Shown: positions 1 through 64,000 of the stretch, piece after piece | Layout of the letters: every line of letters starts with the position of its first letter | Position numbering within the stretch: the stretch's first letter is position 1 | Made by a program: the position numbers and the translations under genes | Notes under the pieces: model-generated | Databases searched by the model: none | Seen by the model: only the letters and a program-made list of their open reading frames with translations | What the model was told of the DNA's origin: nothing | Assembly: GCF_054482595.1 (NCBI RefSeq) | Contig: NZ_JBTHVH010000004.1 | From: a plasmid | DNA: 64,000 bases | Strand: one strand, 5' to 3'

Positions 1-141
1 TACAGGTCATTTTAGCACTCATGTACCTGGTTATGAACAGGGTGGAAACAACGAAAAAGGTTGTGAAATCGTTAGGCTTAAGTGAAAAATGATATTAAGA
101 TTATCCCTGGCCAGTTGAGGCCTGTCTAAAGAAGGTTGATT

Positions 142-354
142 ATGTCTGACACAAAGCAGTCTTATTTAATGAAATTCCGTAAGTGTAGTTCGTTCGAAAC
201 GCTCGAAAAAGTATTTGAAAGGTTATGTGAAAAAAACTCGGGTGTCGCCTCTCTTGAAATTTCTGGTGCTTATGATCATCGTAAAGCCGAACTGACAATG
301 AAAAAGTTATATGACAAAGTTCCTGCGAGTGTGTGGACCTTTGTTCGCGAGTAA
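142..354 (+). CDS. hha: Hha/YmoA-family expression modulator (about 70 aa)
   Basis: ORF 136..354 with ATG at 142; translation matches the Hha pattern by eye ('YLMKFRKC..ETLEKV..DHRKAELTMKKLYDKVPASVW'). Confidence 0.7.
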   Translation: MSDTKQSYLMKFRKCSSFETLEKVFERLCEKNSGVASLEISGAYDHRKAELTMKKLYDKVPASVWTFVRE

Positions 355-714
355 TTATTAATATTGGCACAACAAAAAGACTGTGCCTAGATTTGAAAAT
401 AGTTTATGCCCCTTTCGGGGCTAAAGGCATTGTAATAGCCTGTCTTTTAAAGTTGTTTATTAAGTTCGGAGAAAAACTTTAATCATAAGCCAAGCCCACT
501 GCTAAATACATCCGATATTCTCCTTCATTTTATTAGAAGTGATAAAAGTTACTTTACCTAAACTTCTCTCTCAATATTTGTAAGGCTCTCATTTGATTTT
601 TGTCAAACATTAATCTGGAAGACGGAAAAATCATTTCTTTTAATACGTTTTACAGAAATCCTCCTCCGTTATTTCGGATATAGTTTGAATCATTATCAAA
701 AACGGGGTGCAGCC

Positions 715-1797
715 ATGCGTAAGAGTTATACATTTGGTATTCCATTTGGACTCCAGCGAGAATCAGGACTCTTTTTAGATATTACAGAGGTCAGCCGGGG
801 TATTGACTGTAACTGCATCTGCCCCGCTTGCAAAACTGATCTGTTAGCAAAGCAGGGGGAGGTCAAGCTTTGGCATTTCTCACACAGTACAGCTGTAGCC
901 GGTGACTGTGATGGTCTGATGGAAGCCATCCGGGGAAAGATTATTGAAGTCATCAACGAGCACCAGGTTCTTGGTTTCCCAAATCTTCTCGCTGGCGACG
1001 ATGGTGGGCCGGTTTCACTGAATGAGGTTAGTGGAAGCGGCAGTATGTTCGGAGGCACAGCTGATCTGTTCGTAAAGGTTAATGATTTATGTGTGGCCGT
1101 CTTTCTGGACAGGGATCGCAGCATTTCAGAGAAGTTAACCTTTGACCATCTTCATCCTTCCGAAAGAGTTGCCGCATTGCGTATCGATCTTCCTGATATT
1201 GAATATGAAATCAGTCAGGTGCAGCTCGGGCGACGTAAAACAACATACAGTGAGTGCATTGAAAGCCTGATCATTGATGAGACCAGTTCCCGGGAATGGC
1301 TATATCATCCATTAATGCATGAACTTGAATCTGAACCTCTTCAGGAGTATCGGGGACGGGAGCCTTCAGAGGAAGGGCCTCTTCTTCAGCGCCTTGCTGA
1401 CTGTAAGATGAAATTGCCTGATATCCTTCCGGGCAGTCATAACGCGCTAGTCAGGTTACAGCAGGATACGATTGTATGTCTGTGTCGGTTAACGGTTCGG
1501 GCTTATGACATCGCTCAGACCGATGAATTTCCTTTGTTCCTTCGCTATTTCAGGTTGCACTGCCTGGAAAACAGCGAACATGTCAGTTACGAAAGACTGA
1601 TCTGCTGGCAGGAAATGATTTCAAAAACCCAGGAAGGCCAGTCCTTGACACAAAACGAACTTGAATATCTTCATGAGATTGTCCGCATCGCCTTTTACAA
1701 TCACCGGCTTAACAATGTCAGTATTTCAGATGTTAAAAACCATGACACTGGAAAGAAGAGCGGCAGGGTAGAGTCACAAAATTATTCACTTTTATAA
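715..1797 (+). CDS. CoiA-like family protein (Cys-rich N-terminal zinc-finger-like motif)
   Basis: ORF 685..1797; ATG at 715 preferred over the TTG at 685. N-terminus 'CNCICPACKTDL..GEVKLWHFSHS' resembles the CoiA CxxC..HF(A/S)H signature. Confidence 0.5.
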   Translation: MRKSYTFGIPFGLQRESGLFLDITEVSRGIDCNCICPACKTDLLAKQGEVKLWHFSHSTAVAGDCDGLMEAIRGKIIEVINEHQVLGFPNLLAGDDGGPVSLNEVSGSGSMFGGTADLFVKVNDLCVAVFLDRDRSISEKLTFDHLHPSERVAALRIDLPDIEYEISQVQLGRRKTTYSECIESLIIDETSSREWLYHPLMHELESEPLQEYRGREPSEEGPLLQRLADCKMKLPDILPGSHNALVRLQQDTIVCLCRLTVRAYDIAQTDEFPLFLRYFRLHCLENSEHVSYERLICWQEMISKTQEGQSLTQNELEYLHEIVRIAFYNHRLNNVSISDVKNHDTGKKSGRVESQNYSLL

Positions 1798-1963
1798 ATA
1801 ACTTGGGCTTTGCGCATTAAACCCTTGCCGCAGGCGGTGTACCGCATATCCGGCACAGACAGTCAGTTTTTTCTGGCAGCTTAAATTTGACACTGCTTAA
1901 TATAGTGATTCATTAAACAGGTTCAGTATGCTGCCAGAACGTTTTAGTCGTAATGGGCGTCCG

Positions 1964-3463
1964 TTAGTTTTCAACTAACTGAACGACGACCAGCCTGCCG
2001 CCTTCCTCCTTTGACAGAACAAACTGAGCGTTATTCGTCAGTTCAATTTTTTCCCCAATGGCAATCTGTCGTTTATCCGGTAATGACATAAGCCCATTTA
2101 TGCCTTCATTTACTAACCACCACTGATCGTTATGGAAAACAAAATACCCAACTCGTTTCCTTTGTGCATCGGTTGTGCGCTCATTTGGCGCAATGAGGCG
2201 ATTCACATGCCACGCATAGATTGACTGCCCGCTCCACACCATCAACCGGTGGTCGTCAGGACGATAACTGCCTTCCTTTCGGGATGAATATAAATTTAGA
2301 ACCGGTAATTTACCCTTGTATGGCGTACCGCAGTAGGGACAAACCGGCTTTGTCTTACCTGAGAAAACGTACCATTTCTGTTCACACGCCTTGTTCTGGC
2401 AGGGCTGTATCAGATCGACTGTTTTAACCAGGGCACTTTCCCACTCATCGGCGGTCGGGCGTTTATTGGCATCGTGTAAGCCATCAATAAAGGCGCGTTC
2501 AAACAAAGGCGTCAAATAAGGGCCCATGATGGTGTAAGGAATTTTCTCCGGGTCAGCCCAGGGCAGTGAAAAGGAGGATAGCTGACTGACTTTGACTGCA
2601 TTGCTTTTGTCTGTCGGATGTTCAATGAAGAGTGCCTTCTCACCCATAGATAAGGTCTCATCACGTACTTCATCCGACATGTCATGTATTTTTCCGCCAC
2701 GTAGCGGATGACGGAAGAACAGATACATGTAGATAAGCACCGACAGCGCATGACGGTCAGTAGAAATGCTTGGCAATACGCGGTTCGGATCCTCTTTGGA
2801 AAGATGGCTGGTTTTCACCACTTCCGGAGCGATAAAATCCGGGGTGCCCACGACGTCGGGAGGATACTTTCCAGGGACAACCAGGCCGTCTACGTCAATG
2901 ATGCAGGCATGTCCCATTTCTGGATCGATAAGCACGTTTTTATAGCTTAGATCGCTGTGACAGAGACCTGCCGCATGCATCCTTCTGACGGCTCTTGTTA
3001 GCAGCAGACAGACCTTGAGATAGGTAAGCGTATTGCCTCGTTCACGTGGGTCGAGAAATTTATTCTGGTTGCTGGCGCTGGCAAACCATTTGCCTTCCTT
3101 TTCACGGCCTTTTATGCCAAGAAAATCATCGTTTTTAGAGCCGTATTTAAAGAAAAAGTAGCTTTTGTAGGTTGGAACCACGATGCCGATTTTATCCCCA
3201 TGCTCAACAACGTGGGTCGGCCAGCAAAACAGGTCCTTCCAGTATTCACCTCCGGACTGGCCAAAAATGTTTTGCCTGTAGCGTCCGGTGATCATATCAA
3301 TCCGATCCCGGGCCTGCTCGTTCTGCGGTTTATGATAAAAAGCGACGACGTATGATTTATCAGGCGAGAAGTAAACATCCTTCATCGAGCCCGAACCAAT
3401 TACCTCGTCAACATACTGGACTGTTTCGCCGTCCTTTGTTTTGCACGTAACAATATTTGCCAT
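1964..3463 (-). CDS. Ser/Thr protein kinase with C-terminal Cys-rich zinc-ribbon region (ter-linked TerY-P type)
   Basis: Kinase motifs in translation: Gly-rich 'IGSGSMKDVY', catalytic loop 'HSDLSYKNVLID', 'IIDVDG' in the DFG position, 'FIAPEV' (APE). C-terminal 'CQNKACEQKW...CPYCG'. ATG at 3463 (M19 of the track ORF) sits 26 bp after the upstream stop. Confidence 0.8.
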   Translation of the reverse strand: MANIVTCKTKDGETVQYVDEVIGSGSMKDVYFSPDKSYVVAFYHKPQNEQARDRIDMITGRYRQNIFGQSGGEYWKDLFCWPTHVVEHGDKIGIVVPTYKSYFFFKYGSKNDDFLGIKGREKEGKWFASASNQNKFLDPRERGNTLTYLKVCLLLTRAVRRMHAAGLCHSDLSYKNVLIDPEMGHACIIDVDGLVVPGKYPPDVVGTPDFIAPEVVKTSHLSKEDPNRVLPSISTDRHALSVLIYMYLFFRHPLRGGKIHDMSDEVRDETLSMGEKALFIEHPTDKSNAVKVSQLSSFSLPWADPEKIPYTIMGPYLTPLFERAFIDGLHDANKRPTADEWESALVKTVDLIQPCQNKACEQKWYVFSGKTKPVCPYCGTPYKGKLPVLNLYSSRKEGSYRPDDHRLMVWSGQSIYAWHVNRLIAPNERTTDAQRKRVGYFVFHNDQWWLVNEGINGLMSLPDKRQIAIGEKIELTNNAQFVLSKEEGGRLVVVQLVEN

Positions 3464-3488
3464 ATTGATCACCGAAGAAGCGTATCCC

Positions 3489-5129
3489 TTACCACAACAC
3501 CGCAATAGTGCGGTCATCGTGGTTCCCTGTGGAGAAAAAGTTAAGCCAGTCGCCTAACCTCTCAGGCGCAATACTGGCGTCTGTAAGGACAGGGATGAGC
3601 TCATCAAGGAGACGGGTCCATTTTTCGTCACTGCGAAGCCCGTTATCTGTCTCAAACAGAGGGTCTGATACGCCATCTGTCATGAGGATCAAGTGAGATA
3701 CATCATTCCATTTACCCACGCTGATGCGGCCGCTAAACGAGGGGTCTGCGATAATGCTCTGGTCAAGAAAGCGGGTTTGTCCTGCGTATTCTCCGCTATC
3801 GGGATTTCCCAGTATCCTGACTTTACCGGAAGGGCTGTATGCACCTATCGCACCATCACCAAGCCAGAATGCAGCCGCAAACAGCTCGTTATCAGTTCGT
3901 AGCGCTACAGTTGCCAGTAGGGTTGTTGAATAGGATTTCACAGGTTGTTCTGCACAAATGGCTTCGTTCTGGATACTGTTGACCGCGAGCGTAGCTGCCT
4001 GTTTAAAATGATGAAGCATGGCGTTTATGGTTGCCTGCTGATCGCTCCCTTCCCACGCCGTGATGTGCTGCTTTAGATGGACGCCTTTCAAACCACTGAG
4101 CTGATTGAAAAGGTAATCGCCAGCCGTTTGGACTGCAATCCGGGAGCCTTCCCGGGAATTTACCGCACTACCGGCCCCGTCTGCGACCAGCATGACAGAC
4201 CATCCTGTTTCCTGGCAGTGGTTGATATAGAAGTCGTCATCTCTGAAGCTCCCGGCATGCTCATGAGATCGTCCCCGGCGACTGGCGGCAGCAATACGTA
4301 TGTCACCCCTGACCAGGCCAGCAGCGTCCAGATGGGACTTAGGGTAGGAAGCGTCTGCTGGTGGCTCTACCACCTTCCACAGGCTTCTCGGATCGGGATT
4401 GACTATAAAAAGCTGTTTTGTTTCGCATTCGTCGTGCGAAGCGCATGACCAGAGTACTGAAAGCTCTATATCGCCGCTTTCGGTGGGTGTACCTGTCAGC
4501 AACTTATGCTCTTTGTCAAAGGTCAGGCCAATGTTCCTGGGAAAGACAACGTCCCTGACAGTAGCCTGCTGGCCCTCATCCAGAACTATAGCAACCGGCG
4601 AAGAGAAACGTTCGCCTGCGCGGGCGTTGGGAATAACTATTTTAGCTCTCGGGGGAACGGCAGGTGGCACAGCTAATCCGGCCCGCTGCTGGCCTGTCGG
4701 TATCTGCCCGGGTTTTAATACCAGGGAAGACAGGTTTTCGTCTTCCCTCTGTGCTGGTTTATCAAATTCGTAATAAGGCATCAGCTTCCAGAACGGAGGA
4801 TGAGGTTCATTTTCTGGCAGGGGTTGCAGTAATGGTGTATCGGTAGCGTCAATGCCCGGGTTATCAGCATCACTTACGACCGTTTGTTGCTGATCGGAAA
4901 GGCTGGATGCTGACGAGGGGGCGATCTCTGCGTCGTTATAACCTTCGCTAACCCGCGCAGATAAACCCTGTGCAAGGCTCTCAATCCGCTCTTTAAGCCG
5001 CATAATCTCTTCAGTAAGGGAAGGGTCGTGCGATAGAAGAAAAAGCCGCTCACCTTCTACAGGGTGGCCCAGCTCAGACAGCACTAAGCGGATAATCTTC
5101 TCTTCAAGTAAAACATTTTGCGACATCAA
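3489..5129 (-). CDS. PP2C-family Ser/Thr protein phosphatase with long N-terminal extension
   Basis: PP2C signatures 'MLVADGAGSAVNSREGS' and 'LILMTDGVSD'. Its stop overlaps the downstream kinase region; its start overlaps the upstream vWA stop (ATGA). Confidence 0.8.
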   Translation of the reverse strand: MMSQNVLLEEKIIRLVLSELGHPVEGERLFLLSHDPSLTEEIMRLKERIESLAQGLSARVSEGYNDAEIAPSSASSLSDQQQTVVSDADNPGIDATDTPLLQPLPENEPHPPFWKLMPYYEFDKPAQREDENLSSLVLKPGQIPTGQQRAGLAVPPAVPPRAKIVIPNARAGERFSSPVAIVLDEGQQATVRDVVFPRNIGLTFDKEHKLLTGTPTESGDIELSVLWSCASHDECETKQLFIVNPDPRSLWKVVEPPADASYPKSHLDAAGLVRGDIRIAAASRRGRSHEHAGSFRDDDFYINHCQETGWSVMLVADGAGSAVNSREGSRIAVQTAGDYLFNQLSGLKGVHLKQHITAWEGSDQQATINAMLHHFKQAATLAVNSIQNEAICAEQPVKSYSTTLLATVALRTDNELFAAAFWLGDGAIGAYSPSGKVRILGNPDSGEYAGQTRFLDQSIIADPSFSGRISVGKWNDVSHLILMTDGVSDPLFETDNGLRSDEKWTRLLDELIPVLTDASIAPERLGDWLNFFSTGNHDDRTIAVLW

Positions 5130-6166
5130 CCTCTCCCTCTGTTTACGTCGAAGTTAGTGTTTCCGCCATCATTGCTGAATGACAGACCTGTTTCACACCA
5201 CGGGCAGATCACGTCATCCGGGCCGTCAATGCACAGCAATTTTCCGCATGAGCACAGGGCAAACGCACTGGCATTACCGCAGTGAGGGCAACCCGGTACG
5301 CCATGCAGTTCGCTGGTGTTTACCTGCAAACCGGTAGCGGTGGCATCTGACCATGCAAAATAGTCTTCATCGATGGGATAGCATCCGGCAATATTAAAGC
5401 TGTTCAGGTTCAGGCTGAAATCGAGCCCGGAAATCCTTGCTGGTGGCCGTTCATACTTCATCAGATACGGACGACGGGTCTTGCTGCAACGGCCGGTAAG
5501 CGTAACGCAGTTTTCGTCGTACGCTTTTACTGGCTCGTCCTTGGCCAGCCGGACTATGTATTCAGTCTGGCTGAGCTCAGGTTGTTTGTCGTCTCCGACG
5601 CTGCGGCTGTGCGCCGTAACCGAGGCTGTGATCCATTTGATGAAGCGGGTAAAGTCCCCTTCCTGAGACTCGGTGAACAGCATGACATTCTCTGTCAGTT
5701 GCCGCAGGGTATTCAGGTCCGCTGACGGCCCCAGGCCAACGGCAATGAGATTCACTTTACTCGCGTAGTGATCCTTCCAGCGCTTCACTTCTGCGGTTGT
5801 GTCGTCAGTCGGACGTCCGTCGGTAAGGAGATACACGACGGGTTTCCAGTCGCCTTTAGCCTCATGAGTGGTTTTTCTGACCTGGGTATCAATTTGTACG
5901 GTCAGCTCACGCAATGCGGCCCCAAGGCTCGTACCGCCGCCAACGGGAAGGCGGGGAGGGTAGAACGAGGCAATTTCGTGAAGAGGTACAATCGTACGGG
6001 CTACACCGGCAAATGCGATTACCGAAACCCAGGCTGTTTCAAGTGCGTGTGGATCCTTTCTTAAATCTCCGATGATCATTTGCAGACCATCAGTCATTTT
6101 TTTCAGGTTTTCACCAATCATGGACTCTGAACAGTCCAGGACAAAAAACACGGGAAGGCGTCTCAT
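5126..6166 (-). CDS. vWA-domain protein (TerY-like) with C-terminal zinc ribbon
   Basis: MIDAS motif 'FFVLDCSESM' directly after the start 'MRRLPV' (ATG at 6166 with GAGGAAAA RBS); C-terminal 'CPHCGN..CSCG..CPWC'. The track ORF N-extension to 6370 is rejected. Confidence 0.75.
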   Translation of the reverse strand: MRRLPVFFVLDCSESMIGENLKKMTDGLQMIIGDLRKDPHALETAWVSVIAFAGVARTIVPLHEIASFYPPRLPVGGGTSLGAALRELTVQIDTQVRKTTHEAKGDWKPVVYLLTDGRPTDDTTAEVKRWKDHYASKVNLIAVGLGPSADLNTLRQLTENVMLFTESQEGDFTRFIKWITASVTAHSRSVGDDKQPELSQTEYIVRLAKDEPVKAYDENCVTLTGRCSKTRRPYLMKYERPPARISGLDFSLNLNSFNIAGCYPIDEDYFAWSDATATGLQVNTSELHGVPGCPHCGNASAFALCSCGKLLCIDGPDDVICPWCETGLSFSNDGGNTNFDVNRGRG

Positions 6167-6251
6167 AATTTTCCTCGTACGGCTGGTACGGCCAGCAGAA
6201 AACGTTGCTGTACAGAAAGGTGCTGCCCGGAAAGCAGCACCTTTCTGTCTG

Positions 6252-6893
6252 TCAGAGCACCAGCTGGATTTCTGGTGGAGGAGGGGGAAGGGTATCAGTT
6301 CCGTTATTGATCCCCGCGCTTGTGCTGCCGGAAGACACGCTGGCCGATACCCATTTAAAGAAACCTGCAAACGCGGTTGAATCTAGCGTCTCCAGAGACA
6401 CAACCTTATCGGTGAGCTGTTTTAAGTGCTCATGGCCTGCTTTAGGACCAACGGCGCAGGCAATGATGGATCCGAATCCCCGGCCGCGAATCGCTTTTAC
6501 CGCTTCACCGTACGCCAGGGCATCAGAAGGGGTTCCATCAGTCATCAGGAATACCAGAGGACGCCAGTCTCCTTTTGTATCACCATCTGAGCGACGTACA
6601 TCCCGTTCAACACACTGCATCAGACATTCAAGGGCAGCACCGGTGAACGTCCCGCCTGCGCTTGGCACAACGATGTCAGAAAACTGGAAGTCTTCCAGCG
6701 GCGTGAGAGGAATGAACTCACGCGCCTCATTGTCATAGGTGATAATGGAGATATGAACGCTTTCGAGGGCGTAGGGATCCTGGCGAAGAGCGCTAAGCAT
6801 CGCCTGAATTCCAACGTTAACGGAATGGATGGACTCACCGCGCATCGAGCCGGATGTGTCGATAACAAGGTAAACAGGCAGGCGGCGCATCAC
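6252..6893 (-). CDS. vWA-domain protein, TerY-like
   Basis: 'MMRRLPVYLVIDTSGSM' gives the DxSxS MIDAS motif at the N-terminus; 213 aa. Confidence 0.8.
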   Translation of the reverse strand: MMRRLPVYLVIDTSGSMRGESIHSVNVGIQAMLSALRQDPYALESVHISIITYDNEAREFIPLTPLEDFQFSDIVVPSAGGTFTGAALECLMQCVERDVRRSDGDTKGDWRPLVFLMTDGTPSDALAYGEAVKAIRGRGFGSIIACAVGPKAGHEHLKQLTDKVVSLETLDSTAFAGFFKWVSASVSSGSTSAGINNGTDTLPPPPPEIQLVL

Positions 6894-7531
6894 ATGTAAT
6901 TCCTCAGGTGCGAGACAAACGAATCTGATTCTGAAGGCTCACCAATTGCCCTGAGTTTCCAGCCTGTAGCCTCGCGTATCAGCTCGGCAAAAACCATGGA
7001 GCGCTGGCTGGCGAAGGCGGGTCCGCCAGAAAGATCGAATCGTGCCATTTCAATATTACGGGCATCTACTGCCCGGATGAAGGCATTCTGAACTTTACCA
7101 AAGTGCTGCTGGAGCTTTTCACCATTGTAGATCTGAACGATGAACACAATTTTCTCGTACTGAGCGTCAAGGGAATTCAGGCGCACAATAATTTGCTCAT
7201 CGTCACCATCACCGGCTCCGGTTCGGTTATCGCCCGTCAGCCAGATATTTCCTGACTTATGGCGAAGGCTGTTGAAAAAGATGATATCGCCATTCACAAG
7301 CGTTGGTTTACCATTTTCCACATTGCCGAGATCGGTCACCTTTCCGGCTGAATTACACAGGAAAGCGATCACATCAAGGTCGTATTCTTCTTCTTTTTTA
7401 CCAAAGATCCCGCCGAGGAAACCTTTCTTTTCCTCATTAATATCCCAACCCAGGCCGATAGTAACGGACGAGAGATCGTATTCATTTTTTTTCAGGCTTA
7501 CGCCCTGGCCTTTGCTCAGACTGACAGACAT
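6890..7531 (-). CDS. terX: TerD-family protein (TerX-like)
   Basis: TerD-family Ca-binding motif 'GDNRTGAGDGDDEQI'; paralogous by eye to terZ/terD/terE in this window; overlaps the downstream gene by 4 bp. Confidence 0.8.
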   Translation of the reverse strand: MSVSLSKGQGVSLKKNEYDLSSVTIGLGWDINEEKKGFLGGIFGKKEEEYDLDVIAFLCNSAGKVTDLGNVENGKPTLVNGDIIFFNSLRHKSGNIWLTGDNRTGAGDGDDEQIIVRLNSLDAQYEKIVFIVQIYNGEKLQQHFGKVQNAFIRAVDARNIEMARFDLSGGPAFASQRSMVFAELIREATGWKLRAIGEPSESDSFVSHLRNYM

Positions 7532-7553
7532 GACATCCCCTTAATTAATAAAA

Positions 7554-8192
7554 TTATAAGACCACGTTTACTTCTGGCGGCGGCGGTGGCAGGTCTTCAA
7601 GACCGATCACTTCTTTTTTGCTGGACTCCACTTTCTGACTGCCTACCGAAATGCTCGCACTGACCCATTTAAAGAAAGCTTTAATCGTCGAACTGTCAGC
7701 TGTATCGAGCTGAACCACGATTTCAGTGATTTCTTTGAGGACGCTGGTATCGGCATCATGCCCGGCTGCACATGCCACAACAACGCCGGTTCTGGCCGCT
7801 TTAAAGTCATTCAGGCCTTTACGCCAGTCATCATTCGGACTTCCATCCGTCATCAGGAATACAAGGGGACGCCAGTCACCTTTAGTGTCAGCCGTCGTTT
7901 TCTGTACTTCTTTGGCAATGGAGCTGGCCGTGAGGGAAAGCGCTTCGCCAAGAGAGGTGGTGCCGCTGGCTGTTAGTGCTGGCATCTGGAAACTCAGGAG
8001 GTCTGTCAGGGGGACTGCCTGTCGGGCTGAAGAATCAAAGGTGATCACTGACACGTAAGCCGTTTCGAGTGCATACGGATCCTGTTTCAGCGTGGTAAGC
8101 AGCGTCTGAACGCCATTCTTAACCGCTTCGATAGGCTCTCCGTGCATAGAGCCGGACGTGTCGAGTAGCAGATATACGGGTAAGCGTCTCAA
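7554..8192 (-). CDS. terY: vWA-domain protein TerY
   Basis: 'RRLPVYLLLDTSGSMHGE' MIDAS motif. Start assigned to TTG at 8192 preceded by AAGAAGGAA, matching the other vWA paralog N-termini, rather than the track GTG at 8273. Confidence 0.75.
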   Translation of the reverse strand: MRRLPVYLLLDTSGSMHGEPIEAVKNGVQTLLTTLKQDPYALETAYVSVITFDSSARQAVPLTDLLSFQMPALTASGTTSLGEALSLTASSIAKEVQKTTADTKGDWRPLVFLMTDGSPNDDWRKGLNDFKAARTGVVVACAAGHDADTSVLKEITEIVVQLDTADSSTIKAFFKWVSASISVGSQKVESSKKEVIGLEDLPPPPPEVNVVL

Positions 8193-8611
8193 ATGTAATT
8201 CCTTCTTAAGAGATCGGAAGAGGAGAGTAGTTTCAGGAAGAGGCCAGAGTTTGTAGATTTGATAAAACGGCACGACATCTGTCGGGTGGAGATTAAATAC
8301 TCAGAAGCGGCATTAAAGAAATAAGTTAACCACCATTGAATTACCGACATGTGAATGGCCTCTTATCAGAGAAAAAAATTCAGACCGTACTGGAATATAA
8401 ATTTCTGAAAAAAACTCCGGCAAAAATAAACTTTCTTATGTATGAAAATCATCATACATCACAGATCTGCATGAATGGAGTGTAAATCGCCCAAAGATTG
8501 ATGTGTAGCACAAGAGGATGTCAAGACACCAGGTTTTGTAGGCAGAAAGGCGCTGCTGACATTGCGGGAGGAGAATAGATCAAAACTCCGTCACGCAGAT
8601 ACAGAGGTGAA

Positions 8612-8641
8612 ATATGACAAAACCGGGGTTTTCACCCCGGT
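8612..8641 (-). terminator. Rho-independent terminator candidate downstream of terW
   Basis: Hairpin arms 'ACCGGGG'/'CCCCGGT' followed on the minus strand by a U-rich run; lies 15-40 bp after the terW stop. Confidence 0.5.
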
Positions 8642-8654
8642 CTGAGATTTAGCG

Positions 8655-9122
8655 TCAGGACTTTTTAGCGCTGTATTCTTTTATCAGTTCATCAACGGAG
8701 TGCAGAGCCAGCTTCTCTACCGCTTCACTTCGGGTCGAGCCACTCAGCGCAGCCAGACGGTCAATTTTTCTTAAAATCCGCATGCGTAGCGATAATGACA
8801 CGGCTGTTTTTTTATCCTTATCGAGTACGACCTTCCCTGTGGACTCACCGGTTTTCAGTTCAGCATTCTGTGCGAGCGCTTCATTCATCCGGCGAAGGGT
8901 CTTTTTATCCAGCTGGCCCGGATTAACGAGATGGTAGGAATGACCTGCCTTGCTGTATTTGATCTCCGCAGAATATGACTCGCGTAGCTCTTTGAGTGCC
9001 CGGGTTAATGTCGGCTCTGAGCATTCCAGACTGGTTATAATGTCGGCAGCGGAAACGGGCTTGCCGGTGCCCAGTAAGTTGGCAAGCTTAAAAATCCGGG
9101 CCTGTCTGGTATTTAATTGCAT
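8655..9122 (-). CDS. terW: TerW-like small regulatory/DNA-binding protein
   Basis: 155-aa ORF in the position and size of terW between the terY operon and the biosynthesis operon; the N-terminus looks helix-turn-helix-like. Identity is from recalled ter locus organisation. Confidence 0.65.
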   Translation of the reverse strand: MQLNTRQARIFKLANLLGTGKPVSAADIITSLECSEPTLTRALKELRESYSAEIKYSKAGHSYHLVNPGQLDKKTLRRMNEALAQNAELKTGESTGKVVLDKDKKTAVSLSLRMRILRKIDRLAALSGSTRSEAVEKLALHSVDELIKEYSAKKS

Positions 9123-9139
9123 CGTAAGATTTAGCCTGC

Positions 9140-10348
9140 TTAAAGGGTTAGTGGTTCAATAGGCTGAAAAATGAAGGTACTGCTCATCTTTCGAATAACC
9201 GGGTGATCGCCTAACGCTTCAACCGGATCAATGTGTTCTAAGCCTGCAAAATTTACTGACGACATCTGGCTGCGACTGCATTTGCAGGACAGGATATACT
9301 CATCCTCCAGATAGCCGGTCCGCTTACTGACCCGTTGCGTAAAGCCTGACACAATCACGTTGTCGAACGGTAGCGTATGTAAAACGATACCGACCAGGCG
9401 GAACAAGCAGCCATGGACGTGGCGGGCATAGTTTTCGCGTACGGCTTTTTGCGTCATGGCTTTTTCCGTCAGCTCCGTGCCCCGGGCATTAACGCCGTAA
9501 ATCTTATCAGGGAAATCTTCAATCTCAGCTAAATCAACATCCAGCAGGACTGCTGATAGCTCCGGCTTTACTTCAAATGCAACAAGCGTTTCACGCGGCC
9601 ATTCAGTTTCTGCCAGCACACCCGCCAGGTATGATTCGAAAAACGCGGCGTCTGTCCGGAACTGCTGCCGGGCATCTGCCTGAGCCGTGGCGAGCCGTTT
9701 TTCATGTTCTTCAGCCTCAAACTTCCAGTTTGCATACTGTTCGGCCCAGGCCGTCCGTTGTTGCTGGTACCGGTGCTGTCGAAGGGTATTCTCACGCTCC
9801 ACATCAATCAGCTCCTGCTGCCACCGGCGAAGATTTTCGGCGTGGCGCTCAGCTTTAGCTGATTCCGATTCAAACCATTTACCCAGAAAACTAATGCCTT
9901 CGCTCTCGGCAGGCTTTTCCGGCAATGCAAGATAGTCTGGCTTTTCTGGACGCACCGGTGCCGGAACCTGAAAAGGCGACGTTCTGTTATGCAGGTATAC
10001 TGCTTCCAGCTCTGCCCAGCTGATGCCTGTTTTAGGATCCGGCGTCAGCTCGTGAATATTACGGATTGCGGTCACCGCTGACATGAGATCAGCGGCTTCC
10101 TCCTCAAGCGCCTGTCTGAGCCCCGGGTCGGTAGCCGTCCGGTTCCCACCTCCGGAACGCGCGGCCCGATCAAGCCGGGTACGGTAACTCAGCCCGGTAC
10201 CGGGCAAGCCCAGATTGGCATAGGTCCCCCGGCTTCCAAAAGAAACGGAAGCACCTCTCGGCCCGACACTCAGGCTCGGTGCACCGTTACTCAGGTTGAG
10301 GCGAACACCAGGAATAATGTTGATCGACTTTCTGAATCTGAACCCCAT
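9140..10348 (-). CDS. DUF4236-like hypothetical protein
   Basis: N-terminus 'MGFRFRKSINIIPGVRLNLS' matches my recollection of the DUF4236 signature; the remainder is Gln/Glu-rich and coiled-coil-like; ATG at 10348. Confidence 0.55.
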   Translation of the reverse strand: MGFRFRKSINIIPGVRLNLSNGAPSLSVGPRGASVSFGSRGTYANLGLPGTGLSYRTRLDRAARSGGGNRTATDPGLRQALEEEAADLMSAVTAIRNIHELTPDPKTGISWAELEAVYLHNRTSPFQVPAPVRPEKPDYLALPEKPAESEGISFLGKWFESESAKAERHAENLRRWQQELIDVERENTLRQHRYQQQRTAWAEQYANWKFEAEEHEKRLATAQADARQQFRTDAAFFESYLAGVLAETEWPRETLVAFEVKPELSAVLLDVDLAEIEDFPDKIYGVNARGTELTEKAMTQKAVRENYARHVHGCLFRLVGIVLHTLPFDNVIVSGFTQRVSKRTGYLEDEYILSCKCSRSQMSSVNFAGLEHIDPVEALGDHPVIRKMSSTFIFQPIEPLTL

Positions 10349-10358
10349 TATGATTTCC

Positions 10359-11318
10359 TTAATGATGCTGGGTCACGGTAAGTAATCTGATTCCATCAGC
10401 GCTTTGCTCGTTCTGTAACCCATAAAAACGAGCTCTGTCCAGAATGCCAGCCGCCCAGCGGCGATGTGTGGCGGGTTCACACATTGCTCCCTGCGACTTA
10501 AACACGGCCTGGGTAGAGTTCAGGATCCGCAGAGCGTCAGAATGCTCACCCTGAGTGACCATCAGCGCGTTTTGAATGACCTCTATCTGACCCGGGTGAA
10601 TGGCCGTTTTCCCAACAAGCCCATGTGCCATATCAAGAGCCAGCTCTCTGGCCATTACGGCATGATCGTCAATATGCTCACATACGGGCGCGGTCAGGGC
10701 AAAATCACGCGGGCCGAAGACCGAAACGAGCATTTTGATGACGTAGCCCATCGGGCTGTCATACAGCGTCAGGTCCCGGGGACGGCGAAGCGACACAACG
10801 TTCATAAGATCGTTGCCGCCGATTCGAAGCGCAATAATGCGGTCGTGGCAGGGATGTTCCACCAGACGGGTGGCCAGCTCCCGCATCTGAACCACGTCAA
10901 AGACGTCTTCTGTTTCCAGCGTTGGCATCATGCACAGGTGAGTCCCGCCCATGATATCCCACCATTCAGCTAACGAACTGAGGGTAAATTTCGGCAACAC
11001 AAACCCGTCGACAGCGGAAAGATCATAATGCGCTTTTAACCATCTGCCCATTTCGGCATGCCGGGGGCGAATGAACACCAGAGGCCAGTCATTTTTACCC
11101 AGGCTATGCATGCTGTTACTGAGCTCGTGCAGCAGGTGCTCCAGATTTTTGAGGGCGACGGGGATGTCTGCTTCACTGACAGCATCCTCCAGGCAAATCA
11201 CCAGAGAGCGCAAACCCGGGATTTTCCCGTGCAGGACGGCATCAGCAATATCTTCCCGTGTTGCAGGCATGTATAGCGTGGCTCCCAGATTCCAGGGAGA
11301 AAGACGATTTTTCATCAA
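10359..11318 (-). CDS. HpcH/HpaI aldolase / citrate-lyase beta (CitE)-like protein
   Basis: 'VICLEDAV' and 'ALRIGGNDL' motifs typical of the CitE/HpcH TIM-barrel family; 319 aa. Confidence 0.7.
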   Translation of the reverse strand: MMKNRLSPWNLGATLYMPATREDIADAVLHGKIPGLRSLVICLEDAVSEADIPVALKNLEHLLHELSNSMHSLGKNDWPLVFIRPRHAEMGRWLKAHYDLSAVDGFVLPKFTLSSLAEWWDIMGGTHLCMMPTLETEDVFDVVQMRELATRLVEHPCHDRIIALRIGGNDLMNVVSLRRPRDLTLYDSPMGYVIKMLVSVFGPRDFALTAPVCEHIDDHAVMARELALDMAHGLVGKTAIHPGQIEVIQNALMVTQGEHSDALRILNSTQAVFKSQGAMCEPATHRRWAAGILDRARFYGLQNEQSADGIRLLTVTQHH

Positions 11319-12394
11319 AGTACCTTCTTGATAATGGTTACAGCCCGATACTGGCCGAGGGTTCCCCCCATTTCTGTAACAACTATTCCCTTTTCACGAG
11401 CAAGCCCTACAAGCAAGGCAACGTCCGGGTCGTCAATAGAACGCACAAATACATGGTCCGGTACCCGACGTAATACAGCCCGGGTTGCTTCAGCAATACC
11501 GGGTTTTATACGATTGACGCTGTCCACTTTAAATTCATCGGCCAGGAACGCGATAACGTCGCGACTTGTCTGCCATAAGATCCGGGCTGACTCCGTATTC
11601 CAGCTCAGGGGAGCGAGGGATGACGGGGTTAACTTCTTACGGAAATGAGCGACGGTATCGACAAGCATCCGGCTGCATTCGAATTCACTGAGATGCTCGC
11701 AAACCATGCACCCGTGTAATCCTTCAGAGGACCACACTGACCGGGAGATCAGGCCTGACACCGGCGCACCCATGATGCCAAAAGGAATGAGCCAGTCATC
11801 ATCACTGGCTGCAAGCCAGGAGCAGCCACAGGGATCGGCCAGGACAACCAGTCGCGGCTGCTCAGGATAGCCCGGGCGATCTTTCAGTGCGCGTACAAGC
11901 TCTCCGGTAATTGCGCCTTTACCTGTCCATCCGTCAACAAAGACAATACCGCTGGTACCATGCCGCTCTTCAATGACGTCGAGGGCTGCACCGTCAATTC
12001 CACGATCCCGGATAATGCTGATACCGTAATGCCATGAGGTTTTCCCCATGTCACGCAGGGCCTGGTGCAGCATAACGCCGAGCGGCACGCCAGCCCTGAC
12101 AAGACTGGCCAGTACAATGGGCTCATCACCAAAGCGTTTGGCCAGAGCAATAGCGAGCTGTGTGACTTCTTTTGCAAGTCTCTCTGCGCCCCGATCCAGC
12201 GCCCGGTGAAACAAATCAAGATGCCATTGTGTTGGCGCTGGCTCCTGACTGAGCATGTCCGAATAATGTTTCTTCCCTGACTGAATCAGCTCTTCTTTTT
12301 GCTCAACCGGCGTCATCTCAATGACAACCGGCTTTAGCAGAAATTCCACGTCACCGGGCTGGTATGAGCCGGTAAATGTGTCATGTGGCTGCAT
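11315..12394 (-). CDS. StiP-like protein (family annotated as cysteine protease StiP in ter-linked operons)
   Basis: About 360 aa Cys-containing ORF in the ter-linked operon position; ATG at 12394 with GGAG RBS preferred over the TTG at 12460. Family name is from recall, not motif proof. Confidence 0.5.
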   Translation of the reverse strand: MQPHDTFTGSYQPGDVEFLLKPVVIEMTPVEQKEELIQSGKKHYSDMLSQEPAPTQWHLDLFHRALDRGAERLAKEVTQLAIALAKRFGDEPIVLASLVRAGVPLGVMLHQALRDMGKTSWHYGISIIRDRGIDGAALDVIEERHGTSGIVFVDGWTGKGAITGELVRALKDRPGYPEQPRLVVLADPCGCSWLAASDDDWLIPFGIMGAPVSGLISRSVWSSEGLHGCMVCEHLSEFECSRMLVDTVAHFRKKLTPSSLAPLSWNTESARILWQTSRDVIAFLADEFKVDSVNRIKPGIAEATRAVLRRVPDHVFVRSIDDPDVALLVGLAREKGIVVTEMGGTLGQYRAVTIIKKVL

Positions 12395-12395
12395 T

Positions 12396-13169
12396 TTAAT
12401 TTTCTCCAAAAATTCGCTGTGAAATGGCATCTGCAAACTGACTCTGACGCGGGATGCCAAACCAGCTGCACAGTTTCATAAAACGATGATCGCTCAGGCT
12501 GTCGCCCAGGCCAATTACGGGGAAGACTCCGCGTTCAGCCCGAAGTTTTTCAAGCAGCCATCTGACGGCCAGCCCTTTCTCAACCGGGGTGGGAAGCCAG
12601 GCCACGTTATTACTGTTGCGGTGGATGTAGAAGCCCTCGGTCGGAAACACCGTTTCTATCTCATCTGCAATGGCATTGAGCTCGTCAAGGCGGGTGCTGT
12701 CGCGGTGCTTCATCACCATATAAACCGCCGTTTCACCGTATTCGAAGTTCAGCCTTGCCCAGGCATTGATCCCTTTTGCGTCCATCATTTCAGTGATCAG
12801 ACGCTGCATCGATGTCAGCTTTTCCTGGTAGGGAGCCAGCTGGCCAAGCATATGGGCCTTCCACTCCTCGTCGGGTTTGCCTTCAGGCGTGAGAATGACG
12901 GCCCCGTGCGTGGTGATTGCCCAGGAGTGGAAAGGGATCCGGACGCGGCTGATTTCTTCAGTTCCCCGGGCGGTAACAGGTATGAGTTCAGCCTGCTCCA
13001 GGAGCCAGTCCACCAACATGGACTGTTCTTCCGTCATAAAGCTTCGTGGATTCAGGGTGCGATCAACGGCACCGGTACGGAATGGCTCCAGGGCCAGCTC
13101 GTCCACCATTTTACGACGGGTCTGAAAGAGCGTGTCGTCAAGGTCGCTCAGAACAACGGGTTTATTCAT
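12396..13169 (-). CDS. HAD-superfamily hydrolase (phosphatase)
   Basis: HAD motif I 'VLSDLDDTLF' directly after the start 'MNKPVV' (ATG at 13169). The 112-codon N-extension in the track ORF is rejected because it overlaps the upstream PRTase gene. Confidence 0.75.
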   Translation of the reverse strand: MNKPVVLSDLDDTLFQTRRKMVDELALEPFRTGAVDRTLNPRSFMTEEQSMLVDWLLEQAELIPVTARGTEEISRVRIPFHSWAITTHGAVILTPEGKPDEEWKAHMLGQLAPYQEKLTSMQRLITEMMDAKGINAWARLNFEYGETAVYMVMKHRDSTRLDELNAIADEIETVFPTEGFYIHRNSNNVAWLPTPVEKGLAVRWLLEKLRAERGVFPVIGLGDSLSDHRFMKLCSWFGIPRQSQFADAISQRIFGEN

Positions 13170-14304
13170 AGGTAACAATCTCCACGACGGGCGCAACCTC
13201 AGCCAGGGCTTTAAGAAGCTGCGTGTCAATACTTTCTGCGGGTGTCTCAGTACACACAAGAATACGGTCAAACTGCTGGTGGGCGACGTTATAGACAAAA
13301 TTGGGGATGCCCAGCCCGTAGTTATCCGTAAAGGAAATGGCGGACTCAATGGCATAACCAACGGCGATAGGGGAGCGGGTGGTCGAACCATAAAGTGCCT
13401 GTGCTCCGGCAGCTTCGAGCCGTTCAGCAAGCAGGAACGGCTCCCAGACGAATTCCCCGGTCCCGAGAACCAGAATACGTTCCCCCTTGCGGACGGAGAC
13501 CTCATGGCCGAGATCGGCCGCAGGTGCGAGCATCCCCAGTCGACCCCAGGACTGTTTTCCCAGGATGTCCCATTCTCCGCGTGAAGTTACGTTGACTTTC
13601 GGCATGTCCGGGACAGGTGCATCAGGTAATGGGGTCCATCCCCACTGACCGCTTACAAGCGAAACCGAAGTGACGGGCAAGGATGTGCGCTCCGACAGGG
13701 CGTTGCTACTCCAGTCGGTAAGCGTAACGGCGATAACCTGTTCAATATGTTGAAGCTTGCCGGTATTACGCAGGGCAGAAAGCAGGTTAATAAAGGTATT
13801 ACCGGTGGTTGCCTCGTCATCAATCAAAACCAGCGTTCGTGCGTTGGTAACACGACGTCTTTTCTCTTCATCATCTGGCAGATAGATCAGATGATCGGTG
13901 GCGTGGCTGTGTTCTTCCTTGAACTCGCAAAGTAACGTGCCATCAACCGGGTGACGGGTAGAGGTCAGATAGACAGATTCACGATGCTGGTGGCGCACTT
14001 CATCAAACACACCGGCCCCTAGCCCAACGGCGGTTTCAGCCATACCGATAAAAAGTACGGGCCCTGCCAGCGTTGCGGGGAACTGGCTGGCAAGCTGTCT
14101 GTAGGCCTGCCGCATGACTGAGGGTGGCACGGGAATGTGCCTGCCGAGTACTTTGCTGACAAACAGAAAGGCGCGTTTCGGGTTACGTCTTTCAGCGATA
14201 TCAAACAGGTCATCGAGCGAAACATCACCCTGGTCGCGGGTTACCTGTATCGTACCGCATGAGAGGGTACGGCGATAAATCATATCTTCGAGGGTATCAG
14301 ACAT
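13162..14304 (-). CDS. Phosphoribosyltransferase-domain protein (PRTase_2/TRSP-like)
   Basis: PRPP-binding signature 'TLVLIDDEATTGNTF'; about 380 aa; ATG at 14304. Confidence 0.75.
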   Translation of the reverse strand: MSDTLEDMIYRRTLSCGTIQVTRDQGDVSLDDLFDIAERRNPKRAFLFVSKVLGRHIPVPPSVMRQAYRQLASQFPATLAGPVLFIGMAETAVGLGAGVFDEVRHQHRESVYLTSTRHPVDGTLLCEFKEEHSHATDHLIYLPDDEEKRRRVTNARTLVLIDDEATTGNTFINLLSALRNTGKLQHIEQVIAVTLTDWSSNALSERTSLPVTSVSLVSGQWGWTPLPDAPVPDMPKVNVTSRGEWDILGKQSWGRLGMLAPAADLGHEVSVRKGERILVLGTGEFVWEPFLLAERLEAAGAQALYGSTTRSPIAVGYAIESAISFTDNYGLGIPNFVYNVAHQQFDRILVCTETPAESIDTQLLKALAEVAPVVEIVTYE

Positions 14305-14313
14305 AAACACGCC

Positions 14314-15372
14314 TTAATTCAGATGGTTAGAGAGTGATTCCGGGTAAACGATGACATCTGTGATGGATCTCACTGCAACCGGAGAAAAGGTATTTCTGGC
14401 GCTCTGGATCACCGCATCTTCAGACATCAGACCGAGCTTAAAGGCAGCAAACAACCCGGGAAGGTTCACCCCGCTGTGAAGGGTATAACCCACCCCGCCT
14501 GACGGACGCATGTTGGTTTCAAGCAGCACCGGGTTGCCATTCACATCGTTTCGCGTCTGAACATTCACCAGCCCGTCGGCCTTCATAACCCGGGCGCAGT
14601 CACAAGCCAGTTCCCAGGCGCTTCCTTCGTTTACCAGATACTGGATAGCCCCTTCCTTACGGCGTCCCACGGCTGCGAGTATTTCGCCCTTATCCGCGAG
14701 GATATCGACGGAAAATTCCGGGCCTGGCAGGTACGGCATCAAAACAAGGGGTTTAAACGACTCAGAAGCCGATGCTGCTGCAATATACTGTTGCGGACTG
14801 ACCAGACGATGTTCGGGATGATTAAAGACGGCCATGGGCGAAGCACTGTCATCAAAGCGCCAGAATCCCATGCCATAGATACCCGTCACCGGCTTCACGC
14901 ATACCGGGCTGTCCGAGAACGGCGGGGCCGCGAGGTGCGTCTTTAATTCTGCCAGCGTATTCACCCGCCAGGACGGTACGACCGGGAGCCCGTTTTGCTC
15001 CATAAACTGAGCAAAAGTAACTTTTTCGTCAGCCAGAGTTAACCAGTCGACGCCTGTTGCACCGGTAGTAAGGGTGGCTCCGGTCGATTCAATGGCTGAA
15101 CGGTGTTCTTCAAACCACTGGCTGTTACGGCCAGTATGAATATGGTGGATGCCGTAGGTCTGAATGGTTTCCTGAATAAACTGAAGACGTTTTTGAGGAT
15201 CTTCAGGTTCAGTCAAAGAATAATCGGCAACGGAAAGAATTTCATGTCTTTCGTTACGGTGGGAGGCAAATACGGTAATAGCAAAATTATTTTTTTGTGC
15301 AAATGATTTTACCCCCTGAATAATATCTCGCTGGGAGGACAAACCTTCCATAAACCAAATTTTCTTGTTCAT
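14314..15372 (-). CDS. ATP-grasp family enzyme
   Basis: ATP-grasp motif 'LLETNMRPSGG'; first gene of the minus-strand operon, divergent from terZ. Confidence 0.75.
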   Translation of the reverse strand: MNKKIWFMEGLSSQRDIIQGVKSFAQKNNFAITVFASHRNERHEILSVADYSLTEPEDPQKRLQFIQETIQTYGIHHIHTGRNSQWFEEHRSAIESTGATLTTGATGVDWLTLADEKVTFAQFMEQNGLPVVPSWRVNTLAELKTHLAAPPFSDSPVCVKPVTGIYGMGFWRFDDSASPMAVFNHPEHRLVSPQQYIAAASASESFKPLVLMPYLPGPEFSVDILADKGEILAAVGRRKEGAIQYLVNEGSAWELACDCARVMKADGLVNVQTRNDVNGNPVLLETNMRPSGGVGYTLHSGVNLPGLFAAFKLGLMSEDAVIQSARNTFSPVAVRSITDVIVYPESLSNHLN

Positions 15373-15694
15373 TTTTTTTAATTATCCGGAACGCCATGCA
15401 AATTTATGATTGAGAAGTGAGTCTATGAGTGTCTACGCTACATGTCAATCATAATATGATTAATAACTTCAGTGGTTATGGAGTGCGTCAGTGTTTTTTT
15501 AGTACCTTATAACGTATTGATATTTAAATTAAAAATAGAAAAATGAACACCATGAAAAGGATTTATTTTTGTGTTTTTGAAGAAAACTACCAAAATTTCC
15601 CTTGTCAGAGAACTTCATCATGATATGATTTTCTTCGTCAGTTACTAAATATACCTTTGATTGTCTCGGTCATTACCATTTTAAGGAATAAAAC
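15373..15694. promoter_or_regulatory. AT-rich divergent control region between the biosynthesis operon and terZ
   Basis: 322-bp non-coding, strongly AT-rich gap between divergently transcribed operons; no specific promoter elements assigned. Confidence 0.4.
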
Positions 15695-16276
15695 ATGGTT
15701 TCATTAGTTAAGAACCAGACGGTATCACTCAGCAAAGAATCATCTGCATTAAGCCAGCTTCATTTCGGTCTCGGTTGGGATCCGGTTAAGAAAAAAGGTC
15801 TTCTTGGAGGATTGTTTGGAGGCAACGACTCAATCGATCTCGATGCTGGCTGCGTATTAATGGACAGCACCGGTAAAACAATTGACACCATCTGGTTCCG
15901 CAAACTGGAATCCACCTGCGGCGCTGTTGTGCACAGTGGCGATAACCTGACCGGTGAGGGTGACGGTGACGATGAGGTGATTAAGGTCAACCTCTCCCGA
16001 CTGCCTGCAAACGTTGAATACCTGGCGTTTACGGTAAACAGCTTCCGTGGTCAGTCGTTCAATGACGTCGAAAACGCGTTCTGCCGCGTTGTCGATCAAA
16101 CCGGCAAAGAGCTGGCTCGCTACAAGCTGACTGAGCAGGGCTCACATACCGGGATCGTTATTTCTTCGCTGCGCCGTAATAACGGCAACTGGGACTTTAC
16201 CGCCCTTGGCCATGCCTGTCGCGGCCGCACAATTGACGATATGCACTCCGATATCGTTTCAGCGGTTATTCGCTAA
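15695..16276 (+). CDS. terZ: Tellurite resistance protein TerZ (TerD family)
   Basis: '[15 protein letters not shown]' TerD motif; 193 aa; first gene of the Z-A-B-C-D-E order. Confidence 0.85.
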   Translation: MVSLVKNQTVSLSKESSALSQLHFGLGWDPVKKKGLLGGLFGGNDSIDLDAGCVLMDSTGKTIDTIWFRKLESTCGAVVHSGDNLTGEGDGDDEVIKVNLSRLPANVEYLAFTVNSFRGQSFNDVENAFCRVVDQTGKELARYKLTEQGSHTGIVISSLRRNNGNWDFTALGHACRGRTIDDMHSDIVSAVIR

Positions 16277-17433
16277 TGAACCTGACGCCGGGGGGCAATG
16301 CCCCCGTTCCAGCCCAGGAGTTGCGGGTCCGGATCACCTCGGGCGGCCAGGTGGATGCTTCGGCGTTTCGCCTGTATGCCGACGGGAAGGTGCAGGGTGA
16401 TGCGGACATGGTGTTTTATGGTCAGCCACGTAACGATGATGGTACCGTCAGCCTGGTCAGTGAAGGCCAGTACTCAACCTTTACTGTCGCGCTCAACCGG
16501 CTGAAACCTGATGTCCAGAAAATTGCGTTCACCGTGACCTGTGACGGTGGGCAGACGGTGTCCGGTCTTCGTAATCTTTCCATCGACGTGGAGCAAGGGG
16601 CTACCGGCCTGGTTAGCGGCAGTGTCGAACTGAGCGGCCGTCAGGAAGCAGCCTTAATTCTGGGTGAATTTTACCGTCGTAATAATGACTGGAAATTCCG
16701 CTTCGTTGCGCAGGGGTTCAACGGTGGACTTAAACCGCTGGCAGAGCATTTCGGCGTAAATATTGCCGACGAACCGGCTCCCGCAGCCCCGACTCCTCCG
16801 GTTGTAACCCCTCCGCCAGTTGAGACAAAAATCAGCCTGAGCAAGGTATCGCTGACAAAAGAGAAGCCTGCAATCAGCCTGACCAAACGGGATAACTTCG
16901 GTGAAATCCGGATCAACCTGAACTGGCACCGGGGCAGCGGCAAATCAGGCTTTGCAGGCATGTTCGGCTCCAAAGGAATCGACCTGGATCTGGGGGCCTT
17001 TGTTGAGCTTCAGGACGGGTATAAATCGGTCATTCAGGCGCTCGGTAATGCATTCGGTAATTATCGGGATGAACCGTATGTTCAGCTCAAGGGCGATGAC
17101 CGTACGGGTGATGTATCAGACGGCGAGTGGCTGCATATCAATGGACGTGAATGGAAGCATATCCGCGAAGTGCTGATTTACGCCTTTATTTATGAAGGTG
17201 TTCCCAGCTGGGACAAGACTGATGGTGTGGTCACCATTCATGTGCCGGATCAACCGCCCATTGAGACCCGCCTGACCGAAGGTGAAAACCGTCGCACATT
17301 GTGCGCCATTGCCAGACTCGTAAACGAAAACGGCGCAATTAAAGTCGAGCGAATTAACCAGTACTTCAAAGGCCAGGACGAAATGGACCGGGCATTTGGC
17401 TGGGGATTTCGCTGGAGCGCCGGTTCTAAATAA
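16276..17433 (+). CDS. terA: Tellurite resistance protein TerA
   Basis: 385 aa with two TerD-like halves; its start overlaps the terZ stop (TAATGA). Confidence 0.8.
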   Translation: MNLTPGGNAPVPAQELRVRITSGGQVDASAFRLYADGKVQGDADMVFYGQPRNDDGTVSLVSEGQYSTFTVALNRLKPDVQKIAFTVTCDGGQTVSGLRNLSIDVEQGATGLVSGSVELSGRQEAALILGEFYRRNNDWKFRFVAQGFNGGLKPLAEHFGVNIADEPAPAAPTPPVVTPPPVETKISLSKVSLTKEKPAISLTKRDNFGEIRINLNWHRGSGKSGFAGMFGSKGIDLDLGAFVELQDGYKSVIQALGNAFGNYRDEPYVQLKGDDRTGDVSDGEWLHINGREWKHIREVLIYAFIYEGVPSWDKTDGVVTIHVPDQPPIETRLTEGENRRTLCAIARLVNENGAIKVERINQYFKGQDEMDRAFGWGFRWSAGSK

Positions 17434-17455
17434 CACAGCAACAAAGGAAACAGGT

Positions 17456-17911
17456 ATGAGCTTTTTCGACAAAGTTAAAGGTGCCATTAACTCAGGCCGT
17501 GACGAACTGACCCGCCAGGTTGGCCGTTTCAAAAACAAAAAATTCATGCAGGGCACCGTTGCTGTATGTGCCCGTATTGCCGTATCGAGTGACGGCGTAA
17601 GTTCGGAAGAAAAGCAGAAAATGATGGGCTTTCTGCGCTCTTCAGAAGAGCTGAAGGTCTTCGATACCAATGAGGTGATTGAGTTCTTCAATAAACTGGT
17701 TTCAAGCTTCGATTTCGATGTTGAAATCGGCAAGGGCGAAACCATGAAATACATCCTGGCGCTGAAAGATCAGCCTGAGGCCGCTCAGCTGGCCTTACGT
17801 GTTGGTATTGCCGTTGCGAAAAGTGACGGTAACTTCGATCAGGACGAGAAACTGGCCTCCCGCGAGATCGCTATCGCGTTGGGCTTCGACCCGGCTGAAT
17901 TTGGCCTCTGA
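17456..17911 (+). CDS. terB: Tellurite resistance protein TerB
   Basis: 151 aa; ATG at 17456 with AAAGGAAACAGG RBS; the track N-extension is rejected. Confidence 0.8.
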   Translation: MSFFDKVKGAINSGRDELTRQVGRFKNKKFMQGTVAVCARIAVSSDGVSSEEKQKMMGFLRSSEELKVFDTNEVIEFFNKLVSSFDFDVEIGKGETMKYILALKDQPEAAQLALRVGIAVAKSDGNFDQDEKLASREIAIALGFDPAEFGL

Positions 17912-17933
17912 TCCACATCCCTAAGGGTAAAAT

Positions 17934-18974
17934 ATGGTTTCCACACACATCGGCTTCCCGACTGAAACGGTCATTGTTTTTATTGCGCTTTCAGTCGGTG
18001 CCATCTTTATTGACCTGTTTATGCACCGTGATGACAAGCCTATCTCGCTGAAGAGTGCGGCGCTCTGGTCCGTATTCTGGGTTGTGGTTGCGATGGCATT
18101 TGCCGGTTTCCTCTATATCCACCACGGTGCTGAGGTTGCCAGTCTGTTTGTCACGGGTTATGCGCTGGAGAAAGTGCTGTCGGTCGATAACCTGTTCGTC
18201 ATGATGGCCATCTTCTCCTGGTTCGCCGTTCCGGATCGTTATCGCCACCGTGTTCTCTACTGGGGGATCATTGGTGCCATTGTCTTCAGGGGCATCTTTG
18301 TCGCCATCGGTACGAGCCTGCTGAGTCTGGGGCCGTACGTTGAAGTTGTCTTCGCTATTATCGTTGCCTGGACAGCGGTCATGATGCTTAAAAGCGGTGA
18401 TGACGATGATGAAATTGAGGATTACTCCCAGCATCTGGCTTACCGCATGGTTAAACGCTTCTTCCCTATCTGGCCGAAGCTCAGAGGGCATGCCTTCCTG
18501 CTTAACCAGAAGGAAGTGGATGCTGAACTGGCGAAACCAGAAAACAGCGATGTCACCATTGGCCGTGGTAAAAAAGCGGCGCTGTATGCGACCCCGCTGT
18601 TCCTGTGTGTAGCTGTGGTTGAACTCTCGGACGTAATGTTCGCGTTTGACTCGGTACCGGCAATCATTGCCGTCAGTCGTGAACCGCTTATCGTCTATAG
18701 TGCCATGATGTTTGCTATCCTGGGCCTGCGTACTCTGTACTTTGTCCTTGAGGCACTGAAACAGTACCTGGTTCATCTGGAGAAGGCCGTTATCGTGCTG
18801 CTGTTCTTCATCGCGGCAAAACTCGGCCTGAATGCGACCGATCACATCTGGCATCATGGTTACAGCATCGCGGCAACAACCAGCCTGTATGTTGTACTGG
18901 GTGTACTGGCGCTGGGCATTCTCGCAAGCGTCATGTTCCCGGGCAAACCTGAATCTGAGGAAAAGGGGAGTTAA
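17934..18974 (+). CDS. terC: Tellurite resistance integral membrane protein TerC
   Basis: 346 aa with multiple hydrophobic segments, in the expected position. Confidence 0.85.
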   Translation: MVSTHIGFPTETVIVFIALSVGAIFIDLFMHRDDKPISLKSAALWSVFWVVVAMAFAGFLYIHHGAEVASLFVTGYALEKVLSVDNLFVMMAIFSWFAVPDRYRHRVLYWGIIGAIVFRGIFVAIGTSLLSLGPYVEVVFAIIVAWTAVMMLKSGDDDDEIEDYSQHLAYRMVKRFFPIWPKLRGHAFLLNQKEVDAELAKPENSDVTIGRGKKAALYATPLFLCVAVVELSDVMFAFDSVPAIIAVSREPLIVYSAMMFAILGLRTLYFVLEALKQYLVHLEKAVIVLLFFIAAKLGLNATDHIWHHGYSIAATTSLYVVLGVLALGILASVMFPGKPESEEKGS

Positions 18975-19022
18975 TCCCCTTAAGTGTTAACCTGAACAAT
19001 TACTAATCGAAGAGGTTATTTT

Positions 19023-19601
19023 ATGAGTGTTTCTCTTTCCAAAGGCGGGAACGTCTCCCTGAGTAAAGCAGCTCCGTCAATGAAAAACGTCCTGGTGGGC
19101 CTTGGCTGGGATGCGCGTTCAACAGACGGTCAGGACTTTGACCTGGATGCTTCAGCGTTCCTGCTGGCCTCAAACGGCAAAGTGCGCGGCGATTCAGATT
19201 TCATCTTCTATAACAACCTGACGTCATCTGACGGTTCCGTAACCCATACCGGTGATAACCGTACCGGTGAAGGTGATGGTGATGATGAATCGCTGAAAAT
19301 TAAACTGGACGCCGTCCCGTCTGATGTTGACAAGATCATCTTCGTTGTCACTATCCATGATGCTCAGGCTCGTCGCCAGAGCTTTGGTCAGGTATCCGGT
19401 GCGTTTATTCGCCTGGTCAATGACGATAACCAGACTGAAGTCGCTCGCTACGATCTGACCGAAGATGCGTCCACTGAGACTGCCATGCTGTTCGGCGAGC
19501 TGTATCGCCACAATGGTGAGTGGAAATTCCGCGCAGTGGGCCAGGGTTATGCTGGTGGTCTGGCATCTGTATGTGCTCAGTACGGCATTAACGCGTCCTG
19601 A
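19023..19601 (+). CDS. terD: Tellurite resistance protein TerD
   Basis: '[15 protein letters not shown]'; 192 aa. Confidence 0.85.
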
Positions 19602-19668
19602 TCGAAAAGTAACTTTTCACCCGGGGCTGTTAATGCAGCCCTCATTCAACTGTTTGCAGGAGCTAAAA

Positions 19669-20244
19669 ATGGCAGTTTCTCTCGTAAAAGGCGGCAACGT
19701 ATCTCTGACCAAAGAAGCACCAACCATGAATATCGCTATGGTTGGCCTCGGCTGGGATGCCCGTGTAACTGACGGTCAGGCTTTTGACCTGGACGCTTCC
19801 GTGTTCGCAGTAGGCGAAGACGGTAAAGTGCTGTCAGATGCGCATTTCATTTTCTTCAATAACAAAACCAGCCCTGATGGCGCGGTAGAGCACCAGGGCG
19901 ACAACCGTACCGGTGAAGGCGACGGTGACGATGAGCAGGTCAAAATCGATCTGACCAAAGTCTCAGCAGATATCAAAAAACTGGTGTTTGCCGTTACCAT
20001 CTATGATGCAGAAGCGCGTAAACAAAACTTCGGCATGGTGAGCAACAGCTTCATACGCGTTTACAACAACGACAACGGCACGGAAATTGCCCGTTTCGAT
20101 CTGTCTGAAGATGCCTCAACCGAAACCGCTATGGTCTTCGGTGAACTGTATCGTCATGGCGCTGAGTGGAAGTTTAAAGCTGTCGGTCAGGGCTTTGCCG
20201 GTGGCCTGGCGGCTCTTGCCTCCCAGCACGGCGTTAACATCTAA
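19669..20244 (+). CDS. terE: Tellurite resistance protein TerE
   Basis: '[15 protein letters not shown]'; ATG at 19669; the track N-extension is rejected. Confidence 0.85.
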
Positions 20245-20261
20245 AACAACGCTGAATCATA

Positions 20262-20287
20262 CCCCGGCAATGCCGGGGTTTTTTTTG
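20262..20287 (+). terminator. Rho-independent terminator after terE
   Basis: 'CCCCGGCAATGCCGGGG' hairpin followed by T9. Confidence 0.65.
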
Positions 20288-20672
20288 GTTGCGATCCGCT
20301 TTCAGGAGGGAGTAGTAGAAAGGGGACTGGAAATTTCAGAAAGCAGGTCATGTTAATTCAGACCTGAGCCTTTTAAAGGCAGGAAACGGATTTATCTCTG
20401 GTTGCTGGTTAAAGCCGGTATTCCGTGCCTTTTATCAACAGAATGCCCCTCTGATATATGTTACTTTTGCGGTTTATGAAGGAACGGGATCTGGAACATA
20501 AGATACCCGGTCAATCAAAATTCCAGTTCAACAGGTATAGAAACTTCAGCGTGATGAAATATGGTGTCACACCATATATACGCCTCACCAGAAATCCAGC
20601 GTCCTGAACTAAGCCTGGGGAACATATATAAGCGCTGCGCTTTAAAAATAATCAAAAATCAGGAGAGTTAAT

Positions 20673-21914
20673 GTGAATCTACAATCCGGACAAAACATAC
20701 CGCTTCAGCAATCTGCGATCAGGCTGAATCTTCAGTACCCTGCCAAATCCGGCTTTAAAGGCGAACCCGATACCTGCCTCTTCCTGCTTAATGCTCAGGG
20801 AAAGGTAACCGGCGATTCTGACTTTATCTTTTATAATAATCTGTCTTCTCCTGAAGGGGCAGTAAAGCTCGTTACCGGTTCTCAGCAGTCCAGCATTGAG
20901 ATAGCACTGGATCGTGTTCCGGCGAACGTCAGTAAGATTGCGATCACCGTTGTCATTGATGGTGAAGATACTATCAGTGGGCTCAGTTTATTGAGCATTC
21001 AGGCTCCTGGTATCGCTGATTTTCAGGCTGAGACTCAGGGCCGCAGTGAGAAAGCAATCATCCTGGGTGAAGTATATCGGCACAATGGCGCCTGGAAGCT
21101 TCGTGCGCTCGGGCAGGGTTTCAACGGTGGTCTTGAGCCTCTGGCCATTAGCTTTGGCGTTGATGTCGCACAGCCAGCTCCGCAGCCAGCAAAGCCTGCT
21201 CGTATCAGTCTGGAAAAGAAACTTGAAACCAGATCTCCGCGCCTCGTAAGCCTCGCTAAAAAAGCCTCGGTCAGTCTCACTAAAAATAAACTGGACACCC
21301 TTGAGGCAGCGGTTGCATTTGTACTTGACGCATCCGGCTCAATGAGTGGCCAGTTCAGTAAGGGCAACGTTCAGTCTGTGCTGGACCGCATCGCCGTTCT
21401 TGCCGCCCAGTTCGACGACGACGGTGAAATGGATGTCTGGGGATTTGGAGAGAAGCACAAGAAGTATCCAAACGTCACACTGGACAACCTGGACACATAT
21501 ATTCAGTCCATTCGCGGGTCTGGAAAGCGTTCAGCCTGGGAGAACCTGCCGGGACTTGGTGGGACAAACAATGAGCCCCCTGTGATGGAAGAAATTGTCG
21601 ACTACTTTAAGGACTCGAAAATCCCGGTATATGTTGTATTTATTACCGATGGCGGGATCAGCAAGACCCGGGCGATTAAAGATGCAATCCGGCGTTCTGC
21701 CAACTACCCCATCTTCTGGAAGTTTGTCGGCCTGGGTGGTTCAAGCTACGGTATCCTCAAAAATCTGGATGACTTTACTGACCGCCGGGTTGATAACACC
21801 CACTTCTTTGCCATGGATGATTTCGGTTCGATCAGCGATGAAAAGTTATATGATAATTTACTGGAAGAATTCAGACCGTGGATCGATGAAACAAAAAGGT
21901 TAGGCATCCTGTAA
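20673..21914 (+). CDS. terF: TerF: TerD-like N-terminal domain fused to a C-terminal vWA domain
   Basis: GTG start at 20673 with AGGAGAG RBS; C-terminal half has MIDAS '[12 protein letters not shown]'. Confidence 0.8.
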
Positions 21915-21942
21915 TACGCACAGTTTTCGCATGGTTAAAGGA

Positions 21943-21970
21943 GCTCTACAGCAGCTTAATACTGTAGAGC
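21943..21970 (+). terminator. Hairpin (terminator candidate) after terF
   Basis: 9-bp arms 'GCTCTACAG'/'CTGTAGAGC' with a 10-nt loop; downstream T-tract is weak. Confidence 0.4.
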
Positions 21971-22004
21971 CTTTGTTCACTGGAAATCGTACAGGGAGGA
22001 GCAT

Positions 22005-22136
22005 ATGGACCGCATCAAGTACCTGAAATGGATAGCTGAAGAATCACCAACTGATGATGAAATCGACAACTACGATAGTATCATTAGTCGGGGCGCAGAA
22101 AGGGCCGAGAAGGTTCAGTTGTCTTTAAGACGTTAA
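22005..22136 (+). CDS. Small hypothetical protein (43 aa)
   Basis: ATG preceded by a strong GGGAGGAG RBS; not in the ORF track (<60 aa); translation 'MDRIKYLKWIAEESPTDDEIDNYDSIISRGAERAEKVQLSLRR'. Confidence 0.3.
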   Translation: MDRIKYLKWIAEESPTDDEIDNYDSIISRGAERAEKVQLSLRR

Positions 22137-22476
22137 TATACGGGAGTTTAAATGTTCGCAGAAATCAAAGATAATTATTCGTTAGGTGGATAAAGAAAGG
22201 TTGCCATTACCAGCTTTCGACGAGTCGAAAATAAAAACCTTATTTATAGTGACAGGGAGTATGAGCTGACGCTTGCCAATGGAACAATAATTAAAAATGT
22301 ACTTAGAAAAGAAGAGTGGGAACTGTTAGAAAGCAATTCAATTAAGGTTATATTATAACGAAAATATATTTACAGTTTTGGATAGGTTTCAAACGAGTCC
22401 GGACATTTGTACCTGAAGTATCTGACATTACAGTTAAGTGACGATTATGTCAGCACGTCTGTTGCTGGCAGCTTAG

Positions 22477-22758
22477 CTATCGGTCTAAAAGCTGATCCAT
22501 TAATAATTCTTCGTAAAGCCCAGAGGTATCGGGCTTTATTACAATATCCGTTATTTCGAAGCGTTCAAGTACAAATTGCAGATATTCCGGAGTAACGTAG
22601 TAGGGATCAGGTTCAGCCAGATTAGTATAGAGTGGGTCTTCTGCTGCATTAATGTCATAATCAATGCACATATGAAACCACTGCAAAGGTGGATCCCAGC
22701 CTAACATCACCTGAACAATTCCCTGATTGCTTTTCACCTCATACCAGTGCTGGCTCAT
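22477..22758 (-). CDS. Hypothetical protein (93 aa)
   Basis: ORF with no recognisable motif; last of three co-oriented minus-strand small genes. Confidence 0.4.
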   Translation of the reverse strand: MSQHWYEVKSNQGIVQVMLGWDPPLQWFHMCIDYDINAAEDPLYTNLAEPDPYYVTPEYLQFVLERFEITDIVIKPDTSGLYEELLMDQLLDR

Positions 22759-22807
22759 ACTTAGTCCTTAAGAAAATTTGTCATCGGAAAATAACACGAA
22801 GCCTGCA

Positions 22808-22999
22808 TCATCGAGGCGCATAACCTTCTTCCCTTAACGCCTGTTGTAATTTATCAACTGCGCTTTTCATTACCCAGGCTTCTTCGTCACTCACAGCACA
22901 ACCACGTAGATCGCTCCAGCTCAGACGTTTAACAAATTGAGCAAGGGCCATAGTTTCGTTCTCATCAAGCCGCAAACTCAGTGTCTCAATACCTTCCAC
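22808..22999 (-). CDS. Hypothetical small protein (63 aa)
   Basis: ORF in a minus-strand run of small genes; no family recognised. Confidence 0.35.
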   Translation of the reverse strand: MEGIETLSLRLDENETMALAQFVKRLSWSDLRGCAVSDEEAWVMKSAVDKLQQALREEGYAPR

Positions 23000-23090
23000 T
23001 ATCTAACCTCCCTTATAATGAAAAATGGCGCTTTACTTCTGACCAGATGCCGAAGCCTTGAATGCAGCCGGAACTGTCGTTGTTTCTACT

Positions 23091-23462
23091 TTACAGAAAT
23101 GGAATTAAAAAGTGGTGATGCTGGGCACGTTTCTTTTCCAGCCGGGGTTTAAGCCAGAGCTGAAACTCATTCAACTTCTCAGCAGCCAAAACCGCTTCAA
23201 CGGGGAAAACTTTATATTTACCCTGTTGCTGAGGTTCACCCAGCCATCGCCTGATGGCTCCGTCAGTCCATAAACGAGTCTCTTTTAGCCTAGTTACAGT
23301 GACCCATTTTCTGGACCATTCATCAAATTGTCGCTGGCGATCCCGATAACGTTGTTCTTCCTGCTGCCGAAGCCACTCGCGATCAACAGCAAATTTTCGG
23401 TATCCAACAAAGAGCCCTTGTACTTTGGCCATGTCATATTCCGGTTGCTTAGAGTTACTCAT
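23091..23462 (-). CDS. Hypothetical protein (123 aa, Arg/Gln-rich)
   Basis: ORF; first gene of the minus-strand small-gene run. Confidence 0.4.
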   Translation of the reverse strand: MSNSKQPEYDMAKVQGLFVGYRKFAVDREWLRQQEEQRYRDRQRQFDEWSRKWVTVTRLKETRLWTDGAIRRWLGEPQQQGKYKVFPVEAVLAAEKLNEFQLWLKPRLEKKRAQHHHFLIPFL

Positions 23463-23804
23463 TCAACCAAAACCTAAACGTCGATACAAACTCTGTTTCA
23501 TAACCAGGGTTTTATCCTTACCGCGACAGTAAGTAACAGGGGCTGCATAAACCGGTCATTTAGTCCGTTATGCAAAAATTATTGAGGATCCGGGCTGTTA
23601 AACTGTTCTTCCTCTTTCGCTTCCGGTGAAAAGGGGAGGTGTCACCCTGCGAGCCCGTGTAGTGAAAGGGATTCGTCGTAATACAGGCCAAAGGCTAACA
23701 TGACCGCAAAGGACGCCCGGGCGACCGGATACCTGCCGGGTTGTGCGATGTAAAATCCGGAAGCAGTGATAACACAAACAGGCCCCTACAGAGTAAGGAT
23801 TGTG

Positions 23805-24197
23805 ATGGACGATAAAGAGCAGTTTACGAATCTTGTGGCAAAGCATGCCTCCGGACTCACCGAAGAGCAGCTGGCCGGGTACGATGCCTGTTCCCTGGAT
23901 GGTGAATGCGTCACGCCTTCATACGAGGTTTTCCGGGGGTATCGTACCCGCCACACACTGGATGAATTTCTGGAGATGGCCATATCGCTGAATGCCATCC
24001 ACCCGGATGAATATTTAACGGATATGCTGCTGAAGCCTCATGAGGTGATCGGCGCTCTGGCCGATGAAGGCGACCAGCTGAACAACGCCACCCCGGTTTA
24101 TTTCTTTCCGGATACCGGCGTCTATGCAGCGGCCGTTAGTGAAACCCGGGTGCTCGATGCCTGGCTTTGCTGGCCATGCTACCCGGCGAACTGGTAA
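23805..24197 (+). CDS. Hypothetical protein (about 130 aa)
   Basis: ORF 23766..24197; internal Met (MDDKEQ) is the likely start; no family recognised. Confidence 0.35.
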   Translation: MDDKEQFTNLVAKHASGLTEEQLAGYDACSLDGECVTPSYEVFRGYRTRHTLDEFLEMAISLNAIHPDEYLTDMLLKPHEVIGALADEGDQLNNATPVYFFPDTGVYAAAVSETRVLDAWLCWPCYPANW

Positions 24198-24265
24198 CGC
24201 GGCCGTTGGAATTGCACCGGCCGGATACGAATTTAACCGACCCCGTGGCGGGAAGGCTATCAGAG

Positions 24266-24518
24266 TTGCATGTCCTCATCCCTCAAGCCCCCTGCCAGGC
24301 CCCAACGTGCTGTCAGGCTTCGCCTGATTCCCGATCTGCGCCGATACTTCAGCCGATAACTTTTTGTTTTCTTTTTATTTTCTTCCCATTTCCTCAAAAA
24401 TCGCGGGCGGCGTGGACAGGGCACCATTGCCGCATGTGGGGTCTTAATAAGGGCAGGGTGGTCAGTTTTGCTCGATGCCAGGGGTAGGCCCTCCCCTTCA
24501 TGGGATGAGGACATGCAA
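24266..24518. repeat. 17-bp perfect inverted-repeat pair bracketing about 219 bp
   Basis: 'TTGCATGTCCTCATCCC' at about 24266..24282 and its exact reverse complement at about 24502..24518. Confidence 0.6.
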
Positions 24519-24669
24519 GTAAGCTAACTATCTGAAATGACGAAGGTTAATTTGGTGAATGTCGCTTCATATTAATGTTGTGTCACTTATGATCGTATGT
24601 AGCTGGTTGCAAAGAGGAGCGATGAGACAATAAAGTTGTATCGCTAACAAGATTTATGCTGCCACATAG

Positions 24670-24771
24670 TAACAGCCTAAAAGTTGTACGCCCTATTTAA
24701 CAGCTTTTAGGCTGTTAATTTGATATTACAGCTTTTAGGGTGTATGTTTAGGAAACAGCCTGCAAGGTGTA
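24670..24771. promoter_or_regulatory. Array of four operator-like palindromes upstream of hipB
   Basis: Four related sites at about 24670, 24698, 24726 and 24753 (28-bp spacing), consensus ACAGC-N6-8-GTGT(A); the second is a perfect palindrome AACAGC-TTTTAG-GCTGTT. Confidence 0.55.
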
Positions 24772-24797
24772 TCAGAGGAAACTACTGAGGCCAGCTT

Positions 24798-25094
24798 ATG
24801 ATCAATAATGATTACCCGTTAAACACGCTCAACCAGCTGCGTCCCTTGCTCATTGGTTTTCGCAAGGCGAATGGCCTGACGCAAAAAGACCTGTCCGAAA
24901 GGTTAGGCGTCACTCAACAGACATACTCACGTCTGGAAGCCAACCCTGCCAGTGCGAGCATTGAACGGCTATTCAAGGTGTTTTCCATCCTGGGCGTAAA
25001 AATCAGCTTCTCCTCGGCAACCACCTCTTCAGAGAGGAAGCAGACGGAAGAAATGCTTAAATCAAACTCACCTGCACGACAGGAGGATTGGTAA
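24798..25094 (+). CDS. hipB: HipB-like antitoxin (XRE-family HTH)
   Basis: HTH 'LTQKDLSERLGVTQQTYSRLE'; directly upstream of the hipA-like gene. Confidence 0.8.
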   Translation: MINNDYPLNTLNQLRPLLIGFRKANGLTQKDLSERLGVTQQTYSRLEANPASASIERLFKVFSILGVKISFSSATTSSERKQTEEMLKSNSPARQEDW

Positions 25095-25098
25095 CGAT

Positions 25099-26424
25099 AT
25101 GAGCCGGAAACAGCAACGTCTGGTAATTTGGATGAACGGCATCAAAGTCGGGTACTGGGAAAAAAGCAAAGGGGTAGACAGCTTAGAATACCTTCCTGAA
25201 TGGGTTGCTGACGAACAGGGAAGGCCGCTGTCATTGTCCCTTCCTTTTACTCCCGGGAACCAGGTCTGGCGTGGAAATGTGGTACGTGACTATTTTGATA
25301 ATTTACTGCCGGACAGCGAAGGCATACGCAGACGTCTGGCAATGCGTTACAAGGCCGATAGCCTGGAGCCTTTTGATCTGCTGACGGAGCTGGGAAAAGA
25401 CTGCGTGGGCGCGATACAGCTGCTTCATGACGGAGATGAACCCACTGATTTATATTCCGTGAAGTATCACCCGCTTACTGAATCAGAAATTGCGGCAACT
25501 TTGCGTAATACCACGGAGACATTGCTACCGGGCAGGCCAGAAGATAACGACGACTTACGTTTATCTATTGCCGGTGCTCAGGAGAAAACAGCCCTACTGT
25601 GGCATGAAGATCGGTGGTGTATGCCGGAGGGTAATACACCAACGACGCATATATTCAAGCTACCGCTCGGACTTGTGGGGAACATGAAAGCCGACATGAG
25701 CTCGTCGGTTGAAAATGAATGGCTCTGCTCGGTACTTCTCGGCCAGTACGGGCTCCCCGTGGCAAGAACGCAGATTGCTCACTTTGAAGATCAGAAAGCG
25801 CTGGTGGTAGAACGTTTTGACCGAAAATGGTCAGGAGACGGACAATGGATCATTCGTTTACCCCAGGAGGATATGTGTCAGGCCCTGGGCGTTTCGCCAT
25901 TACGAAAATATCAGGCGGACGGCGGGCCAGGTATATCGGAAATTATGGAGGTTCTGAGTAATTCAGACCGTGCTGAGCGTGACAAAGCGCAGTTTTTTAT
26001 GACGCAGATAATTTTCTGGATGATGGCCGCAACAGATGGCCACGCTAAAAATTTCAGTATTTCTATTGGGCCACAGGGACGTTATCACCTTACACCAAAC
26101 TATGATGTGTTGTCGGCATGGCCGGTGATCGGTCATGGGAACAATCAGATATCCTGGCAGAAGTGCAAATTGGCGATGGCCGTACGTGGCAGTAGCAACT
26201 ATTACCAGATATATCGAATACAACGACGCCACTGGATCAGGCATGGTGAGATAACCGGCCTGAGTAAACAGCAGACAGAGGCGATGATAGAGGAAATCAT
26301 CGCCAGAACCCCAGGTGTCATTGAACGTGTTAGCGGGCTTCTTCCGGACCAGTTCCCCCAGCAGCTTGCGGAAAGTATTTTTGATGGAATGAGGCAGCAA
26401 TGCAGGCGCCTGGCTGAGAAATGA
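25099..26424 (+). CDS. hipA: HipA-family toxin kinase
   Basis: 441 aa; N-terminal region aligns by eye with E. coli HipA ('VGYW..YLPEWVA..RPLSLSLP..DNLLPDS..FDLL..G.DCVGA'); AGGAGGA RBS. Confidence 0.85.
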   Translation: MSRKQQRLVIWMNGIKVGYWEKSKGVDSLEYLPEWVADEQGRPLSLSLPFTPGNQVWRGNVVRDYFDNLLPDSEGIRRRLAMRYKADSLEPFDLLTELGKDCVGAIQLLHDGDEPTDLYSVKYHPLTESEIAATLRNTTETLLPGRPEDNDDLRLSIAGAQEKTALLWHEDRWCMPEGNTPTTHIFKLPLGLVGNMKADMSSSVENEWLCSVLLGQYGLPVARTQIAHFEDQKALVVERFDRKWSGDGQWIIRLPQEDMCQALGVSPLRKYQADGGPGISEIMEVLSNSDRAERDKAQFFMTQIIFWMMAATDGHAKNFSISIGPQGRYHLTPNYDVLSAWPVIGHGNNQISWQKCKLAMAVRGSSNYYQIYRIQRRHWIRHGEITGLSKQQTEAMIEEIIARTPGVIERVSGLLPDQFPQQLAESIFDGMRQQCRRLAEK

Positions 26425-26484
26425 CAGCCGCAATTTATAGTGTGCATGTTTTCAGAATAGCTGATGTAAGCGTGAGGATTCAGT

Positions 26485-26691
26485 ATGACTGAAGAACAAA
26501 AAAGAATAGAGCGGGCTATTGAGTTGGCTTGTCGTTACGGCGGAACCGATGAAATGCATCATCTGCAATGGGTCGTGGATCAGATGGTAAGAGAACTTGC
26601 TGGAGAACGTTATGCACAGATTGTAGCTGATGCCACCAGCGGAGAAGATGGGCCTGATACTTACAAATGGAGTGTTGGGATCGCGCCTTAA
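26485..26691 (+). CDS. Hypothetical small protein (68 aa)
   Basis: ORF only. Confidence 0.3.
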   Translation: MTEEQKRIERAIELACRYGGTDEMHHLQWVVDQMVRELAGERYAQIVADATSGEDGPDTYKWSVGIAP

Positions 26692-26792
26692 CAGCTGTCG
26701 GTCTGGGGGTGAAAACGTATTCTTCATTCAGCGAATTCCCAGGCTTCACATTAAGACTAAAGCGGCGGCCGCAGTAACGTAAGAGAAAATAA

Positions 26793-27203
26793 ATGGCTAT
26801 TTTAGCAATCATTGCAGTTATCGCCCTGGGTGGGTACGCCTACGGATTTATTAAAACCCGTGAGCTGAGCGCTTTGCGTAAAGAAATGAAACTATACGTG
26901 GATCGCATGGAAGCGGCGGAGCTGGACTTACACGCAATCAGAAGTGTAGCGGAGCACCGGTTGCACGGTGCAGGTAAACAGTTTGCCGACCTTTACAGCC
27001 GTATCGACGGTGCAACTGTGACGCTGACACCCGAAGATCAGCTGTTACTGGCAACGATGCCATTTAATATTCAGGATGTAGAAGACATCGTAAACGAGCG
27101 CGGTCCAAAGACAATTAGCGGCCGTCCATTCTGGGAAGTTGAGCCAGGCCCGCATGATTATGAATATGGCCCGCAATATCCGTATTTCCCAGACCAGCGC
27201 TAG
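26793..27203 (+). CDS. Hypothetical membrane-anchored protein (136 aa)
   Basis: ORF with an N-terminal hydrophobic segment. Confidence 0.4.
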   Translation: MAILAIIAVIALGGYAYGFIKTRELSALRKEMKLYVDRMEAAELDLHAIRSVAEHRLHGAGKQFADLYSRIDGATVTLTPEDQLLLATMPFNIQDVEDIVNERGPKTISGRPFWEVEPGPHDYEYGPQYPYFPDQR

Positions 27204-27215
27204 GAAGAGATCAAG

Positions 27216-27461
27216 ATGAGAGAGCCAAGACCACGCCATACCTTGCAGGTCATTCGTGTACCTTCTCTGGAGGTTCAGGACCTGGGGCTGACCAGCTTTG
27301 ATAGCTGGCTTGACGAGCACGGGTATGACAAAACGAATGCCAGAAATAACCGTACCATCTGGGCGAGAGAAGGCGGATGGCATCTGAAACGTTGCAGAAA
27401 TCTTGAAACTGGCACGGACGATTTCTGGTTTATCGCTTTCGATGGTAAAGGCGGGAAGATT
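27216..27461 (+). pseudogene. Hypothetical gene truncated at its 3' end by IS26
   Basis: The reading frame runs directly into the IS26 terminal inverted repeat at 27462. Confidence 0.4.
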
Positions 27462-28281
27462 GGCACTGTTGCAAAGTTAGCGATGAGGCAGCCTTTTGTC
27501 TTATTCAAAGGCCTTACATTTCAAAAACTCTGCTTACCAGGCGCATTTCGCCCAGGGGATCACCATAATAAAATGCTGAGGCCTGGCCTTTGCGTAGTGC
27601 ACGCATCACCTCAATACCTTTGATGGTGGCGTAAGCCGTCTTCATGGATTTAAATCCCAGCGTGGCGCCGATTATCCGTTTCAGTTTGCCATGATCGCAT
27701 TCAATCACGTTGTTCCGGTACTTAATCTGTCGGTGTTCAACGTCAGACGGGCACCGGCCTTCGCGTTTGAGCAGAGCAAGCGCGCGACCATAGGCGGGCG
27801 CTTTATCCGTGTTGATGAATCGCGGGATCTGCCACTTCTTCACGTTGTTGAGGATTTTACCCAGAAACCGGTATGCAGCTTTGCTGTTACGACGGGAGGA
27901 GAGATAAAAATCGACAGTGCGGCCCCGGCTGTCGACGGCCCGGTACAGATACGCCCAGCGGCCATTGACCTTCACGTAGGTTTCATCCATGTGCCACGGG
28001 CAAAGATCGGAAGGGTTACGCCAGTACCAGCGCAGCCGTTTTTCCATTTCAGGCGCATAACGCTGAACCCAGCGGTAAATCGTGGAGTGATCGACATTCA
28101 CTCCGCGTTCAGCCAGCATCTCCTGCAGCTCACGGTAACTGATGCCGTATTTGCAGTACCAGCGTACGGCCCACAGAATGATGTCACGCTGAAAATGCCG
28201 GCCTTTGAATGGGTTCATGTGCAGCTCCATCAGCAAAAGGGGATGATAAGTTTATCACCACCGACTATTTGCAACAGTGCC
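27462..28281 (-). mobile_element. IS26 copy 1 (820 bp)
   Basis: 14-bp terminal inverted repeats GGCACTGTTGCAAA at both ends; internal transposase identical in all five copies; no target-site duplication. Confidence 0.95.
27514..28218 (-). CDS. tnpA: IS26 transposase (234 aa)
   Basis: 'MNPFKGRHFQRDIILWAVRWYCKYGISYRELQEM...'; the track ORF includes a 6-codon upstream extension. Confidence 0.95.
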   Translation of the reverse strand: MNPFKGRHFQRDIILWAVRWYCKYGISYRELQEMLAERGVNVDHSTIYRWVQRYAPEMEKRLRWYWRNPSDLCPWHMDETYVKVNGRWAYLYRAVDSRGRTVDFYLSSRRNSKAAYRFLGKILNNVKKWQIPRFINTDKAPAYGRALALLKREGRCPSDVEHRQIKYRNNVIECDHGKLKRIIGATLGFKSMKTAYATIKGIEVMRALRKGQASAFYYGDPLGEMRLVSRVFEM

Positions 28282-28304
28282 GTTGATCGTGCTATGATCG
28301 ACTG

Positions 28305-29108
28305 ATGTCATCAGCGGTGGAGTGCAATGTCGTGCAATACGAATGGCGAAAAGCCGAGCTCATCGGTCAGCTTCTCAACCTTGGGGTTACCCCCGGCGGT
28401 GTGCTGCTGGTCCACAGCTCCTTCCGTAGCGTCCGGCCCCTCGAAGATGGGCCACTTGGACTGATCGAGGCCCTGCGTGCTGCGCTGGGTCCGGGAGGGA
28501 CGCTCGTCATGCCCTCGTGGTCAGGTCTGGACGACGAGCCGTTCGATCCTGCCACGTCGCCCGTTACACCGGACCTTGGAGTTGTCTCTGACACATTCTG
28601 GCGCCTGCCAAATGTAAAGCGCAGCGCCCATCCATTTGCCTTTGCGGCAGCGGGGCCACAGGCAGAGCAGATCATCTCTGATCCATTGCCCCTGCCACCT
28701 CACTCGCCTGCAAGCCCGGTCGCCCGTGTCCATGAACTCGATGGGCAGGTACTTCTCCTCGGCGTGGGACACGATGCCAACACGACGCTGCATCTTGCCG
28801 AGTTGATGGCAAAGGTTCCCTATGGGGTGCCGAGACACTGCACCATTCTTCAGGATGGCAAGTTGGTACGCGTCGATTATCTCGAGAATGACCACTGCTG
28901 TGAGCGCTTTGCCTTGGCGGACAGGTGGCTCAAGGAGAAGAGCCTTCAGAAGGAAGGTCCAGTCGGTCATGCCTTTGCTCGGTTGATCCGCTCCCGCGAC
29001 ATTGTGGCGACAGCCCTGGGTCAACTGGGCCGAGATCCGTTGATCTTCCTGCATCCGCCAGAGGCGGGATGCGAAGAATGCGATGCCGCTCGCCAGTCGA
29101 TTGGCTGA
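28305..29108 (+). CDS. aac(3)-IV: Aminoglycoside 3-N-acetyltransferase AAC(3)-IV (apramycin/gentamicin resistance)
   Basis: Translation matches the recalled AAC(3)-IV sequence ('YEWRKAELIGQLLNLGVTPGGVLLVHSSFRSV...'); starts 23 bp after the IS26 end. Confidence 0.85.
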   Translation: MSSAVECNVVQYEWRKAELIGQLLNLGVTPGGVLLVHSSFRSVRPLEDGPLGLIEALRAALGPGGTLVMPSWSGLDDEPFDPATSPVTPDLGVVSDTFWRLPNVKRSAHPFAFAAAGPQAEQIISDPLPLPPHSPASPVARVHELDGQVLLLGVGHDANTTLHLAELMAKVPYGVPRHCTILQDGKLVRVDYLENDHCCERFALADRWLKEKSLQKEGPVGHAFARLIRSRDIVATALGQLGRDPLIFLHPPEAGCEECDAARQSIG

Positions 29109-29336
29109 GCTCATGAGCGGAGAACGAGATGACGTTGGAGGGGCAAGGTCGCGCTGATTGCTGGGGCAACACGTGGAGCGGATCGGGGATTGTCTTTCTT
29201 CAGCTCGCTGATGATATGCTGACGCTCAATGCCGTTTGGCCTCCGACTAACGAAAATCCCGCATTTGGACGGCTGATCCGATTGGCACGGCGGACGGCGA
29301 ATGGCGGAGCAGACGCTCGTCCGGGGGCAATGAGAT

Positions 29337-30362
29337 ATGAAAAAGCCTGAACTCACCGCGACGTCTGTCGAGAAGTTTCTGATCGAAAAGTTCGACAGCG
29401 TCTCCGACCTGATGCAGCTCTCGGAGGGCGAAGAATCTCGTGCTTTCAGCTTCGATGTAGGAGGGCGTGGATATGTCCTGCGGGTAAATAGCTGCGCCGA
29501 TGGTTTCTACAAAGATCGTTATGTTTATCGGCACTTTGCATCGGCCGCGCTCCCGATTCCGGAAGTGCTTGACATTGGGGAATTCAGCGAGAGCCTGACC
29601 TATTGCATCTCCCGCCGTGCACAGGGTGTCACGTTGCAAGACCTGCCTGAAACCGAACTGCCCGCTGTTCTGCAGCCGGTCGCGGAGGCCATGGATGCGA
29701 TCGCTGCGGCCGATCTTAGCCAGACGAGCGGGTTCGGCCCATTCGGACCGCAAGGAATCGGTCAATACACTACATGGCGTGATTTCATATGCGCGATTGC
29801 TGATCCCCATGTGTATCACTGGCAAACTGTGATGGACGACACCGTCAGTGCGTCCGTCGCGCAGGCTCTCGATGAGCTGATGCTTTGGGCCGAGGACTGC
29901 CCCGAAGTCCGGCACCTCGTGCACGCGGATTTCGGCTCCAACAATGTCCTGACGGACAATGGCCGCATAACAGCGGTCATTGACTGGAGCGAGGCGATGT
30001 TCGGGGATTCCCAATACGAGGTCGCCAACATCTTCTTCTGGAGGCCGTGGTTGGCTTGTATGGAGCAGCAGACGCGCTACTTCGAGCGGAGGCATCCGGA
30101 GCTTGCAGGATCGCCGCGGCTCCGGGCGTATATGCTCCGCATTGGTCTTGACCAACTCTATCAGAGCTTGGTTGACGGCAATTTCGATGATGCAGCTTGG
30201 GCGCAGGGTCGATGCGACGCAATCGTCCGATCCGGAGCCGGGACTGTCGGGCGTACACAAATCGCCCGCAGAAGCGCGGCCGTCTGGACCGATGGCTGTG
30301 TAGAAGTACTCGCCGATAGTGGAAACCGACGCCCCAGCACTCGTCCGAGGGCAAAGGAATAG
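29337..30362 (+). CDS. hph: Hygromycin B phosphotransferase APH(4)-Ia
   Basis: 'MKKPELTATSVEKFLIEKFDSVSDLMQLSEGEESRAFSFDVGGRGYVLRVN...' matches recalled Hph. Confidence 0.9.
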   Translation: MKKPELTATSVEKFLIEKFDSVSDLMQLSEGEESRAFSFDVGGRGYVLRVNSCADGFYKDRYVYRHFASAALPIPEVLDIGEFSESLTYCISRRAQGVTLQDLPETELPAVLQPVAEAMDAIAAADLSQTSGFGPFGPQGIGQYTTWRDFICAIADPHVYHWQTVMDDTVSASVAQALDELMLWAEDCPEVRHLVHADFGSNNVLTDNGRITAVIDWSEAMFGDSQYEVANIFFWRPWLACMEQQTRYFERRHPELAGSPRLRAYMLRIGLDQLYQSLVDGNFDDAAWAQGRCDAIVRSGAGTVGRTQIARRSAAVWTDGCVEVLADSGNRRPSTRPRAKE

Positions 30363-30367
30363 AGTAG

Positions 30368-30729
30368 ATGCCGACCGAACAAGAGCTGATTTCGAGAACG
30401 CCTCAGCCAGCAACTCGCGCGAGCCTAGCAAGGCAAATGCGAGAGAACGGCCTTACGCTTGGTGGCACAGTTCTCGTCCACAGTTCGCTAAGCTCGCTCG
30501 GCTGGGTCGCGGGAGGGCCGGTCGCAGTGATTCAGGCCCTTCTGGATTGTGTTGGTCCCCAGGGCACGATTGTCATGCCCACGCACTCGGGTGATCTGAC
30601 TGATCCCGCAGATTGGAGATCGCCGCCCGTGCCTGCCGATTGGGTGCAGATCTTGCGCAACGAGATGCCGGCATACGATCCGCAAACCACACCAACTCGG
30701 AACATGGGTGCAGTGGCTGAATTGTTCCG
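30368..30729 (+). pseudogene. 3'-truncated AAC(3)-family acetyltransferase gene
   Basis: First 120 codons resemble the AAC(3) N-terminus ('GGTVLVHSSLSSLG...GTIVMPTHSGDLTDP'); the frame is cut by the IS6-family element at about 30730. Confidence 0.5.
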
Positions 30730-31619
30730 GGCGTGTCGCAAACACTTTTGGAGGCAGCTATCACCCAGCCAAGGCCGGTATTTTCATGCTTTGTTAACCT
30801 TTTGCAGTCCGAAGAGGCGCGCAAGCAAATCATTCTGGTCATTGACGGTCCAGCCGCCTGAAAAGCCAAAGCCCTTCCGCAGCCACAGCATCGCCTCGAA
30901 ACCCGCGATGGTTCGCCGCGCCGTGTTAAAGGATTGGAAACCGCCGATCTTCGGCATGTTCTTCTTCACCCGGAAATGGTCGCTCTCAATCCCCTGCTGG
31001 AGATGTTTGGTCACATAATGCACGGGATCGGGATGGAGAAGCCCATCATCAACCGACGTTTTGATCGTTGACGGGAAGGTGTTGGCCCCGTCCGTCCCAA
31101 TCCTGTTCGGCGACAACAAGGGTTCATCTTTAAGCATCTTTCGGAAGAACCGCTTGGCAGCGTCGAGATCGCGCTTAGCGGTCAGCAGGAAATCCACCGG
31201 ATTGCCATGCTTATCGATGGCTCGGTACAGATAGCGCCATTTGCCGCGGATCTTGACATAGGTCTCATCAATCCGGACCGAGCCGCAATGGGGTCGACGA
31301 AACTGCCGCAGCCGTTTCTCGATGACAGGTGCATAAGCCAATACCCAGCGGTTGATCGTGCTATGATCGACCTCGAAGCCCCGCTCGCGAAACATCTCTT
31401 CCAAGTCACGATAGCTGAGCGGGTAGCGCAAGTACCAGGCAACCGCCTGTACAATCAGCCAGGCCTCGAAATGCCTGCCCTTGAAATCATCCTTCGACTG
31501 GCGCTTCAGCTTTTCGGCAATGGTATTCAAAATCATCGGCTCGCTCCGCAATATCAGGAGCGGCAACTTCTCTCCCCATGGTCAACATCGAGTTAACCTG
31601 AAGAATTTGCGACAAGGCC
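30730..31619 (-). mobile_element. IS6-family insertion sequence, distinct from IS26 (about 890 bp)
   Basis: Imperfect terminal repeats GGCGTGTCGCAAA (left) and GGCCTTGTCGCAAA (right, reverse complement) flanking a 260-aa IS6-type transposase; exact IS name not determined. Confidence 0.7.
30784..31566 (-). CDS. IS6-family transposase (260 aa)
   Basis: Same domain layout as IS26 Tnp ('FKGRHFEAWLIVQAVAWYLRYPLSYRDLEEM...') but divergent in sequence. Confidence 0.8.
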   Translation of the reverse strand: MPLLILRSEPMILNTIAEKLKRQSKDDFKGRHFEAWLIVQAVAWYLRYPLSYRDLEEMFRERGFEVDHSTINRWVLAYAPVIEKRLRQFRRPHCGSVRIDETYVKIRGKWRYLYRAIDKHGNPVDFLLTAKRDLDAAKRFFRKMLKDEPLLSPNRIGTDGANTFPSTIKTSVDDGLLHPDPVHYVTKHLQQGIESDHFRVKKNMPKIGGFQSFNTARRTIAGFEAMLWLRKGFGFSGGWTVNDQNDLLARLFGLQKVNKA

Positions 31620-33121
31620 ATGCGTTCCGCTCCGGAGATGTCTGGCTTACTAGGTCCCGGCGCTATGGCGATCTGAAACACGCACTCGTTCCGGCACAAT
31701 CCATCGCGGAAGGCGGTCGTCTCGCTGTGCCATTGCGGCCGGAGGAATGGCTGGCAGACCGGCAAGCTCGCCTCGACATGCGGTTGCGCGAGCTTGGCCG
31801 TGCCGCTCGCGCAGGCACGATCCCGGGCGGGTCGATTGAAAACGGCGTTCTGCATATCGAGAAACTCGAAGCCGCCGCGCCGACAGGCGCCGAAGATCTG
31901 GTGCTCGATCTCTACAAGCAGATCCCGCCCACGCGCATCACCGATCTCCTGCTGGAGGTGGATGCGGCGACCGGCTTCACCGAAGCGTTCACCCATCTGC
32001 GCACAGGAGCACCCTGCGCTGACCGGATCGGGCTAATGAACGTTATCTTGGCGGAAGGGATCAACCTCGGCTTGCGCAAAATGGCGGATGCGACAAACAC
32101 CCACACCTTCTGGGAATTGATCCGCATTGGACGGTGGCATGTCGAGGGCGAAGCCTATGACCGGGCGCTGGCCATGGTGGTCGAGGCACAGGCAGCGTTA
32201 CCCATGGCCCGGTTCTGGGGCATGGGCACGTCGGCTTCGAGCGACGGACAGTTCTTCGTCGCTACAGAGCAAGGTGAGGCCATGAACCTGGTCAACGCGA
32301 AATATGGCAATACCCCGGGCCTGAAAGCCTATAGCCACGTCTCCGACCAATATGCGCCGTTCGCAACCCAGGTGATTCCTGCAACGGCAAGCGAAGCGCC
32401 TTACATCCTCGATGGCCTGCTGATGAACGATGCTGGACGCCATATCCGCGAGCAGTTCACCGACACGGGCGGCTTCACCGATCACGTCTTTGCCGCATGT
32501 GCCATTCTCGGCTACCGGTTCGCTCCGCGCATCCGCGACCTGCCATCCAAACGGCTCTACGCGTTCAATCCGTCGGCCGCCCCGGCGCACCTGCGAGCGT
32601 TGATCGGCGGAAAGGTCAACCAAGCCATGATCGAGCGCAATTGGCCCGACATCCTGCGCATCGCCGCCACCATTGCTGCCGGGACCGTCGCGCCAAGCCA
32701 GATTCTGCGGAAACTCGCCTCCTATCCGCGGCAGAACGAGCTCGCGACAGCCCTGCGGGAAGTCGGTCGCGTCGAGCGCACCCTGTTCATGATCGACTGG
32801 ATTCTGGATGCCGAACTCCAACGGCGTGCCCAGATCGGGCTCAACAAAGGCGAAGCTCATCATGCGCTGAAGCGGGCAATCAGCTTCCACCGCCGCGGTG
32901 AAATCCGCGACCGTTCCGCCGAAGGCCAGCATTACCGCATCGCCGGCATGAATCTGCTCGCCGCCATCATCATCTTCTGGAACACCATGAAGCTCGGCGA
33001 GGTCGTTGCAAACCAGAAACGCGATGGAAAGCTGCTATCGCCCGATCTCTTGGCCCATGTTTCGCCGCTCGGATGGGAACACATCAATCTCACCGGAGAA
33101 TATCGCTGGCCAAAGCCTTAG
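31620..33121 (+). pseudogene. tnpA: 5'-truncated Tn3-family transposase gene (Tn5393-type tnpA, C-terminal about 500 codons)
   Basis: Homologous by eye to the C-terminal half of the 995-aa TnpA at 50492..53479 ('...SPLGWEHINLTGEYRW'); the track ORF start lies inside the IS6 element so the 5' end is missing. Confidence 0.7.
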
Positions 33122-33153
33122 CGTAGGATTCCGCCCCCTCCCGCAAACGACCC
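33073..33153. repeat. Tn5393-type 81-bp terminal inverted repeat (tnpA end)
   Basis: Reverse complement reads 'GGGGTCGTTTGCGGGAGGGGGCGGAATCCTACGCTAAGGCTTTGGCCAGCGATATTCTCCGG...', matching the recalled Tn5393 IR; overlaps the tnpA 3' end. Confidence 0.6.
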
Positions 33154-33154
33154 C

Positions 33155-34066
33155 GTGATGACCCTGCAGGCATCCCCTGAGACCCGGTTAATGCGCGCCG
33201 AGGTGCAGCGGCATTATCCGCACATCTGGCAGGAGCTGGAGGGGCTGGCGCAGGGACTGGAGGCCACTGTTGATCAGGTCTTTGCCTGGAACTGCCGTGG
33301 CGATCTGGTGCGCTCAACGTCGGATGGCTGTACGACGGTGGCCGGGGTAAACGCCGCAGGCGAGCGGATTATCGCGCATAATGAAGACGGTTTTCCTCAG
33401 TTACGGGATGAATGCTTGCTGGCTACCATTACTCCGAGTCGCGGTCTGAGCTTTACGAGTTTTGCCTATCCGGGGTCGATTTGCGGCCACACCTTTGCGG
33501 TAAATGAAAAAGGTATCGTTAACACGGTGAATAACATCCGTGCAGTGTATCGTCCGCAGGGATTACCGCGTCAGATCCTGGCTCGCGCCTCGCTGAATGC
33601 GAACACCCTCGACGAGGCCATCACTATACTTACCGGCCAGCCGCGATCCGGGGCGTTTCACCATACGCTCGGGCAGCTGGGCGATGCGCGGCTGTTCAGC
33701 GTTGAGGCCACCGGTCAAGGCTGTTCCGTTCTACCCCTGACGACGGTAACCGGGCATGCCAACCATCTGGTGCATGCGGCACTGGCTGGCGTTGAGCAGA
33801 TCGTTACCGACAGTTCAGCGTCGCGGCAGTTACGCCTCGTGCAGTGGCGGGAAACGCAACCTCCGTTTGACGCCGCGGCGGCAAAAACCATTCTCTCAGA
33901 TACCCATGACGCAGAACTGCCAATTTACCGGCTGGCTGCCGACGATCCGGATGAGGAGAACACCCTCGCCACGGCAGTTTTCACCCTCGATGCCAACCAC
34001 GTCAGGTGGCAAATTTTCGACATTAACCGCGACGATGCTAAATTTCATGGAGAAGTGCGTGGGTGA
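33155..34066 (+). CDS. Hypothetical Ntn-hydrolase / peptidase C45-like protein (303 aa)
   Basis: ORF with 'DGCTT' candidate nucleophile context; family assignment is tentative. Confidence 0.45.
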   Translation: MMTLQASPETRLMRAEVQRHYPHIWQELEGLAQGLEATVDQVFAWNCRGDLVRSTSDGCTTVAGVNAAGERIIAHNEDGFPQLRDECLLATITPSRGLSFTSFAYPGSICGHTFAVNEKGIVNTVNNIRAVYRPQGLPRQILARASLNANTLDEAITILTGQPRSGAFHHTLGQLGDARLFSVEATGQGCSVLPLTTVTGHANHLVHAALAGVEQIVTDSSASRQLRLVQWRETQPPFDAAAAKTILSDTHDAELPIYRLAADDPDEENTLATAVFTLDANHVRWQIFDINRDDAKFHGEVRG

Positions 34067-34219
34067 AATAGCCGGTCGTCAGTCATAAAGGGCAGGGGAG
34101 TACCGTTGGCCCGGCGTTCGATAGTACCGTCCGGATACTGCCAGATATCGGCGTCCAGGGAGATGTCCTGAAGCGCGGTGTCCGGAATTTCAGGTTTGTG
34201 TCTCTACAAAGACTAACTA

Positions 34220-35035
34220 TCAGAAAAACTCATCGAGCATCAAATGAAACTGCAATTTATTCATATCAGGATTATCAATACCATATTTTTGAAAAAGCCG
34301 TTTCTGTAATGAAGGAGAAAATTCACCGAGGCAGTTCCATAGGATGGCAAGATCCTGGTATCGGTCTGCGATTCCGACTCGTCCAACATCAATACAACCT
34401 ATTAATTTCCCCTCGTCAAAAATAAGGTTATCAAGTGAGAAATCACCATGAGTGACGACTGAATCCGGTGAGAATGGCAAAAGCTTATGCATTTCTTTCC
34501 AGACTTGTTCAACAGGCCAGCCATTACGCTCGTCATCAAAATCACTCGCATCAACCAAACCGTTATTCATTCGTGATTGCGCCTGAGCGAGACGAAATAC
34601 GCGATCGCTGTTAAAAGGACAATTACTAACAGGAATCGAATGCAACCGGCGCAGGAACGCTGCCAGCGCATCAACAATATTTTCACCTGAATCAGGATAT
34701 TCTTCTAATACCTGGAATGCTGTTTTCCCGGGGAGCGCAGTGGTGAGTAACCATGCATCATCAGGAGTACGGATAAAATGCTTGATGGTCGGAAGAGGCA
34801 TAAATGCCGTCAGCCAGTTTAGTCTGACCATCTCATCTGTAACATCATTGGCAACGCTACCTTTGCCATGTTTCAGAAACAACTCTGGCGCATCGGGCTT
34901 CCCATACAATCGATAGATTGTCGCACCTGATTGCCCGACATTATCGCGAGCCCATTTATACCCATATAAATCAGCATCCAGGTTGGAATTTAATCGCGGC
35001 CTCGAGCAAGACGTTTCCCGTTGAATATGGCTCAT
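34220..35035 (-). CDS. aph(3')-Ia: Aminoglycoside 3'-phosphotransferase APH(3')-Ia (kanamycin/neomycin resistance)
   Basis: 'MSHIQRETSCSRPRLNSNLDADLYGYKWARDNVGQSGATIYRLYGKPDAPELFLKHGKG...' matches recalled Tn903 AphA1. Confidence 0.9.
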   Translation of the reverse strand: MSHIQRETSCSRPRLNSNLDADLYGYKWARDNVGQSGATIYRLYGKPDAPELFLKHGKGSVANDVTDEMVRLNWLTAFMPLPTIKHFIRTPDDAWLLTTALPGKTAFQVLEEYPDSGENIVDALAAFLRRLHSIPVSNCPFNSDRVFRLAQAQSRMNNGLVDASDFDDERNGWPVEQVWKEMHKLLPFSPDSVVTHGDFSLDNLIFDEGKLIGCIDVGRVGIADRYQDLAILWNCLGEFSPSLQKRLFQKYGIDNPDMNKLQFHLMLDEFF

Positions 35036-35139
35036 AACACCCCTTGTATTACTGTTTATGTAAGCAGACAGTTTTATTGTTCATGATGATATATTTTTAT
35101 CTTGTGCAATGTAACATCAGAGATTTTGAGACACAACGT

Positions 35140-35264
35140 GGATTTGTTGAATAAATCGAACTTTTGCTGAGTTGAAGGATCAGATCACGCATCTTCCCGA
35201 CAACGCAGACCGTTCCGTGGCAAAGCAAAAGTTCAAAATCACCAACTGGCCCACCTACAATAAA
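35140..35264. mobile_element. IS903 end remnant (about 125 bp) upstream of aph(3')-Ia
   Basis: 'GGATTTGTTGAATAAATCGAACTTTTGCTGAGTTGAAGGATCAGATCACGC...' resembles the IS903 terminal repeat and adjoining sequence of Tn903; cut by the Tn5393 IR. Confidence 0.5.
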
Positions 35265-35345
35265 GGGGTCGTTTGCGGGAGAGGGCGAAATCCTACGCTA
35301 AGGCTTTGGCCAACGATATTCTCCGGTAAGATTGATGTGTTCCCA
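35265..35345. repeat. Tn5393-type 81-bp terminal inverted repeat (strB end)
   Basis: 'GGGGTCGTTTGCGGGAGAGGGCGAAATCCTACGCTAAGGCTTTGGCCAACGATATTCTCCGG...' immediately downstream of strB. Confidence 0.6.
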
Positions 35346-35370
35346 GGGGATAGGAGAAGTCGCTTGATAT

Positions 35371-36207
35371 CTAGTATGACGTCTGTCGCACCTGCTTGAT
35401 CGCGGCCGCGATAGCTAGATCGCGTTGCTCCTCTTCTCCATCCGCGTTCCAAGCTGCGGAAAGGCACCCATAAGCGTACGCCTGGTCGAGCAGGCGACGC
35501 GGATCGACGTCCAGCGCACGAGAGAATGCGTCCGCCATCTGTGCAATGCGTCTAGGATCGAGACAAAGGTCGTCTCTGTCAGCCGGATCGTAGAACATAT
35601 TGGCGGCGCCAAAGCCCACTTCACCGACCAGACCGACGGGATCTATCACCAGCCAGCCGCGACTGGAGAACATGATGTTTTCATGATGCAGATCGCCATG
35701 TAGCCCACGCAGTTCCGAGGCATTGCTCATCATTTGATCGGCTATAATCGCCGCGTGGACGTAGTCAGTTTGACAACCTGCGTTTTGATCATCGCGCGCC
35801 CGCTGAAACAAAGCTGCAAAGCGATCCCGGATCGGGAGAAGGGCAGAAGGCAGGGGTTCCTCAGATGCGGCATACAGCTTCGCCATTAGTTCCGCTGCAA
35901 TTTCGGTCGCCTGGTAGTCGCCGTGCTCGGCAACGATGTGAGAGAGCATTCGCTCCCCGGCATATTCGAGCAACATCAGATTGTTCTCACGACCGAGCAA
36001 CCGGACTGCTCCCCTCCCATTGCGCCATACCAGATAGTCGGCCCCGCGCAGTTCATCAGCAATGTCTTCTATAGGTTTCAATTCCTTGACGATTGCAGGA
36101 GTCCCGTCTGGCAATGAAACTTTCCAAACGAGGCTGGAAAAGGTGTCCGCAATGAGAACAGGTTGCGAAACGTGCCAATGAGCAGGAAAAACAGGCGGCA
36201 TGAACAT
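35371..36207 (-). CDS. strB: Streptomycin phosphotransferase APH(6)-Id
   Basis: 'MFMPPVFPAHWHVSQPVLIADTFSSLVWKVSLPDGTPAIVK...' matches recalled StrB; its ATG shares one base with the strA stop. Confidence 0.9.
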   Translation of the reverse strand: MFMPPVFPAHWHVSQPVLIADTFSSLVWKVSLPDGTPAIVKELKPIEDIADELRGADYLVWRNGRGAVRLLGRENNLMLLEYAGERMLSHIVAEHGDYQATEIAAELMAKLYAASEEPLPSALLPIRDRFAALFQRARDDQNAGCQTDYVHAAIIADQMMSNASELRGLHGDLHHENIMFSSRGWLVIDPVGLVGEVGFGAANMFYDPADRDDLCLDPRRIAQMADAFSRALDVDPRRLLDQAYAYGCLSAAWNADGEEEQRDLAIAAAIKQVRQTSY

Positions 36208-37010
36208 CAACCCCAAGTCAGAGGGTCCAATCGCAGATAGAAGGCAAGGCGTTCGCGGTCGGGGGCTTCGATCCCCAATACATTGAATAGGACAGCGAAG
36301 GCGCGCTCTGCTTCATCTGGCGCTGCCCAGTTCTCTTCGGCGTTAGCAATCATGAGTGCCAAATCGGCATAGCGATCTGCTGTTCCGAGCCGCCCAAGGT
36401 CGATCAGACCCGTGCATTGAAGAGTTTTAGGGTCCACCATGAAGTTCGGCATGCAGGGATCACCATGGCAAACAACCATATCGGTGCGCTCTTGGTCGAG
36501 CCGCACCGGTAGCTCTCGTTCGACACGAGCCAAAAGATCGAGCTGCGGCGTACTCTTGTCCTCGTCCGGTAAGAAGTCGGGATTGACGGCATTGCGGGAC
36601 ACCACATCAACGGCGCGTCCGAACATTCGCGACAGCCTGCGCTCAAACGGACATTGATCAACCGATAGGCTGTGAACAGCGCCAAGTTGCTGCCCCATTG
36701 ACGGCCACGCTTTGAGCAAATCCGCTCCAGACAGATCAGCCGCCGGTACTCCCGGAATTGCCGTTATCACCAAGCATGCACCCTCCTGTTCCTCCTGCCA
36801 GTTGATCACCTCGGGGCAAGCCACACCTCGACCTTTGAGCCAAATGAGGCGGTCACGCTCTCCAGCGAGCTCACCGCGGCGGGAAGCAGGTGCGATTTTC
36901 GCGAAGGCATGCCCGTCACCACGTCGAAAAACAAAATCACCAGATTCTCCGCCTCTGACAGGCAACCAGTCAGAATGCGATTCACCAAAAAAAATATTAG
37001 TTCGATTCAA
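36207..37010 (-). CDS. strA: Streptomycin phosphotransferase APH(3'')-Ib
   Basis: '(M/L)NRTNIFFGESHSDWLPVRGGESGDFVFRRGDGHAFAKIAP...' matches recalled StrA; TTG start at 37010 with GAAGGA RBS. Confidence 0.9.
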   Translation of the reverse strand: MNRTNIFFGESHSDWLPVRGGESGDFVFRRGDGHAFAKIAPASRRGELAGERDRLIWLKGRGVACPEVINWQEEQEGACLVITAIPGVPAADLSGADLLKAWPSMGQQLGAVHSLSVDQCPFERRLSRMFGRAVDVVSRNAVNPDFLPDEDKSTPQLDLLARVERELPVRLDQERTDMVVCHGDPCMPNFMVDPKTLQCTGLIDLGRLGTADRYADLALMIANAEENWAAPDEAERAFAVLFNVLGIEAPDRERLAFYLRLDPLTWG

Positions 37011-37302
37011 TGGAGGTTCCTTCAGTTTTCTGATGAAGCGCGGAGGTGGCTCAACCTGCGAAAAGAAACGAGTTGCTATGGACTTGCACCGGTTGTGTTC
37101 CGGTCTATCTCTCATTTTAAGCGGCTTTTTTCTCAAATGCCACCGGCGATTTCCAGCCGAGTGTTGAATGTCTTCGGCGTGGATTATAAAAGCCATTTAC
37201 CCATATAATGCGCCTACTTATCAGCCTTTGGGACGTTGGGACGGTATTTTTCACTATATACCCCCAAGTTTTTAGACATGAAAAAAGGGTAATGACTCCA
37301 AC

Positions 37303-37806
37303 TTATTGATAGTGTTTTATGTTCAGATAATGCCCGATGACTTTGTCATGCAGCTCCACCGATTTTGAGAACGACAGCGACTTCCGTCCCAGCCGTGCCA
37401 GGTGCTGCCTCAGATTCAGGTTATGCCGCTCAATTCGCTGCGTATATCGCTTGCTGATTACGTGCAGCTTTCCCTTCAGGCGGGATTCATACAGCGGCCA
37501 GCCATCCGTCATCCATATCACCACGTCAAAGGGTGACAGCAGGCTCATAAGACGCCCCAGCGTCGCCATAGTGCGTTCACCGAATACGTGCGCAACAACC
37601 GTCTTCCGGAGCCTGTCATACGCGTAAAACAGCCAGCGCTGGCGCGATTTAGCCCCGACGTATCCCCACTGTTCGTCCATTTCCGCGCAGACGATGACGT
37701 CACTGCCCGGCTGTATGCGCGAGGTTACCGACTGCGGCCTGAGTTTTTTAAGTGACGTAAAATCGTGTTGAGGCCAACGCCCATAATGCGGGCTGTTGCC
37801 CGGCAT
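37303..37806 (-). CDS. insB: IS1 InsB (expressed as InsAB' by frameshift)
   Basis: 167-aa ORF overlapping insA in the -1 frame, as in IS1. Confidence 0.85.
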
Positions 37807-38000
37807 CCAACGCCATTCATGGCCATATCAATGATTTTCTGGTGCGTACCGGGTTGAGAAGCGGTGTAAGTGAACTGCAGTTGCCATGTTTTACGGCAGT
37901 GAGAGCAGAGATAGCGCTGATGTCCGGCGGTGCTTTTGCCGTTACGCACCACCCCGTCAGTAGCTGAACAGGAGGGACAGCTGATAGAAACAGAAGCCAC
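37725..38000 (-). CDS. insA: IS1 InsA
   Basis: '[43 protein letters not shown]...'. Confidence 0.9.
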
Positions 38001-38055
38001 TGGAGCACCTCAAAAACACCATCATACACTAAATCAGTAAGTTGGCAGCATCACC

Positions 38056-38234
38056 CGACGCACTTTGCGCCGAATAAATACCTGTGACGGAAGATCACTT
38101 CGCAGAATAAATAAATCCTGGTGTCCCTGTTGATACCGGGAAGCCCTGGGCCAACTTTTGGCGAAAATGAGACGTTGATCGGCACGTAAGAGGTTCCAAC
38201 TTTCACCATAATGAAATAAGATCACTACCGGGCG
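38056..38234. other. Tn9 remnant: catA1 upstream/promoter region without the cat gene
   Basis: 'CGACGCACTTTGCGCCGAATAAATACCTGTGACGGAAGATCACTTCGCAG...TTTCACCATAATGAAATAAGATCACTACCGGGCG' is the recalled sequence between IS1 and cat in Tn9/pACYC184-type DNA. Confidence 0.65.
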
Positions 38235-38793
38235 CTGAGAGATCCCCTCATAATTTCCCCAAAGCGTAACCATGTGTGAATAAATTTTGAGCTAGTAGGG
38301 TTGCAGCCACGAGTAAGTCTTCCCTTGTTATTGTGTAGCCAGAATGCCGCAAAACTTCCATGCCTAAGCGAACTGTTGAGAGTACGTTTCGATTTCTGAC
38401 TGTGTTAGCCTGGAAGTGCTTGTCCCAACCTTGTTTCTGAGCATGAACGCCCGCAAGCCAACATGTTAGTTGAAGCATCAGGGCGATTAGCAGCATGATA
38501 TCAAAACGCTCTGAGCTGCTCGTTCGGCTATGGCGTAGGCCTAGTCCGTAGGCAGGACTTTTCAAGTCTCGGAAGGTTTCTTCAATCTGCATTCGCTTCG
38601 AATAGATATTAACAAGTTGTTTGGGTGTTCGAATTTCAACAGGTAAGTTAGTTGCTAGAACCCATGGCTCCTTTGCCGACGCTGAGTAGATTTTAGGTGA
38701 CGGGTGGTGACAATGAGTCCGTGTCGAGCGCTGATTTTTTCGGCCTTTAGAGCGAGATTTATACAATAGAATTTGGCATGAGATTGGATTGCT
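38235..38793 (-). mobile_element. IS10 fragment (terminal about 560 bp, transposase C-terminus), truncated by IS26
   Basis: Starts with the IS10 end 'CTGAGAGATCCCCTCATAATTTCCCCAAAGCGTAACC'; the encoded C-terminal fragment ends '...LFTHGYALGKL'. Confidence 0.7.
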
Positions 38794-39613
38794 GGCACTG
38801 TTGCAAAGTTAGCGATGAGGCAGCCTTTTGTCTTATTCAAAGGCCTTACATTTCAAAAACTCTGCTTACCAGGCGCATTTCGCCCAGGGGATCACCATAA
38901 TAAAATGCTGAGGCCTGGCCTTTGCGTAGTGCACGCATCACCTCAATACCTTTGATGGTGGCGTAAGCCGTCTTCATGGATTTAAATCCCAGCGTGGCGC
39001 CGATTATCCGTTTCAGTTTGCCATGATCGCATTCAATCACGTTGTTCCGGTACTTAATCTGTCGGTGTTCAACGTCAGACGGGCACCGGCCTTCGCGTTT
39101 GAGCAGAGCAAGCGCGCGACCATAGGCGGGCGCTTTATCCGTGTTGATGAATCGCGGGATCTGCCACTTCTTCACGTTGTTGAGGATTTTACCCAGAAAC
39201 CGGTATGCAGCTTTGCTGTTACGACGGGAGGAGAGATAAAAATCGACAGTGCGGCCCCGGCTGTCGACGGCCCGGTACAGATACGCCCAGCGGCCATTGA
39301 CCTTCACGTAGGTTTCATCCATGTGCCACGGGCAAAGATCGGAAGGGTTACGCCAGTACCAGCGCAGCCGTTTTTCCATTTCAGGCGCATAACGCTGAAC
39401 CCAGCGGTAAATCGTGGAGTGATCGACATTCACTCCGCGTTCAGCCAGCATCTCCTGCAGCTCACGGTAACTGATGCCGTATTTGCAGTACCAGCGTACG
39501 GCCCACAGAATGATGTCACGCTGAAAATGCCGGCCTTTGAATGGGTTCATGTGCAGCTCCATCAGCAAAAGGGGATGATAAGTTTATCACCACCGACTAT
39601 TTGCAACAGTGCC
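38794..39613 (-). mobile_element. IS26 copy 2
   Basis: Identical terminal repeats and transposase; boundary set by the fixed 52/45-bp offsets from the tnp ORF; no target-site duplication. Confidence 0.95.
38846..39550 (-). CDS. tnpA: IS26 transposase
   Basis: Identical to copy 1. Confidence 0.95.
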   Translation of the reverse strand: MNPFKGRHFQRDIILWAVRWYCKYGISYRELQEMLAERGVNVDHSTIYRWVQRYAPEMEKRLRWYWRNPSDLCPWHMDETYVKVNGRWAYLYRAVDSRGRTVDFYLSSRRNSKAAYRFLGKILNNVKKWQIPRFINTDKAPAYGRALALLKREGRCPSDVEHRQIKYRNNVIECDHGKLKRIIGATLGFKSMKTAYATIKGIEVMRALRKGQASAFYYGDPLGEMRLVSRVFEM

Positions 39614-39664
39614 ACTTGACCTGATAGTTTGGCTGTGAGCAATTATGTGCTTAGTGCATCTAAC
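39614..39664 (-). other. Class 1 integron 3'-conserved-segment start (51 bp), truncated by IS26
   Basis: Reverse complement 'GTTAGATGCACTAAGCACATAATTGCTCACAGCCAAACTATCAGGTCAAGT' is the recalled beginning of the 3'-CS upstream of qacEdelta1. Confidence 0.6.
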
Positions 39665-39702
39665 GTCAAAATCAGCGGCGCGTTTTTATGCGTCCGCTGG
39701 AT

Positions 39703-40524
39703 TTACTTGTTGTGCGGCGTCGCAGACTCATTGAACAACCTTTTTGCCTGCGCAATTACAGTTCTCGGAAGCTCGATATTCAGAGGTTCTGTCACGCTCT
39801 TGAACAATTCGAGACTCCACGTCCACGTTTGATGATAGGCTGCACATAGTGCTCTTGGTTCTGCACTGCTTGTGCATGCCAGATAGCGATTATACGAGTC
39901 CTCCGAGATATCCTTTTCGAGCGCGCGTGAAGGTGTCGGCCAGTGGTCTGTTGCCCCTTCGTGGAGTCGAACCAGCTTGAGTAGGTTTTCATGTGCTTTG
40001 CTGAGCAAAGCCCAGGCGCGAGCGTACTCTCCCCGATTTAAAAGATTGGCCCCAAAGAGCATCAGGCTGATGAGGTTCAACACAAGCCCTTCCACCAGCG
40101 GCGCGCCTTCACGTATCGGGGGACCGCCCACGAGAGCGCTTGCGTACCTTGACAACTCTCCTGATCGGTCCAACAAAACAGCCGCCTCAAGCGAGGGAAA
40201 CCACCCATAGCCTTGCCAAGTGGAAATGACCGGTATGTCCGATTTTCGCATGAAATGGAATTCACCGCGAATGCCGTTTTCAAAAAGTGCGGTGTGGTGG
40301 CCGAAGTCGTCCGGAAAGTAAGCAGCAACCGGACTTACGGCATTAAGCCACGAGCGCTGATCGAAATTTTCAAAATGGTCATCCTGGATGAACACTGCGA
40401 ATTCGATATCAGAGAACTCGTCACCCTCTCCGATAGCAAATGAGCCGAACATCAATGCCGCGATTATTCGTGCATCCTCATGACAACCTTCCTTGAAGAG
40501 TTCGATCATTTTCAGTTGAAGCAT
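39703..40524 (-). CDS. lnu(F): Lincosamide nucleotidyltransferase Lnu(F)
   Basis: 273 aa 'MLQLKMIELFKEGCHEDARIIAALMFGSFAIGEGDEFSDIEFAVFIQDD...' matches recalled Lnu(F); second cassette position. Confidence 0.8.
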   Translation of the reverse strand: MLQLKMIELFKEGCHEDARIIAALMFGSFAIGEGDEFSDIEFAVFIQDDHFENFDQRSWLNAVSPVAAYFPDDFGHHTALFENGIRGEFHFMRKSDIPVISTWQGYGWFPSLEAAVLLDRSGELSRYASALVGGPPIREGAPLVEGLVLNLISLMLFGANLLNRGEYARAWALLSKAHENLLKLVRLHEGATDHWPTPSRALEKDISEDSYNRYLACTSSAEPRALCAAYHQTWTWSLELFKSVTEPLNIELPRTVIAQAKRLFNESATPHNK

Positions 40525-40589
40525 AGAAATATCCTTTTATTGAAGCCACAGATTATGAGGAAAGGTATACGCAGATTTTTGTTTTTTTT

Positions 40590-40655
40590 CGTCAGCACAA
40601 CGCCGGAGTTAAGCCGCCGCGCGTAGCGCGGTCGGCTTGAACGAATTGTTAGACA
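40590..40655 (-). other. attC (59-base element) of the aadA2 cassette (approximate)
   Basis: Imperfect palindromic region 'GTCTAACAATTCGTTCAAGCCGACCGCGCTACGCGCGGCGGCTTAACTCCGGCGTT' between the aadA2 stop and lnu(F). Confidence 0.5.
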
Positions 40656-41447
40656 TTATTTGCCGATTACCTTGGTGATCTCGCCTTTCACGTAGTGGAC
40701 AAATTCTTCCAACTGATCTGCGCGCGAGGCCAAGCGATCTTCTTCTTGTCCAAGATAAGCCTGTCTAGCTTCAAGTATGACGGGCTGATACTGGGCCGGC
40801 AGGCGCTCCATTGCCCAGTCGGCAGCGACATCCTTCGGCGCGATTTTGCCGGTTACTGCGCTGTACCAAATGCGGGACAACGTAAGCACTACATTTCGCT
40901 CATCGCCAGCCCAGTCGGGCGGCGAGTTCCATAGCGTTAAGGTTTCATTTAGCGCCTCAAATAGATCCTGTTCAGGAACCGGATCAAAGAGTTCCTCCGC
41001 CGCTGGACCTACCAAGGCAACGCTATGTTCTCTTGCTTTTGTCAGCAAGATAGCCAGATCAATGTCGATCGTGGCTGGCTCGAAGATACCTGCAAGAATG
41101 TCATTGCGCTGCCATTCTCCAAATTGCAGTTCGCGCTTAGCTGGATAACGCCACGGAATGATGTCGTCGTGCACAACAATGGTGACTTCTACAGCGCGGA
41201 GAATCTCGCTCTCTCCAGGGGAAGCCGAAGTTTCCAAAAGGTCGTTGATCAAAGCTCGCCGCGTTGTTTCATCAAGCCTTACGGTCACCGTAACCAGCAA
41301 ATCAATATCGCTGTATGGCTTCAGGCCGCCATCCACTGCGGAGCCGTACAAATGCACGGCCAGCAACGTTGATTCCAGATGGCGCTCAATGACGCTTAGC
41401 ACCTCTGATAGTTGGTTCGAAATTTCGATGGTCACCGCTACCCTCAT
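40656..41447 (-). CDS. aadA2: Aminoglycoside 3''-adenylyltransferase AadA2
   Basis: 'MRVAVTIEISNQLSEVLSVIERHLESTLLAVHLYGSAVDGGLKPYSDIDLL...'; preceded by the 5'-CS sequence '...AAAACAAAGTTAGACATCATGAGGGTAGCGGTGAC'. Confidence 0.9.
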   Translation of the reverse strand: MRVAVTIEISNQLSEVLSVIERHLESTLLAVHLYGSAVDGGLKPYSDIDLLVTVTVRLDETTRRALINDLLETSASPGESEILRAVEVTIVVHDDIIPWRYPAKRELQFGEWQRNDILAGIFEPATIDIDLAILLTKAREHSVALVGPAAEELFDPVPEQDLFEALNETLTLWNSPPDWAGDERNVVLTLSRIWYSAVTGKIAPKDVAADWAMERLPAQYQPVILEARQAYLGQEEDRLASRADQLEEFVHYVKGEITKVIGK

Positions 41448-41595
41448 GATGTCTAACTTTGTTTTAGGGCGACTGCCCTGCTGCGTAACATCGTTGCTGC
41501 TCCATAACATCAAACATCGACCCACGGCGTAACGCGCTTGCTGCTTGGATGCCCGAGGCATAGACTGTACCCCAAAAAAACAGTCATAACAAGCC

Positions 41596-41716
41596 ATGAA
41601 AACCGCCACTGCGCCGTTACCACCGCTGCGTTCGGTCAAGGTTCTGGACCAGTTGCGTGAGCGCATACGCTACTTGCATTACAGCTTACGAACCGAACAG
41701 GCTTATGTCCACTGGG
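41596..41716 (+). pseudogene. intI1: intI1 truncated after about 40 codons by IS26
   Basis: '[40 protein letters not shown]' then the IS26 inverted repeat. Confidence 0.85.
41683..41711 (-). promoter_or_regulatory. Integron cassette promoter Pc (weak variant: -35 TGGACA, -10 TAAGCT, 17-bp spacer)
   Basis: Reverse complement reads 'TGGACATAAGCCTGTTCGGTTCGTAAGCT'; the -35 lies 5 bp from the IS26 end. Confidence 0.65.
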
Positions 41717-42536
41717 GGCACTGTTGCAAATAGTCGGTGGTGATAAACTTATCATCCCCTTTTGCTGATGGAGCTGCACATGAACCCATTCAAAGGCCGG
41801 CATTTTCAGCGTGACATCATTCTGTGGGCCGTACGCTGGTACTGCAAATACGGCATCAGTTACCGTGAGCTGCAGGAGATGCTGGCTGAACGCGGAGTGA
41901 ATGTCGATCACTCCACGATTTACCGCTGGGTTCAGCGTTATGCGCCTGAAATGGAAAAACGGCTGCGCTGGTACTGGCGTAACCCTTCCGATCTTTGCCC
42001 GTGGCACATGGATGAAACCTACGTGAAGGTCAATGGCCGCTGGGCGTATCTGTACCGGGCCGTCGACAGCCGGGGCCGCACTGTCGATTTTTATCTCTCC
42101 TCCCGTCGTAACAGCAAAGCTGCATACCGGTTTCTGGGTAAAATCCTCAACAACGTGAAGAAGTGGCAGATCCCGCGATTCATCAACACGGATAAAGCGC
42201 CCGCCTATGGTCGCGCGCTTGCTCTGCTCAAACGCGAAGGCCGGTGCCCGTCTGACGTTGAACACCGACAGATTAAGTACCGGAACAACGTGATTGAATG
42301 CGATCATGGCAAACTGAAACGGATAATCGGCGCCACGCTGGGATTTAAATCCATGAAGACGGCTTACGCCACCATCAAAGGTATTGAGGTGATGCGTGCA
42401 CTACGCAAAGGCCAGGCCTCAGCATTTTATTATGGTGATCCCCTGGGCGAAATGCGCCTGGTAAGCAGAGTTTTTGAAATGTAAGGCCTTTGAATAAGAC
42501 AAAAGGCTGCCTCATCGCTAACTTTGCAACAGTGCC
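41717..42536 (+). mobile_element. IS26 copy 3
   Basis: Terminal repeats at both ends; opposite orientation to copies 1 and 2. Confidence 0.95.
41780..42484 (+). CDS. tnpA: IS26 transposase
   Basis: Identical to the other copies. Confidence 0.95.
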   Translation: MNPFKGRHFQRDIILWAVRWYCKYGISYRELQEMLAERGVNVDHSTIYRWVQRYAPEMEKRLRWYWRNPSDLCPWHMDETYVKVNGRWAYLYRAVDSRGRTVDFYLSSRRNSKAAYRFLGKILNNVKKWQIPRFINTDKAPAYGRALALLKREGRCPSDVEHRQIKYRNNVIECDHGKLKRIIGATLGFKSMKTAYATIKGIEVMRALRKGQASAFYYGDPLGEMRLVSRVFEM

Positions 42537-42964
42537 GTAAAGGCGGCCTTATCCACCATTTCCCGAACAAGCAGGCGCTAATATTCGCCCTGTTCGCGCG
42601 TCTGCTGGCAATCATGGAAGAAGCGATTACCGCGCTGATGCAACAGGATGGCGTGAGCTATGGCCGGTTTACCCGCGCCTATCTGAACTATCTGGCGGAT
42701 CTCACGGACACCCATGAAAGCCGCCAGCTTATGGTTTTGTCGCTGGCAATGCCCGATGAACCGGTGCTGCGCAAATGCTGGCGCGACTGGATGCTGGAGA
42801 AACTGGCGCAGGGCGATGAGCTGGATAACAGCCCAACCGGCACGCTGGTGCGCTACGCCGCTGACGGCATCTGGCTTTCGGAGTTGACGGAAGGGATCAC
42901 CATGAGCGCCGACCACCGTCGCGCGCTGGTTGACTCCCTGAATAAAATGACGCTTCCCGCGTGA
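42537..42964 (+). pseudogene. 5'-truncated TetR-family regulator gene (C-terminal ligand-binding part only)
   Basis: The reading frame continues from inside the IS26 end; no N-terminal HTH remains. Confidence 0.5.
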
Positions 42965-42983
42965 AGCACAGACTGAGGCCGCG

Positions 42984-43772
42984 ATGCGCTACAACATCAA
43001 TGCCCGTTTTATCTACGACGCCACCGACGGAACCCTGACGCTGCCGCAAAGCGATGAACCGGACAGCCAGCTATCCCTCACCGCCAGCGCCCTGTTTAAC
43101 TATTTTCTGCGCCATACCGAGATTGTCAGCCGGGAAGATGTTCTGAAAAAAGTCTGGGATGACAATGGATTAACCTCATCCAACAGCAATCTGAATCAGT
43201 ATCTCAGCATGCTGCGGAAGACCTTTCGCCATTACGGCGTCGATAACATCATCGTCACCGTCTCGCGCGGCTATTTGCAGCTTAATCCCGAGGTCATTAT
43301 CGAAGCGCTGGACGACGCGCCGCCGGTTTCACCACAACAGACGCCTGCCGAACCGCCGCCCGTTACGACAACGCCAGACGCACCGCGCTCCGCACATGCT
43401 CGCGGGATGTGCTGGTACATGGCCGGAGCCTGCTTGCTCACCATTGCCCTGCTTCTGGTTGCCTTCAGTCTGGTCGGCATCAGTGAATCCCAGCCTATCG
43501 CGCTGACCCGCCTCAGCCATAGCCAGTGCGAACTGCTGGCCAGCGATGAAATGCGACGTTCGGTCAGTGAAGAGTCCTACGGCAAAAACTTCGATGAGGT
43601 ACGCCAGCGGCTGAATATTGCCTGTAAACCCGGTGAACGTTTTCTTTTCTTCTACGGCGATCGGCTCGAAACCAACGGGCTGGGGCGCGTGTTCCTTGCC
43701 CACTGCGCCATGCATGAAGATAACCCGTTCAGCTATTGCGATAACTACTTTTACTACTCCTGGAAGCCGTAA
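42984..43772 (+). CDS. Membrane-anchored winged-helix (CadC/OmpR-like) transcriptional regulator
   Basis: N-terminal DNA-binding-like domain, Pro-rich linker and one hydrophobic segment ('MCWYMAGACLLTIALLLVAF'). Confidence 0.5.
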   Translation: MRYNINARFIYDATDGTLTLPQSDEPDSQLSLTASALFNYFLRHTEIVSREDVLKKVWDDNGLTSSNSNLNQYLSMLRKTFRHYGVDNIIVTVSRGYLQLNPEVIIEALDDAPPVSPQQTPAEPPPVTTTPDAPRSAHARGMCWYMAGACLLTIALLLVAFSLVGISESQPIALTRLSHSQCELLASDEMRRSVSEESYGKNFDEVRQRLNIACKPGERFLFFYGDRLETNGLGRVFLAHCAMHEDNPFSYCDNYFYYSWKP

Positions 43773-44290
43773 TGAGACTCGCGCCGCGTCCGTTCTTTGC
43801 CCTCTGCGTTCTGGTATTTATTGCCGCCGCCGCGTTTAGCGCCTGGCGGCTGCTGCCTGCCGACAACGCGGGTGTCATGAGCTGTTCCACTAAGGGCATC
43901 ATGCGCTTTGAGAACATGGACAAAGAGAACGTTAACGGCAATATTCACTTCAATTTTGGCGCGCAGGGTAAAGGCTCGATGGTGGTCGAAGGTTACACCG
44001 ACTCCGCCGCCGGCTGGCTCTACCTGCAACGCTACGTGAAGTTTACCTACAGCAGCAAACGCATCTCGGCCACCGAGCGTCATTACCGCATCAATCAGTG
44101 GGAATCGAGCGCCTCCTCGATTGATGAATCGCCGAACGTGATTTTCGACTACTTTATGCGCGAGATGTCCGACAGCCACGACGGGCTGTTTCTCAACGCT
44201 CAGAAGCTCAACGAAAAGGCTATCTTGCTCAGCTCTATCAATTCACCGCTGTGGATCTGCACGTTGAAATCCGGCAGTAAGCTGAACTAA
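43772..44290 (+). CDS. Hypothetical exported/membrane protein (172 aa)
   Basis: ORF with an N-terminal hydrophobic segment; start overlaps the upstream stop. Confidence 0.45.
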   Translation: MRLAPRPFFALCVLVFIAAAAFSAWRLLPADNAGVMSCSTKGIMRFENMDKENVNGNIHFNFGAQGKGSMVVEGYTDSAAGWLYLQRYVKFTYSSKRISATERHYRINQWESSASSIDESPNVIFDYFMREMSDSHDGLFLNAQKLNEKAILLSSINSPLWICTLKSGSKLN

Positions 44291-44294
44291 CCCG

Positions 44295-44711
44295 TCAATC
44301 AAAAAAGACCATCCCCTTGTAGGGGCGTTCGCGACAGGCGGCCAGCCGCTGCGCCAGATTCCCCACATGCAGCTCCAGCTTATGGCCGTCAGGGTCGAGA
44401 AAATAGTAAGACGCCCCTTCACTGCGGTTATCTTTCCATACCTCAGCCCCCGCCTGCGCCAGCAGAGCCACCACCCCGGCAAACTCTTCTTCCGCCACGC
44501 TGAAGGCGTAGTGGGTATAGTCGCTTTCCTGAGGGGGCGTTTTACGCCGCTGCTCATCCAGCGACAAGCACAGCCACAGCGCCCCACAGGAGAGATAGGC
44601 TCCGCTATCCCAGCTGGCGTGCAGGCGCATTCCAGGTAACTGCTGATAAAATGCCAGGCTTGACGCCAGATCGCTGACCGCCAGCGTCAGATGATTCAAT
44701 CCCTGCAGCAT
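44295..44711 (-). CDS. fosA3: Fosfomycin thiol transferase FosA3
   Basis: 138 aa '[54 protein letters not shown]...' matches recalled FosA3; ATG at 44711. Confidence 0.9.
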
Positions 44712-45033
44712 GACTTTTCCTCCCGTTATCAAACCCTGTTGTAAACTGTGATCGGCGACGCATCCCCTCCCGGCCTCACCTCATCACCGGCTAAAAAGCG
44801 CATTTTTTGCGTTTAGCCTGCCATCGGAAACCTGCGCCTCGCCACACTAATCCCCGCTCTATGTTACCCCTTTTTTGAAATCATTTAGCAATCCAATAAC
44901 ATTTCATCCCCCCGGAAAAAGCGGGCTAAAAATCGCCTTATTGAAGACCAAATCAGCACCGACATTACAGCATAAAGACATAAATAAACGCCCTAAAAAG
45001 ACTAAATCACAGAGCTATATCCTAAATAATTAC

Positions 45034-46594
<1,561 letters not shown>

Positions 46595-46703
46595 CTGTCA
46601 GACCAAGTTTACTCATATATACTTTAGATTGATTTAAAACTTCATTTTTAATTTAAAAGGATCTAGGTGAAGATCCTTTTTGATAATCTCATGACCAAAA
46701 TCC

Positions 46704-46741
46704 CTTAACGTGAGTTTTCGTTCCACTGAGCGTCAGACCCC
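46704..46741. repeat. Tn2/Tn3 38-bp terminal inverted repeat
   Basis: 'CTTAACGTGAGTTTTCGTTCCACTGAGCGTCAGACCCC' downstream of blaTEM. Confidence 0.85.
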
Positions 46742-47355
46742 GTATATCGCTTGCTGATTACGTGCAGCTTTCCCTTCAGGCGGGATTCATACAGCGGCCA
46801 GCCATCCGTCATCCATATCACCACGTCAAAGGGTGACAGCAGGCTCAGAAGACGCTCCAGTGTGGCCAGAGTGCGTTCACCGAAAACGTGCGCCACAACT
46901 GTCCTCCGTATCCTGTCATACGCGTAAAACAGCCAGCGCTGACGTGATTTAGCACCGACGTAGCCCCACTGTTCGTCCATTTCAGCGCAGACAATCACAT
47001 CACTGCCCGGTTGTATGCGCGAGGTTACCGACTGCGGCCTGAGTTTTTTAAGTGACGTAAAACCGTGTTGAGGCCAACGCCCATAATGCGGGCAGTTGCC
47101 CGGCATCCAACGCCATTCATGGCCATATCAATGATTTTCTGGTGCGTACCGGGTTGAGAAGCGGTGTAAGTGAACTGCAGTTGCCATGTTTTACGGCAGT
47201 GAGAGCAGAGATAGCGCTGGTGTCCGGCAGTGCTTTTGCCGTTACGCACCACCCCGTCAGTAGCTGAACAGGAGGGACAGCTGATAGAAACAGAAGCCAC
47301 TGGAGCACCTCAAAAACACCATCATACACTAAATCAGTAAGTTGGCAGCATCACC
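46742..47355 (-). mobile_element. IS1, truncated (about 614 bp; insA intact, insB 3'-truncated)
   Basis: Matches the full IS1 at 37288..38055 from an internal point to the insA-proximal end '...GTTGGCAGCATCACC'; abuts the Tn2 IR. Confidence 0.85.
47025..47300 (-). CDS. insA: IS1 InsA
   Basis: Near-identical to insA at 37725..38000. Confidence 0.85.
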
Positions 47356-47401
47356 CGATGCAGCTTTCGTCAATCATGACAGTTATGAGTTTTCCGGTTA
47401 C

Positions 47402-47725
47402 TTATCCATTTTTGCCAGCGTGTTCCGCAACATCTGTTTTACTGTTTACACAGCACTCTTCACGTAAGAATTCGATGATAGCTTCCAGTATTTCGTATTG
47501 AGAGACACACATGAGCGTTCGACTCTCCCGGTTTTGTGTGACGAGCCCTACTGATACCAGGGCTGAAATATGATGACTTAACGTTGATGAGGGAATGCCA
47601 AGCTGCTTTTGCAATTCACCTACAGGCAAACCTTGTTCTCCAGCTTTTACAAGATGTTTGAATATGAACAAACGGGTCGGGTGACCCAGCTCTTTTAGTG
47701 CTTTAGCTACTTCTTCCAGTTGCAT
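47402..47725 (-). CDS. ArsR/SmtB-family metalloregulatory transcriptional repressor
   Basis: 107 aa with HTH 'LPVGELQKQLGIPSSTLSHHISAL' and C-terminal Cys pair 'ECCVN'. Confidence 0.7.
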   Translation of the reverse strand: MQLEEVAKALKELGHPTRLFIFKHLVKAGEQGLPVGELQKQLGIPSSTLSHHISALVSVGLVTQNRESRTLMCVSQYEILEAIIEFLREECCVNSKTDVAEHAGKNG

Positions 47726-47830
47726 GTGACAACCCTCTGTCTAATGATATTTCGATAATACCAGAAATATCTTGACCAGAATTATATTTCGATTATTCTA
47801 GAAACGTAGATTTTGTCAAGAGGGTTTAGT

Positions 47831-48964
47831 ATGAATAGTTGGATTTCTATGCTGCAAGATGCCGCAGAGATGTTTTTGTTTTTGGCCGTCGAGCTATCTT
47901 TGCTGTTTATTGTCATCAGTGCCGGTGTGAGCCTGATAAGGCAAAAGGTCCCGGACCATAAAATCCAGCAATTGATAGGGGCGAAAAAAGGAAAAGGCTA
48001 CCTGCTGGCCTCGTTGTTGGGAGCCGTTACCCCTTTCTGTAGTTGCTCAACAATTCCAATGCTACGAGGGTTGTTGTCGGCGAAAGCAGGGTTTGGTCCG
48101 ACACTCACTTTTTTGTTTGTTTCACCGTTGCTTAATCCCATTATCGTGGGGTTAATGTGGGTTACCTTTGGCTGGAAAGTAACTTTGTTGTACGCGATCA
48201 TCGCTGCCGGTGTCTCAGTCCTTGCCAGTATCGTATTGGATTTACTAGGATTTGAACGTCATATTGTTGATCACAAAAACTCAGCATCAAGTGGTTGCAC
48301 CACGAAATGCGATGATTCCGAAGCTTCGGTAAAAACGTCGGCGGGTTCCAGTTGTTGCAGCACTAGCTCGACTCAATTGCCTTTAAAAACGAGTTGCTGT
48401 ACTTCATCAGCGAACCCCATAATTAACTTAAGGACGGTAAAGAACGAGCAGAACGTATCAGCGTGTTGTTCATCAATATCATCTGAACAACCAGCTGTTA
48501 GCTGTTGCAGCAGCGAGAATCTGGGCAATGTGAATCTCACAACGAATACCACCTCTGGCCCAATAAAGTTAGCTATGAAAGATGCCTTACAGCAGTTTAA
48601 GGATGTTCTGCCTTATCTTTTGTTAAGTGTATTAATAGGTTCATTTATTTATGGCTTTATCCCTTCAGAGTGGATTGCAGCTCATGCCGGAGCAGATAAT
48701 CCCTTAGCCATACCGCTGAGTGCAGTTGTTGGTATTCCGTTGTATATCCGCGCAGAGGCAGTGATACCACTTGCATCAGTGCTGATGACTAAAGGAATGG
48801 GCCTGGGGGCATTAATGGCCTTGATAATCGGTAGTGCTGGAGCGAGTTTGACAGAAGTAATACTGCTTAAATCAATGTTCAGAATGCCTATGATAGTCGC
48901 TTTTCTGACAGTAATCCTGGGTATGGCCATACTTATGGGGTATCTGACCCAATTGCTTTTTTAA
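47831..48964 (+). CDS. Permease with conserved 'TPFCSCS' motif (ArsP-like) and Cys/Ser-rich central loop
   Basis: Multi-TM protein; 'VTPFCSCSTIP' motif; divergent from the arsR-like gene; ATG at 47831 preferred over TTG at 47813. Confidence 0.6.
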   Translation: MNSWISMLQDAAEMFLFLAVELSLLFIVISAGVSLIRQKVPDHKIQQLIGAKKGKGYLLASLLGAVTPFCSCSTIPMLRGLLSAKAGFGPTLTFLFVSPLLNPIIVGLMWVTFGWKVTLLYAIIAAGVSVLASIVLDLLGFERHIVDHKNSASSGCTTKCDDSEASVKTSAGSSCCSTSSTQLPLKTSCCTSSANPIINLRTVKNEQNVSACCSSISSEQPAVSCCSSENLGNVNLTTNTTSGPIKLAMKDALQQFKDVLPYLLLSVLIGSFIYGFIPSEWIAAHAGADNPLAIPLSAVVGIPLYIRAEAVIPLASVLMTKGMGLGALMALIIGSAGASLTEVILLKSMFRMPMIVAFLTVILGMAILMGYLTQLLF

Positions 48965-48988
48965 TAATAATAGTAAGGGTCTTCTGGT

Positions 48989-49808
48989 GGCACTGTTGCA
49001 AATAGTCGGTGGTGATAAACTTATCATCCCCTTTTGCTGATGGAGCTGCACATGAACCCATTCAAAGGCCGGCATTTTCAGCGTGACATCATTCTGTGGG
49101 CCGTACGCTGGTACTGCAAATACGGCATCAGTTACCGTGAGCTGCAGGAGATGCTGGCTGAACGCGGAGTGAATGTCGATCACTCCACGATTTACCGCTG
49201 GGTTCAGCGTTATGCGCCTGAAATGGAAAAACGGCTGCGCTGGTACTGGCGTAACCCTTCCGATCTTTGCCCGTGGCACATGGATGAAACCTACGTGAAG
49301 GTCAATGGCCGCTGGGCGTATCTGTACCGGGCCGTCGACAGCCGGGGCCGCACTGTCGATTTTTATCTCTCCTCCCGTCGTAACAGCAAAGCTGCATACC
49401 GGTTTCTGGGTAAAATCCTCAACAACGTGAAGAAGTGGCAGATCCCGCGATTCATCAACACGGATAAAGCGCCCGCCTATGGTCGCGCGCTTGCTCTGCT
49501 CAAACGCGAAGGCCGGTGCCCGTCTGACGTTGAACACCGACAGATTAAGTACCGGAACAACGTGATTGAATGCGATCATGGCAAACTGAAACGGATAATC
49601 GGCGCCACGCTGGGATTTAAATCCATGAAGACGGCTTACGCCACCATCAAAGGTATTGAGGTGATGCGTGCACTACGCAAAGGCCAGGCCTCAGCATTTT
49701 ATTATGGTGATCCCCTGGGCGAAATGCGCCTGGTAAGCAGAGTTTTTGAAATGTAAGGCCTTTGAATAAGACAAAAGGCTGCCTCATCGCTAACTTTGCA
49801 ACAGTGCC
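48989..49808 (+). mobile_element. IS26 copy 5, flanked by an 8-bp target-site duplication CTTCTGGT
   Basis: Identical 8-mer at 48981..48988 and 49809..49816 directly abutting the inverted repeats; the only IS26 copy with a duplication. Confidence 0.95.
49052..49756 (+). CDS. tnpA: IS26 transposase
   Basis: Identical to the other copies. Confidence 0.95.
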   Translation: MNPFKGRHFQRDIILWAVRWYCKYGISYRELQEMLAERGVNVDHSTIYRWVQRYAPEMEKRLRWYWRNPSDLCPWHMDETYVKVNGRWAYLYRAVDSRGRTVDFYLSSRRNSKAAYRFLGKILNNVKKWQIPRFINTDKAPAYGRALALLKREGRCPSDVEHRQIKYRNNVIECDHGKLKRIIGATLGFKSMKTAYATIKGIEVMRALRKGQASAFYYGDPLGEMRLVSRVFEM

Positions 49809-49919
49809 CTTCTGGTTTCATGTTGAACAAAGAAGACCCTTTAGCTTCTGTAATCCATTTAATCAGTCTGAATGAAATAGATTATAAATTCTGCTCTGCA
49901 TACCTGCTTAACCAAAGTC

Positions 49920-50314
49920 TCATGATTCTGATTGTCGGTACAGTGCCTGAATGTGGCATATCTGGGAGGTGCTGTACCCTGTTGCATCTGCCGTTTCTTT
50001 CTTGACCTGCCGGTAGTAAAGTACCTTTTGATGCCGTTCCTGAGCGACCTGTTTTCCCTGATATTTACCCAGCGTATGTGCGAGTTCAACTCCCTGCTTT
50101 TGGCGCTGGCGGTCAATTTGCTCGACCAGCAAAATATCATTGCGGTGACTGTCCATCAGTAAGCGACCCAGTTCCGGTCGGTCAAGTTTTGTACCGCTGA
50201 TATTCTCCCGGTAGTAACTGGCTATTTTATGCCCCCGCTCCTAAACAAACTGCTCCAGCATCTCTTTTGCCCGATCGGTGAACTGATCTTCCGTCTATGC
50301 CCTTAAATAAGTGC
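49920..50314 (-). pseudogene. Serine recombinase (resolvase/invertase-like) pseudogene
   Basis: Conceptual translation 'MFISTYLRA*TEDQ...LEQFV*ERGHKIASYYRENISGTKLDRPELGRLL...TGYSTSQICHIQALYR': two in-frame TAG codons, the first at the expected catalytic-Ser position (Y.R.S.T.DQ), and a shortened central region. Confidence 0.55.
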
Positions 50315-50491
50315 TGATGAACATTTTTTCACCGCATTACCGCATTTAGGTTATTGCATTTAATCTATCGCATATAGGCTATGTCGTTCATTGTGTGCCG
50401 TCACGTTTAGATTATGGTGTCAGGGTATACCCTTATGCGATAACCATTTTTGTTAAAAATAACGCATCGAATAATTTATGAGGAAAACTAT

Positions 50492-53479
50492 ATGGCAAGG
50501 AGGCAGATTCTTTCTCTGTCGGAAAGAGAATCATTACTGGCATTACCGGACGATGAGTTAACGCTGACCCGAATGGCCTATTTCAGTGAGCATGATCTGG
50601 CGCTTATCAGTGCTCACCGTAAACCCGCCAGCCGTTTTGGTTTTGCCGTCCTTCTTTGCTATCTGAAAAATGTCGGCTTTGCCCCGGATAAAAAAATCTC
50701 TCCCTCTGATGCGCTGCTGAAGCATATCGCCAGCAGGCTAAAGCTTACCGGGGATCTCTGGCCTGCTTACCTTTCCGGCCGGGATACGACCCTGCGTGAG
50801 CATTTAACCGAACTGTACCGCTATCTTGGCGTAAAGGCGTTCACCGGCAAAATACAGCAGGACTGTATTACGCACCTGTTATCGATGGCGACGCGCACCG
50901 ATAAAGGCATTCTCCTAGCCGAAGAGTTACTTGTCTATCTCCGGCAGAACAACGTGATAATCCCCGCGATTGATGTCGTGGAGCGTACCTGTGCTGAAGT
51001 CATGGCAGGCGGCGATAAAATCGTATTTCAGACCCTGAATGCCCCGTTAACTCCGGCTCACAGGGATGCCCTGGATCATTTACTTGAGTCATCAGATAAT
51101 CAGCCTTCCAGGCTGACATGGCTTCTGCAACCGCCGGGTAAAATCAATGGTAAGAACGTGCTGCAACATCTTGATCGGCTCAGCAGCATTGAATCGCTGG
51201 CATTACCTGAAGGTATAGATCGTACCATTCACCAGAACCGGTTGCTGAAACTGGCGCGGGAAGGCCGAAAGATGAGTAGCCGGGATTTGACCCGATTTTC
51301 AGCTGCCCGGCGTCATGCGATCCTGGTGTGCGTGCTGGAAGAAGCCAGAGCCACACTGACAGACGAAGTGATTGAGCTGCATGAGCGAATGCTGAATAGT
51401 CTTTTCAGCAAAGCCAAACGAACACAGGCTGAGCGCCTTCAGCAGACCGGAAAGCTGATCCAGTCAAAACTGAGGCAGTACATCGATGTCGGTCAGGCGC
51501 TGTCTGATGCCCGTGATTCCGGTGGCGATCCCTGGCTCGCAATAGAAAACATACTCCCATGGGCTGAATTTGTCGCCAGTCTGGATGAAACACGCCATCT
51601 CGCCAGAAAAAATAATTTTGACCCGCTGCATATTATTACCGAGAAATACAGCACATTACGGAAATATGCCCCACGCATGTTGTCCGCTTTACAGTTAGTC
51701 GCAACCCCGGCAGCGCAACCTCTGGCTGATGCACTGGTTGTGATCAAGGATATGTACCGGAAGCAGTCACGTAAAGTTCCGGCGGCAGCGCCGCTTGAGT
51801 TTGTCCCTGAAAGCTGGCGCAAGGTGGTGATTACACCTGTGGGTATTGACCGGCAGTACTATGAGTTTTGTGCACTCAGCGAGCTTAAGGGGGCGTTGCG
51901 CTCCGGGGATATCTGGGTTAAAGGCTCGCGCCGCTACAAAAATTTTGATGATTACCTCATACCCGAGAAGGACTTTGACAAACTCACACCGGCACTGCCA
52001 CTGCCCGTATCTGCTGATTATCATGAGTACATTACCAGCCGTATGACCCTGCTTCAGTCCAGACTTGAAGAGGTCAATGCCATGGCTGCCCTTGGTGAAC
52101 TGCCCGATGTGGAAATATCCGACAGGGGCGTAAAAGTCTCTCCGCTGGATAACTGCGTTCCGGCGCAGGTTTCACCGCTGGCAGAGCTGGTTTACAGCAT
52201 GCTACCGCGACCTAAAATCACGGAAATTCTCGATGAGGTAAACAGCTGGACGACGTTTACCCGACATTTTTCGCATATAAAAAATGACATTACCCGTCCC
52301 GATACCCGCTTGCTCCTCACCACCATTCTTGCGGATGGCATCAATCTTGGCCTGACCAAAATGGCAGAAGCCTGCCCCGGGAGCACCAAATCATCACTCG
52401 AAGATATTCAGGCATGGTACATCCGTGACGAAACCTATTCAGCCGCTCTTGCAGAGCTGGTAAATGCGCAGGGGAAAAGACCGTTGGCGGCATTTTGGGG
52501 AGACGGAACAACGTCATCATCAGATGGACAAAATTTCAGAACCGGCAGCTCAGGCCGCTACGCAGGGCAGGTTAACCCGAAATATGGGCAAGAGCCTGGA
52601 CGTCAGTTTTATACCCATATTTCGGATCAATACAGCCCGTTTTACACCTGCATAATCAGTCGGGTCAGGGATTCAACCCATGTTCTCGATGGCTTGCTGT
52701 ACCACGAAAGCGACCTGGAAATCAGGGAACATTACACCGATACCGCTGGTTTCACCGATCATGTCTTTGCCCTGATGCATCTGTTGGGATTTGCGTTCTG
52801 TCCGCGAATCAGGGATCTCCACGACAAAAAACTGTTTATCAAAGGGAAAGCAGAGAAATACCCGGCGCTTCAGTCACTGATATCAACGACCAGCCTGAAT
52901 CTGAAAGAGATCGAAATCCACTGGCGTGAAGTGCTGCGTCTGGCAACCTCGATAAAGCAGGGAACCGTGACGGCATCCCTGATGCTGAAAAAGCTTGCCA
53001 GCTATCCCAAGCAAAACGGACTTGCCAAAGCACTGAGAGAAATTGGCCGCATTGAGCGAACCCTGTTTATGCTCGACTGGTTCCGCGACCCGGCTCTGCG
53101 TCGGCGGGTACAGGCGGGGCTGAATAAAGGCGAAGCCCGTAACGCGCTGGCGCGTGCGGTATTTATGCACCGACTGGGAGAAATCAGGGACAGAAAACCG
53201 GAAAATCAGAGCTATCGCGCCAGTGGACTGACGCTGCTGACGGCTGCCATATCCCTGTGGAATACCGTCTATATGGAAAGAGCGGTCGATGCCCTGAAGC
53301 GTAAAGGGGTGAAGATCAACGAGCAACTGCTGTCGCATTTGTCGCCGTTGGGCTGGGAACACATCAATCTGACAGGTGATTATATCTGGAAAAGCAACCG
53401 GATACCGGCTTCTGGTAAGTTTCGTCGGCTAAGACCAGCTAAAGTCGAAAGGTCAAAAAACAGCCTTAACGTACAATAA
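50492..53479 (+). CDS. tnpA: Tn3-family transposase TnpA (995 aa)
   Basis: Full-length; conserved C-terminal '...HYTDTAGFTDHVFALMHLLGF...LSPLGWEHINLTGDYIW'; ATG at 50492 with AGGAAAAC RBS. Confidence 0.85.
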   Translation: MARRQILSLSERESLLALPDDELTLTRMAYFSEHDLALISAHRKPASRFGFAVLLCYLKNVGFAPDKKISPSDALLKHIASRLKLTGDLWPAYLSGRDTTLREHLTELYRYLGVKAFTGKIQQDCITHLLSMATRTDKGILLAEELLVYLRQNNVIIPAIDVVERTCAEVMAGGDKIVFQTLNAPLTPAHRDALDHLLESSDNQPSRLTWLLQPPGKINGKNVLQHLDRLSSIESLALPEGIDRTIHQNRLLKLAREGRKMSSRDLTRFSAARRHAILVCVLEEARATLTDEVIELHERMLNSLFSKAKRTQAERLQQTGKLIQSKLRQYIDVGQALSDARDSGGDPWLAIENILPWAEFVASLDETRHLARKNNFDPLHIITEKYSTLRKYAPRMLSALQLVATPAAQPLADALVVIKDMYRKQSRKVPAAAPLEFVPESWRKVVITPVGIDRQYYEFCALSELKGALRSGDIWVKGSRRYKNFDDYLIPEKDFDKLTPALPLPVSADYHEYITSRMTLLQSRLEEVNAMAALGELPDVEISDRGVKVSPLDNCVPAQVSPLAELVYSMLPRPKITEILDEVNSWTTFTRHFSHIKNDITRPDTRLLLTTILADGINLGLTKMAEACPGSTKSSLEDIQAWYIRDETYSAALAELVNAQGKRPLAAFWGDGTTSSSDGQNFRTGSSGRYAGQVNPKYGQEPGRQFYTHISDQYSPFYTCIISRVRDSTHVLDGLLYHESDLEIREHYTDTAGFTDHVFALMHLLGFAFCPRIRDLHDKKLFIKGKAEKYPALQSLISTTSLNLKEIEIHWREVLRLATSIKQGTVTASLMLKKLASYPKQNGLAKALREIGRIERTLFMLDWFRDPALRRRVQAGLNKGEARNALARAVFMHRLGEIRDRKPENQSYRASGLTLLTAAISLWNTVYMERAVDALKRKGVKINEQLLSHLSPLGWEHINLTGDYIWKSNRIPASGKFRRLRPAKVERSKNSLNVQ

Positions 53480-53502
53480 TTTTCGATATCCAAACTGACC
53501 CC
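53465..53502. repeat. Tn3-family 38-bp terminal inverted repeat overlapping the tnpA stop
   Basis: 'CTTAACGTACAATAATTTTCGATATCCAAACTGACCCC' shares the CTTAACGT..GACCCC ends of the Tn3 IR; no partner left IR found in the window. Confidence 0.55.
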
Positions 53503-53832
53503 GAATACAAGGACAATGCCGGTACCGCCTGATTACTTCTGGCGTCGTCTACAATGTTACTCCAGGCATATGCTGCGTCGTCCGGGGTTTGTTTTGGATC
53601 TATGTCCAATGTCGGCCAGACGTGGCCCTGATGATTCTTGCCCTTTGTACAGGAAGTGATTAAGTGTACTGAGCGTTCAGAGAACATTATCTTCCTTACA
53701 TACCCATAGAACAGCTTTCTAAGAACGGTGGGCTCGGCTGAAAATTACAAATCAGCCCCTTTCACGGCATCATTTTGATTCTTCGCGTCTGCCCCAGTAA
53801 GATGACCGGTTTTCTGCATGACAGTGTTATTC

Positions 53833-54126
53833 CTAACAAACGCAACACAAAACCACGCCAGCCAGAGCAAATTTTTTCATTTGCTGCGTAAAGAGCCTAT
53901 TGTTTTCTCTTTTAAGCTTCGCCCACTCGTTACAGAGGGTAACATCATCAAGCGCTGTTATATGCTTCGCCTCACCTTCGACGATAACGGTATGGATACC
54001 GTATGCTGTAAATCTCATACTATTTTCCAGAACCCAGTTGCGGTATTCGTCGAGTCCACCTTCGGAACCGGTAGCTCTGCGCCACATTTCAATTTGCTTG
54101 TGTGATGGGTCAAGTGTACTTGTCAT
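53833..54126 (-). CDS. Hypothetical protein (97 aa)
   Basis: ORF only. Confidence 0.3.
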   Translation of the reverse strand: MTSTLDPSHKQIEMWRRATGSEGGLDEYRNWVLENSMRFTAYGIHTVIVEGEAKHITALDDVTLCNEWAKLKRENNRLFTQQMKKFALAGVVLCCVC

Positions 54127-54394
54127 TGAAGCCTCGTCTCAGCGATAACGCTTGAAATAGCCCGCTTTGGTCATCATGAAATTAGCCATCTGACTGGCGA
54201 TTTGATTGTATCTTACTCATAGTGCCCTACCTATAGGTTAAAAAGGGGCATTTTCGCTTTATAGCGTGTTCAGCAGCATCAATCCTCCCAAGAAAGGCTG
54301 GCTTATTAAGCCGGTCCATCATTTTCTGTATATCTCTCATCAATTTTTATATCCGCCCTGGAGTGCACCGTTCAAGCACACCGATTAGGCAGAT

Positions 54395-54680
54395 AGTCAC
54401 TAGTTAACTCTTTACTAGTGACTAAATTCCATTGATATACGTGACAACGTCACGTCATGAAAGCTTTTAAATGCCTATTTTTCATACAATGGGATTTAAT
54501 TAGGAGTAAATCCCATAGGCTTACATAAGGATGACAATTAAAAGCGTTAAATATCAACCAGATAGAATGATTACCCCCAATTAATGGGCTCATCACATTA
54601 TTTCACTGGCTGGGGTTATTGCTGGCATATCTGAAAGTGCTAATATGTTAGTCATTAGTAATTAGTAAAGCCTTTACTAA
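54395..54680. promoter_or_regulatory. Palindrome-rich intergenic region (candidate operator / partition-type sites)
   Basis: Palindromes 'AGTCACTAGT..ACTAGTGACT' (about 54395..54424), 'ACGTGACAACGTCACGT' (about 54439..54455), 'TTAGTAAAGCCTTTACTAA' (about 54662..54680), plus repeated 'TAGTG(C/T)CCTACCT' at about 54217 and 54709. Confidence 0.45.
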
Positions 54681-54768
54681 ACGCGTTTCTACGTAAATTC
54701 TATAGGTTTTATAGTGTCCTACCTTTGCTCAAATCAAAATGTTCTGACATACCAAAATGGAGTGTAAA

Positions 54769-55587
54769 ATGACTCAAAACCAGGGTTCTGAGCCAGTACC
54801 GGCGAGCCGGACAGGGCAGCTCATCAGCGCCCGGGATATGGCCATGCAGAAATTCGAAGAAGGGATGCGGTTAATCTCGGAAGCGTCGGAACTGTGCGGT
54901 CTCTCTCTCTTCACCAGCAGAATTATGCAGCCCAACGCATTTGGTCTTCCGTCGTCACTGGATCGCACCATCGAGGAGGGGCGTAAGGAAATTGACCGTA
55001 AAACGTGGAAAAGGCTCTTTGAAGAAACAGGTATGGACCGGTACTGGAACCATAAGCAAAAAGAAGCCTTTAACGAATCCCTTCGTACGGATCCGCCCGT
55101 CGCTTCCCTGGAGATTGTTAAGGGAACATTACAGCATGCACTGGCTAACAGACGAGACACCCTTGCAGAAGGTTTCGTTGATGTTCTCAACAAGCTTGAC
55201 CGAAGTTTCAAAAGCAATGCCAGGCAATATACAATGCCAAAAAAGCTTGTTCTTCGGGGGATTTTTCCTGGTGTGAACGTGCTGAGGTACAACGGTTTCT
55301 CGCAGGACAATCACTTTTGTTTACGCGACTTTGAGAATATTGTATGCATCTGTTCTGATACTCCAACACCTGCAACCGGCGGTGGGCTGAGTATGGTCGA
55401 CAGGCTGACGGCCATGAGAAATACAGAATTCACAGGCGAGGTCAGTGATGAGAATGGCTGGCGGTGTCGCCTGTTTGAGAATGGAAACGTTCATATTTGC
55501 ATCGACAGTATCTCGCTTCTGAATGCTCTGAACGATCTTATCAGCATATATTTTGCAAACCAGCTTCCGGCCGCAGGAAAAAAATGA
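54769..55587 (+). CDS. Hypothetical protein (about 272 aa)
   Basis: ATG at 54769 with GGAGTG RBS; its stop overlaps the next start (ATGA), indicating translational coupling. Confidence 0.5.
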   Translation: MTQNQGSEPVPASRTGQLISARDMAMQKFEEGMRLISEASELCGLSLFTSRIMQPNAFGLPSSLDRTIEEGRKEIDRKTWKRLFEETGMDRYWNHKQKEAFNESLRTDPPVASLEIVKGTLQHALANRRDTLAEGFVDVLNKLDRSFKSNARQYTMPKKLVLRGIFPGVNVLRYNGFSQDNHFCLRDFENIVCICSDTPTPATGGGLSMVDRLTAMRNTEFTGEVSDENGWRCRLFENGNVHICIDSISLLNALNDLISIYFANQLPAAGKK

Positions 55588-56789
55588 TGATTGAAAATGA
55601 TAAAGAAAAAAGCCTGAACGATGCTACCCCGCCAGAGGTGCAGAATGACATCCGCAGCGAATCCACTGAAAAATCAAAGGAAATGGGTCGTTCAAGGTAC
55701 TCATCTATCGCGATGATCGATTACTTCAATGCAATCGAACGTCTGTGCAAAGAGAAAGAAATTAACCCGGAAAATATCGATCTGAGCTTCAAAGTTCACT
55801 GGCTCAGAAACGCTGTTGGCGGCTCGTTTGCAAGGTCACAGGAGATGTTCGCGGAGTACCAGAAGTATGTTAAAGAGGTTCCTGAAGAGGCCCGTTACCT
55901 GGATATACCCGATGAGGTAAAGGTTGCACTCGGCGATATTATCTCGTACATCACCTGGCACTACCGTAGAAGCTATACCGCAATACAGAATGATAGTGTT
56001 AAAAAAGCTGAAGCACGTAGCATGCAGCTGGAGGAGGAGGTAACGCAGCTGTTACAGCGGCTTGAGCAAAGCGCTACCGATATGGATGAGCTGAAACTTG
56101 AGAATCAGGCACTACAGGGTCGATTAGAGATCCGGGACAGTACCGTCAAGGAGTTAGAAACAAGGCTGAATGTTGCCGAAGCAGAACTCGAAACCTGCCA
56201 TCACCAGTTAGATAGCACACGGCATGAATTGAGCCTCGCACAGCAGTCAAATGACTCACTCTCCCAGCAACTGGCTGAACGTAAAACAGAGATCGCTGGT
56301 CACCTTGAATATCAAAAAAAGCTGAACGAAGAGATCAACACGCAGCGTTCTGATAACGCCGGTCTTTCCAGACAATGCGACCAGTTAAGTCAGACTGTGT
56401 CAGATACAAAGGCAGAGAGGGACAGGTTTGAACAGGAATTGATTGCTGCACAGAACCTTTGTACTGAGCTGAAAAGTGCACTGTCCGGGAAAGAGGGTGA
56501 CCTGGTGGCGGTGAATGCCGAGCTTACTGAACTCCATAAACTAAACGAGTCGCTGAGCGCCGACCTGAATAAAGTAACTTTGGTCAGCCAGGGCTATGAA
56601 GCGGAAGTGGCTGAACAAAGCAATGAACTCAAAACGCTCCAGGCCAAAGTAATGAAGCTGGAAGCTACCCTGGAGGCGGAGAAAACAATCTCAGAATCCC
56701 TAAAAGGCACCATTGATACATTAACTGGTGCAATGGCAGGGGGAGGTACTGGAAAGTCAAAACAGCCGCGTAGCAGAAAAACATCATGA
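55584..56789 (+). CDS. KfrA-like DNA-binding protein with long coiled-coil C-terminal region
   Basis: N-terminal 'HWLRNAVGGSFARSQEMFAEYQ' resembles the KfrA N-domain GGGSF motif; the C-terminal about 250 aa is heptad-like and Glu/Leu/Gln-rich. Confidence 0.5.
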   Translation: MMIENDKEKSLNDATPPEVQNDIRSESTEKSKEMGRSRYSSIAMIDYFNAIERLCKEKEINPENIDLSFKVHWLRNAVGGSFARSQEMFAEYQKYVKEVPEEARYLDIPDEVKVALGDIISYITWHYRRSYTAIQNDSVKKAEARSMQLEEEVTQLLQRLEQSATDMDELKLENQALQGRLEIRDSTVKELETRLNVAEAELETCHHQLDSTRHELSLAQQSNDSLSQQLAERKTEIAGHLEYQKKLNEEINTQRSDNAGLSRQCDQLSQTVSDTKAERDRFEQELIAAQNLCTELKSALSGKEGDLVAVNAELTELHKLNESLSADLNKVTLVSQGYEAEVAEQSNELKTLQAKVMKLEATLEAEKTISESLKGTIDTLTGAMAGGGTGKSKQPRSRKTS

Positions 56790-56852
56790 TAAATGAAGCC
56801 AGGTTGATACACTTCTCTGCATCCCCTGGCACATAAGAACTTCTGCGGACAT

Positions 56853-57056
56853 TCAGCCCGTCCGCAGGAGTTTTCGTCCTTCAGTCAACAAATGCACTAC
56901 CTTTTTTGAGTCTCCACTTTCCAGAGCAGAAAACACGTTACCGATTCTACCAACAGCTTGTATCTGAGTGATAACCCCAGTCTTGTAATCATCTAGGATC
57001 CCTGACAGGAAAGCGTTCAGTTTTGTCTGTTCGCTTAGCGAAAGCATGTAGGACAT
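56853..57056 (-). CDS. Hypothetical small protein (67 aa)
   Basis: ORF at the 3' end of the minus-strand methyltransferase operon. Confidence 0.3.
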   Translation of the reverse strand: MSYMLSLSEQTKLNAFLSGILDDYKTGVITQIQAVGRIGNVFSALESGDSKKVVHLLTEGRKLLRTG

Positions 57057-57068
57057 TTTTTCTCCATT

Positions 57069-58388
57069 TTAAGCAGGTGTGTCAGTTGAAAGAGGTTTGC
57101 GTGATTCTGGAAAATGAGGCAGCACCATAGTTTCAGATGCTGTGGTCGCATCCCAGTGCCACCATCCATAAGGCCCATATTCACGGTTGTAATAATCTTT
57201 TTTGAGTTGCTTTCGGGCCAGATAAGCAGGAGTGGCCATACCAAATACTTCCATCGGGAACGGCTTATCGCTTTTTGTGTCGAGCAGGTAGAAGTCAGGG
57301 AACACCTCACTAATACTCGCATCATAACGCATGGGCTTAACGTACTGCCGGTGCTCTGCATCCAGCTTTTCTGCAACAACCGCCTCATAGGAGGAGTCCA
57401 GAGGTATCCAGTTCTCGCTAACGTGCATCAGCACAATTTGATGAGCTCTTACAGAAGGGCCTCTGCCGGTTACCGCAGCTGGTGACGTCAACGCAAAGAC
57501 AACTATTTTCGCCCCGGATTTCCATGCTGCGTACTCCGATGAAAATCGTTTCTTTACGCTATCCCAATGGACTTCTGAATTGAAAAAAATCAGCGGTAGC
57601 CCCCCAAAATTCCGCAGGGGTAAAAATTTAAGTGGCTTCTCATGCTTTTCAGCATCGTAGCGAGGTAAAACTGACAGGAGCATGAGACGTTTATCACTCA
57701 TCGCCTGTGATGAAAGACGCTGAATTTGCGACTGAGCGACAGGTTGTTTCGGGTCAGGTACACCAATGAATAAATGGTCACCTATGCAGGCTCTGCCGGT
57801 ACGAATTTGTTTAGCGGTTTCAAGCAGACGATACCGTACCAGTGAATCGTTACGTTTCCCTGCCATTTTCGGGTACCAGACATTCAGACCAGACTCTGTC
57901 CACAAAAGACTAAGCAAGCCCAGGAGGGTCATTGAGGCCTGACCTCCTTCTGGTCGCTGAACATGGGGCAGGGGAGGCACTTCTGATTTTTCAGGAGGAT
58001 CTTTCTCTGTCATACCGATACCGAGCCTTACAGCCATATCACCTTCGGTTGTAATCCGGACCACACCACTCGCATATCCTTTCAGGCCGGTATGCCGGGC
58101 ATCAAGGGAGAAGAATACACAGGAAGGATCATGCTCAATGCCCGTGTTAGCGGCTTTGACGAGAATAAAGGCATCACCGTTCGGTAAAGCACGAACATAA
58201 AGTCGCTTTTCTCCTTTTCCACGACATCCGCAGGTGATGACTGATTTTTGACCTGAGGTGTGGTGTGCCTTTTTAAGAGCCGACTGCCACCCTTTAGCAA
58301 ACTCATCCTGCGTTTGAAAGTCAGGTGAATACCTTTTGACGTTTGGATCGTCGTCGTAAGCAATCATCACTGCGAATTTTTGGCTCAT
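57069..58388 (-). CDS. Hypothetical protein (439 aa; possibly DUF1173-like)
   Basis: Long ORF co-oriented with and downstream of the C5-methyltransferase; contains 'CGCRG' and 'PDFYLLDTK' segments; family uncertain. Confidence 0.5.
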   Translation of the reverse strand: MSQKFAVMIAYDDDPNVKRYSPDFQTQDEFAKGWQSALKKAHHTSGQKSVITCGCRGKGEKRLYVRALPNGDAFILVKAANTGIEHDPSCVFFSLDARHTGLKGYASGVVRITTEGDMAVRLGIGMTEKDPPEKSEVPPLPHVQRPEGGQASMTLLGLLSLLWTESGLNVWYPKMAGKRNDSLVRYRLLETAKQIRTGRACIGDHLFIGVPDPKQPVAQSQIQRLSSQAMSDKRLMLLSVLPRYDAEKHEKPLKFLPLRNFGGLPLIFFNSEVHWDSVKKRFSSEYAAWKSGAKIVVFALTSPAAVTGRGPSVRAHQIVLMHVSENWIPLDSSYEAVVAEKLDAEHRQYVKPMRYDASISEVFPDFYLLDTKSDKPFPMEVFGMATPAYLARKQLKKDYYNREYGPYGWWHWDATTASETMVLPHFPESRKPLSTDTPA

Positions 58389-58410
58389 AGTAGTCTCCTA
58401 AACAGGAAGT

Positions 58411-58578
58411 TTAATATCCCAACCAGAGCAACACTTCCTGAGCGTCATACTGTTCCTTTACGCCCATGTCGCTAAAGAATTCTTCGAAATCTGTTTCGGG
58501 AACGCAATGCCTGGACAGTTCTTGTAATGCTCGTTCTTTAGATACCGTCTCACCTTCAGCTGATTCGAAATACGTCAT
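58411..58578 (-). CDS. Hypothetical small acidic protein (55 aa)
   Basis: Not in the ORF track (<60 aa); 'MTYFESAEGETVSKERALQELSRHCVPETDFEEFFSDMGVKEQYDAQEVLLWLGY'; sits between the methyltransferase and the 439-aa gene. Confidence 0.25.
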   Translation of the reverse strand: MTYFESAEGETVSKERALQELSRHCVPETDFEEFFSDMGVKEQYDAQEVLLWLGY

Positions 58579-58638
58579 GGTTGACCTCTGACATTATTAC
58601 AACAATCTTAAGCATTTAAATTGATGAAGGAGCTCAGG

Positions 58639-60108
58639 TCAGCTGACTTCGTCGTAAAACTGCCGCAAGCGCTGGGAGGCTGCAAATTCAATTCGTGACT
58701 TCAGCAGTTTGGCGACGGCCGCAAAGACATCAACGACCACGGAGTTCCCAAACTGTCTGTAAGCCTGTGTATTGGACACAGGGATACGGAAAACACTTTC
58801 CCCGGGTTTATCGAAGCCCATTAGCCTGCTGCATTCACGTGGCGTTAGCATGCGTGGCCGACGGTCCATGTTGTATGTGTTATGGAAATCAGTTTCTCCC
58901 AGTTCATGAGACCAGCCCCGATCAATAAGAATTTCAGATCCGTCTTTCATATAGCGGCTTGAGAGGGTTATGGTGACACTATTAACATTGGAAGGATCTA
59001 CTAGTCCAAAACCAAAACCATTGCCTTTTGCCGCATGTTTCTTTGCATAGTTGTATAAGTACTCCCAGAGTTTAGGGGAGAGGATGTATTTACTATCTAC
59101 GCTCGGATCCAGTAAATCTGAGAGAGAAGGGCGCTTGTCCGGATAAAAGTCTTTAATGTCTCTCAGAGTAAAACCGTCTTTCAGACGTAGGTCGCGGCGA
59201 AAACCAATAAGGACGATACGTTCACGGTGCTGGGGTCGGAAATGACGGCCATCGATGACTTTAGGATCATCCGCGCCCGTGCTTTCGCTGTTTGCGACGT
59301 CGTAGCCAAGCTCATCGAGCGTTTTCATGATGATGTTAAAGGTATTACCCTTATCGTGACTCTTCAGATTTTTTACGTTTTCCAGAACAAAAATTGCAGG
59401 TTGTTTTGCCCGGATGATCCTGGCCACATCAAAGAAGAGCGTACCCTGAGTGTCGCACTCGAAACCGTGTTTGCGACCCATAGAGTTCTTTTTACTGACA
59501 CCGGCGATGCTGAATGGCTGGCATGGAAATCCCGCAAGAAGAACATCATGATCCGGGATAGAGGCATCGATAAATTTGTATGCCTCGTCATCAGTAACCT
59601 CGGGCCGGTTGCTAAGAGTGATGTCACGGATGTCTGAATTGAAGCGGTGCTCGTTCTCATCGCAATACCAGTTCGCCCGGTAAGTACGGCTGGAATAAGT
59701 ATTCCATTCGCTCGTGAAAAGACATTTACCACCGATGGCATCAAATCCGCTTCGCAGTCCACCTATCCCTGCAAACAGATCGATAAAGCTAAAGTGCCTG
59801 TCCTCATAATCAGCAGGTCGTGAAGGTATTAAAGTCTGTAGATAGCGTCCATCTGCGATACTCAGCTCACAATGCTCAGGTATGCATGTAACCTGACGTT
59901 TAAGGGATGCACGGGACCAATTACTGCCATTTTCATCATTTAATACCTGAGCCAGATATTTCAGGTCATAAATGGTCGAAGCTGTTAACAAAGTTTTGTG
60001 GATCAGAGATGGTGTTTTATCCACATCATTCAGGTCTGTCTCAAGATCATGAGTGTAACGTTTCATCCAAACTCTCTCAGGAATAATATCTTTGAGATAG
60101 ATTAACAC
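58639..60108 (-). CDS. DNA (cytosine-5)-methyltransferase
   Basis: C5-MTase motifs '[15 protein letters not shown]' (I), '[11 protein letters not shown]' (IV), 'VLENVKNL' (VI); start is either GTG at 60108 or ATG at 60066. Confidence 0.8.
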
Positions 60109-60277
60109 GCTTAATTTGGATTATTTTTTGGTTCAGGTTCTAAATTTATTGTGATTATTCTGCCTTTAAGTTGCAAAAAGATTGGTTTTAAGCCCGCCCA
60201 TGAAATAATGACTTGTTAAAATACTGCCTGTAAATAGGCTTGTGGATACATGTCTGTACTCAACAAATCAAGGTGAA

Positions 60278-60796
60278 ATGATGTTTTTTTTAACAAAGTT
60301 ACTTTTGCCCATCATGATTGTTGTATTCCCAGTGGCGTCCTGGGGGAACTCAACAACTTTTGAGGCAAAGGTGGTTAAGATTGTTGACGGTGACACCATA
60401 ACTGCGTTGGATGCTCAAAACACAACCATCAAAATACGGATGTATGGTATAGACGCTCCTGAATCTAAACAGGCTTTTGGCCAAAAAGCAAAACAGGCCT
60501 TAACCACAGCTATAGCAACTAAAATCGTTACCGTGATAGACCATGGTACGGATATCTATGGCCGTATGTTAGGTACCATCTGGTTAGATGGATATGATAT
60601 CAATGCCTCTATGGTGGACAGTGGATATGCGTGGGTTTATCGGTTCGAAGATAACGCCATTGTCCCTGGCTATATCAAATATGAATCCGCAGCACAAAAG
60701 GAGGCAAAAGGGTTATGGGCAGACACCAACCCTGTCCCACCATGGCAGTGGAGACAGGCAAACGAAAAGCCCAGAAAGGTGAAAGAGAAGAAATAA
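60278..60796 (+). CDS. Thermonuclease (staphylococcal-nuclease-like) family protein with signal peptide
   Basis: N-terminal hydrophobic signal; 'VVKIVDGDTI...IRMYGIDAPES' SNase-like core; ATG at 60278 with AAGGTGA RBS. Confidence 0.7.
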   Translation: MMFFLTKLLLPIMIVVFPVASWGNSTTFEAKVVKIVDGDTITALDAQNTTIKIRMYGIDAPESKQAFGQKAKQALTTAIATKIVTVIDHGTDIYGRMLGTIWLDGYDINASMVDSGYAWVYRFEDNAIVPGYIKYESAAQKEAKGLWADTNPVPPWQWRQANEKPRKVKEKK

Positions 60797-60798
60797 CC

Positions 60799-61695
60799 AT
60801 GATGAAAGAGCCTCATCCGTTACTTCAGTTGGTACTAAACGATTCCGGTCGTCTAACCATGCCTGTTTATTATAGAGATCAACAGTATTGCCCGACTTGC
60901 CTTACAAAGGTGTTGAAGAGTGAGGATGGAAGTTTGGCGCACCTCGGGGAAATAAATCAAAATACATGTAGACCTTCTATTTCAGTAGTTGTGACAAAAG
61001 CAATTATTGAAATGTTATGTGACGGGGAAAAAATATATGTAAATCCAATACGACACCGAGGCCGGGTGCTGGCACCCTCAGTAATTTTTTCTCCCGACAC
61101 TCACACTTTCAAACCGTTTATAAATACAGACTATCAGCCTGTGGGAGCAAACTGGAAAAGTGAAAAGGGATATAAACTCGGTCTGTTTTATCTCAAAGAT
61201 CGAGCCAACTCTATCAATAAAGAGGAATTTGATTTCATTGCCGTTATAGACCCTGAGGCAATGCAGAAAGAATTTATTTCGGCCTGGTCTGAGGTTGATG
61301 AAAAAAATCCATTGGAAACGCTGAAGCAGATCTTACGATCTAAAAACAACTCTTCTTTATGGGTAAAATGGCCTGGCAAAATTGAGCATGCGCAAAAAGG
61401 AAATTACAACGAAAATTACTGGTTCGATTATCAATCTGATAATCAGGAAGTGAACTGTACGGTCTCTGTTGTAGGTATCGAAGGTAACAGTTCCGGTGAG
61501 ACAATTTATAGATTGCAAACTTTGCTAAAGCGTAAGCTCAATGAATATCAACTGGTTCGGTCTTTAGGGACTATTATGCTTCTTGATAATACCGGGAATA
61601 TGATTCCATCAAACCATCCTTATTTTGAAGTCATCTCAAAAGCATGTATAAATGGAGTGCGTGACTTTGTTCGTCAAAACCCGTGGGTAGTCTGA
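60799..61695 (+). CDS. Hypothetical protein (298 aa) with 'CPTC' motif
   Basis: ATG at 60799, 3 bp after the upstream stop; AT-rich codon usage. Confidence 0.45.
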   Translation: MMKEPHPLLQLVLNDSGRLTMPVYYRDQQYCPTCLTKVLKSEDGSLAHLGEINQNTCRPSISVVVTKAIIEMLCDGEKIYVNPIRHRGRVLAPSVIFSPDTHTFKPFINTDYQPVGANWKSEKGYKLGLFYLKDRANSINKEEFDFIAVIDPEAMQKEFISAWSEVDEKNPLETLKQILRSKNNSSLWVKWPGKIEHAQKGNYNENYWFDYQSDNQEVNCTVSVVGIEGNSSGETIYRLQTLLKRKLNEYQLVRSLGTIMLLDNTGNMIPSNHPYFEVISKACINGVRDFVRQNPWVV

Positions 61696-61742
61696 CGGTC
61701 AACTATAAAGCATAATATAATTAGTAATAACAAGGAACAGAC

Positions 61743-62150
61743 ATGAATGAAAACTCAGTAATCTTAATAAGTTTATTTTGGTTTTTTTTGGGATCGAGTG
61801 TTGTAGCTGGTTTTATGGATGCATCATTATATTGCTGGATTTTTGCAGCCATAAGCGCATTGTTTCTTCTTTCGGTGATACAAACACCAAAGGAGTTAAC
61901 GGTATCTATTAGTCATATGACAAGCAAAACGCTGATCTCAAAGACAGATGATGGATACACATTTAGCATTTCACCTTACGGAGACGGGTACCGCTTATCA
62001 GTCTCGCCTGAAAATCGTCACAATGGTACCCAAAGCTTTGACGGCTGGTTCCCACGTTTTTTTTCCGAACCACAGTATGCCAAATCATCTTTAACTAAAT
62101 TTCTCGGTGAGTCCTTAGTATGGGAAGAAGATTCAAGTAATGCTCTATGA
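61743..62150 (+). CDS. Hypothetical membrane protein (135 aa)
   Basis: ORF with two N-terminal hydrophobic segments. Confidence 0.4.
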   Translation: MNENSVILISLFWFFLGSSVVAGFMDASLYCWIFAAISALFLLSVIQTPKELTVSISHMTSKTLISKTDDGYTFSISPYGDGYRLSVSPENRHNGTQSFDGWFPRFFSEPQYAKSSLTKFLGESLVWEEDSSNAL

Positions 62151-62195
62151 GATTACTTATTATAAATTTTTCTATTAATCTCCATGGAGTGATAT

Positions 62196-62450
62196 ATGAA
62201 TTTGGCCTATTTTTTATTTTTGTCTATAACTGTTATGCTTACGAGCTTTATTATTAAATCACTTGTCGTATTGGTAAAGTTCAAATTACTTCGTGATGAA
62301 CGTCTCGAATATACCAGCAATAAAAATATTGATGAGATGTACGATTTAATGAATGCGAAGGAAGAAATCCTCATAAGGCATCATAAGCAGATGTTGGCAT
62401 TGCATCTTTCACTATTAATATTCGTTCTATTTATTGCTTACATTTACTAA
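62196..62450 (+). CDS. Hypothetical small membrane protein (84 aa)
   Basis: ORF with hydrophobic N- and C-termini. Confidence 0.35.
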   Translation: MNLAYFLFLSITVMLTSFIIKSLVVLVKFKLLRDERLEYTSNKNIDEMYDLMNAKEEILIRHHKQMLALHLSLLIFVLFIAYIY

Positions 62451-62487
62451 AAATAATTTTATTCAACATTTCAACAAAGGGTTTTCA

Positions 62488-62775
62488 ATGGAAAGCTTCG
62501 AAACTGAACAAATGATTCAATATGCTTTCTACATAAATATCGTAATAACGACTGGTTTGGCATGGTTTTGCTTGCGGTCAGGATTGCATTACAATTTTTT
62601 CAGAAAAGCAGAGAGTGCCAGAACAAAAGGGCTGAGTAGTACCTCTACTGAACACGGTCCAGCAATAGTGAGACTAAAGAAGCTACAAGCATTAGTAGAT
62701 TTTATTAGTAACTGTGCTTTTCTAATCCTTTCAATTGGCACAGCTTATATTTTGTATGTTTGGAGCCACAGTTAA
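62488..62775 (+). CDS. Hypothetical small membrane protein (about 95 aa)
   Basis: Internal ATG of ORF 62434..62775; two hydrophobic segments. Confidence 0.3.
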   Translation: MESFETEQMIQYAFYINIVITTGLAWFCLRSGLHYNFFRKAESARTKGLSSTSTEHGPAIVRLKKLQALVDFISNCAFLILSIGTAYILYVWSHS

Positions 62776-62841
62776 CTCATACGAGGTAACTTCGGCAGGT
62801 AACAACTTCTAATGCAGGACTTTAATAACTCTAAGGGATTC

Positions 62842-63042
62842 TACATGAAAAAAGACGATCTAATTACGCGTTGTAAATTACTTAAAGGCGAACGCGATGA
62901 GTCTATCTTTACCATATTAATTGGGATAGTAGTAAAGCTGGGGCTGGTAGGCCTGGCATTCTATCTGTTGCTTGGTTCCACGATTGATTGGTCAAGCTGG
63001 AAAACTTATGCCGCCATGTTGATCTTGGGAGCATTTCTCTAA
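62842..63042 (+). CDS. Hypothetical small membrane protein (about 66 aa)
   Basis: Internal ATG of ORF 62812..63042; C-terminal hydrophobic segment. Confidence 0.3.
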   Translation, partial: YMKKDDLITRCKLLKGERDESIFTILIGIVVKLGLVGLAFYLLLGSTIDWSSWKTYAAMLILGAFL

Positions 63043-63378
63043 AATCTTGAACCTTTTTTCACTCATTACAAGCCATGACCTAGTGCGTAGATCATACGAT
63101 CTTTAAACCTTATGTCATTGATTTATAAGTACATATAACAAAGATTATGTTAAATACTGTATGTATGTACAGCATCAACAGTTGCCCCCCTCATATTGAG
63201 GTAATTGCTACATTCATACCACTATTCTTCTTATAGTATCGACATCCTGAATTATTGCACCCTACTGCTTTGTCTTTAGCTGTTCCGAATTAAAATTCAT
63301 TGCTCAATTTGGATCACATGACGATCAGCGTATTCCTTTGCTTTATCAAAGTTAAGTTTTTAAAACATAAGATATGTA

Positions 63379-63840
63379 ATGACAAATTCTCAATCTGATT
63401 TTCCTTTGAACGATCAAAATTTTCAGGCAGATTTGCTGAAAATCAAAAAGGTTTTCGCCGACCTTATAACGCAGGCATCAGATGGTAAGATACCCATAAG
63501 GTCTTCTCATGTACACGGCTTACACCATTTCGAGGAGCTCTACATCCGGGCAAGAGCAGGCATGTGTTCGGTCCTGGGATATCCGGTCATGGTTGTTTCA
63601 ACTATCTCAGTTAAAGAGCCCGGCACAGGCATTTTTAGAGCGCTTCTTGCAGAATTGAAATGTATTGCAGATGAACAAAATTACATTTTGAAAATTGAAA
63701 ATGTACTGCCTCCCCTATTCCGCAAATACCTTATTCAAGAAGGTTTTGTTTTCCCAGGTGAACCTTGGATGTGTGGTTCCGGCTATTGGTTTAAGAACCC
63801 ACAAGTACTTCATGAAAATATTGAGTTATTATCTGTTTAA
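63379..63840 (+). CDS. Hypothetical protein (153 aa)
   Basis: ORF only. Confidence 0.4.
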   Translation: MTNSQSDFPLNDQNFQADLLKIKKVFADLITQASDGKIPIRSSHVHGLHHFEELYIRARAGMCSVLGYPVMVVSTISVKEPGTGIFRALLAELKCIADEQNYILKIENVLPPLFRKYLIQEGFVFPGEPWMCGSGYWFKNPQVLHENIELLSV

Positions 63841-63869
63841 GTCGATCTAACAATTTCACTGGAGCTAAC

Positions 63870-64000
63870 ATGTCCCCGGAATTGGTATCAGACATTGCAA
63901 GAGTGGCGCATGAAAAGCTACTTTCAATTTTAACGGAGTGCGGCATAGAGAAGACGGCAGGCACTTGCCTTTTTGCAAGCTATCTTGTGTGTTATTTAGC
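63870..64000 (+). CDS. Hypothetical protein, 5' part only (runs off the window end)
   Basis: ATG at 63870 with GGAG RBS; open to the window edge. Confidence 0.3.
   Translation, partial: MSPELVSDIARVAHEKLLSILTECGIEKTAGTCLFASYLVCYL

Follow-up and report, generated by a model that had tools for sequence, protein, structure and literature searches.

The DNA analysed, a 64,000-nucleotide stretch of a plasmid (contig NZ_JBTHVH010000004.1 of assembly GCF_054482595.1; hereafter the window), represents the ter region of a conjugative plasmid of the IncHI2 type, and the annotation of plasmid pN13-01290_23 is collinear with window positions 3300-27018. Two operons diverge here from one intergenic gap at 15373-15694, bounded by the start of an ATP-grasp ORF at 15372 (- strand; ORF 14314-15372) and the start of terZ at 15695 (+ strand; ORF 15695-16276); these are exactly the limits given in the original prediction, which had named this 322-bp interval as a control region shared by both operons. 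The leftward operon consists of seven genes, starting next to the gap with the ATP-grasp gene (ATP-grasp_Ter, PF15632) and continuing with genes for a phosphoribosyltransferase, a HAD-like protein, a StiP protease, an HpcH/CitE-like protein, a DUF4236 protein and TerW. On the other side lies terZABCDE, with terF (20673-21914) 428 bp beyond it. On this plasmid the leftward operon appears to end with terW, as judged from the arrangement of that gene: it begins 17 nt past the DUF4236 gene, no promoter-like site was found in those 17 nt, and the terminator-like hairpin directly behind it likely marks the end of the leftward transcript. An Hha-like gene, also announced in the original prediction, is present at ~151-348 (+ strand), with 50% identity to E. 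coli Hha and a Pfam HHA match at E = 7e-19. The coordinates of the features are given in Table 1.

Table 1. Features of the divergent ter control region and its two operons (window coordinates).
Feature	Position	Strand	Remarks
AT-rich intergenic control region	15373..15694		between ATP-grasp gene and terZ; G+C 0.298
Leftward structural genes	9140..15372	-	ATP-grasp, PRTase, HAD-like, StiP, HpcH/CitE-like, DUF4236; tightly packed or overlapping
terW, regulator gene	8655..9122	-	last gene of leftward operon, as it appears
Terminator-like hairpin	8620..8643	-	10-bp stem, T-rich tail, directly 3' of terW
terZABCDE operon	15695..20244	+	rightward
Leftward -10 TAGACT	15420..15425	-	predicted; 17-nt spacer; conserved 0.7-0.8
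Leftward -35 TTGACA	15443..15448	-	predicted promoter of the ATP-grasp to terW operon; ~0.9 conserved in 59 box-anchored gaps
Box L, palindrome ATCATAATATGAT	15448..15460		putative TerW operator; conserved block 15442-15462
AT-rich spacer core	15461..15601		box L to PterZ -35; sequence not conserved, length and ~73% A+T conserved
IHF-like core, consensus TATCAATACGTTA (WATCAANNNNTTR)	15510..15522	-	candidate; 62 bp from box L centre; perfect match, 0.05 expected
PterZ -35 TTGTCA	15602..15607	+	predicted; TTG 0.9 conserved
Box R, palindrome ATCATGATATGAT	15617..15629		putative TerW operator; conserved block 15611-15632
terZ Shine-Dalgarno AAGGA	15683..15687	+	conserved; preceded by unstructured ~58-nt leader

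The strong AT-richness ascribed to the gap was borne out by its composition (29.8% G+C, 70.2% A+T), compared with a G+C fraction of 0.50 for the whole window and ~0.53 for the flanking genes. Just 0.23% of the 322-bp segments in the 64 kb reach such an A+T content, and the gap forms the second deepest G+C trough within them. The sequence is widespread: it was retrieved from 1346 plasmid records, mostly conjugative and of IncHI2 type and many of them at 100% identity, and from 954 of 5426 complete E. coli genomes, among them those of O157:H7, where the chromosomal copy is 94.7% identical.

Promoters were located by a consensus scan of the gap, which returned one good candidate per strand, each matching the consensus at 10 of 12 positions; the pair is predicted to act as two sigma-70 promoters that fire outward, back to back. 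From the hexamers, transcription would start near 15413 for the leftward promoter and near 15636 for the rightward one. The rightward promoter, PterZ, has a 16-nt spacer and a predicted extended -10 element, TGaTATGAT (TG at 15621-15622, TATGAT at 15624-15629). A repeat finder, used independently of the promoter scan, detected two perfect 13-bp palindromes of the form ATCAT-N3-ATGAT, designated box L and box R, at a centre-to-centre distance of 169 bp. Box L directly adjoins the leftward -35 hexamer, with its centre near -41 relative to the leftward start as placed above, and box R contains the extended -10 element of PterZ. Across the 64 kb, perfect cores of this type occur at these two positions only; allowing for up to one mismatch, 6 strand-matches were counted in the window versus 1.2 expected, a number reached in 0 of 100 shuffles. 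Two further hits of the repeat finder, direct repeat D2 and inverted repeat I3, fall into non-conserved alignment columns and were treated as chance occurrences.

For comparison, 78 loci were collected via alignment of ATP-grasp homologues, with one genome per species, covering Enterobacter, Klebsiella, Serratia, Pectobacterium, Proteus, Morganella, Providencia, Yersinia, Pantoea, Erwinia, Rahnella and other genera. In the approximately 55 loci with terW, the gap measures 311-330 bp and has a G+C content of 25-39%, next to flanks that range from 39 to 61%, and the boxes are centred at ~80 nt (box L) and ~72 nt (box R) from the start codons of the ATP-grasp gene and terZ, respectively; this layout is kept in loci whose proteins are down to 41-60% identical. 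Seven loci possess terZ without a flanking terW; their gaps are long and carry no boxes at all. This association of terW with the boxes is confounded by phylogeny, since the loci without terW belong to the most distant lineages. A count over the homologous loci (1.27 Mb) placed 112 perfect cores inside gaps and 4 outside.

A weighted footprint over 59 gaps resolved the conserved positions. They comprise box L together with the TTGACA hexamer (15442-15462), the leftward TAGACT -10 (~15419-15427), the TTG at 15602-15604 of the PterZ -35 and box R (15611-15632), whereas the ~130-bp core between the boxes scores 0.3-0.5. The conservation pattern among closer plasmid relatives is the same. In box R, the left half (ATCA) lies outside any promoter element and is nevertheless conserved at 0.9 or above, which argues that box R serves as an operator and is not merely a -10 element. 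With a promoter on each strand, the same palindrome paired with each of them and a layout kept across Enterobacterales, the proposal of a divergent control region through which the operons are co-regulated is upheld: the gap is the bidirectional promoter-operator region common to both ter operons. In published RNA-seq data from Pectobacterium, both divergent operons likewise move together (PMC7843439).

The ter gap is already a known regulatory region, and the putative TerW operator pair of this plasmid family is contained in a published supplement. In the supplementary FASTA file of Kravchenko et al. (2021), the TerW site 'terZ1_R478' corresponds exactly to the reverse strand of window positions 15442-15466, and 'terZ2_R478' to positions 15611-15635 with one mismatch in the flank (PMC7843439). 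According to the same paper, the interval that separates terZABCDE from the divergent operon has two putative TerW sites in its middle part, and a third, weak one precedes terY1 (PMC7843439). The TerW-regulated ter promoter regions of R478 (IncHI2), pTE53/pKL53 and Pectobacterium represent the same locus as the gap, whose sequence is practically that of R478. The two mid-gap sites agree between these systems; the weak pre-terY1 site of Pectobacterium has no counterpart here, as no third TerW operator was found upstream of terY or terW in the relevant gaps of the window at up to 3 mismatches. That TerW binds and protects the ter promoter region is stated in that study with reference to Valkovicova et al. 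(2011, Biologia 66:565) (PMC7843439), and regulation of the ter operon by TerW is repeated in other papers. Binding of TerW to exactly boxes L and R is a putative assignment, made from this secondary citation together with the comparative data. Functionally, terW protects E. coli against the lethality of cloned terZA (PMC4633105).

For TerW itself, no Pfam family scored above threshold, with weak matches to HTH_11 and to RHH_1 or HicB-like families alone, and a sequence and profile search of the PDB yielded a single marginal match to an RHH antitoxin (E = 0.22). An AlphaFold model of the monomer, computed with 32 homologues, has a mean pLDDT of 84.7 and displays a winged helix (residues 5-67) followed by a long helix, a disordered linker (residues 92-105) and a C-terminal strand-helix-helix segment that is RHH-like. 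Foldseek neighbours of the N-terminal domain are repressors of the MarR/ArsR type, at weak E-values of 3e-3 to 3e-2. A reasonable model would thus be a winged-helix dimer that reads the 5-3-5 palindrome and is joined through the RHH-like domain.

We consider it probable that the gap is controlled mainly by TerW, the DNA-binding protein encoded at the locus itself. One TerW dimer would occupy each 13-bp palindrome. On box R it would cover the -10 element of PterZ, and on box L, at roughly -36 to -48 in the leftward promoter, it would touch the leftward -35; because both promoters would be obstructed in this way, TerW is expected to shut both operons together. As terW appears to be the last leftward gene, box L would also make it autoregulated, so that TerW may limit its own synthesis. 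In Pectobacterium, terW apparently has its own PhoP-dependent promoter (PMC7843439). A phoP mutant of that organism showed terW down 6.9-fold, terZABCDE up ~5-6-fold and the ATP-grasp operon up ~2-fold, for which the authors preferred direct control by PhoP to a TerW cascade (PMC7843439). Repression at both promoters is the reading that we infer from the position of box R on the -10, from the relation of terW to terZA toxicity and from these RNA-seq data.

In contrast to its sequence, the length of the AT-rich core is conserved. Over 59 homologous loci the gap measures 320.7 ± 5.4 bp, while control gaps in the same loci vary from 59 to 765 bp (terE-terF) and from 157 to 2488 bp (terW-terY). 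The distance between the boxes is 166-171 bp in 52 of 62 cases of the genome set; six loci have 157-160 bp, the remaining values are 145, 136, 35 and 255 bp, and none of the 62 falls at 161-165 or 146-156 bp. An independent metagenome scan, which admitted spacings of 143-173 bp, yielded 60 unique spacers in 29 clusters, with 19 clusters at 166-172 bp, five at 156-157 bp, four at 143-146 bp and one at 162 bp. The spacings thereby group into classes of 166-172, 156-160 and 143-146 bp, between which only one of 91 values (162 bp) is found. In a tree of ATP-grasp and TerZ, at least four independent shifts, of -9, -11, -12 and -24 bp, are nested within the 166-171-bp clade. The helical turn of DNA in vivo is ~11-12 bp, as derived from looping studies, and with this value the shifts amount to about one or two turns. 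The quantisation depends on few independent events (roughly p = 0.03) and has exceptions at 162 bp and at 35 bp (Enterobacillus).

Across the homologous spacers, AA/TT dinucleotides recur with a period of 10-10.5 bp (z = 11-13, for sequences that are related to one another); in the window's own spacer neither this periodicity nor A-tract phasing was significant (z = 0.84, p = 0.19). In a scan of the gap with consensus motifs of global regulators, the IHF core alone was matched. Relatives of IncHI2 and IncHI1B type retain this IHF-like core and differ only at its N4 positions. In other genera an IHF-like core lies 60-62 bp from the centre of box R in 25 of 57 unique gaps, and a perfect core is present in 18 of 57 spacers, compared to 1.8 expected. 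Many of the one-mismatch cores read AATCAT and could instead be additional TerW half-sites. Taken together, the fixed spacing, the periodicity and the IHF-like cores suggest that two operator-bound complexes must face each other, in the style of a repression loop. The AT-rich core would then be a bendable spacer that separates the operators by ~16 helical turns and leaves them on one face of the DNA, and the two bound TerW units might cooperate through a DNA loop, possibly with the help of IHF. Such a phase-locked loop, with TerW at two operators bridging the divergent promoters over an AT-rich, length-conserved spacer that is bent by IHF in many lineages, is put forward tentatively, as a possibility that we hold to be somewhat short of an even chance. 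If it is true, one nucleoprotein complex switches the toxic terZABCDE operon, the metabolite-biosynthesis operon and terW together, and the length of the spacer evolves only by whole-turn steps.

Among the other explanations, some concern the action of TerW and the identity of the protein at the boxes. TerW could be a dual regulator that represses PterZ from box R and activates the leftward operon, and thereby itself, in class II fashion from box L. The geometry is indeed asymmetric, with box R on the -10 and the centre of box L ~41 bp upstream of the leftward start as inferred; class II activators, too, classically bind at a position centred near -41.5, which counts against pure repression. 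With its perfect TTGACA as -35, however, the leftward promoter should not need an activator, and in the Pectobacterium phoP mutant the ATP-grasp operon rises while terW falls, the opposite of activation (PMC7843439), so that a dual role appears improbable. A good deal less probable still is that the palindromes are not TerW sites at all, box R being just an extended -10 and box L, or both boxes, serving OxyR, a Fur-family protein, PhoP or CRP. Box R does overlap TGaTATGAT, OxyR control of ter has been suggested in some papers (PMC9933665), and PhoP sites have been proposed in Pectobacterium (PMC7843439). Yet at permissive thresholds the gap contains no consensus match for OxyR, Fur, Zur, CRP, FNR, PhoP or Fis, and the tetranucleotide-repeat motif of OxyR has no match in it at up to 7 mismatches. 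The non-promoter half of box R is conserved equally with the -10 half, the palindromes are near-exclusive to the gap (112 versus 4, as counted above) and missing where terW is missing, and the published attribution of the sites is to TerW (PMC7843439). We regard it as barely credible that the operons are coupled by a product of the gap, either a small protein or a structured RNA (riboswitch, attenuator or sRNA). Although the gap accommodates eight ORFs of 20-36 codons, these are all confined to non-conserved sequence; RefSeq annotation records no feature inside the gap across the 954 E. coli genomes, an Rfam scan of the gap gave no family at E ≤ 1, and both leaders fold less stably than shuffled sequences (z = +1.06 for terZ, z = +1.53 for the leftward leader).

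Silencing by H-NS and Hha concerns the AT-rich core itself. H-NS/Hha-silenced AT-rich promoters are known from acquired DNA such as the transfer genes of the IncHI plasmid R27, hly and proU, and the ter gap resembles them in being AT-rich, in its possible curvature and in lying on a plasmid of IncHI type with an Hha homologue of its own. Together with Hha from the plasmid or the chromosome, H-NS could coat the gap and silence both promoters, either as the main control or as a layer over TerW. With 70% A+T across 322 bp, the gap exceeds the ~65% A+T over a few hundred bp that typifies silenced regions, and only one spot of the window is more AT-rich; the AT-richness recurs in every lineage, even beside flanks of 55-61% G+C, the 10-10.5-bp AA/TT periodicity of many homologous spacers suggests curvature, and the Hha-family gene of the window is located 15 kb from the gap. 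Both proteins are established regulators on IncHI plasmids, where they are known for thermoregulation of conjugation, not for ter (PMC6764697). This evidence is compositional, however, and the periodicity is not significant in the window's own spacer. The high-affinity nucleation motif of H-NS (TCGATAAATT) has 0 matches in the gap at up to 2 mismatches, with ~1.0 expected by chance. The flanking genes, at ~53% G+C, are not AT-rich as the neighbours of silenced promoters are, so that there is no extended AT-rich tract for an H-NS filament to spread along. Conservation falls on the TerW boxes and promoter hexamers rather than on the AT-rich core, and a dedicated, sequence-specific regulator accounts for these elements; the same architecture is moreover found in chromosomal loci remote from any plasmid-borne hha, and our literature search found no ChIP, hns-mutant or hha-mutant data on ter. 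We therefore consider H-NS/Hha control unlikely; if acting, it would be an additional layer rather than the main control. That chromosomal loci of many genera retain an AT-rich core of fixed length speaks for a structural function inherent in the ter switch, and not for the silencing of foreign DNA.

The arrangement has counterparts in NagC at nagE-nagBACD and in the GalR/HU 'repressosome', in which a single repressor occupies two operators overlapping promoters or adjoining them, 100-200 bp apart and necessarily in helical phase, with an architectural bend introduced by CAP or HU in the intervening DNA. In the nag system divergent promoters are repressed together, as is proposed here for ter. 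NagC and GalR belong to the ROK and LacI families, respectively, to which TerW, with its predicted winged helix and RHH-like segment, is unrelated; the spacing in ter is 169 bp and the candidate bending protein is IHF, and for ter the loop, the oligomerisation of TerW and the architectural protein are all proposals. The present analysis refines a known system and is not a new discovery. What it adds as testable refinements are the promoter and operator geometry, the family-wide conservation, a probable autoregulation of terW, the whole-turn spacing of the operators and a candidate IHF site.

Carriers of the ter locus include IncHI2 resistance plasmids, O157:H7 and other STEC, hypervirulent Klebsiella, Yersinia and Proteus. 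The locus underlies tellurite-based selective media, and uncontrolled expression of terZA is toxic; the predicted promoters and operators provide a concrete experimental handle on what switches ter on, and they indicate that terZABCDE and the predicted metabolite-biosynthesis operon are regulated as a single unit. For Proteus mirabilis, Toptchieva et al. (2003, Microbiology 149:1285) reportedly found a single, tellurite-inducible start upstream of terZ, with direct and inverted repeats in the promoter region. That region is said to have had no sequence identity to other ter promoter regions and to contain OxyR-like motifs. In contrast to that account, the Proteus loci in our alignment carry the same two boxes as the other ter gaps, at the same positions.

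The spacer between the two putative TerW operators of the AT-rich gap (window 15373-15694), box L (15448-15460) and box R (15617-15629), contains a candidate IHF site on the minus strand. Among the homologous ter loci fetched for comparison (L-numbers), the IHF core consensus was found in 18 of 57 unique spacers, with 1.8 expected, and is thus enriched. Its position is fixed across genera at -61 from the centre of box R in L013, L016, L019, L029-L038, L042, L043, L063 and L078; in the lineage of this plasmid the core is mirrored, and lies 62 bp from box L, not from box R. Among the one-mismatch variants of the core, many have the sequence AATCAT, and these could be TerW half-sites instead. Coordinates of the annotated features are given in the table.

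Annotated features of the window
Feature	Position	Strand	Remarks
Hha-family gene	151-348	+	shares 50% identity with E. coli Hha; matches Pfam HHA (E = 7e-19)
Terminator-like hairpin, strong	8620-8643	-	directly after terW
IHF core consensus (candidate site)	15510-15522	-	between both TerW boxes
IS26, five copies	27459-28282, 38793-39613, 41717-42536, 45034-45854, 48989-49810		
Strongly AT-rich troughs	62150-62471, 63102-63423, 59985-60306		G+C 0.28-0.33; plasmid backbone, right end of window

The number of boxes varies between lineages. L054, L061 (Yersinia), L063 (Pantoea sp. IMH), L071 and L074 (Mixta, Pantoea eucrina) have a third perfect box, which precedes box R by exactly 35 bp and lies just 5' of the -35 element of the rightward promoter PterZ. 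In Enterobacillus (L053) the gap measures 178 bp, and the boxes consist of the 35-bp pair only. The C. freundii IncHI1B plasmid NZ_CP115615.1 (L083) carries a natural box L variant, ATCATAATGTGAT, with one half-site changed and the gap otherwise 94% identical; it represents a naturally occurring operator mutant, ready for comparison.

On the left side of the gap, annotation of the ATP-grasp start codon is inconsistent between records. In some E. coli records (P0001-P0004) the annotated protein is 381 aa long and extended at the N-terminus by 29 residues, the codons for which would reach into the gap; L004 and L005 have GTG where the gene in the window has ATG. L004 (CACSKA010000014.1) is labelled Chryseobacterium sp. 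18061, and its ter locus is about 95% identical to that of this enterobacterial plasmid. It is the same as L005, a Citrobacter contig of that study; contamination, mis-binning or the transfer of a plasmid inside an experimental community would seem to explain the match.

At the other end of the leftward operon, the terminal hairpin and the distance of only 17 nt (9123-9139) between the DUF4236 gene and terW make terW look co-transcribed with the biosynthetic operon in this plasmid. DUF4236 is found immediately 5' of terW in only 7 homologous loci. For TerW (8655-9122, minus strand) no Pfam family scored above threshold, although terW is a widely used marker gene; modelling suggests an unusual two-domain architecture, winged-helix plus ribbon-helix-helix-like.

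The Hha-family gene is probably a member of the IncHI backbone regulatory set. An AT-rich trough follows downstream of it, at about 352-673; the lowest G+C of the whole window is found in the trough at 62150-62471. On the downstream side of the ter/hipA region, the window consists of a mosaic module of multiresistance, with lnu(F), aadA and blaTEM-1 among others, and here it departs from the plasmid that served as annotation reference. The 13-mer ATCGTGCTATGAT is present twice, at 28286 and 31355.

Follow-up and report, generated by a model that had tools for sequence, protein, structure and literature searches.

Why should a single plasmid locus carry so many TerD-fold and vWA domains, and does TerF, in which the two are fused, tell us how the separately encoded proteins work together? 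We addressed this in a 64,000-nucleotide stretch of plasmid DNA (NZ_JBTHVH010000004.1), referred to here as the window. The RefSeq annotation of an identical plasmid confirmed the interval 15695-21914, which opens with the start codon (ATG) of terZ, closes with the stop codon of terF, and contains terZABCDE and terF. Together with its flanking genes, it is very probably the classical ter island known from R478-type (IncHI2) conjugative plasmids, made up of four parts and carrying TerD-fold copies that have diverged in function. The ter island is well known for tellurite resistance, phage inhibition, and colicin resistance.

Gene set and gene order are the same as in the R478 ter locus and related IncHI2 plasmids (terZABCDEF with terXYW) and in the Escherichia coli O157:H7 ter island, and an identical "terY-CYXYW-ZABCDEF" layout appears in a 2025 paper (PMC12054061). 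Many plasmids of E. coli, Klebsiella, and Salmonella match positions 8000-23000 of the window at 100% nucleotide identity; many IncHI2-type plasmids are among them over these 15 kb, with no detectable difference, and the locus is a member of this group. At least 80% of the segment is covered by 1241 PLSDB records, and 1041 of 5426 complete E. coli genomes contain it. Multidrug resistance and virulence plasmids very often carry the ter island (∼1200 PLSDB plasmids). Loci identical or nearly identical to this one have known tellurite, phage, and colicin phenotypes (Whelan 1995, cited in PMC12054061). The RefSeq annotation of the identical plasmid names terW, terC, terD, TerD-family, vWA, and TerY-C genes. 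NCBIfam returned only subthreshold, uninformative matches. The TerD/vWA locus spans ∼1964-21914, with the following features:

1964-3463, minus strand: Ser/Thr protein kinase-like gene, annotated as an HhH-domain or InaA-family kinase (Pfam Pkinase, E 5.9e-10)
3489-5126, minus strand: PP2C-family Ser/Thr phosphatase (Pfam PP2C_2, E 1.3e-46)
5126-6166, minus strand: TerY-C, with a vWA domain at aa 6-160 (MIDAS DCSES; VWA, E 8.9e-14) and a C-terminal TerY_C metal-binding domain (E 3.2e-53)
6252-6890, minus strand: TerY1, TerY-type vWA, MIDAS DTSGS (Pfam VWA, E 2.5e-12)
6890-7531, minus strand: TerX, TerD family, intact motif GDNRTGAGDGDDE at aa 100-112 (Pfam TerD, E 1.3e-52)
7554-8192, minus strand: TerY2, TerY-type vWA, MIDAS DTSGS (Pfam VWA, E 3e-14)
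8655-9122, minus strand: terW, HTH regulator of the ter operon (RefSeq annotation; weak Pfam HTH_11 match)
9140-15372, minus strand: six-gene module of DUF4236 protein, TIM-barrel C-C lyase, StiP+PELOTA, HAD-like phosphatase, PRTase+TRSP, and Ter-type ATP-grasp (Pfam matches, annotation)
15695-16276, plus strand: terZ, TerD family, intact motif at aa 82-94 (Pfam TerD, E 2.4e-46)
16276-16770, plus strand: terA N-terminal TerD-fold domain (TerA-N), aa 1-165, Ca-binding loop deleted (Pfam TerD at aa 24-159, E 3.8e-33)
16828-17430, plus strand: terA C-terminal divergent TerD-fold domain (TerA-C), aa 185-385, DLD and GDDRTG kept, GDGDD lost
17456-17911, plus strand: terB (Pfam TerB, E 1.5e-20)
17934-18974, plus strand: terC, integral membrane protein (Pfam TerC, E 2.2e-42)
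19023-19601, plus strand: terD, archetypal Ca-binding TerD protein, motif at aa 77-89 (Pfam TerD, E 3.8e-88)
19669-20244, plus strand: terE, nearest paralog of terD, motif from aa 77
20261-20289, plus strand: intrinsic terminator-like hairpin 17 nt past the terE stop, with a T7 run after an 8-bp stem that has 7 GC pairs
20673-21167, plus strand: terF N-terminal TerD-fold domain (TerF-N), aa 1-165, TerA-N type, Ca-binding loop deleted (Pfam TerD, E 4e-35)
21306-21908, plus strand: terF C-terminal vWA domain, aa 212-412, copine-like vWA-TerF family (Pfam PF10138, E 2.6e-69)

The terZABCDE operon would close at the terminator-like hairpin, with terF placed separately. We regard terF as a probable separate unit because of the hairpin and its T7 run, the 428 nt that separate terF from the terE stop, the GTG start with its own AGGAG Shine-Dalgarno sequence, and a match end at the hairpin itself: in two Klebsiella plasmids, those of the ∼78% identity band among the matches listed, the match stops at query position 4590 (window position 20284), the end of the terminator stem.

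Six TerD-fold proteins with seven such domains lie in the locus (TerZ, TerD, TerE, TerX, the TerF N-terminal domain, and both halves of TerA), so that the five paralogs counted in the preliminary description were an underestimate; a scan of the window in all six frames found exactly six TerD-type and four vWA open reading frames. All six proteins score above the PF02342 gathering threshold of 25.3 bits (TerZ, 158; TerA N-half, 115; TerD, 294; TerE, 287; TerF N-domain, 121; TerX, 178). That description had also assigned both families to one locus at 15695-21914, which holds for one vWA and for five proteins with TerD domains, whereas TerX and the three TerY-type vWAs lie outside it, at 5126-8192 on the minus strand. 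Its view of the paralogs as diverged genes was borne out, with TerD and TerE sharing 66% protein identity and all other pairs 23 to 48%. At the DNA level, terD and terE are 67% identical, and the other pairs match only in patches of 38 to 130 nt around the conserved motifs.

The motif GDN(R/L)TG(E/A)GDGDDE had been said to persist in four of these proteins, and we found its exact 13 residues in TerZ (from aa 82), TerD and TerE (both from aa 77), and TerX (from aa 100). We defined the Ca2+-binding TerD subclass by this intact loop together with a DLD triad, following the Ca1 and Ca2 site residues of Pan et al. 2011 as given in PMC8779313. All of these positions are retained in TerZ, TerD, TerE, and TerX, the predicted Ca2+ binders. 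TerA-N and TerF-N fall outside the subclass through a seven-residue loop deletion; the remaining loop positions read SEGQYS and TGSQQS, and the triads read QVD and EPD, respectively. Compared with Klebsiella pneumoniae TerD (PDB 2kxt/2kxv) and the Streptomyces TerD homologues (3ibz and 2qz7), both domains lack the seven Ca-loop residues and the acidic ligands, and we infer from these sequences that Ca binding has been lost in both.

TerA does consist of two TerD-like halves, as had been described. The N-half exceeds the Pfam threshold; membership of the C-half was judged by that threshold or, failing it, by profile-profile homology together with a TerD β-sandwich fold. The latter comparisons were needed because a TerA-C family profile searched against PDB sequences gave TerD 2kxt as its top match with a nonsignificant E value of 0.086, and they place the C-half in the family. 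Its motif is degenerate, with GDDRTGDVSDGE replacing the intact TerD loop, DVS-DGE in the second half, and His for Asp at TerD position 30. DLD and GDDRTG are nevertheless kept, both being conserved across 30 diverse TerA-C homologues, and to judge by these residues one Ca site may survive.

The four vWA domains previously noted are those of TerY1, TerY2, and TerY-C (PF00092, E 2.5e-12 to 3e-14) and of TerF (PF10138), and the MIDAS DxSxS motif is present in all four. The TerY-type domains share 38 to 48% mutual identity (48% for TerY1/TerY2), and the TerY proteins match each other in BLASTP at E values of 1e-43 to 1e-65. Adjacent vWA/TerY_C, PP2C, and kinase genes on one strand, at 1964-8192, make up a TerY-P triad, which Anantharaman, Iyer, and Aravind reportedly described in 2012 as a TerY vWA, a PP2C phosphatase, and a Ser/Thr kinase. 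All three components are adjacent here, along with the TerY_C protein, and a comparison by Pfam family names revealed no difference from that triad. TerY2, TerX, TerY1, TerY-C, the PP2C phosphatase, and the kinase would together form a TerY signaling operon.

TerF is indeed a TerD-vWA fusion, with PF02342 at aa 1-161 (E 4e-35) and PF10138 at aa 212-412 (E 2.6e-69; 233.8 bits against a cutoff of 29.4). Its MIDAS reads DASGS (aa 219-223), and the vWA also matches Pfam Copine (E 5.5e-9) and the PDB copine BONZAI1 (E 0.014), sharing the MIDAS DxSxS motif with the PF10138/copine vWAs. Unlike the eukaryotic copines, TerF is bacterial and carries a TerD-fold N-domain, instead of C2 domains, fused to its vWA. 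Among the best 120 TerF homologues, several of which are named TerF by NCBI, PF02342 and PF10138 occur together in 120 of 120. A vWA protein TerF is listed as a Ter system component in PMC7824862, which cites Anantharaman et al. 2012. Our literature search for TerF with von Willebrand and tellurite found no paper. The many diverged TerD and vWA paralogs and the TerD-vWA fusion are already catalogued in Pfam and published work and are ordinary, textbook features that leave current views unchanged.

Our own analysis covers gene content, domain folds, motifs, divergence, and matches to known plasmids; for phenotypes, TerD Ca2+ binding, and genetics, we rely on the literature. PMC12054061, citing Whelan 1995, states that insertions in terZ, terC, or terD abolish tellurite, phage, and colicin resistance, that terA insertions reduce phage inhibition alone, and that terE and terF insertions have no effect in the classical assays. 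The minimal resistance unit is terCD, which is toxic, with growth rescued by terA or terZ, and TerE is weaker than TerD (PMC8779313). A regulatory role of terW is cited in PMC12054061.

In the explanation we favor, the seven TerD-fold domains would derive from old duplications and would since have diverged in function. TerD, TerE, TerZ, and TerX, with both Ca2+ sites kept, would be Ca2+-binding, possibly ligand-sensing β-sandwich subunits. TerD and the membrane protein TerC would form the core unit with TerE as a weaker backup, and TerZ or TerA would relieve the toxicity of TerC and TerD expressed alone. We infer a complex in which the loop-less TerA-N and TerF-N most likely serve for scaffolding or docking and present a second head: the degenerate TerD domain of TerA or the MIDAS vWA domain of TerF. 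Metal-dependent contacts between proteins are the most likely role of the four vWA domains, those of TerY type in a phosphorylation-controlled signaling module and that of TerF at or under the membrane complex. The six-gene module without its DUF4236 protein is a proposed biosynthetic module divergent from terZ, whose ATP-grasp, PRTase, HAD, StiP-PELOTA, and C-C lyase proteins would make a nucleoside-like metabolite.

Such a metabolite also features in an alternative that we consider possible, if somewhat improbable: that the island is mainly an anti-phage or anti-invader system, in which a nucleoside-like signal is made upon attack, the TerD-fold proteins are its receptors rather than Ca2+ sensors, and TerC, TerF, and TelA-like proteins alter the envelope. 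This alternative is the Aravind laboratory model, with PRTase and HAD proteins in signal biosynthesis, TerB and TerD in ligand binding, and TerC, TelA, and the TerF vWA at the membrane (PMC7824862), and specialized nucleotide derivatives may be recognized by TerD (PMC7159879). The PRTase, ATP-grasp, and HAD genes divergently adjoin terZ here, the phage inhibition phenotype maps to terZ, terC, terD, and terA, and a Klebsiella terC deletion mutant is more sensitive to phage (PMC12054061). However, TerD Ca2+ binding has been measured by experiment, unlike nucleotide binding; induction by and resistance to Zn(II)/Mn(II) point to metal homeostasis, and the phage effects reported in 2025 were modest, concerning plaque size and late growth (PMC12054061). 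PADLOC defense models matched none of ten Ter, TerY, and PP2C proteins, and our literature search for terZABCDE with anti-phage returned no paper.

TerF could also be read as a Rosetta-stone fusion, implying that the separately encoded TerX and TerY bind each other directly. The joining of a TerD fold and a vWA fold in one protein invites this, as do the retention of MIDAS in all four vWAs and the location of terX, flanked on both sides by TerY genes whose coding ends overlap it or adjoin it (position 6890 is common to terX and TerY1). Against it, the TerF vWA is of the PF10138/copine-like type and gives only nonsignificant BLASTP matches to TerY1, TerY2, and TerY-C (E 0.05 to 7), while TerF-N, unlike TerX, has no Ca loop and is 45% identical to TerA-N versus 24% to TerX. 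Different subfamilies are therefore fused in TerF, the logic of fusion transfers poorly at such distances, and we consider the Rosetta-stone reading unlikely. The earlier statement that TerF physically links the two families stands at the fold or superfamily level only, since its vWA is copine-like PF10138 rather than TerY type and its N-domain is of the loop-less TerA-N type rather than TerX-like.

The N-module of TerF is 44% identical to residues 1-204 of TerA (E 7e-44). Three elements make up the shared stretch: the TerD domain without its Ca loop, a linker rich in Pro, and the strand element "ISLxK...SLTK", which is conserved and, among TerF homologues, invariant. One speculative idea, which we put forward with considerable doubt, is that TerA and TerF are alternative adaptor subunits built on this 204-residue module and docking to the same TerC/TerD partner, with a degenerate TerD or a MIDAS vWA as the head. 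TerF would then descend from a TerA-like two-domain ancestor, the vWA replacing the second TerD body, and the loop-less domains would be Ca-insensitive regulators of TerCD toxicity.

It is very improbable that the paralogs are redundant dosage copies of a single Ca2+-binding protein, an explanation largely contradicted by published genetics. TerE, 66% identical to TerD, partly substitutes for it (PMC8779313), and terE insertions are silent according to PMC12054061, but the same paper gives a phenotype for terZ and for terD insertions despite the other copies. Relief of toxicity is a separate role of TerA and TerZ (PMC8779313), and Ca-site residues are lost or degraded in three of the seven domains. 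That the TerD/vWA repeats are an assembly or collapse artifact or very recent tandem duplicates, an idea prompted only by so many same-family genes sitting within 20 kb, is ruled out for practical purposes by protein identities of 23 to 66%, by DNA identity of at most 67%, and by the many plasmids, sequenced independently, in which the arrangement recurs with 100% identity.

The Ca-site status of each TerD-fold domain and the TerA-like N-module of TerF should help in designing interaction and complementation experiments. An Rfam search of the whole window matched no RNA family, riboswitches included, within the ter locus; its sole match is an integron attI/AAC_AAD leader at 41428-41503.

The interval 15695-21914 is filled by seven co-directional genes (193, 385, 151, 346, 192, 191, and 413 aa in the ORF listing), which the RefSeq record of an identical plasmid, pHNTH9F11-1, annotates as TerD family (terZ), TerD family (terA), TerB family, TerC, TerD, TerD family (terE), and vWA domain-containing protein (terF). 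Upstream of terZ lie the following:

minus strand, six-gene module of ATP-grasp, PRTase, HAD-like, StiP-PELOTA, C-C lyase, and DUF4236 genes
minus strand, terW (RefSeq annotation)
minus strand, operon of vWA, TerD-family, vWA, TerY-C, PP2C, and kinase genes

The region is a classical ter island, and the identical layout, terY-CYXYW-ZABCDEF, is found in a 2025 paper (PMC12054061). Numerous large conjugative plasmids from E. coli, E. fergusonii, and Klebsiella carry positions 8000-23000 at 100% identity over the full 15 kb; at least 80% of this segment is covered in 1241 PLSDB records, and 1041 of 5426 complete E. coli genomes have it, at 708 chromosomal and 376 plasmid places. As a plasmid module the whole locus has been described before and is extremely common, and our additions to it are modest: structural confirmation of the C-terminal half of TerA as a TerD fold, a predicted split of the TerD-fold domains into three classes by calcium-site status, a 204-residue module common to TerA and TerF, and a putative terminator between terF and terZABCDE. 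The DUF4236 protein (9140-10348, minus strand, 402 aa), whose gene separates terW from the C-C lyase gene, matches a family through its first 56 residues alone. The longest ORFs of terB (TTG 17396), terE (ATG 19465), and the TerY-type vWA gene TerY2 (GTG 8273) overshoot the RefSeq starts (17456, 19669, and 8192, respectively) upstream, and a naive ORF call adds 20 to 68 residues.

The Pfam TerD domain is present in six proteins, TerZ, TerA, TerD, TerE, TerX (6890-7531, minus strand), and TerF (residues 1-161), and these carry seven TerD-fold domains; a six-frame scan of the 64-kb window found no other TerD or vWA ORF. The preliminary description had counted five TerD-fold paralogs, a miscount. 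It was right that TerZ, TerD, TerE, and the terX-like gene retain the calcium-binding motif GDN(R/L)TG(E/A)GDGDDE, as all four match its 13 residues exactly (in TerX, GDNRTGAGDGDDE).

The Pfam TerD match in TerA is confined to residues 24-159. The C-terminal half (TerA-C) alone scored 15.6 bits, under the 25.3 cut-off, and was colinear with nearly the entire profile. TerA-C was searched against 1.8 billion representative proteins; most of the 655 relatives obtained were TerA-like, two-domain proteins about 400 aa long, and a profile was built from an alignment of 30 diverse ones. Compared with a profile of TerD, TerE, TerZ, and TerX, it gave a 96.6% probability (E 7e-10, 172 columns), and among all 516 six-frame window ORFs it matched TerZ (1.7e-8), TerX (2.4e-8), and TerD (1.3e-4) and no others. 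The earlier reading of TerA as two TerD-like halves is therefore correct, and a CDD-based description also gives two such domains (PMC8779313).

When the Ca1 and Ca2 ligand residues of Klebsiella TerD (Pan 2011, as given in PMC8779313) were located in the alignment, the seven domains sorted into three predicted classes:

intact: TerZ, TerD, TerE, and TerX, with all listed Ca-site positions kept
loop-deleted: the N-terminal domains of TerA (TerA-N) and TerF (TerF-N), with GDNRTGE removed by a seven-residue deletion and the acidic run changed to SEGQYS and TGSQQS
degenerate: TerA-C, with GDGDD lost and DLD and GDDRTG kept

The DLD and GDDRTG elements of TerA-C are conserved across distant homologues.

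At the protein level TerD and TerE are 66% identical and all other pairs 23 to 48%. At the DNA level terD and terE are 67% identical, and other pairs align only over patches of 38 to 130 nt at conserved motifs. The paralogs are thus diverged, as had been claimed, and since no near-identical pair exists, an assembly artefact is ruled out, the top DNA identity being that of terD/terE.

The vWA domains of the locus are as follows:

7554-8192, TerY2, vWA
6252-6890, TerY1, vWA
5126-6166, TerY-C protein, vWA in its N-terminal part
TerF, vWA in its C-terminal part

All four carry the DxSxS MIDAS motif. The preliminary description had placed four vWA domains at 15695-21914; the number stands, but only one of the four lies inside and TerX too is outside, so its title fits the ∼20-kb locus and not that interval.

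TerF is, as proposed, a TerD-vWA fusion, with its C terminus matching PF10138 ("vWA found in TerF C terminus") at 233.8 bits. This architecture is not new: each of the 120 top-ranking TerF homologues from a database of 5.8 billion proteins has both PF02342 and PF10138, and several of them bear the name TerF. TerA and TerF are mutual closest relatives, with 44% identity over residues 1-204 (E 7e-44; terA 16276-16887, terF 20673-21284). The shared module takes in a Pro-rich linker and then a strand element, "VSLxK...SLTK" or "ISLxK...SLTK", beyond which TerA continues into a TerD fold and TerF into the vWA domain. TerF homologues down to 68% identity all keep the strand element unchanged, but their linkers vary. 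This module suggests a common two-module ancestor.

The TerF vWA resembles those of copines (Pfam Copine, E 5.5e-9; BONZAI1 in the PDB, E 0.014). Pairwise comparison with the TerY-type vWAs, three domains that share 38 to 48% identity with one another, gave no significant similarity. Together with the TerA-N-like N-terminal domain, this identifies TerF, judged from sequence, as a join of a TerA-N-type domain and a copine-type vWA, not of a TerX-type domain and a TerY-type vWA. The argument that TerF links TerD and vWA families found as separate genes in the signalling operon, the main inference of a largely correct interpretation, consequently holds only at the superfamily level. The fusion supports a general functional coupling of TerD and vWA folds in Ter systems and is weak evidence for direct TerX-TerY contact.

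A strong terminator-like hairpin (20261-20279; 8-bp stem, 7 GC pairs) lies 17 nt 3' of the terE stop and is followed by a T7 run, the two spanning 20261-20289. terF starts 428 nt past the terE stop (non-coding gap 20245-20672) and 394 nt past the hairpin stem; its start codon is GTG, and it has an AGGAG Shine-Dalgarno sequence of its own. By megablast, the match to the two Klebsiella ter plasmids listed from the ∼78%-identity band (1072 records lie at 60 to 80%) ends at query position 4590 (window ∼20284), the end of the terminator stem. These features argue that terF probably forms its own unit, added on after terZABCDE, which fits the reported dispensability of terF, like that of terE, for classical phenotypes (PMC12054061; PMC8123226). 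The 322-nt intergenic region from which the ATP-grasp gene and terZ diverge (15373-15694) is likely the control region bound by TerW, and it holds promoter-like sites, as consensus matches only, on both strands:

15602-15629, plus strand, TTGTCA-16-TATGAT, extended TG
15448-15420, minus strand, TTGACA-17-TAGACT

TerD binds Ca2+ at two sites, and the minimal tellurite-resistance unit is terC plus terD, which is toxic alone; growth is restored by terA or terZ, and TerE is a weaker TerD (PMC8779313). Tellurite, phage, and colicin resistance are all lost on insertion into terZ, terC, or terD, while insertions in terA reduce phage inhibition alone (Whelan 1995, as summarised in PMC12054061). Klebsiella terC also adds to Zn/Mn resistance, and the operon is induced by Zn(II) (PMC12054061). 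In the Aravind-lab model, the PRTase and HAD module makes a nucleoside-like signal, TerB and TerD bind ligand, and TerC, TelA, and the TerF vWA protein act at the membrane (PMC7824862; PMC7159879). PADLOC defence models matched no Ter protein. We infer that the paralogs have functionally diverged: TerD, TerE, TerZ, and TerX would be Ca-competent sensor subunits, and TerA-N and TerF-N may be scaffold domains without the Ca loop that bear different heads. The MIDAS vWA domains could make metal-dependent protein contacts, with the kinase and PP2C presumably controlling the TerY set.

Between terF and a type II toxin-antitoxin pair, RefSeq annotates small hypothetical genes (43 to 130 aa) on the identical plasmid at 22005-24200, where GC is lower, about 45%. 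The pair, ∼3 kb downstream of terF (24798-26424, plus strand), comprises an HTH HipB-like protein (98 aa) and a kinase toxin of the HipA family (441 aa). An Rfam AAC_AAD_leader/attI match (41428-41503, minus strand, 74 bits) indicates a class 1 integron within a mosaic resistance region (about 30000-54000) that holds several 240-aa ORFs, as would be expected of IS26 transposase, along with Tn3-family elements, blaTEM-1, and aph(4)-Ia. No more than a single plasmid record spans 80% or more of this region in one place, so the mosaic arrangement is rare.

What the first reader, a model, noticed from the sequence alone, without database searches (positions are those of the whole stretch)
24670..26424. 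hipBA module with four regularly spaced operator palindromes
Four related half-palindromic sites (consensus ACAGC-N6-8-GTGT) sit at 28-bp intervals just upstream of hipB. This mirrors the four-operator layout of chromosomal hipBA but with a different consensus than TATCC-N8-GGATA, implying a HipB with altered specificity. A plasmid-borne HipA kinase next to a kinase-regulated ter locus is a notable juxtaposition.
Basis: partly seen in the sequence, partly recalled or inferred. Interest (0 to 1): 0.5.

Follow-up and report, generated by a model that had tools for sequence, protein, structure and literature searches.

The report
Plasmid hipBA toxin-antitoxin with its own operators
This is the hipBA toxin-antitoxin operon of the IncHI2 resistance-plasmid backbone; four evenly spaced palindromes in front of it are very probably the sites where its own HipB repressor binds, so it is a real but ordinary member of a well-known system.

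Summary
Four sites matching ACAGC-N6-GNTGT lie at 24672, 24700, 24728 and 24755, spaced 28/28/27 bp. They are the only such matches in the 64 kb window (0.5 expected by chance). With their flanking bases they fit an 18-bp palindrome, TACAGC-N6-GCTGTA.

Downstream are hipB (24798-25094) and hipA (25099-26424). HipB has an HTH_3 domain and a C-terminal Trp. HipA has the Couple_hipA and HipA_C domains, matches E. coli HipA at E about 1e-100, and keeps all catalytic residues.

The same array, with a period of about 27 bp, precedes hipB in most of 74 divergent loci from Gamma- and Betaproteobacteria. No shuffled or internal control reached even two phased sites. A residue of the HipB recognition helix co-varies with a half-site base: T or S goes with G, and A goes with A, in at least five separate lineages. 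That is strong indirect evidence that HipB is the binder.

E. coli K-12 uses TATCC-N8-GGATA at 28/39/28 bp with the same promoter topology, so altered specificity is supported. The module is in 1195 PLSDB plasmids, where it is already annotated.

The suggested functional link to the ter locus is not supported. Operator variants among HipB homologues are already published for Shewanella and Caulobacter. I rate this a new member of a known kind, of modest interest.

The parts
24671..24688 (.). Operator O1, AACAGCCTAAAAGTTGTA (core ACAGC-N6-GTTGT)
   Evidence: The equivalent site is present in homologous loci.
24699..24716 (.). Operator O2, AACAGCTTTTAGGCTGTT. The core is a perfect palindrome, and the arms extend to TTAACAGC/GCTGTTAA.
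   Evidence: It was also flagged as terminator-like, but it has only 3 G-C pairs, and what is conserved is DNA half-sites rather than an RNA stem.
24720..24725 (+). Predicted -35 hexamer TTGATA, in the O2-O3 linker
   Evidence: 9 of 12 matches, 17-nt spacer. This is a consensus match only; the transcription start is not mapped.
24727..24744 (.). Operator O3, TACAGCTTTTAGGGTGTA. It fills the promoter spacer between -35 and -10.
   Evidence: (best match to the 18-bp consensus, 1 mismatch).
24743..24748 (+). Predicted -10 hexamer TATGTT, overlapping the right end of O3
   Evidence: The same register is seen in Citrobacter, Rahnella and Cronobacter relatives. It is only suggestive across the whole family.
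24754..24771 (.). Operator O4, AACAGCCTGCAAGGTGTA, covering the predicted transcription start
   Evidence: Its position relative to the -10 is inferred.
24798..25094 (+). hipB: a 98-aa antitoxin/repressor with an HTH_3 domain (residues 22-70), recognition helix T39-Q-Q-T-Y-S-R45, a low-complexity tail and a C-terminal Trp98
   Evidence: HTH_3, E 7e-15; best PDB hits are E. coli HipB, E 1e-6; best NCBIfam hit is HipB at 41.5 bits, below the equivalog cutoff of 79; alignment.
25099..26424 (+). hipA: a 441-aa Ser/Thr kinase toxin, starting 4 nt after the hipB stop, with an AGGAGG ribosome-binding site inside the 3' end of hipB
   Evidence: HipA_C 4.6e-51 and Couple_hipA 1.5e-20. E. coli HipA structures at E about 1e-100. 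S156, K187, D313, N318 and D336 are invariant (E. coli S150, K181, D309, N314, D332).

Best explanation
This is a self-repressed type II toxin-antitoxin operon of the HipBA family, carried on the IncHI2 plasmid backbone. Dimers of the HTH antitoxin HipB, alone or as HipA2HipB2 complexes, bind four 18-bp palindromes (consensus TACAGC-N6-GCTGTA) set 27-28 bp apart. O3 lies between the predicted -35 and -10 and O4 lies on the predicted transcription start, so occupancy would shut off hipBA transcription. HipA is an intact Ser/Thr kinase. By homology to E. coli HipA it would phosphorylate an aminoacyl-tRNA synthetase (GltX in E. coli) and arrest growth once the labile HipB is degraded. On a plasmid this gives post-segregational killing, i.e. 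plasmid maintenance. The operator sequence is specific to this HipB clade and differs from the TATCC-N8-GGATA of the E. coli chromosomal hipBA, so the two systems in one cell should not share repressors. Shown here: the sites, their phasing, their conservation, the protein-DNA covariation, the intact domains and catalytic residues, and the plasmid distribution. Inferred: actual HipB binding, the promoter position, the kinase target, toxicity and the role in plasmid maintenance.
For: (1) Four sites cluster in 100 bp and are the only matches in 64 kb.
(2) Domains and residues: HipB has HTH_3. HipA has Couple_hipA and HipA_C. It aligns over its full length to E. coli HipA structures at E about 1e-100. 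The autophosphorylation Ser, ATP-binding Lys, catalytic Asp and Mg-binding Asp are invariant, as are the equivalents of the hipA7 positions G22 and D291.
(3) Conservation: the same array precedes hipB in Rahnella, Cronobacter, Ralstonia, Citrobacter, Cedecea, Yersinia and many Burkholderiales, where HipA is 50-79% identical.
(4) Controls: 59 of 74 loci have at least 3 phased sites and 67 of 74 at least 2. This compares with 0 of 1480 dinucleotide shuffles and 0 of 74 hipA-internal controls. Spacings were 27 bp in 138 cases, 28 in 10, 54 in 7, 26 in 3 and 29 in 1.
(5) Covariation: with QQT in the helix, half-site position 4 is G in 74% of half-sites. With QQS it is G in 56% and A in 34%. With QQA it is A in 93% (41 of 44). 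At locus level Fisher p = 1.6e-5. The QQA loci fall in at least five separate lineages by HipA nearest neighbour.
(6) Other helices: HipBs with SQNR, SQSR or TRQA helices carry other palindromes at the same period of about 26-27 bp.
(7) Promoter: E. coli K-12 has the same topology, with -35 in the O2-O3 gap, O3 in the spacer and O4 at the start site, and 10-bp gaps within operator pairs (PMC4150777; PMC3920265).
(8) Allele comparison: the 97.9% IncHI2 allele differs at 8 positions in the 150-bp promoter region, none of them in a half-site.
(9) Published precedent: a plasmid hipBA from K. michiganensis (IncA/C) was shown experimentally to be toxic, neutralised by HipB and plasmid-stabilising (PMC11487325).
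(10) Distribution: the module is in 1195 PLSDB plasmids and in 284 of 5426 complete E. coli genomes, at 286 plasmid places and 4 chromosomal places.
Against: Nothing here shows binding, repression, toxicity or plasmid stabilisation for this particular module. The promoter is a 9-of-12 consensus match, and the T-rich linkers make -10-like hexamers common, so the family-wide promoter register is only suggestive: the third site gave the best promoter in 13 of 22 four-site loci. HipB scores below the curated cutoff for the E. coli HipB equivalog. The kinase target is inferred from a homologue that is 41% identical over the multiple alignment. The allele comparison in point 8 is weak on its own: the chance that 8 changes all miss the 40 half-site positions is about 0.08.
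Confidence: 0.85

Rival explanations
1. The operon is the same, but its main biological role is not plasmid addiction. It might instead provide host persistence or stress tolerance, or abortive-infection-type phage defence, with plasmid maintenance only a side effect.
For: Most homologues with the same operator array are chromosomal and sit in unrelated neighbourhoods. Chromosomal hipBA in E. coli is linked to persistence (PMC6581861).
Against: In E. coli the module is almost exclusively plasmid-borne, at 286 plasmid places against 4 chromosomal. It is conserved in both IncHI2 lineages. A different plasmid hipBA was shown to stabilise its plasmid (PMC11487325). The two roles do not exclude each other.
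Confidence: 0.2
2. The four repeats are binding sites for some other plasmid protein (iterons, a partition centromere or another backbone regulator), and merely lie next to hipB.
For: Regularly spaced repeats on large plasmids are often iterons or centromeres. No binding data exist for these sites.
Against: The array travels with hipB into chromosomes of many genera whose neighbours are unrelated to plasmids. A half-site base co-varies with a HipB recognition-helix residue. There are no further copies elsewhere in the 64 kb window.
Confidence: 0.03
3. The repeats act as RNA or terminator hairpins, or are chance low-complexity repeats.
For: O2 was flagged as terminator-like, with a 9-bp stem followed by a T-rich tail.
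Against: That stem has only 3 G-C pairs. O1, O3 and O4 are imperfect palindromes. What is conserved across loci is the half-sites and the 27-bp phasing, not stem complementarity. There is no Rfam match. Chance is excluded.
Confidence: 0.02
4. HipA is functionally coupled to the neighbouring ter (tellurite resistance) locus.
For: The ter genes lie about 3 kb upstream in this plasmid lineage.
Against: In the other IncHI2 lineage about 11 kb, including a helicase, a serine protease and other genes, separate ter from hipBA. Homologous hipBA loci have no ter neighbours. The small ORFs between ter and hipBA are on the opposite strand.
Confidence: 0.03

Closest known systems
Escherichia coli K-12 chromosomal hipBA (b1507/b1508), with operators O1-O4
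   Same: The gene order is hipB then hipA. There are four 18-bp palindromic operators upstream. The gaps within operator pairs are 10 bp (28 bp centre to centre). The -35 lies in the O2-O3 gap, O3 lies in the promoter spacer and O4 lies at the start site. The HipA domains, catalytic residues and hipA7 positions are conserved. HipB has a Cro-like HTH and a C-terminal Trp.
   Different: The half-site is TACAGC-N6-GCTGTA rather than TATCC-N8-GGATA, and there is no E. coli-type site in this promoter. The O2-O3 distance is 28 bp rather than 39 bp, so the array is uniformly phased. The recognition helix differs at 5 of 9 positions. HipB is only about 35% identical by eye in the alignment, and scores below the NCBIfam equivalog cutoff. 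HipA is 41% identical. There is a 4-nt gap between the genes instead of a 1-nt overlap. This module is plasmid-borne.
Shewanella oneidensis MR-1 HipAB (SO0705/SO0706)
   Same: It also has four palindromic operators with an N6 spacer and a consensus different from that of E. coli. It is published proof that HipB homologues have diverged operator specificity (PMC4150777).
   Different: The Shewanella half-site is GTGTA-N6-TACAC, which is absent from the window. Its operators are separated by 34 bp, and the fourth lies inside hipB. HipA is only distantly related (E 3e-21).
Plasmid-borne hipBA of Klebsiella michiganensis pPSKoxy4_2 (IncA/C)
   Same: It is a plasmid hipBA shown experimentally to be toxic, neutralised by HipB expressed from its native promoter, and plasmid-stabilising (PMC11487325).
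   Different: It belongs to a different HipBA cluster (that paper's Cluster 3, closest to Xenorhabdus). The paper describes no operators. The paper's clusters 1 and 2, which are closest to Burkholderia pseudomallei HipBA, may be nearer to the IncHI2 type, but this was not tested here.
Caulobacter crescentus hipBA1 and hipBA2
   Same: The authors noted series of inverted repeats in the promoters, at intervals consistent with the E. coli higher-order HipA/HipB/operator complex (PMC7029023).
   Different: There the two paralogous operons share identical repeats, and cross-regulation was proposed. Here the plasmid and chromosomal operators differ, which suggests insulation.

Membership tests
HipBA type II toxin-antitoxin module | hipB lies immediately upstream of hipA on the same strand, in an operon-like arrangement | tested here: met
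   hipB is at 24798-25094 and hipA at 25099-26424, with a 4-nt gap and an AGGAGG ribosome-binding site inside the hipB 3' end.
HipBA type II toxin-antitoxin module | The toxin has the HipA N-terminal (Couple_hipA) domain and the HipA_C kinase domain | tested here: met
   PF13657 at 1.5e-20 and PF07804 at 4.6e-51. TIGR03071 scores 93.5 bits against a cutoff of 27.8.
HipBA type II toxin-antitoxin module | Kinase catalytic and regulatory residues are present (E. coli S150, K181, D309, N314, D332) | tested here: met
   S156, K187, D313, N318 and D336 are invariant in the alignment with E. coli HipA.
HipBA type II toxin-antitoxin module | The antitoxin is a Cro/XRE-type HTH protein with a C-terminal tail ending in Trp | tested here: met
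   HTH_3 at 7e-15. The best PDB hits are E. coli HipB. The terminal W is conserved in nearly all of the 80 homologous loci.
HipBA type II toxin-antitoxin module | Several palindromic operators overlap the hipBA promoter | tested here: met
   Four sites. A promoter-like pair brackets O3. The array is conserved in homologues.
HipBA type II toxin-antitoxin module | HipB or HipBA binds the operators and represses transcription | not testable with these tools
   Support is indirect only: covariation between the recognition helix and a half-site base.
HipBA type II toxin-antitoxin module | HipA is growth-inhibitory and is neutralised by its cognate HipB | not testable with these tools
   Shown for other HipBA modules (PMC11487325; E. 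coli), but not for this one.
HipBA type II toxin-antitoxin module | HipA phosphorylates an aminoacyl-tRNA synthetase (GltX Ser239 in E. coli) | not testable with these tools
   Inferred from homology (PMC6581861).
E. coli K-12 HipB equivalog (NF007271) with TATCC-N8-GGATA operators | The protein reaches the curated equivalog score | tested here: not met
   41.5 bits against a cutoff of 79.
E. coli K-12 HipB equivalog (NF007271) with TATCC-N8-GGATA operators | TATCC-N8-GGATA operators are present in the promoter | tested here: not met
   No match with 2 or fewer mismatches between 24014 and 26818.
Shewanella-type HipAB | GTGTA-N6-TACAC operators | tested here: not met
   No matches with 1 or fewer mismatches in the window.

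The most novel reading that the evidence does not exclude
The array of three or four operators at a period of about 27 bp is an invariant scaffold of the whole HipB family, while the half-site is re-programmed by one to a few recognition-helix residues. An example is the residue equivalent to T42: T or S goes with G, and A goes with A, at half-site position 4, and the switch occurred at least five times independently. This would produce mutually insulated HipBA pairs. It would explain how the IncHI2 module can act as an addiction system in E. coli hosts that already carry a chromosomal hipBA, without repressor cross-talk or anti-addiction. As far as the searched literature shows, this recognition rule and this operator class have not been described.
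Probability: 0.4. Interest if true: 0.5.

Novelty: new member of a known kind. Interest (0 to 1): 0.3.

Why it matters
IncHI2 plasmids are major carriers of mcr, ESBL and carbapenemase genes, and their persistence depends partly on addiction modules. Knowing the exact operator array (TACAGC-N6-GCTGTA, four copies) of their hipBA operon gives a defined target for curing or derepression experiments. About 5% of complete E. coli genomes carry this module on a plasmid. Where the host also has a chromosomal hipBA like that of K-12, the two modules would meet in one cell, which makes a natural test of whether co-resident HipBA systems are insulated from each other. The helix-base covariation across the family is a small but usable piece of a recognition code for Cro-like HipB repressors. 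None of this changes the general picture of how HipBA works.

Tried and rejected
- **Rfam.** A scan of 24000-27000 at E up to 1 found nothing.
- **Further HipB sites in the window.** None have fewer than 3 mismatches, so there is no sign of a wider plasmid regulon.
- **Other operator types.** E. coli-type and Shewanella-type operators are absent from the promoter.
- **Promoter register across the family.** The systematic test was inconclusive, because T-rich linkers give -10-like hexamers after most sites.
- **Primary papers.** The E. coli HipB-DNA papers (PMC2764309, PMC7502270) are not held. Base-contact residues could therefore not be quoted, and the higher-order HipA dimer is cited only through secondary descriptions.
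- **Literature on this operator class.** Searches for an ACAGC-type HipB operator found only primer sequences and no operator description. The library is incomplete, so this is absence of evidence only.
- **ter linkage.** Examined and rejected.
- **Terminator reading of O2.** Rejected.
- **Not used.** Structure prediction and the large protein searches were not run, because sequence-level evidence was already decisive.
Full report
**What is in the sequence**

Upstream of an ORF at 24798 the + strand reads ...TAACAGCCTAAAAGTTGTAC...TTAACAGCTTTTAGGCTGTTAA...TTACAGCTTTTAGGGTGTAT...AAACAGCCTGCAAGGTGTAT....
- The pattern ACAGC-N6-GNTGT matches at 24672, 24700, 24728 and 24755 and nowhere else in 64 kb. 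The chance expectation is 0.5 matches, and 0 of 100 shuffles reached the observed count.
- Spacing is 28/28/27 bp. The repeat finder independently reports the direct and inverted relationships among the four sites.
- With the flanking bases the sites fit an 18-bp palindrome, TACAGC-N6-GCTGTA, with 2, 2, 1 and 2 mismatches out of 12 specified bases. Every other match in the window has 3 mismatches, and the number of those is close to chance.
Its consensus, 'ACAGC-N6-8-GTGT', is a blurred version of a true palindrome with a fixed N6 spacer.

**The genes**

hipB (24798-25094) encodes 98 aa.
- It has an HTH_3 domain at E 7e-15.
- Its best matches among solved structures are E. coli HipB chains (E 1.4e-6).
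- Its best NCBIfam family is HipB, but at 41.5 bits against an equivalog cutoff of 79.
- It ends in Trp, like E. coli HipB and nearly all homologues surveyed. [quoted passage not shown]

hipA (25099-26424) encodes 441 aa and starts 4 nt after the hipB stop.
- It has Couple_hipA and HipA_C domains.
- It aligns end to end with E. coli HipA structures at E about 1e-100.
- In a five-sequence alignment the equivalents of E. coli S150, K181, D309, N314 and D332 are invariant. So are the equivalents of G22 and D291, the hipA7 positions (PMC6581861).

**Origin**

The 2.3 kb around the module is 100% identical to the E. coli IncHI2A plasmid pTB-nb4.
- It is found in 1195 PLSDB plasmids of Escherichia, Salmonella, Enterobacter, Klebsiella and others, in two allele groups (at least 99%, and about 98%).
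- Among 5426 complete E. coli genomes, 284 carry it, at 286 plasmid places and 4 chromosomal places.
- It is annotated there as 'HipA family toxin' plus 'helix-turn-helix transcriptional regulator'. hipBA is routinely listed as an IncHI2 backbone feature in the literature.

**Are the palindromes HipB operators?**

I collected homologous loci in two ways: eight from plasmids by tblastn with HipB, and eighty from one genome per species by a HipA profile, with HipA identity of 50-79%.

*Conservation of the array.* The same array is present in front of hipB in Rahnella, Cronobacter, Citrobacter, Cedecea, Yersinia (six copies), Ralstonia and a large set of Burkholderiales and other Beta- and Gammaproteobacteria.
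- Among 74 non-redundant loci whose HipB recognition helix contains QQ, 59 have at least 3 phased sites and 67 have at least 2.
- None of 1480 dinucleotide-preserving shuffles, and none of 74 equal-length controls taken from inside hipA, reaches 2.
- The spacing is strikingly constant: 27 bp in 138 cases, 28 in 10, 54 in 7, 26 in 3 and 29 in 1.
- The pooled consensus is T-ACAGC-CTATAG-GCTGT-A.

*Protein-DNA covariation.* I re-identified sites using only the ACA/TGT cores and the phasing, so that the test position was unbiased. The base at half-site position 4 then tracks the residue that follows QQ in the recognition helix.

| Helix | Half-site position 4 |
|---|---|
| QQT | G in 74% |
| QQS | G in 56%, A in 34% |
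| QQA | A in 93% (41 of 44) |

- At locus level, 0 of 7 QQA loci have a majority G, against 53 of 63 QQT/QQS loci (Fisher p = 1.6e-5).
- By HipA nearest neighbours the seven QQA loci belong to at least five separate lineages, so this is not a single inherited event.

*Other helices.* HipBs with quite different helices lack ACAGC sites but carry other palindromes at the same 26-27 bp period.

| Locus | Helix | Palindrome |
|---|---|---|
| Pigmentiphaga | SQNR | TATCG-N7-CGATA, four copies |
| Variovorax | SQSR | TACC-N9-GGTA |
| Xanthomonas | TRQA | GCAA-N8-TTGC |

Together these results make HipB by far the most likely binder.

**Comparison with the model system**

In E. coli K-12, TATCC-N8-GGATA occurs at -134, -106, -67 and -39 from the hipB ATG, a spacing of 28/39/28. 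TTGACT lies in the O2-O3 gap and TATAAT between O3 and O4.
- The published description is four operators separated by 10, 21 and 10 bp and bound cooperatively by HipB, with HipA as co-repressor (PMC4150777; PMC3920265).
- Here the 18-bp sites are separated by 10, 10 and 9 bp.
- The only promoter-like pair in the region is TTGATA (24720), a 17-nt spacer, then TATGTT (24743-48). This puts the -35 in the O2-O3 linker, O3 in the spacer and O4 on the predicted start site.
- The topology is thus the same. The outer size of the operator is the same (18 bp, TA...TA). The pair spacing is the same. The long O2-O3 gap of E. coli is shortened by 11 bp, about one helical turn.
- Close enterobacterial relatives show -35-like and -10-like hexamers in the same register. 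The family-wide test of that register is only suggestive, because the linkers are T-rich.
- E. coli HipA molecules on neighbouring operators are reported to dimerise through the N-terminal subdomain, where hipA7 maps (as summarised in PMC6581861 and PMC7029023). Those positions are conserved here. A uniform 27-28 bp array is compatible with the same higher-order complex, but that is inference.

**Mechanism proposed**

HipB2 or HipA2HipB2 occupies O1-O4 and represses the promoter. HipB is presumably labile, as in E. coli, where Lon degrades it (PMC3376134, listed; PMC8262856). After plasmid loss, or on HipB depletion, free HipA phosphorylates its target and arrests growth. The target is GltX in E. 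coli and is inferred here. Plasmid stabilisation by a hipBA module has been demonstrated for a different plasmid variant (PMC11487325). For the IncHI2 module it remains an inference.

**What is not supported**

The proposed significance of the ter neighbourhood does not hold up.
- In this lineage the last ter-associated gene ends about 2.9 kb upstream, with small opposite-strand ORFs in between.
- In the other IncHI2 lineage about 11 kb of unrelated genes intervene.
- Homologous hipBA loci elsewhere have unrelated neighbours.
- The homology between the two IncHI2 lineages begins at window 24649, about 23 bp upstream of O1. The operator array is therefore the left edge of the conserved module.

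**Novelty**

The kind of system is fully known.
- HipB homologues with four operators of a different consensus are published for Shewanella (GTGTA-N6-TACAC).
- Phased inverted repeats were noted for Caulobacter hipBA1 and hipBA2.
- I found no description of the TACAGC-N6-GCTGTA operator class, of its 27-bp phasing across Beta- and Gammaproteobacteria, or of the helix-base covariation. The searchable library is incomplete, however.
- I therefore file the locus as a new, sequence-characterised member of a known kind, with modest interest. Its most useful consequence is a testable prediction of insulation between the plasmid hipBA and the E. coli chromosomal hipBA.

Noticed in passing
window 24400-24650, compared with L002/L092: Homology between the two IncHI2 hipBA alleles starts at window 24649, about 23 bp upstream of O1. 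The other lineage carries about 3.3 kb of extra genes there (a trypsin-like protease, a membrane protein and a hypothetical protein), between the conserved 393-nt ORF and hipB. This is an indel breakpoint that abuts the operator array.
   Followed up: partly
L003 (IncHI1B/IncP), L004 (IncHI1A) and L006 (IncU), all about 1900-2300: These loci have solitary hipB homologues, 57-66% identical to this HipB, with no hipA annotated downstream and only two ACAGC-type palindromes 27-28 bp apart. They may be orphan repressors or remnants of hipBA modules.
   Followed up: no
window 24798-24803; L001 8402: RefSeq annotates hipB from the second codon (ATC, window 24801), giving 97 aa. An ATG one codon upstream, with a GAGG 7 nt before it, is the obvious start.
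   Followed up: no
window 27514-28236 (- strand) and 28305-29108 (+ strand): An IS6-family (IS26-like) transposase is followed by an AAC(3)-IV aminoglycoside acetyltransferase (483 bits against a cutoff of 420). This marks the start of a resistance region 1.1 kb downstream of hipA. The window diverges here from the otherwise identical plasmid pTB-nb4.
   Followed up: partly
window 26485-26691 and 26793-27203: Two small ORFs (68 and 136 aa) directly downstream of hipA are conserved in both IncHI2 lineages. They have no NCBIfam match and are absent from chromosomal hipBA loci.
   Followed up: partly
L016-L067 (Burkholderiales hipB ORFs): Many HipB homologues carry long Ala/Pro/Lys-rich extensions of 40-100 aa between the HTH domain and the conserved terminal ...(K/R)E(D/N)W. 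The tail length is highly variable while the terminal Trp is kept.
   Followed up: no
L015 (Yersinia thracica), about 740-900: Six phased ACAGC-type sites at exact 27-bp intervals, instead of the usual three or four.
   Followed up: no
L008 (Ralstonia solanacearum megaplasmid), 2269-3620: hipA is split into two overlapping frames (an apparent frameshift), while hipB and its four operators are intact.
   Followed up: no
L091 (Caballeronia sordidicola), about 120-250 of the printed upstream region: Its HipB has an SQSR-type helix. The roughly 17-bp repeats (TATCTGTCACACGAATA) occur in alternating orientations rather than as simple palindromes.
   Followed up: no

What the first reader, a model, noticed from the sequence alone, without database searches (positions are those of the whole stretch)
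26485..27461. Small genes downstream of hipA, the last cut by IS26
The 27216..27461 frame runs directly into the IS26 inverted repeat, marking the exact left boundary of the resistance mosaic and showing that IS26 inserted into pre-existing cargo.
Basis: seen in the sequence. Interest (0 to 1): 0.25.

Follow-up and report, generated by a model that had tools for sequence, protein, structure and literature searches.

The report
IS26-truncated HNH gene on IncHI2 plasmid
The last small gene after hipA is the first 82 codons of a 271-codon plasmid backbone gene for an HNH-type nuclease, cut off by an IS26 element that also removed about 9 kb of neighbouring backbone; this is an ordinary scar, already annotated as a pseudogene, shared by about 50 sequenced plasmids.

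Summary
Three small ORFs follow hipBA (26485..26691, 26793..27203, 27216..). The third runs straight into the 14-bp inverted repeat of an 820-bp IS26 at 27462.

An intact homolog exists, so the ORF is not spurious. It is the 816-nt, 271-aa IncHI2 backbone gene WP_001572439.1, annotated as an HNH endonuclease signature motif protein. It is uninterrupted at this site in about 1,049 PLSDB plasmids. The window keeps only nt 1-246. The HNH_2 domain (aa 176-222) is lost.

It is not a simple insertion:
- This IS26 has no 8-bp target duplication.
- The 3' 570 nt are absent from the window.
- Collinear backbone resumes only at 53500. In a reference plasmid the two edges lie 9,376 bp apart.
- That 9.4-kb segment is absent from an entire complete plasmid with the same junction.

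So a 26-kb IS26/Tn3-family resistance mosaic (27462..53499) replaced about 9.4 kb of backbone. The lost segment includes the rest of this gene, a paralogous HNH gene and an H-NS-family gene. The cause is most likely an IS26-mediated adjacent deletion.

The identical junction occurs in at least 51 PLSDB plasmids and 34 complete E. coli genomes. PGAP already marks it as a pseudogene missing its C-terminus. It is ordinary and already known, useful only as a lineage marker.

The parts
24798..25094 (+). hipB-like HTH antitoxin/regulator (98 aa).
   Evidence: Pfam HTH_3, E 4.5e-15. Annotated WP_024136327.1 in reference plasmids.
25099..26424 (+). hipA family toxin kinase (441 aa).
   Evidence: Pfam HipA_C, E 3.6e-51, and Couple_hipA, E 3.7e-21. 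Annotated WP_000088046.1.
26485..26691 (+). 68-aa backbone gene of unknown function (WP_000134171.1).
   Evidence: 100% identical in many IncHI2 plasmids. Homologs of 60-88% identity, mostly exactly 68 aa long, occur in Yersinia, Serratia, Leclercia, Citrobacter and Enterobacter. No Pfam, NCBIfam or PADLOC hit. One weak match to phrog_23179, E 6e-4.
26793..27203 (+). 136-aa backbone gene of unknown function (WP_000985911.1) with a hydrophobic N-terminus.
   Evidence: Homologs of about 136 aa at 62-89% identity occur in Kosakonia, Enterobacter and Klebsiella aerogenes, plus a 44%-identical homolog of 122 aa in Salmonella. No family hit.
27216..27461 (+). 5' remnant (codons 1-82 of 271) of the IncHI2 backbone gene for an HNH_2-domain protein (WP_001572439.1). 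It is a pseudogene. The frame reads on into IS26 to 27623.
   Evidence: Identical to nt 1-246 of the intact 816-nt gene. The HNH_2 domain at aa 176-222 lies in the missing part. PGAP annotates the same remnant in pEC6622-1 as 'incomplete; missing C-terminus'.
27462..28281 (-). IS26 copy 1 (820 bp, tnp26 on the minus strand, about 27514..28218). It forms the left end of the resistance mosaic and has no target-site duplication.
   Evidence: Exact 14-bp inverted repeats at both ends. Left 8 bp are GGAAGATT and right 8 bp are GTTGATCG; GGAAGATT is unique in the window. Annotated as an IS26 family transposase in matching plasmids.
27462..53499 (.). 26-kb resistance mosaic that replaces about 9.4 kb of IncHI2 backbone. 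It holds five IS26 copies, aac(3)-IV and aph(4)-Ia directly right of IS26 copy 1, and further modules.
   Evidence: Backbone homology ends at 27461 and resumes at 53500. The two edges are 9,376 bp apart in pM160133_p1. AAC(3)-IV and APH(4)-Ia were identified by NCBIfam.
48989..49808 (+). IS26 copy 5, the only copy with an 8-bp direct target duplication (CTTCTGGT). This marks a simple insertion.
50450..53479 (+). Tn3-family transposase gene. The transposon end near 53499 forms the right edge of the mosaic. No partner inverted repeat is found within 49809..53520.
   Evidence: NCBIfam transpos_Tn3, 1128 bits. No terminal inverted-repeat pair found. Backbone resumes at 53500.
53500..53687 (-). 5' remnant (63 of 222 codons) of a second backbone gene (WP_000490638.1), truncated at the right edge of the mosaic.
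   Evidence: The translation matches the first 63 aa of the intact gene and then diverges.

Best explanation
The window is IncHI2 plasmid backbone. Downstream of hipBA lie two conserved small genes of unknown function, then the gene for a 271-aa protein. That protein has a conserved N-terminal region and a C-terminal HNH_2 nuclease domain.

In the lineage this window comes from, a resistance region grew next to this stretch, anchored on its right side by a Tn3-family transposon end. An IS26 belonging to that region then produced an adjacent deletion. There are two possible routes:
- One-step intramolecular replicative transposition of IS26 into the target GGAAGATT inside the HNH gene.
- An IS26 insertion at that site, followed by recombination with another directly oriented IS26.

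Either route fuses the IS26 end directly to nt 246 of the gene. Either route removes about 9.4 kb: the 3' 570 nt of the gene, its HNH paralog, an H-NS-family gene, several hypothetical genes and the other end of the transposon. Neither leaves a target-site duplication.

What remains at 27216..27461 is a dead 5' fragment lacking the nuclease domain. The junction has since been inherited vertically, while the mosaic interior was reshuffled by IS26.

Shown directly: the truncation point, the missing domain, the lack of a duplication, the missing 9.4 kb and the shared junction. Inferred: which of the two IS26 routes made the deletion, and the order of events.
For: - Intact gene: the same DNA is 100% identical in IncHI2A plasmids, where the third ORF is an 816-nt CDS, WP_001572439.1.
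- Lost domain: the HNH_2 domain lies at aa 176-222, beyond the break.
- Frequency: 1,049 plasmid records are uninterrupted across the breakpoint. 51 records carry the exact remnant/IS26 junction, as do 35 records in 34 complete E. coli genomes.
- No duplication: IS26 copy 1 has no TSD, whereas copy 5 has one.
- Missing 3' part: it is absent from the window.
- Replacement: collinear backbone resumes at 53500, with 9,376 bp of reference backbone missing.
- Deletion, not relocation: the missing segment has no BLAST hit anywhere in the complete 197-kb pSTEC636_1, which has the same left junction and right boundary, while the flanking controls do hit.
- No reciprocal junction: IS26 + GGAAGATT + nt 247 onward was not found in PLSDB in either IS26 orientation.
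- Shared boundaries: the plasmids listed as sharing the right boundary largely overlap those listed as sharing the left junction.
- Variable interior: the mosaic interior differs among them.
- Literature: IS26 copies without TSDs and IS26-driven remodelling, including deletion, are described for IncHI2 resistance regions (PMC9019673, PMC8407110). Strain GD33 of the latter paper carries this junction (NZ_CP076648.1).
Against: - The window shows only 64 kb of its own replicon. That the 9.4 kb is gone from this particular plasmid is inferred from one fully examined relative and from the place counts (1,107 places in 1,102 records).
- The one-step and two-step IS26 routes leave identical products and cannot be told apart here.
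- The reference used for the 9,376-bp figure (pM160133_p1) itself carries a helicase-containing insert and a truncated second HNH gene, so the ancestral deleted length may differ.
- PLSDB searches were capped at 5,000 records. Full-length junction matches should still rank first.
Confidence: 0.9

Rival explanations
1. Simple insertion. IS26, or an IS26-bounded composite transposon carrying the whole mosaic, transposed into the intact gene. The 3' half of the gene then sits on the other side of the mosaic behind an 8-bp duplication. This is essentially the first reader's picture.
For: The gene is cut precisely at the IS26 inverted repeat. IS26 copy 5 in the same window shows that simple insertions with a TSD do occur here.
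Against: - IS26 copy 1 has no TSD, and GGAAGATT occurs once in the window.
- The 3' 570 nt are not in the window.
- The far edge of the mosaic is a Tn3-family end abutting a different backbone gene, 9.4 kb away in the reference.
- The missing segment is absent from a complete relative.
- No reciprocal junction exists in PLSDB.
Confidence: 0.04
2. The 27216..27461 frame is a spurious ORF, and the IS26 simply lies in non-coding DNA.
For: The 82-aa fragment alone has no Pfam hit.
Against: - It is identical to the start of a 271-aa CDS with a significant HNH_2 domain.
- Full-length homologs exist at about 80% identity, and a 42-44% identical paralog conserves the N-terminal region, with many invariant residues in aa 1-120.
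- PGAP annotates the remnant as a partial CDS.
Confidence: 0.01
3. The remnant is a functional neo-gene. The 135-aa chimeric ORF (82 native residues plus 53 IS26-encoded residues, 27216..27623) would be expressed and retained because it does something, for example interfering with the paralogous HNH protein.
For: - The start codon, upstream signals and tight spacing to the upstream gene are intact.
- The junction persists unchanged in at least 51 plasmids.
- A predicted protein from the same junction is in public collections (P0019).
Against: - The break falls inside the conserved N-terminal region. Invariant residues continue at Q88, D90, Y91, R92 and beyond.
- The paralog it might interact with is itself deleted.
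- Persistence of the junction is explained by recent common descent (100% identity).
- The same gene is independently disrupted elsewhere by an IS21-family element, which argues that it is dispensable.
Confidence: 0.03

Closest known systems
IS26-mediated adjacent deletion at the edge of a multiresistance region (IS6 family; intramolecular replicative transposition or IS26-IS26 recombination)
   Same: - An 820-bp IS26 with exact 14-bp inverted repeats abuts a truncated backbone gene.
- There is no 8-bp duplication.
- Neighbouring DNA is lost.
- Several identical IS26 copies sit in both orientations, and the interior varies between relatives.
- The same behaviour is described for IncHI2 plasmids in PMC9019673 and PMC8407110.
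   Different: Nothing substantive. The particular target (nt 246 of the HNH_2 gene) is not singled out in the papers I read, but it is present in their sequenced plasmids and in RefSeq annotation.
IncHI2 backbone gene WP_001572439.1 (HNH_2 / PF13391 'HNH endonuclease signature motif containing protein')
   Same: The window's nt 27216-27461 are identical to its first 246 nt.
   Different: Only 82 of 271 codons remain and the HNH_2 domain is absent, so the window copy is a pseudogene and not a family member in any functional sense.
HNH_2-type putative restriction endonucleases (variable N-terminal domain plus C-terminal HNH)
   Same: The C-terminal 130 aa of the intact protein match HNH_2, PADLOC HNH models and PHROG families. 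Distant homologs are labelled 'putative restriction endonuclease' by their sources.
   Different: The N-terminal 120 aa are shared only with close plasmid relatives and the IncHI2 paralog. No solved structure matches by sequence. No nuclease or restriction activity has been tested.

Membership tests
IS26 (IS6 family) | 820-bp element bounded by perfect 14-bp terminal inverted repeats GGCACTGTTGCAAA. | tested here: met
   27462..28281 is 820 bp with exact inverted repeats at both ends. Five identical copies are present, with 0 matches expected by chance.
IS26 (IS6 family) | Single transposase gene tnp26 (234 aa). | tested here: met
   A minus-strand ORF lies within 27514..28236. The copy is 100% identical to IS26 copies annotated WP_001067855.1 in reference plasmids.
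IS26 (IS6 family) | 8-bp target-site duplication after simple insertion or cointegrate resolution. | tested here: not met
   Copy 1 has GGAAGATT on the left and GTTGATCG on the right. Only copy 5 has a TSD. Absence is expected after an IS26-mediated deletion or IS26-IS26 recombination, so it bears on the history, not on the identity of the element.
HNH_2 endonuclease (PF13391) | Presence of the HNH_2 domain above Pfam's gathering score. | tested here: not met
   The window remnant (82 aa) has 0 families. The intact homolog scores 30.6 bits against a cut-off of 21, at aa 176-222. The window copy is therefore a remnant of a member, not a member.
HNH_2 endonuclease (PF13391) | Metal-dependent nuclease activity. 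| not testable with these tools
There is no solved homolog by sequence, and the AF2 model is too poor to inspect.
HipBA type II toxin-antitoxin module (upstream context) | HTH antitoxin gene immediately followed by a HipA kinase with Couple_hipA and HipA_C domains. | tested here: met
   The two genes are 4 nt apart.
IncHI2 plasmid backbone | Near-identical, collinear DNA in plasmids typed IncHI2A. | tested here: met
   1,161 plasmid records match 26440..27461, and 690 of them are at least 99% identical. The records inspected are typed IncHI2A with MOBH and MPF_F. Window 1138..27461 and 53500..64000 are collinear with them.

The most novel reading that the evidence does not exclude
This IncHI2 sub-lineage spread among poultry, pigs, fish and people after losing a 9.4-kb backbone block holding two paralogous HNH_2 nucleases and an H-NS-family gene. 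That loss, or the leftover 135-aa chimeric ORF, might itself change plasmid behaviour, for example fitness cost, silencing of plasmid genes, or restriction of incoming DNA. On this reading the scar would not be neutral.
Probability: 0.04. Interest if true: 0.3.

Novelty: already known. Interest (0 to 1): 0.07.

Why it matters
It matters little beyond bookkeeping. The junction (gene nt 246 fused to the IS26 end at 27461/27462), together with the right-hand edge at 53499/53500, defines the resistance region precisely. It also serves as a practical marker for one sub-lineage of IncHI2 multiresistance plasmids: about 50 sequenced examples from E. coli, Salmonella, Klebsiella and E. fergusonii, from animal, food and human sources. 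It shows that the backbone block carrying two HNH-type genes and an H-NS-family gene is dispensable for plasmid persistence.

Tried and rejected
- **Reciprocal junction.** I searched PLSDB with two chimeric queries (each IS26 end + GGAAGATT + the next 142 nt of the gene). There was no true match. The single 100%-covered record (pFG92-1-MCR1) is a different arrangement, with IS26 just upstream of an intact gene.
- **Structure of the intact protein.** AlphaFold2 on a 9-sequence alignment gave mean pLDDT 48.6 and pTM 0.31. This is too poor, so no fold search was run.
- **Solved structures.** A sequence search of the PDB gave no hit at E up to 1.
- **The 68-aa and 136-aa proteins.** Pfam, NCBIfam and PADLOC gave nothing. 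PHROGs gave one weak hit of unknown function for the 68-aa protein.
- **Synteny test.** In a diverged (79% identity) HNH homolog context, the 68-aa and 136-aa genes are not there, so the three genes are not a conserved trio. The HNH gene instead travels with its paralog and an H-NS gene.
- **Promoter and terminator scan of 24300..27700.** Counts were no higher than in shuffled sequence, so this was uninformative.
- **Partner inverted repeat for the Tn3-family element in 49809..53520.** None was found.
- **Literature.** Papers describe IS26 remodelling of IncHI2 resistance regions in general. I found none that names this specific junction.

Full report
**Observation**

The sequence and ORF map show hipB (24798..25094) and hipA (25099..26424). 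Pfam confirms both: HTH_3 for hipB, and Couple_hipA plus HipA_C for hipA. Three ORFs follow on the same strand:
- 26485..26691 (68 aa)
- 26793..27203 (136 aa)
- one starting at 27216, 12 nt after the previous stop

The 14-bp IS26 terminal repeat GGCACTGTTGCAAA begins at 27462 and its inverted partner ends at 28281, giving 820 bp. The window holds ten such repeats, that is five IS26 copies, where none is expected by chance. All five copies are identical. It then continues in frame through IS26 sequence to a stop at 27623, giving a 135-aa chimeric ORF.

**What the truncated frame is**

Megablast of 26440..27461 finds 1,161 plasmid records. Of these, 690 are at least 99% identical, and most are large conjugative plasmids of Escherichia, Salmonella, Enterobacter and Klebsiella. 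The records I inspected are typed IncHI2A.

In those plasmids the third ORF is an 816-nt CDS, WP_001572439.1, named 'HNH endonuclease signature motif containing protein'. It is preceded by the same 68-aa (WP_000134171.1) and 136-aa (WP_000985911.1) genes and by hipBA. The window keeps nt 1-246, which is codons 1-82. The reference continues TACCCGCTG... where the window has GGCACTGTTGCAAA.

The only recognisable domain, HNH_2 (PF13391, 30.6 bits against a cut-off of 21), lies at aa 176-222, in the missing part. The break also falls inside a conserved N-terminal region. That region is shared with homologs at about 80% identity and with a 42-44% identical paralog, and invariant residues continue past residue 82.

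The remnant is a pseudogene. PGAP already annotates it as such in pEC6622-1: 'incomplete; missing C-terminus'.

**The two upstream small genes**

Neither has a Pfam, NCBIfam or PADLOC match. The 68-aa protein has one weak PHROG hit of unknown function. Both have diverged homologs of similar length in other Enterobacterales:
- The 68-aa protein has homologs at 60-88% identity, most exactly 68 aa long, in Yersinia, Serratia, Leclercia and Citrobacter.
- The 136-aa protein has homologs of about 136 aa at 62-89% identity in Kosakonia, Enterobacter and Klebsiella aerogenes, plus a 44%-identical homolog of 122 aa in Salmonella.

I therefore take them as real genes of unknown function. They are not a fixed trio with the HNH gene. 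A 79%-identical HNH homolog in another E. coli contig lacks them and instead sits with an HNH paralog and an H-NS gene, the same partnership seen in the IncHI2 backbone.

**Insertion or deletion?**

- IS26 copy 1 has no 8-bp target duplication. Its left flank is GGAAGATT, its right flank is GTTGATCG, and GGAAGATT is unique in the window. Copy 5 (48989..49808) is flanked by CTTCTGGT on both sides.
- The 3' 570 nt of the gene are nowhere in the window.
- Against pM160133_p1, backbone homology runs to 27461 and resumes, collinear, at 53500. The two edges are 9,376 bp apart in that reference.
- The right edge is the end of a Tn3-family transposon (transposase 50450..53479). No partner inverted repeat was found for it.
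- That transposon end truncates a second backbone gene after 63 of 222 codons (53687..53500, minus strand).
- The missing 9.4 kb in the reference holds the rest of the HNH gene, several hypothetical genes, the HNH paralog and an H-NS-family gene.
- I fetched the whole of pSTEC636_1 (197,376 bp), which has the same left junction and right boundary. The 9.4-kb segment has no BLAST hit there, and no H-NS-like hit by tblastn, while flanking controls hit at over 99.7%.
- The breakpoint-spanning search gave 1,107 places in 1,102 records. So very few plasmids hold the two halves of the gene at separate sites.
- Chimeric queries for the reciprocal junction found none in either IS26 orientation.

A 26-kb mosaic (27462..53499) has therefore replaced about 9.4 kb of backbone. 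The segment was deleted, not moved.

**Mechanism**

What is known of IS26 offers two routes, and I cannot separate them here:
- Intramolecular replicative transposition of an IS26 already in the resistance region into the target GGAAGATT. This deletes everything between the two sites in one step.
- An ordinary IS26 insertion at that site, followed by recombination with another directly oriented IS26.

Both routes fuse the IS26 end to nt 246 with no duplication. This rests on established knowledge of IS26, and the papers read here describe such remodelling in IncHI2 plasmids (PMC8407110; PMC9019673 notes IS26 copies without TSDs). The absence of any reciprocal junction in about 72,000 plasmids mildly favours the one-step route.

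**Distribution**

The exact junction is present in 51 PLSDB records and in 35 records from 34 of 5,426 complete E. coli genomes. By contrast, 1,049 records are uninterrupted at the site. The plasmids listed as sharing the right boundary largely overlap those listed as sharing the left junction. What lies just inside IS26 copy 1 differs among them:
- aac(3)-IV/aph(4)-Ia in this window
- a recombinase-family gene, a DUF3330 gene and a class 1 integron (intI1) in others

This pattern fits one ancestral deletion followed by IS26 reshuffling of the interior. Sources are mainly chickens, ducks, pigs, fish, meat and people. The few country fields I read say China.

The gene has also been hit independently:
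- by an IS21-family element at about codon 73 in a Salmonella contig (P0010/L009)
- by an IS26 placed just upstream of the intact gene in pFG92-1-MCR1

These events suggest the gene is dispensable.

**What the lost gene may have done**

The C-terminal 130 aa match HNH_2, PADLOC 'HNH' models and PHROG families of unknown function. Distant homologs are labelled 'putative restriction endonuclease' by their sources. The N-terminal region has no detectable relatives outside close plasmid homologs. There is no PDB match by sequence, and the AF2 model was unusable (pLDDT 48.6). A nuclease with a specialised N-terminal recognition domain is a reasonable guess, but it is untested.

**Verdict**

It is wrong in treating the event as a simple insertion into cargo. 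The structure is an IS26-associated deletion of IncHI2 backbone. It is already represented and annotated in public records and is of low interest except as a lineage marker.

Noticed in passing
window 24665-24771: Just upstream of hipB there are four copies of an ~18-21-nt motif (ACAGCYTNNAAGNNTGT-like), arranged as direct and inverted repeats. These are probably HipB operator sites. They differ from the E. coli K-12 hipBA operator consensus as I recall it, which I did not check.
   Followed up: partly
window 48989-49808: IS26 copy 5 is the only one of the five with an 8-bp target duplication (CTTCTGGT). It is a simple insertion into the remnant of the Tn3-family transposon that forms the right end of the mosaic.
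   Followed up: yes
window 53500-53687 (minus strand): A second backbone gene (WP_000490638.1, 222 aa) is truncated after codon 63 by the Tn3-family transposon end. Both genes flanking the mosaic read into it and lose their 3' ends.
   Followed up: yes
L004 38294-47669 (NZ_CP022165.1 100293-109668); absent from window: The backbone block lost in this lineage includes an H-NS-family gene (WP_001287392.1) and a second HNH_2 paralog (42% identical; 285 aa in pQnrB4_020042). No H-NS-like gene is detectable in the window or in the complete relative pSTEC636_1.
   Followed up: partly
L009 2184-4645 (Salmonella contig JAILUE010000024.1): An IS21-family element (istA/istB) independently disrupts the same HNH gene about 25 nt upstream of the IS26 breakpoint, leaving a 5'-truncated copy (P0010).
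   Followed up: partly
L005 3394-4931 (pFG92-1-MCR1, NZ_CP142678.1): Another IS26 event in the same neighbourhood. IS26 lies immediately upstream of an intact copy of the HNH gene, and the hipBA side is replaced by chrA and tet(M) modules.
   Followed up: no
window ~21739-21746; L001 1-302, L004 22077: Relative to the window, pM160133_p1 has the hipBA-to-methyltransferase backbone block inverted between IS26 copies. One IS26 abuts the position equivalent to window ~21740 inside a VWA-domain gene. This is an IS26-mediated inversion in that plasmid, not in the window.
   Followed up: no
window 28305-30362: aac(3)-IV (apramycin/gentamicin acetyltransferase) and aph(4)-Ia (hygromycin phosphotransferase) lie immediately right of IS26 copy 1. 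In other plasmids with the same junction this module sits behind a different IS26.
   Followed up: partly
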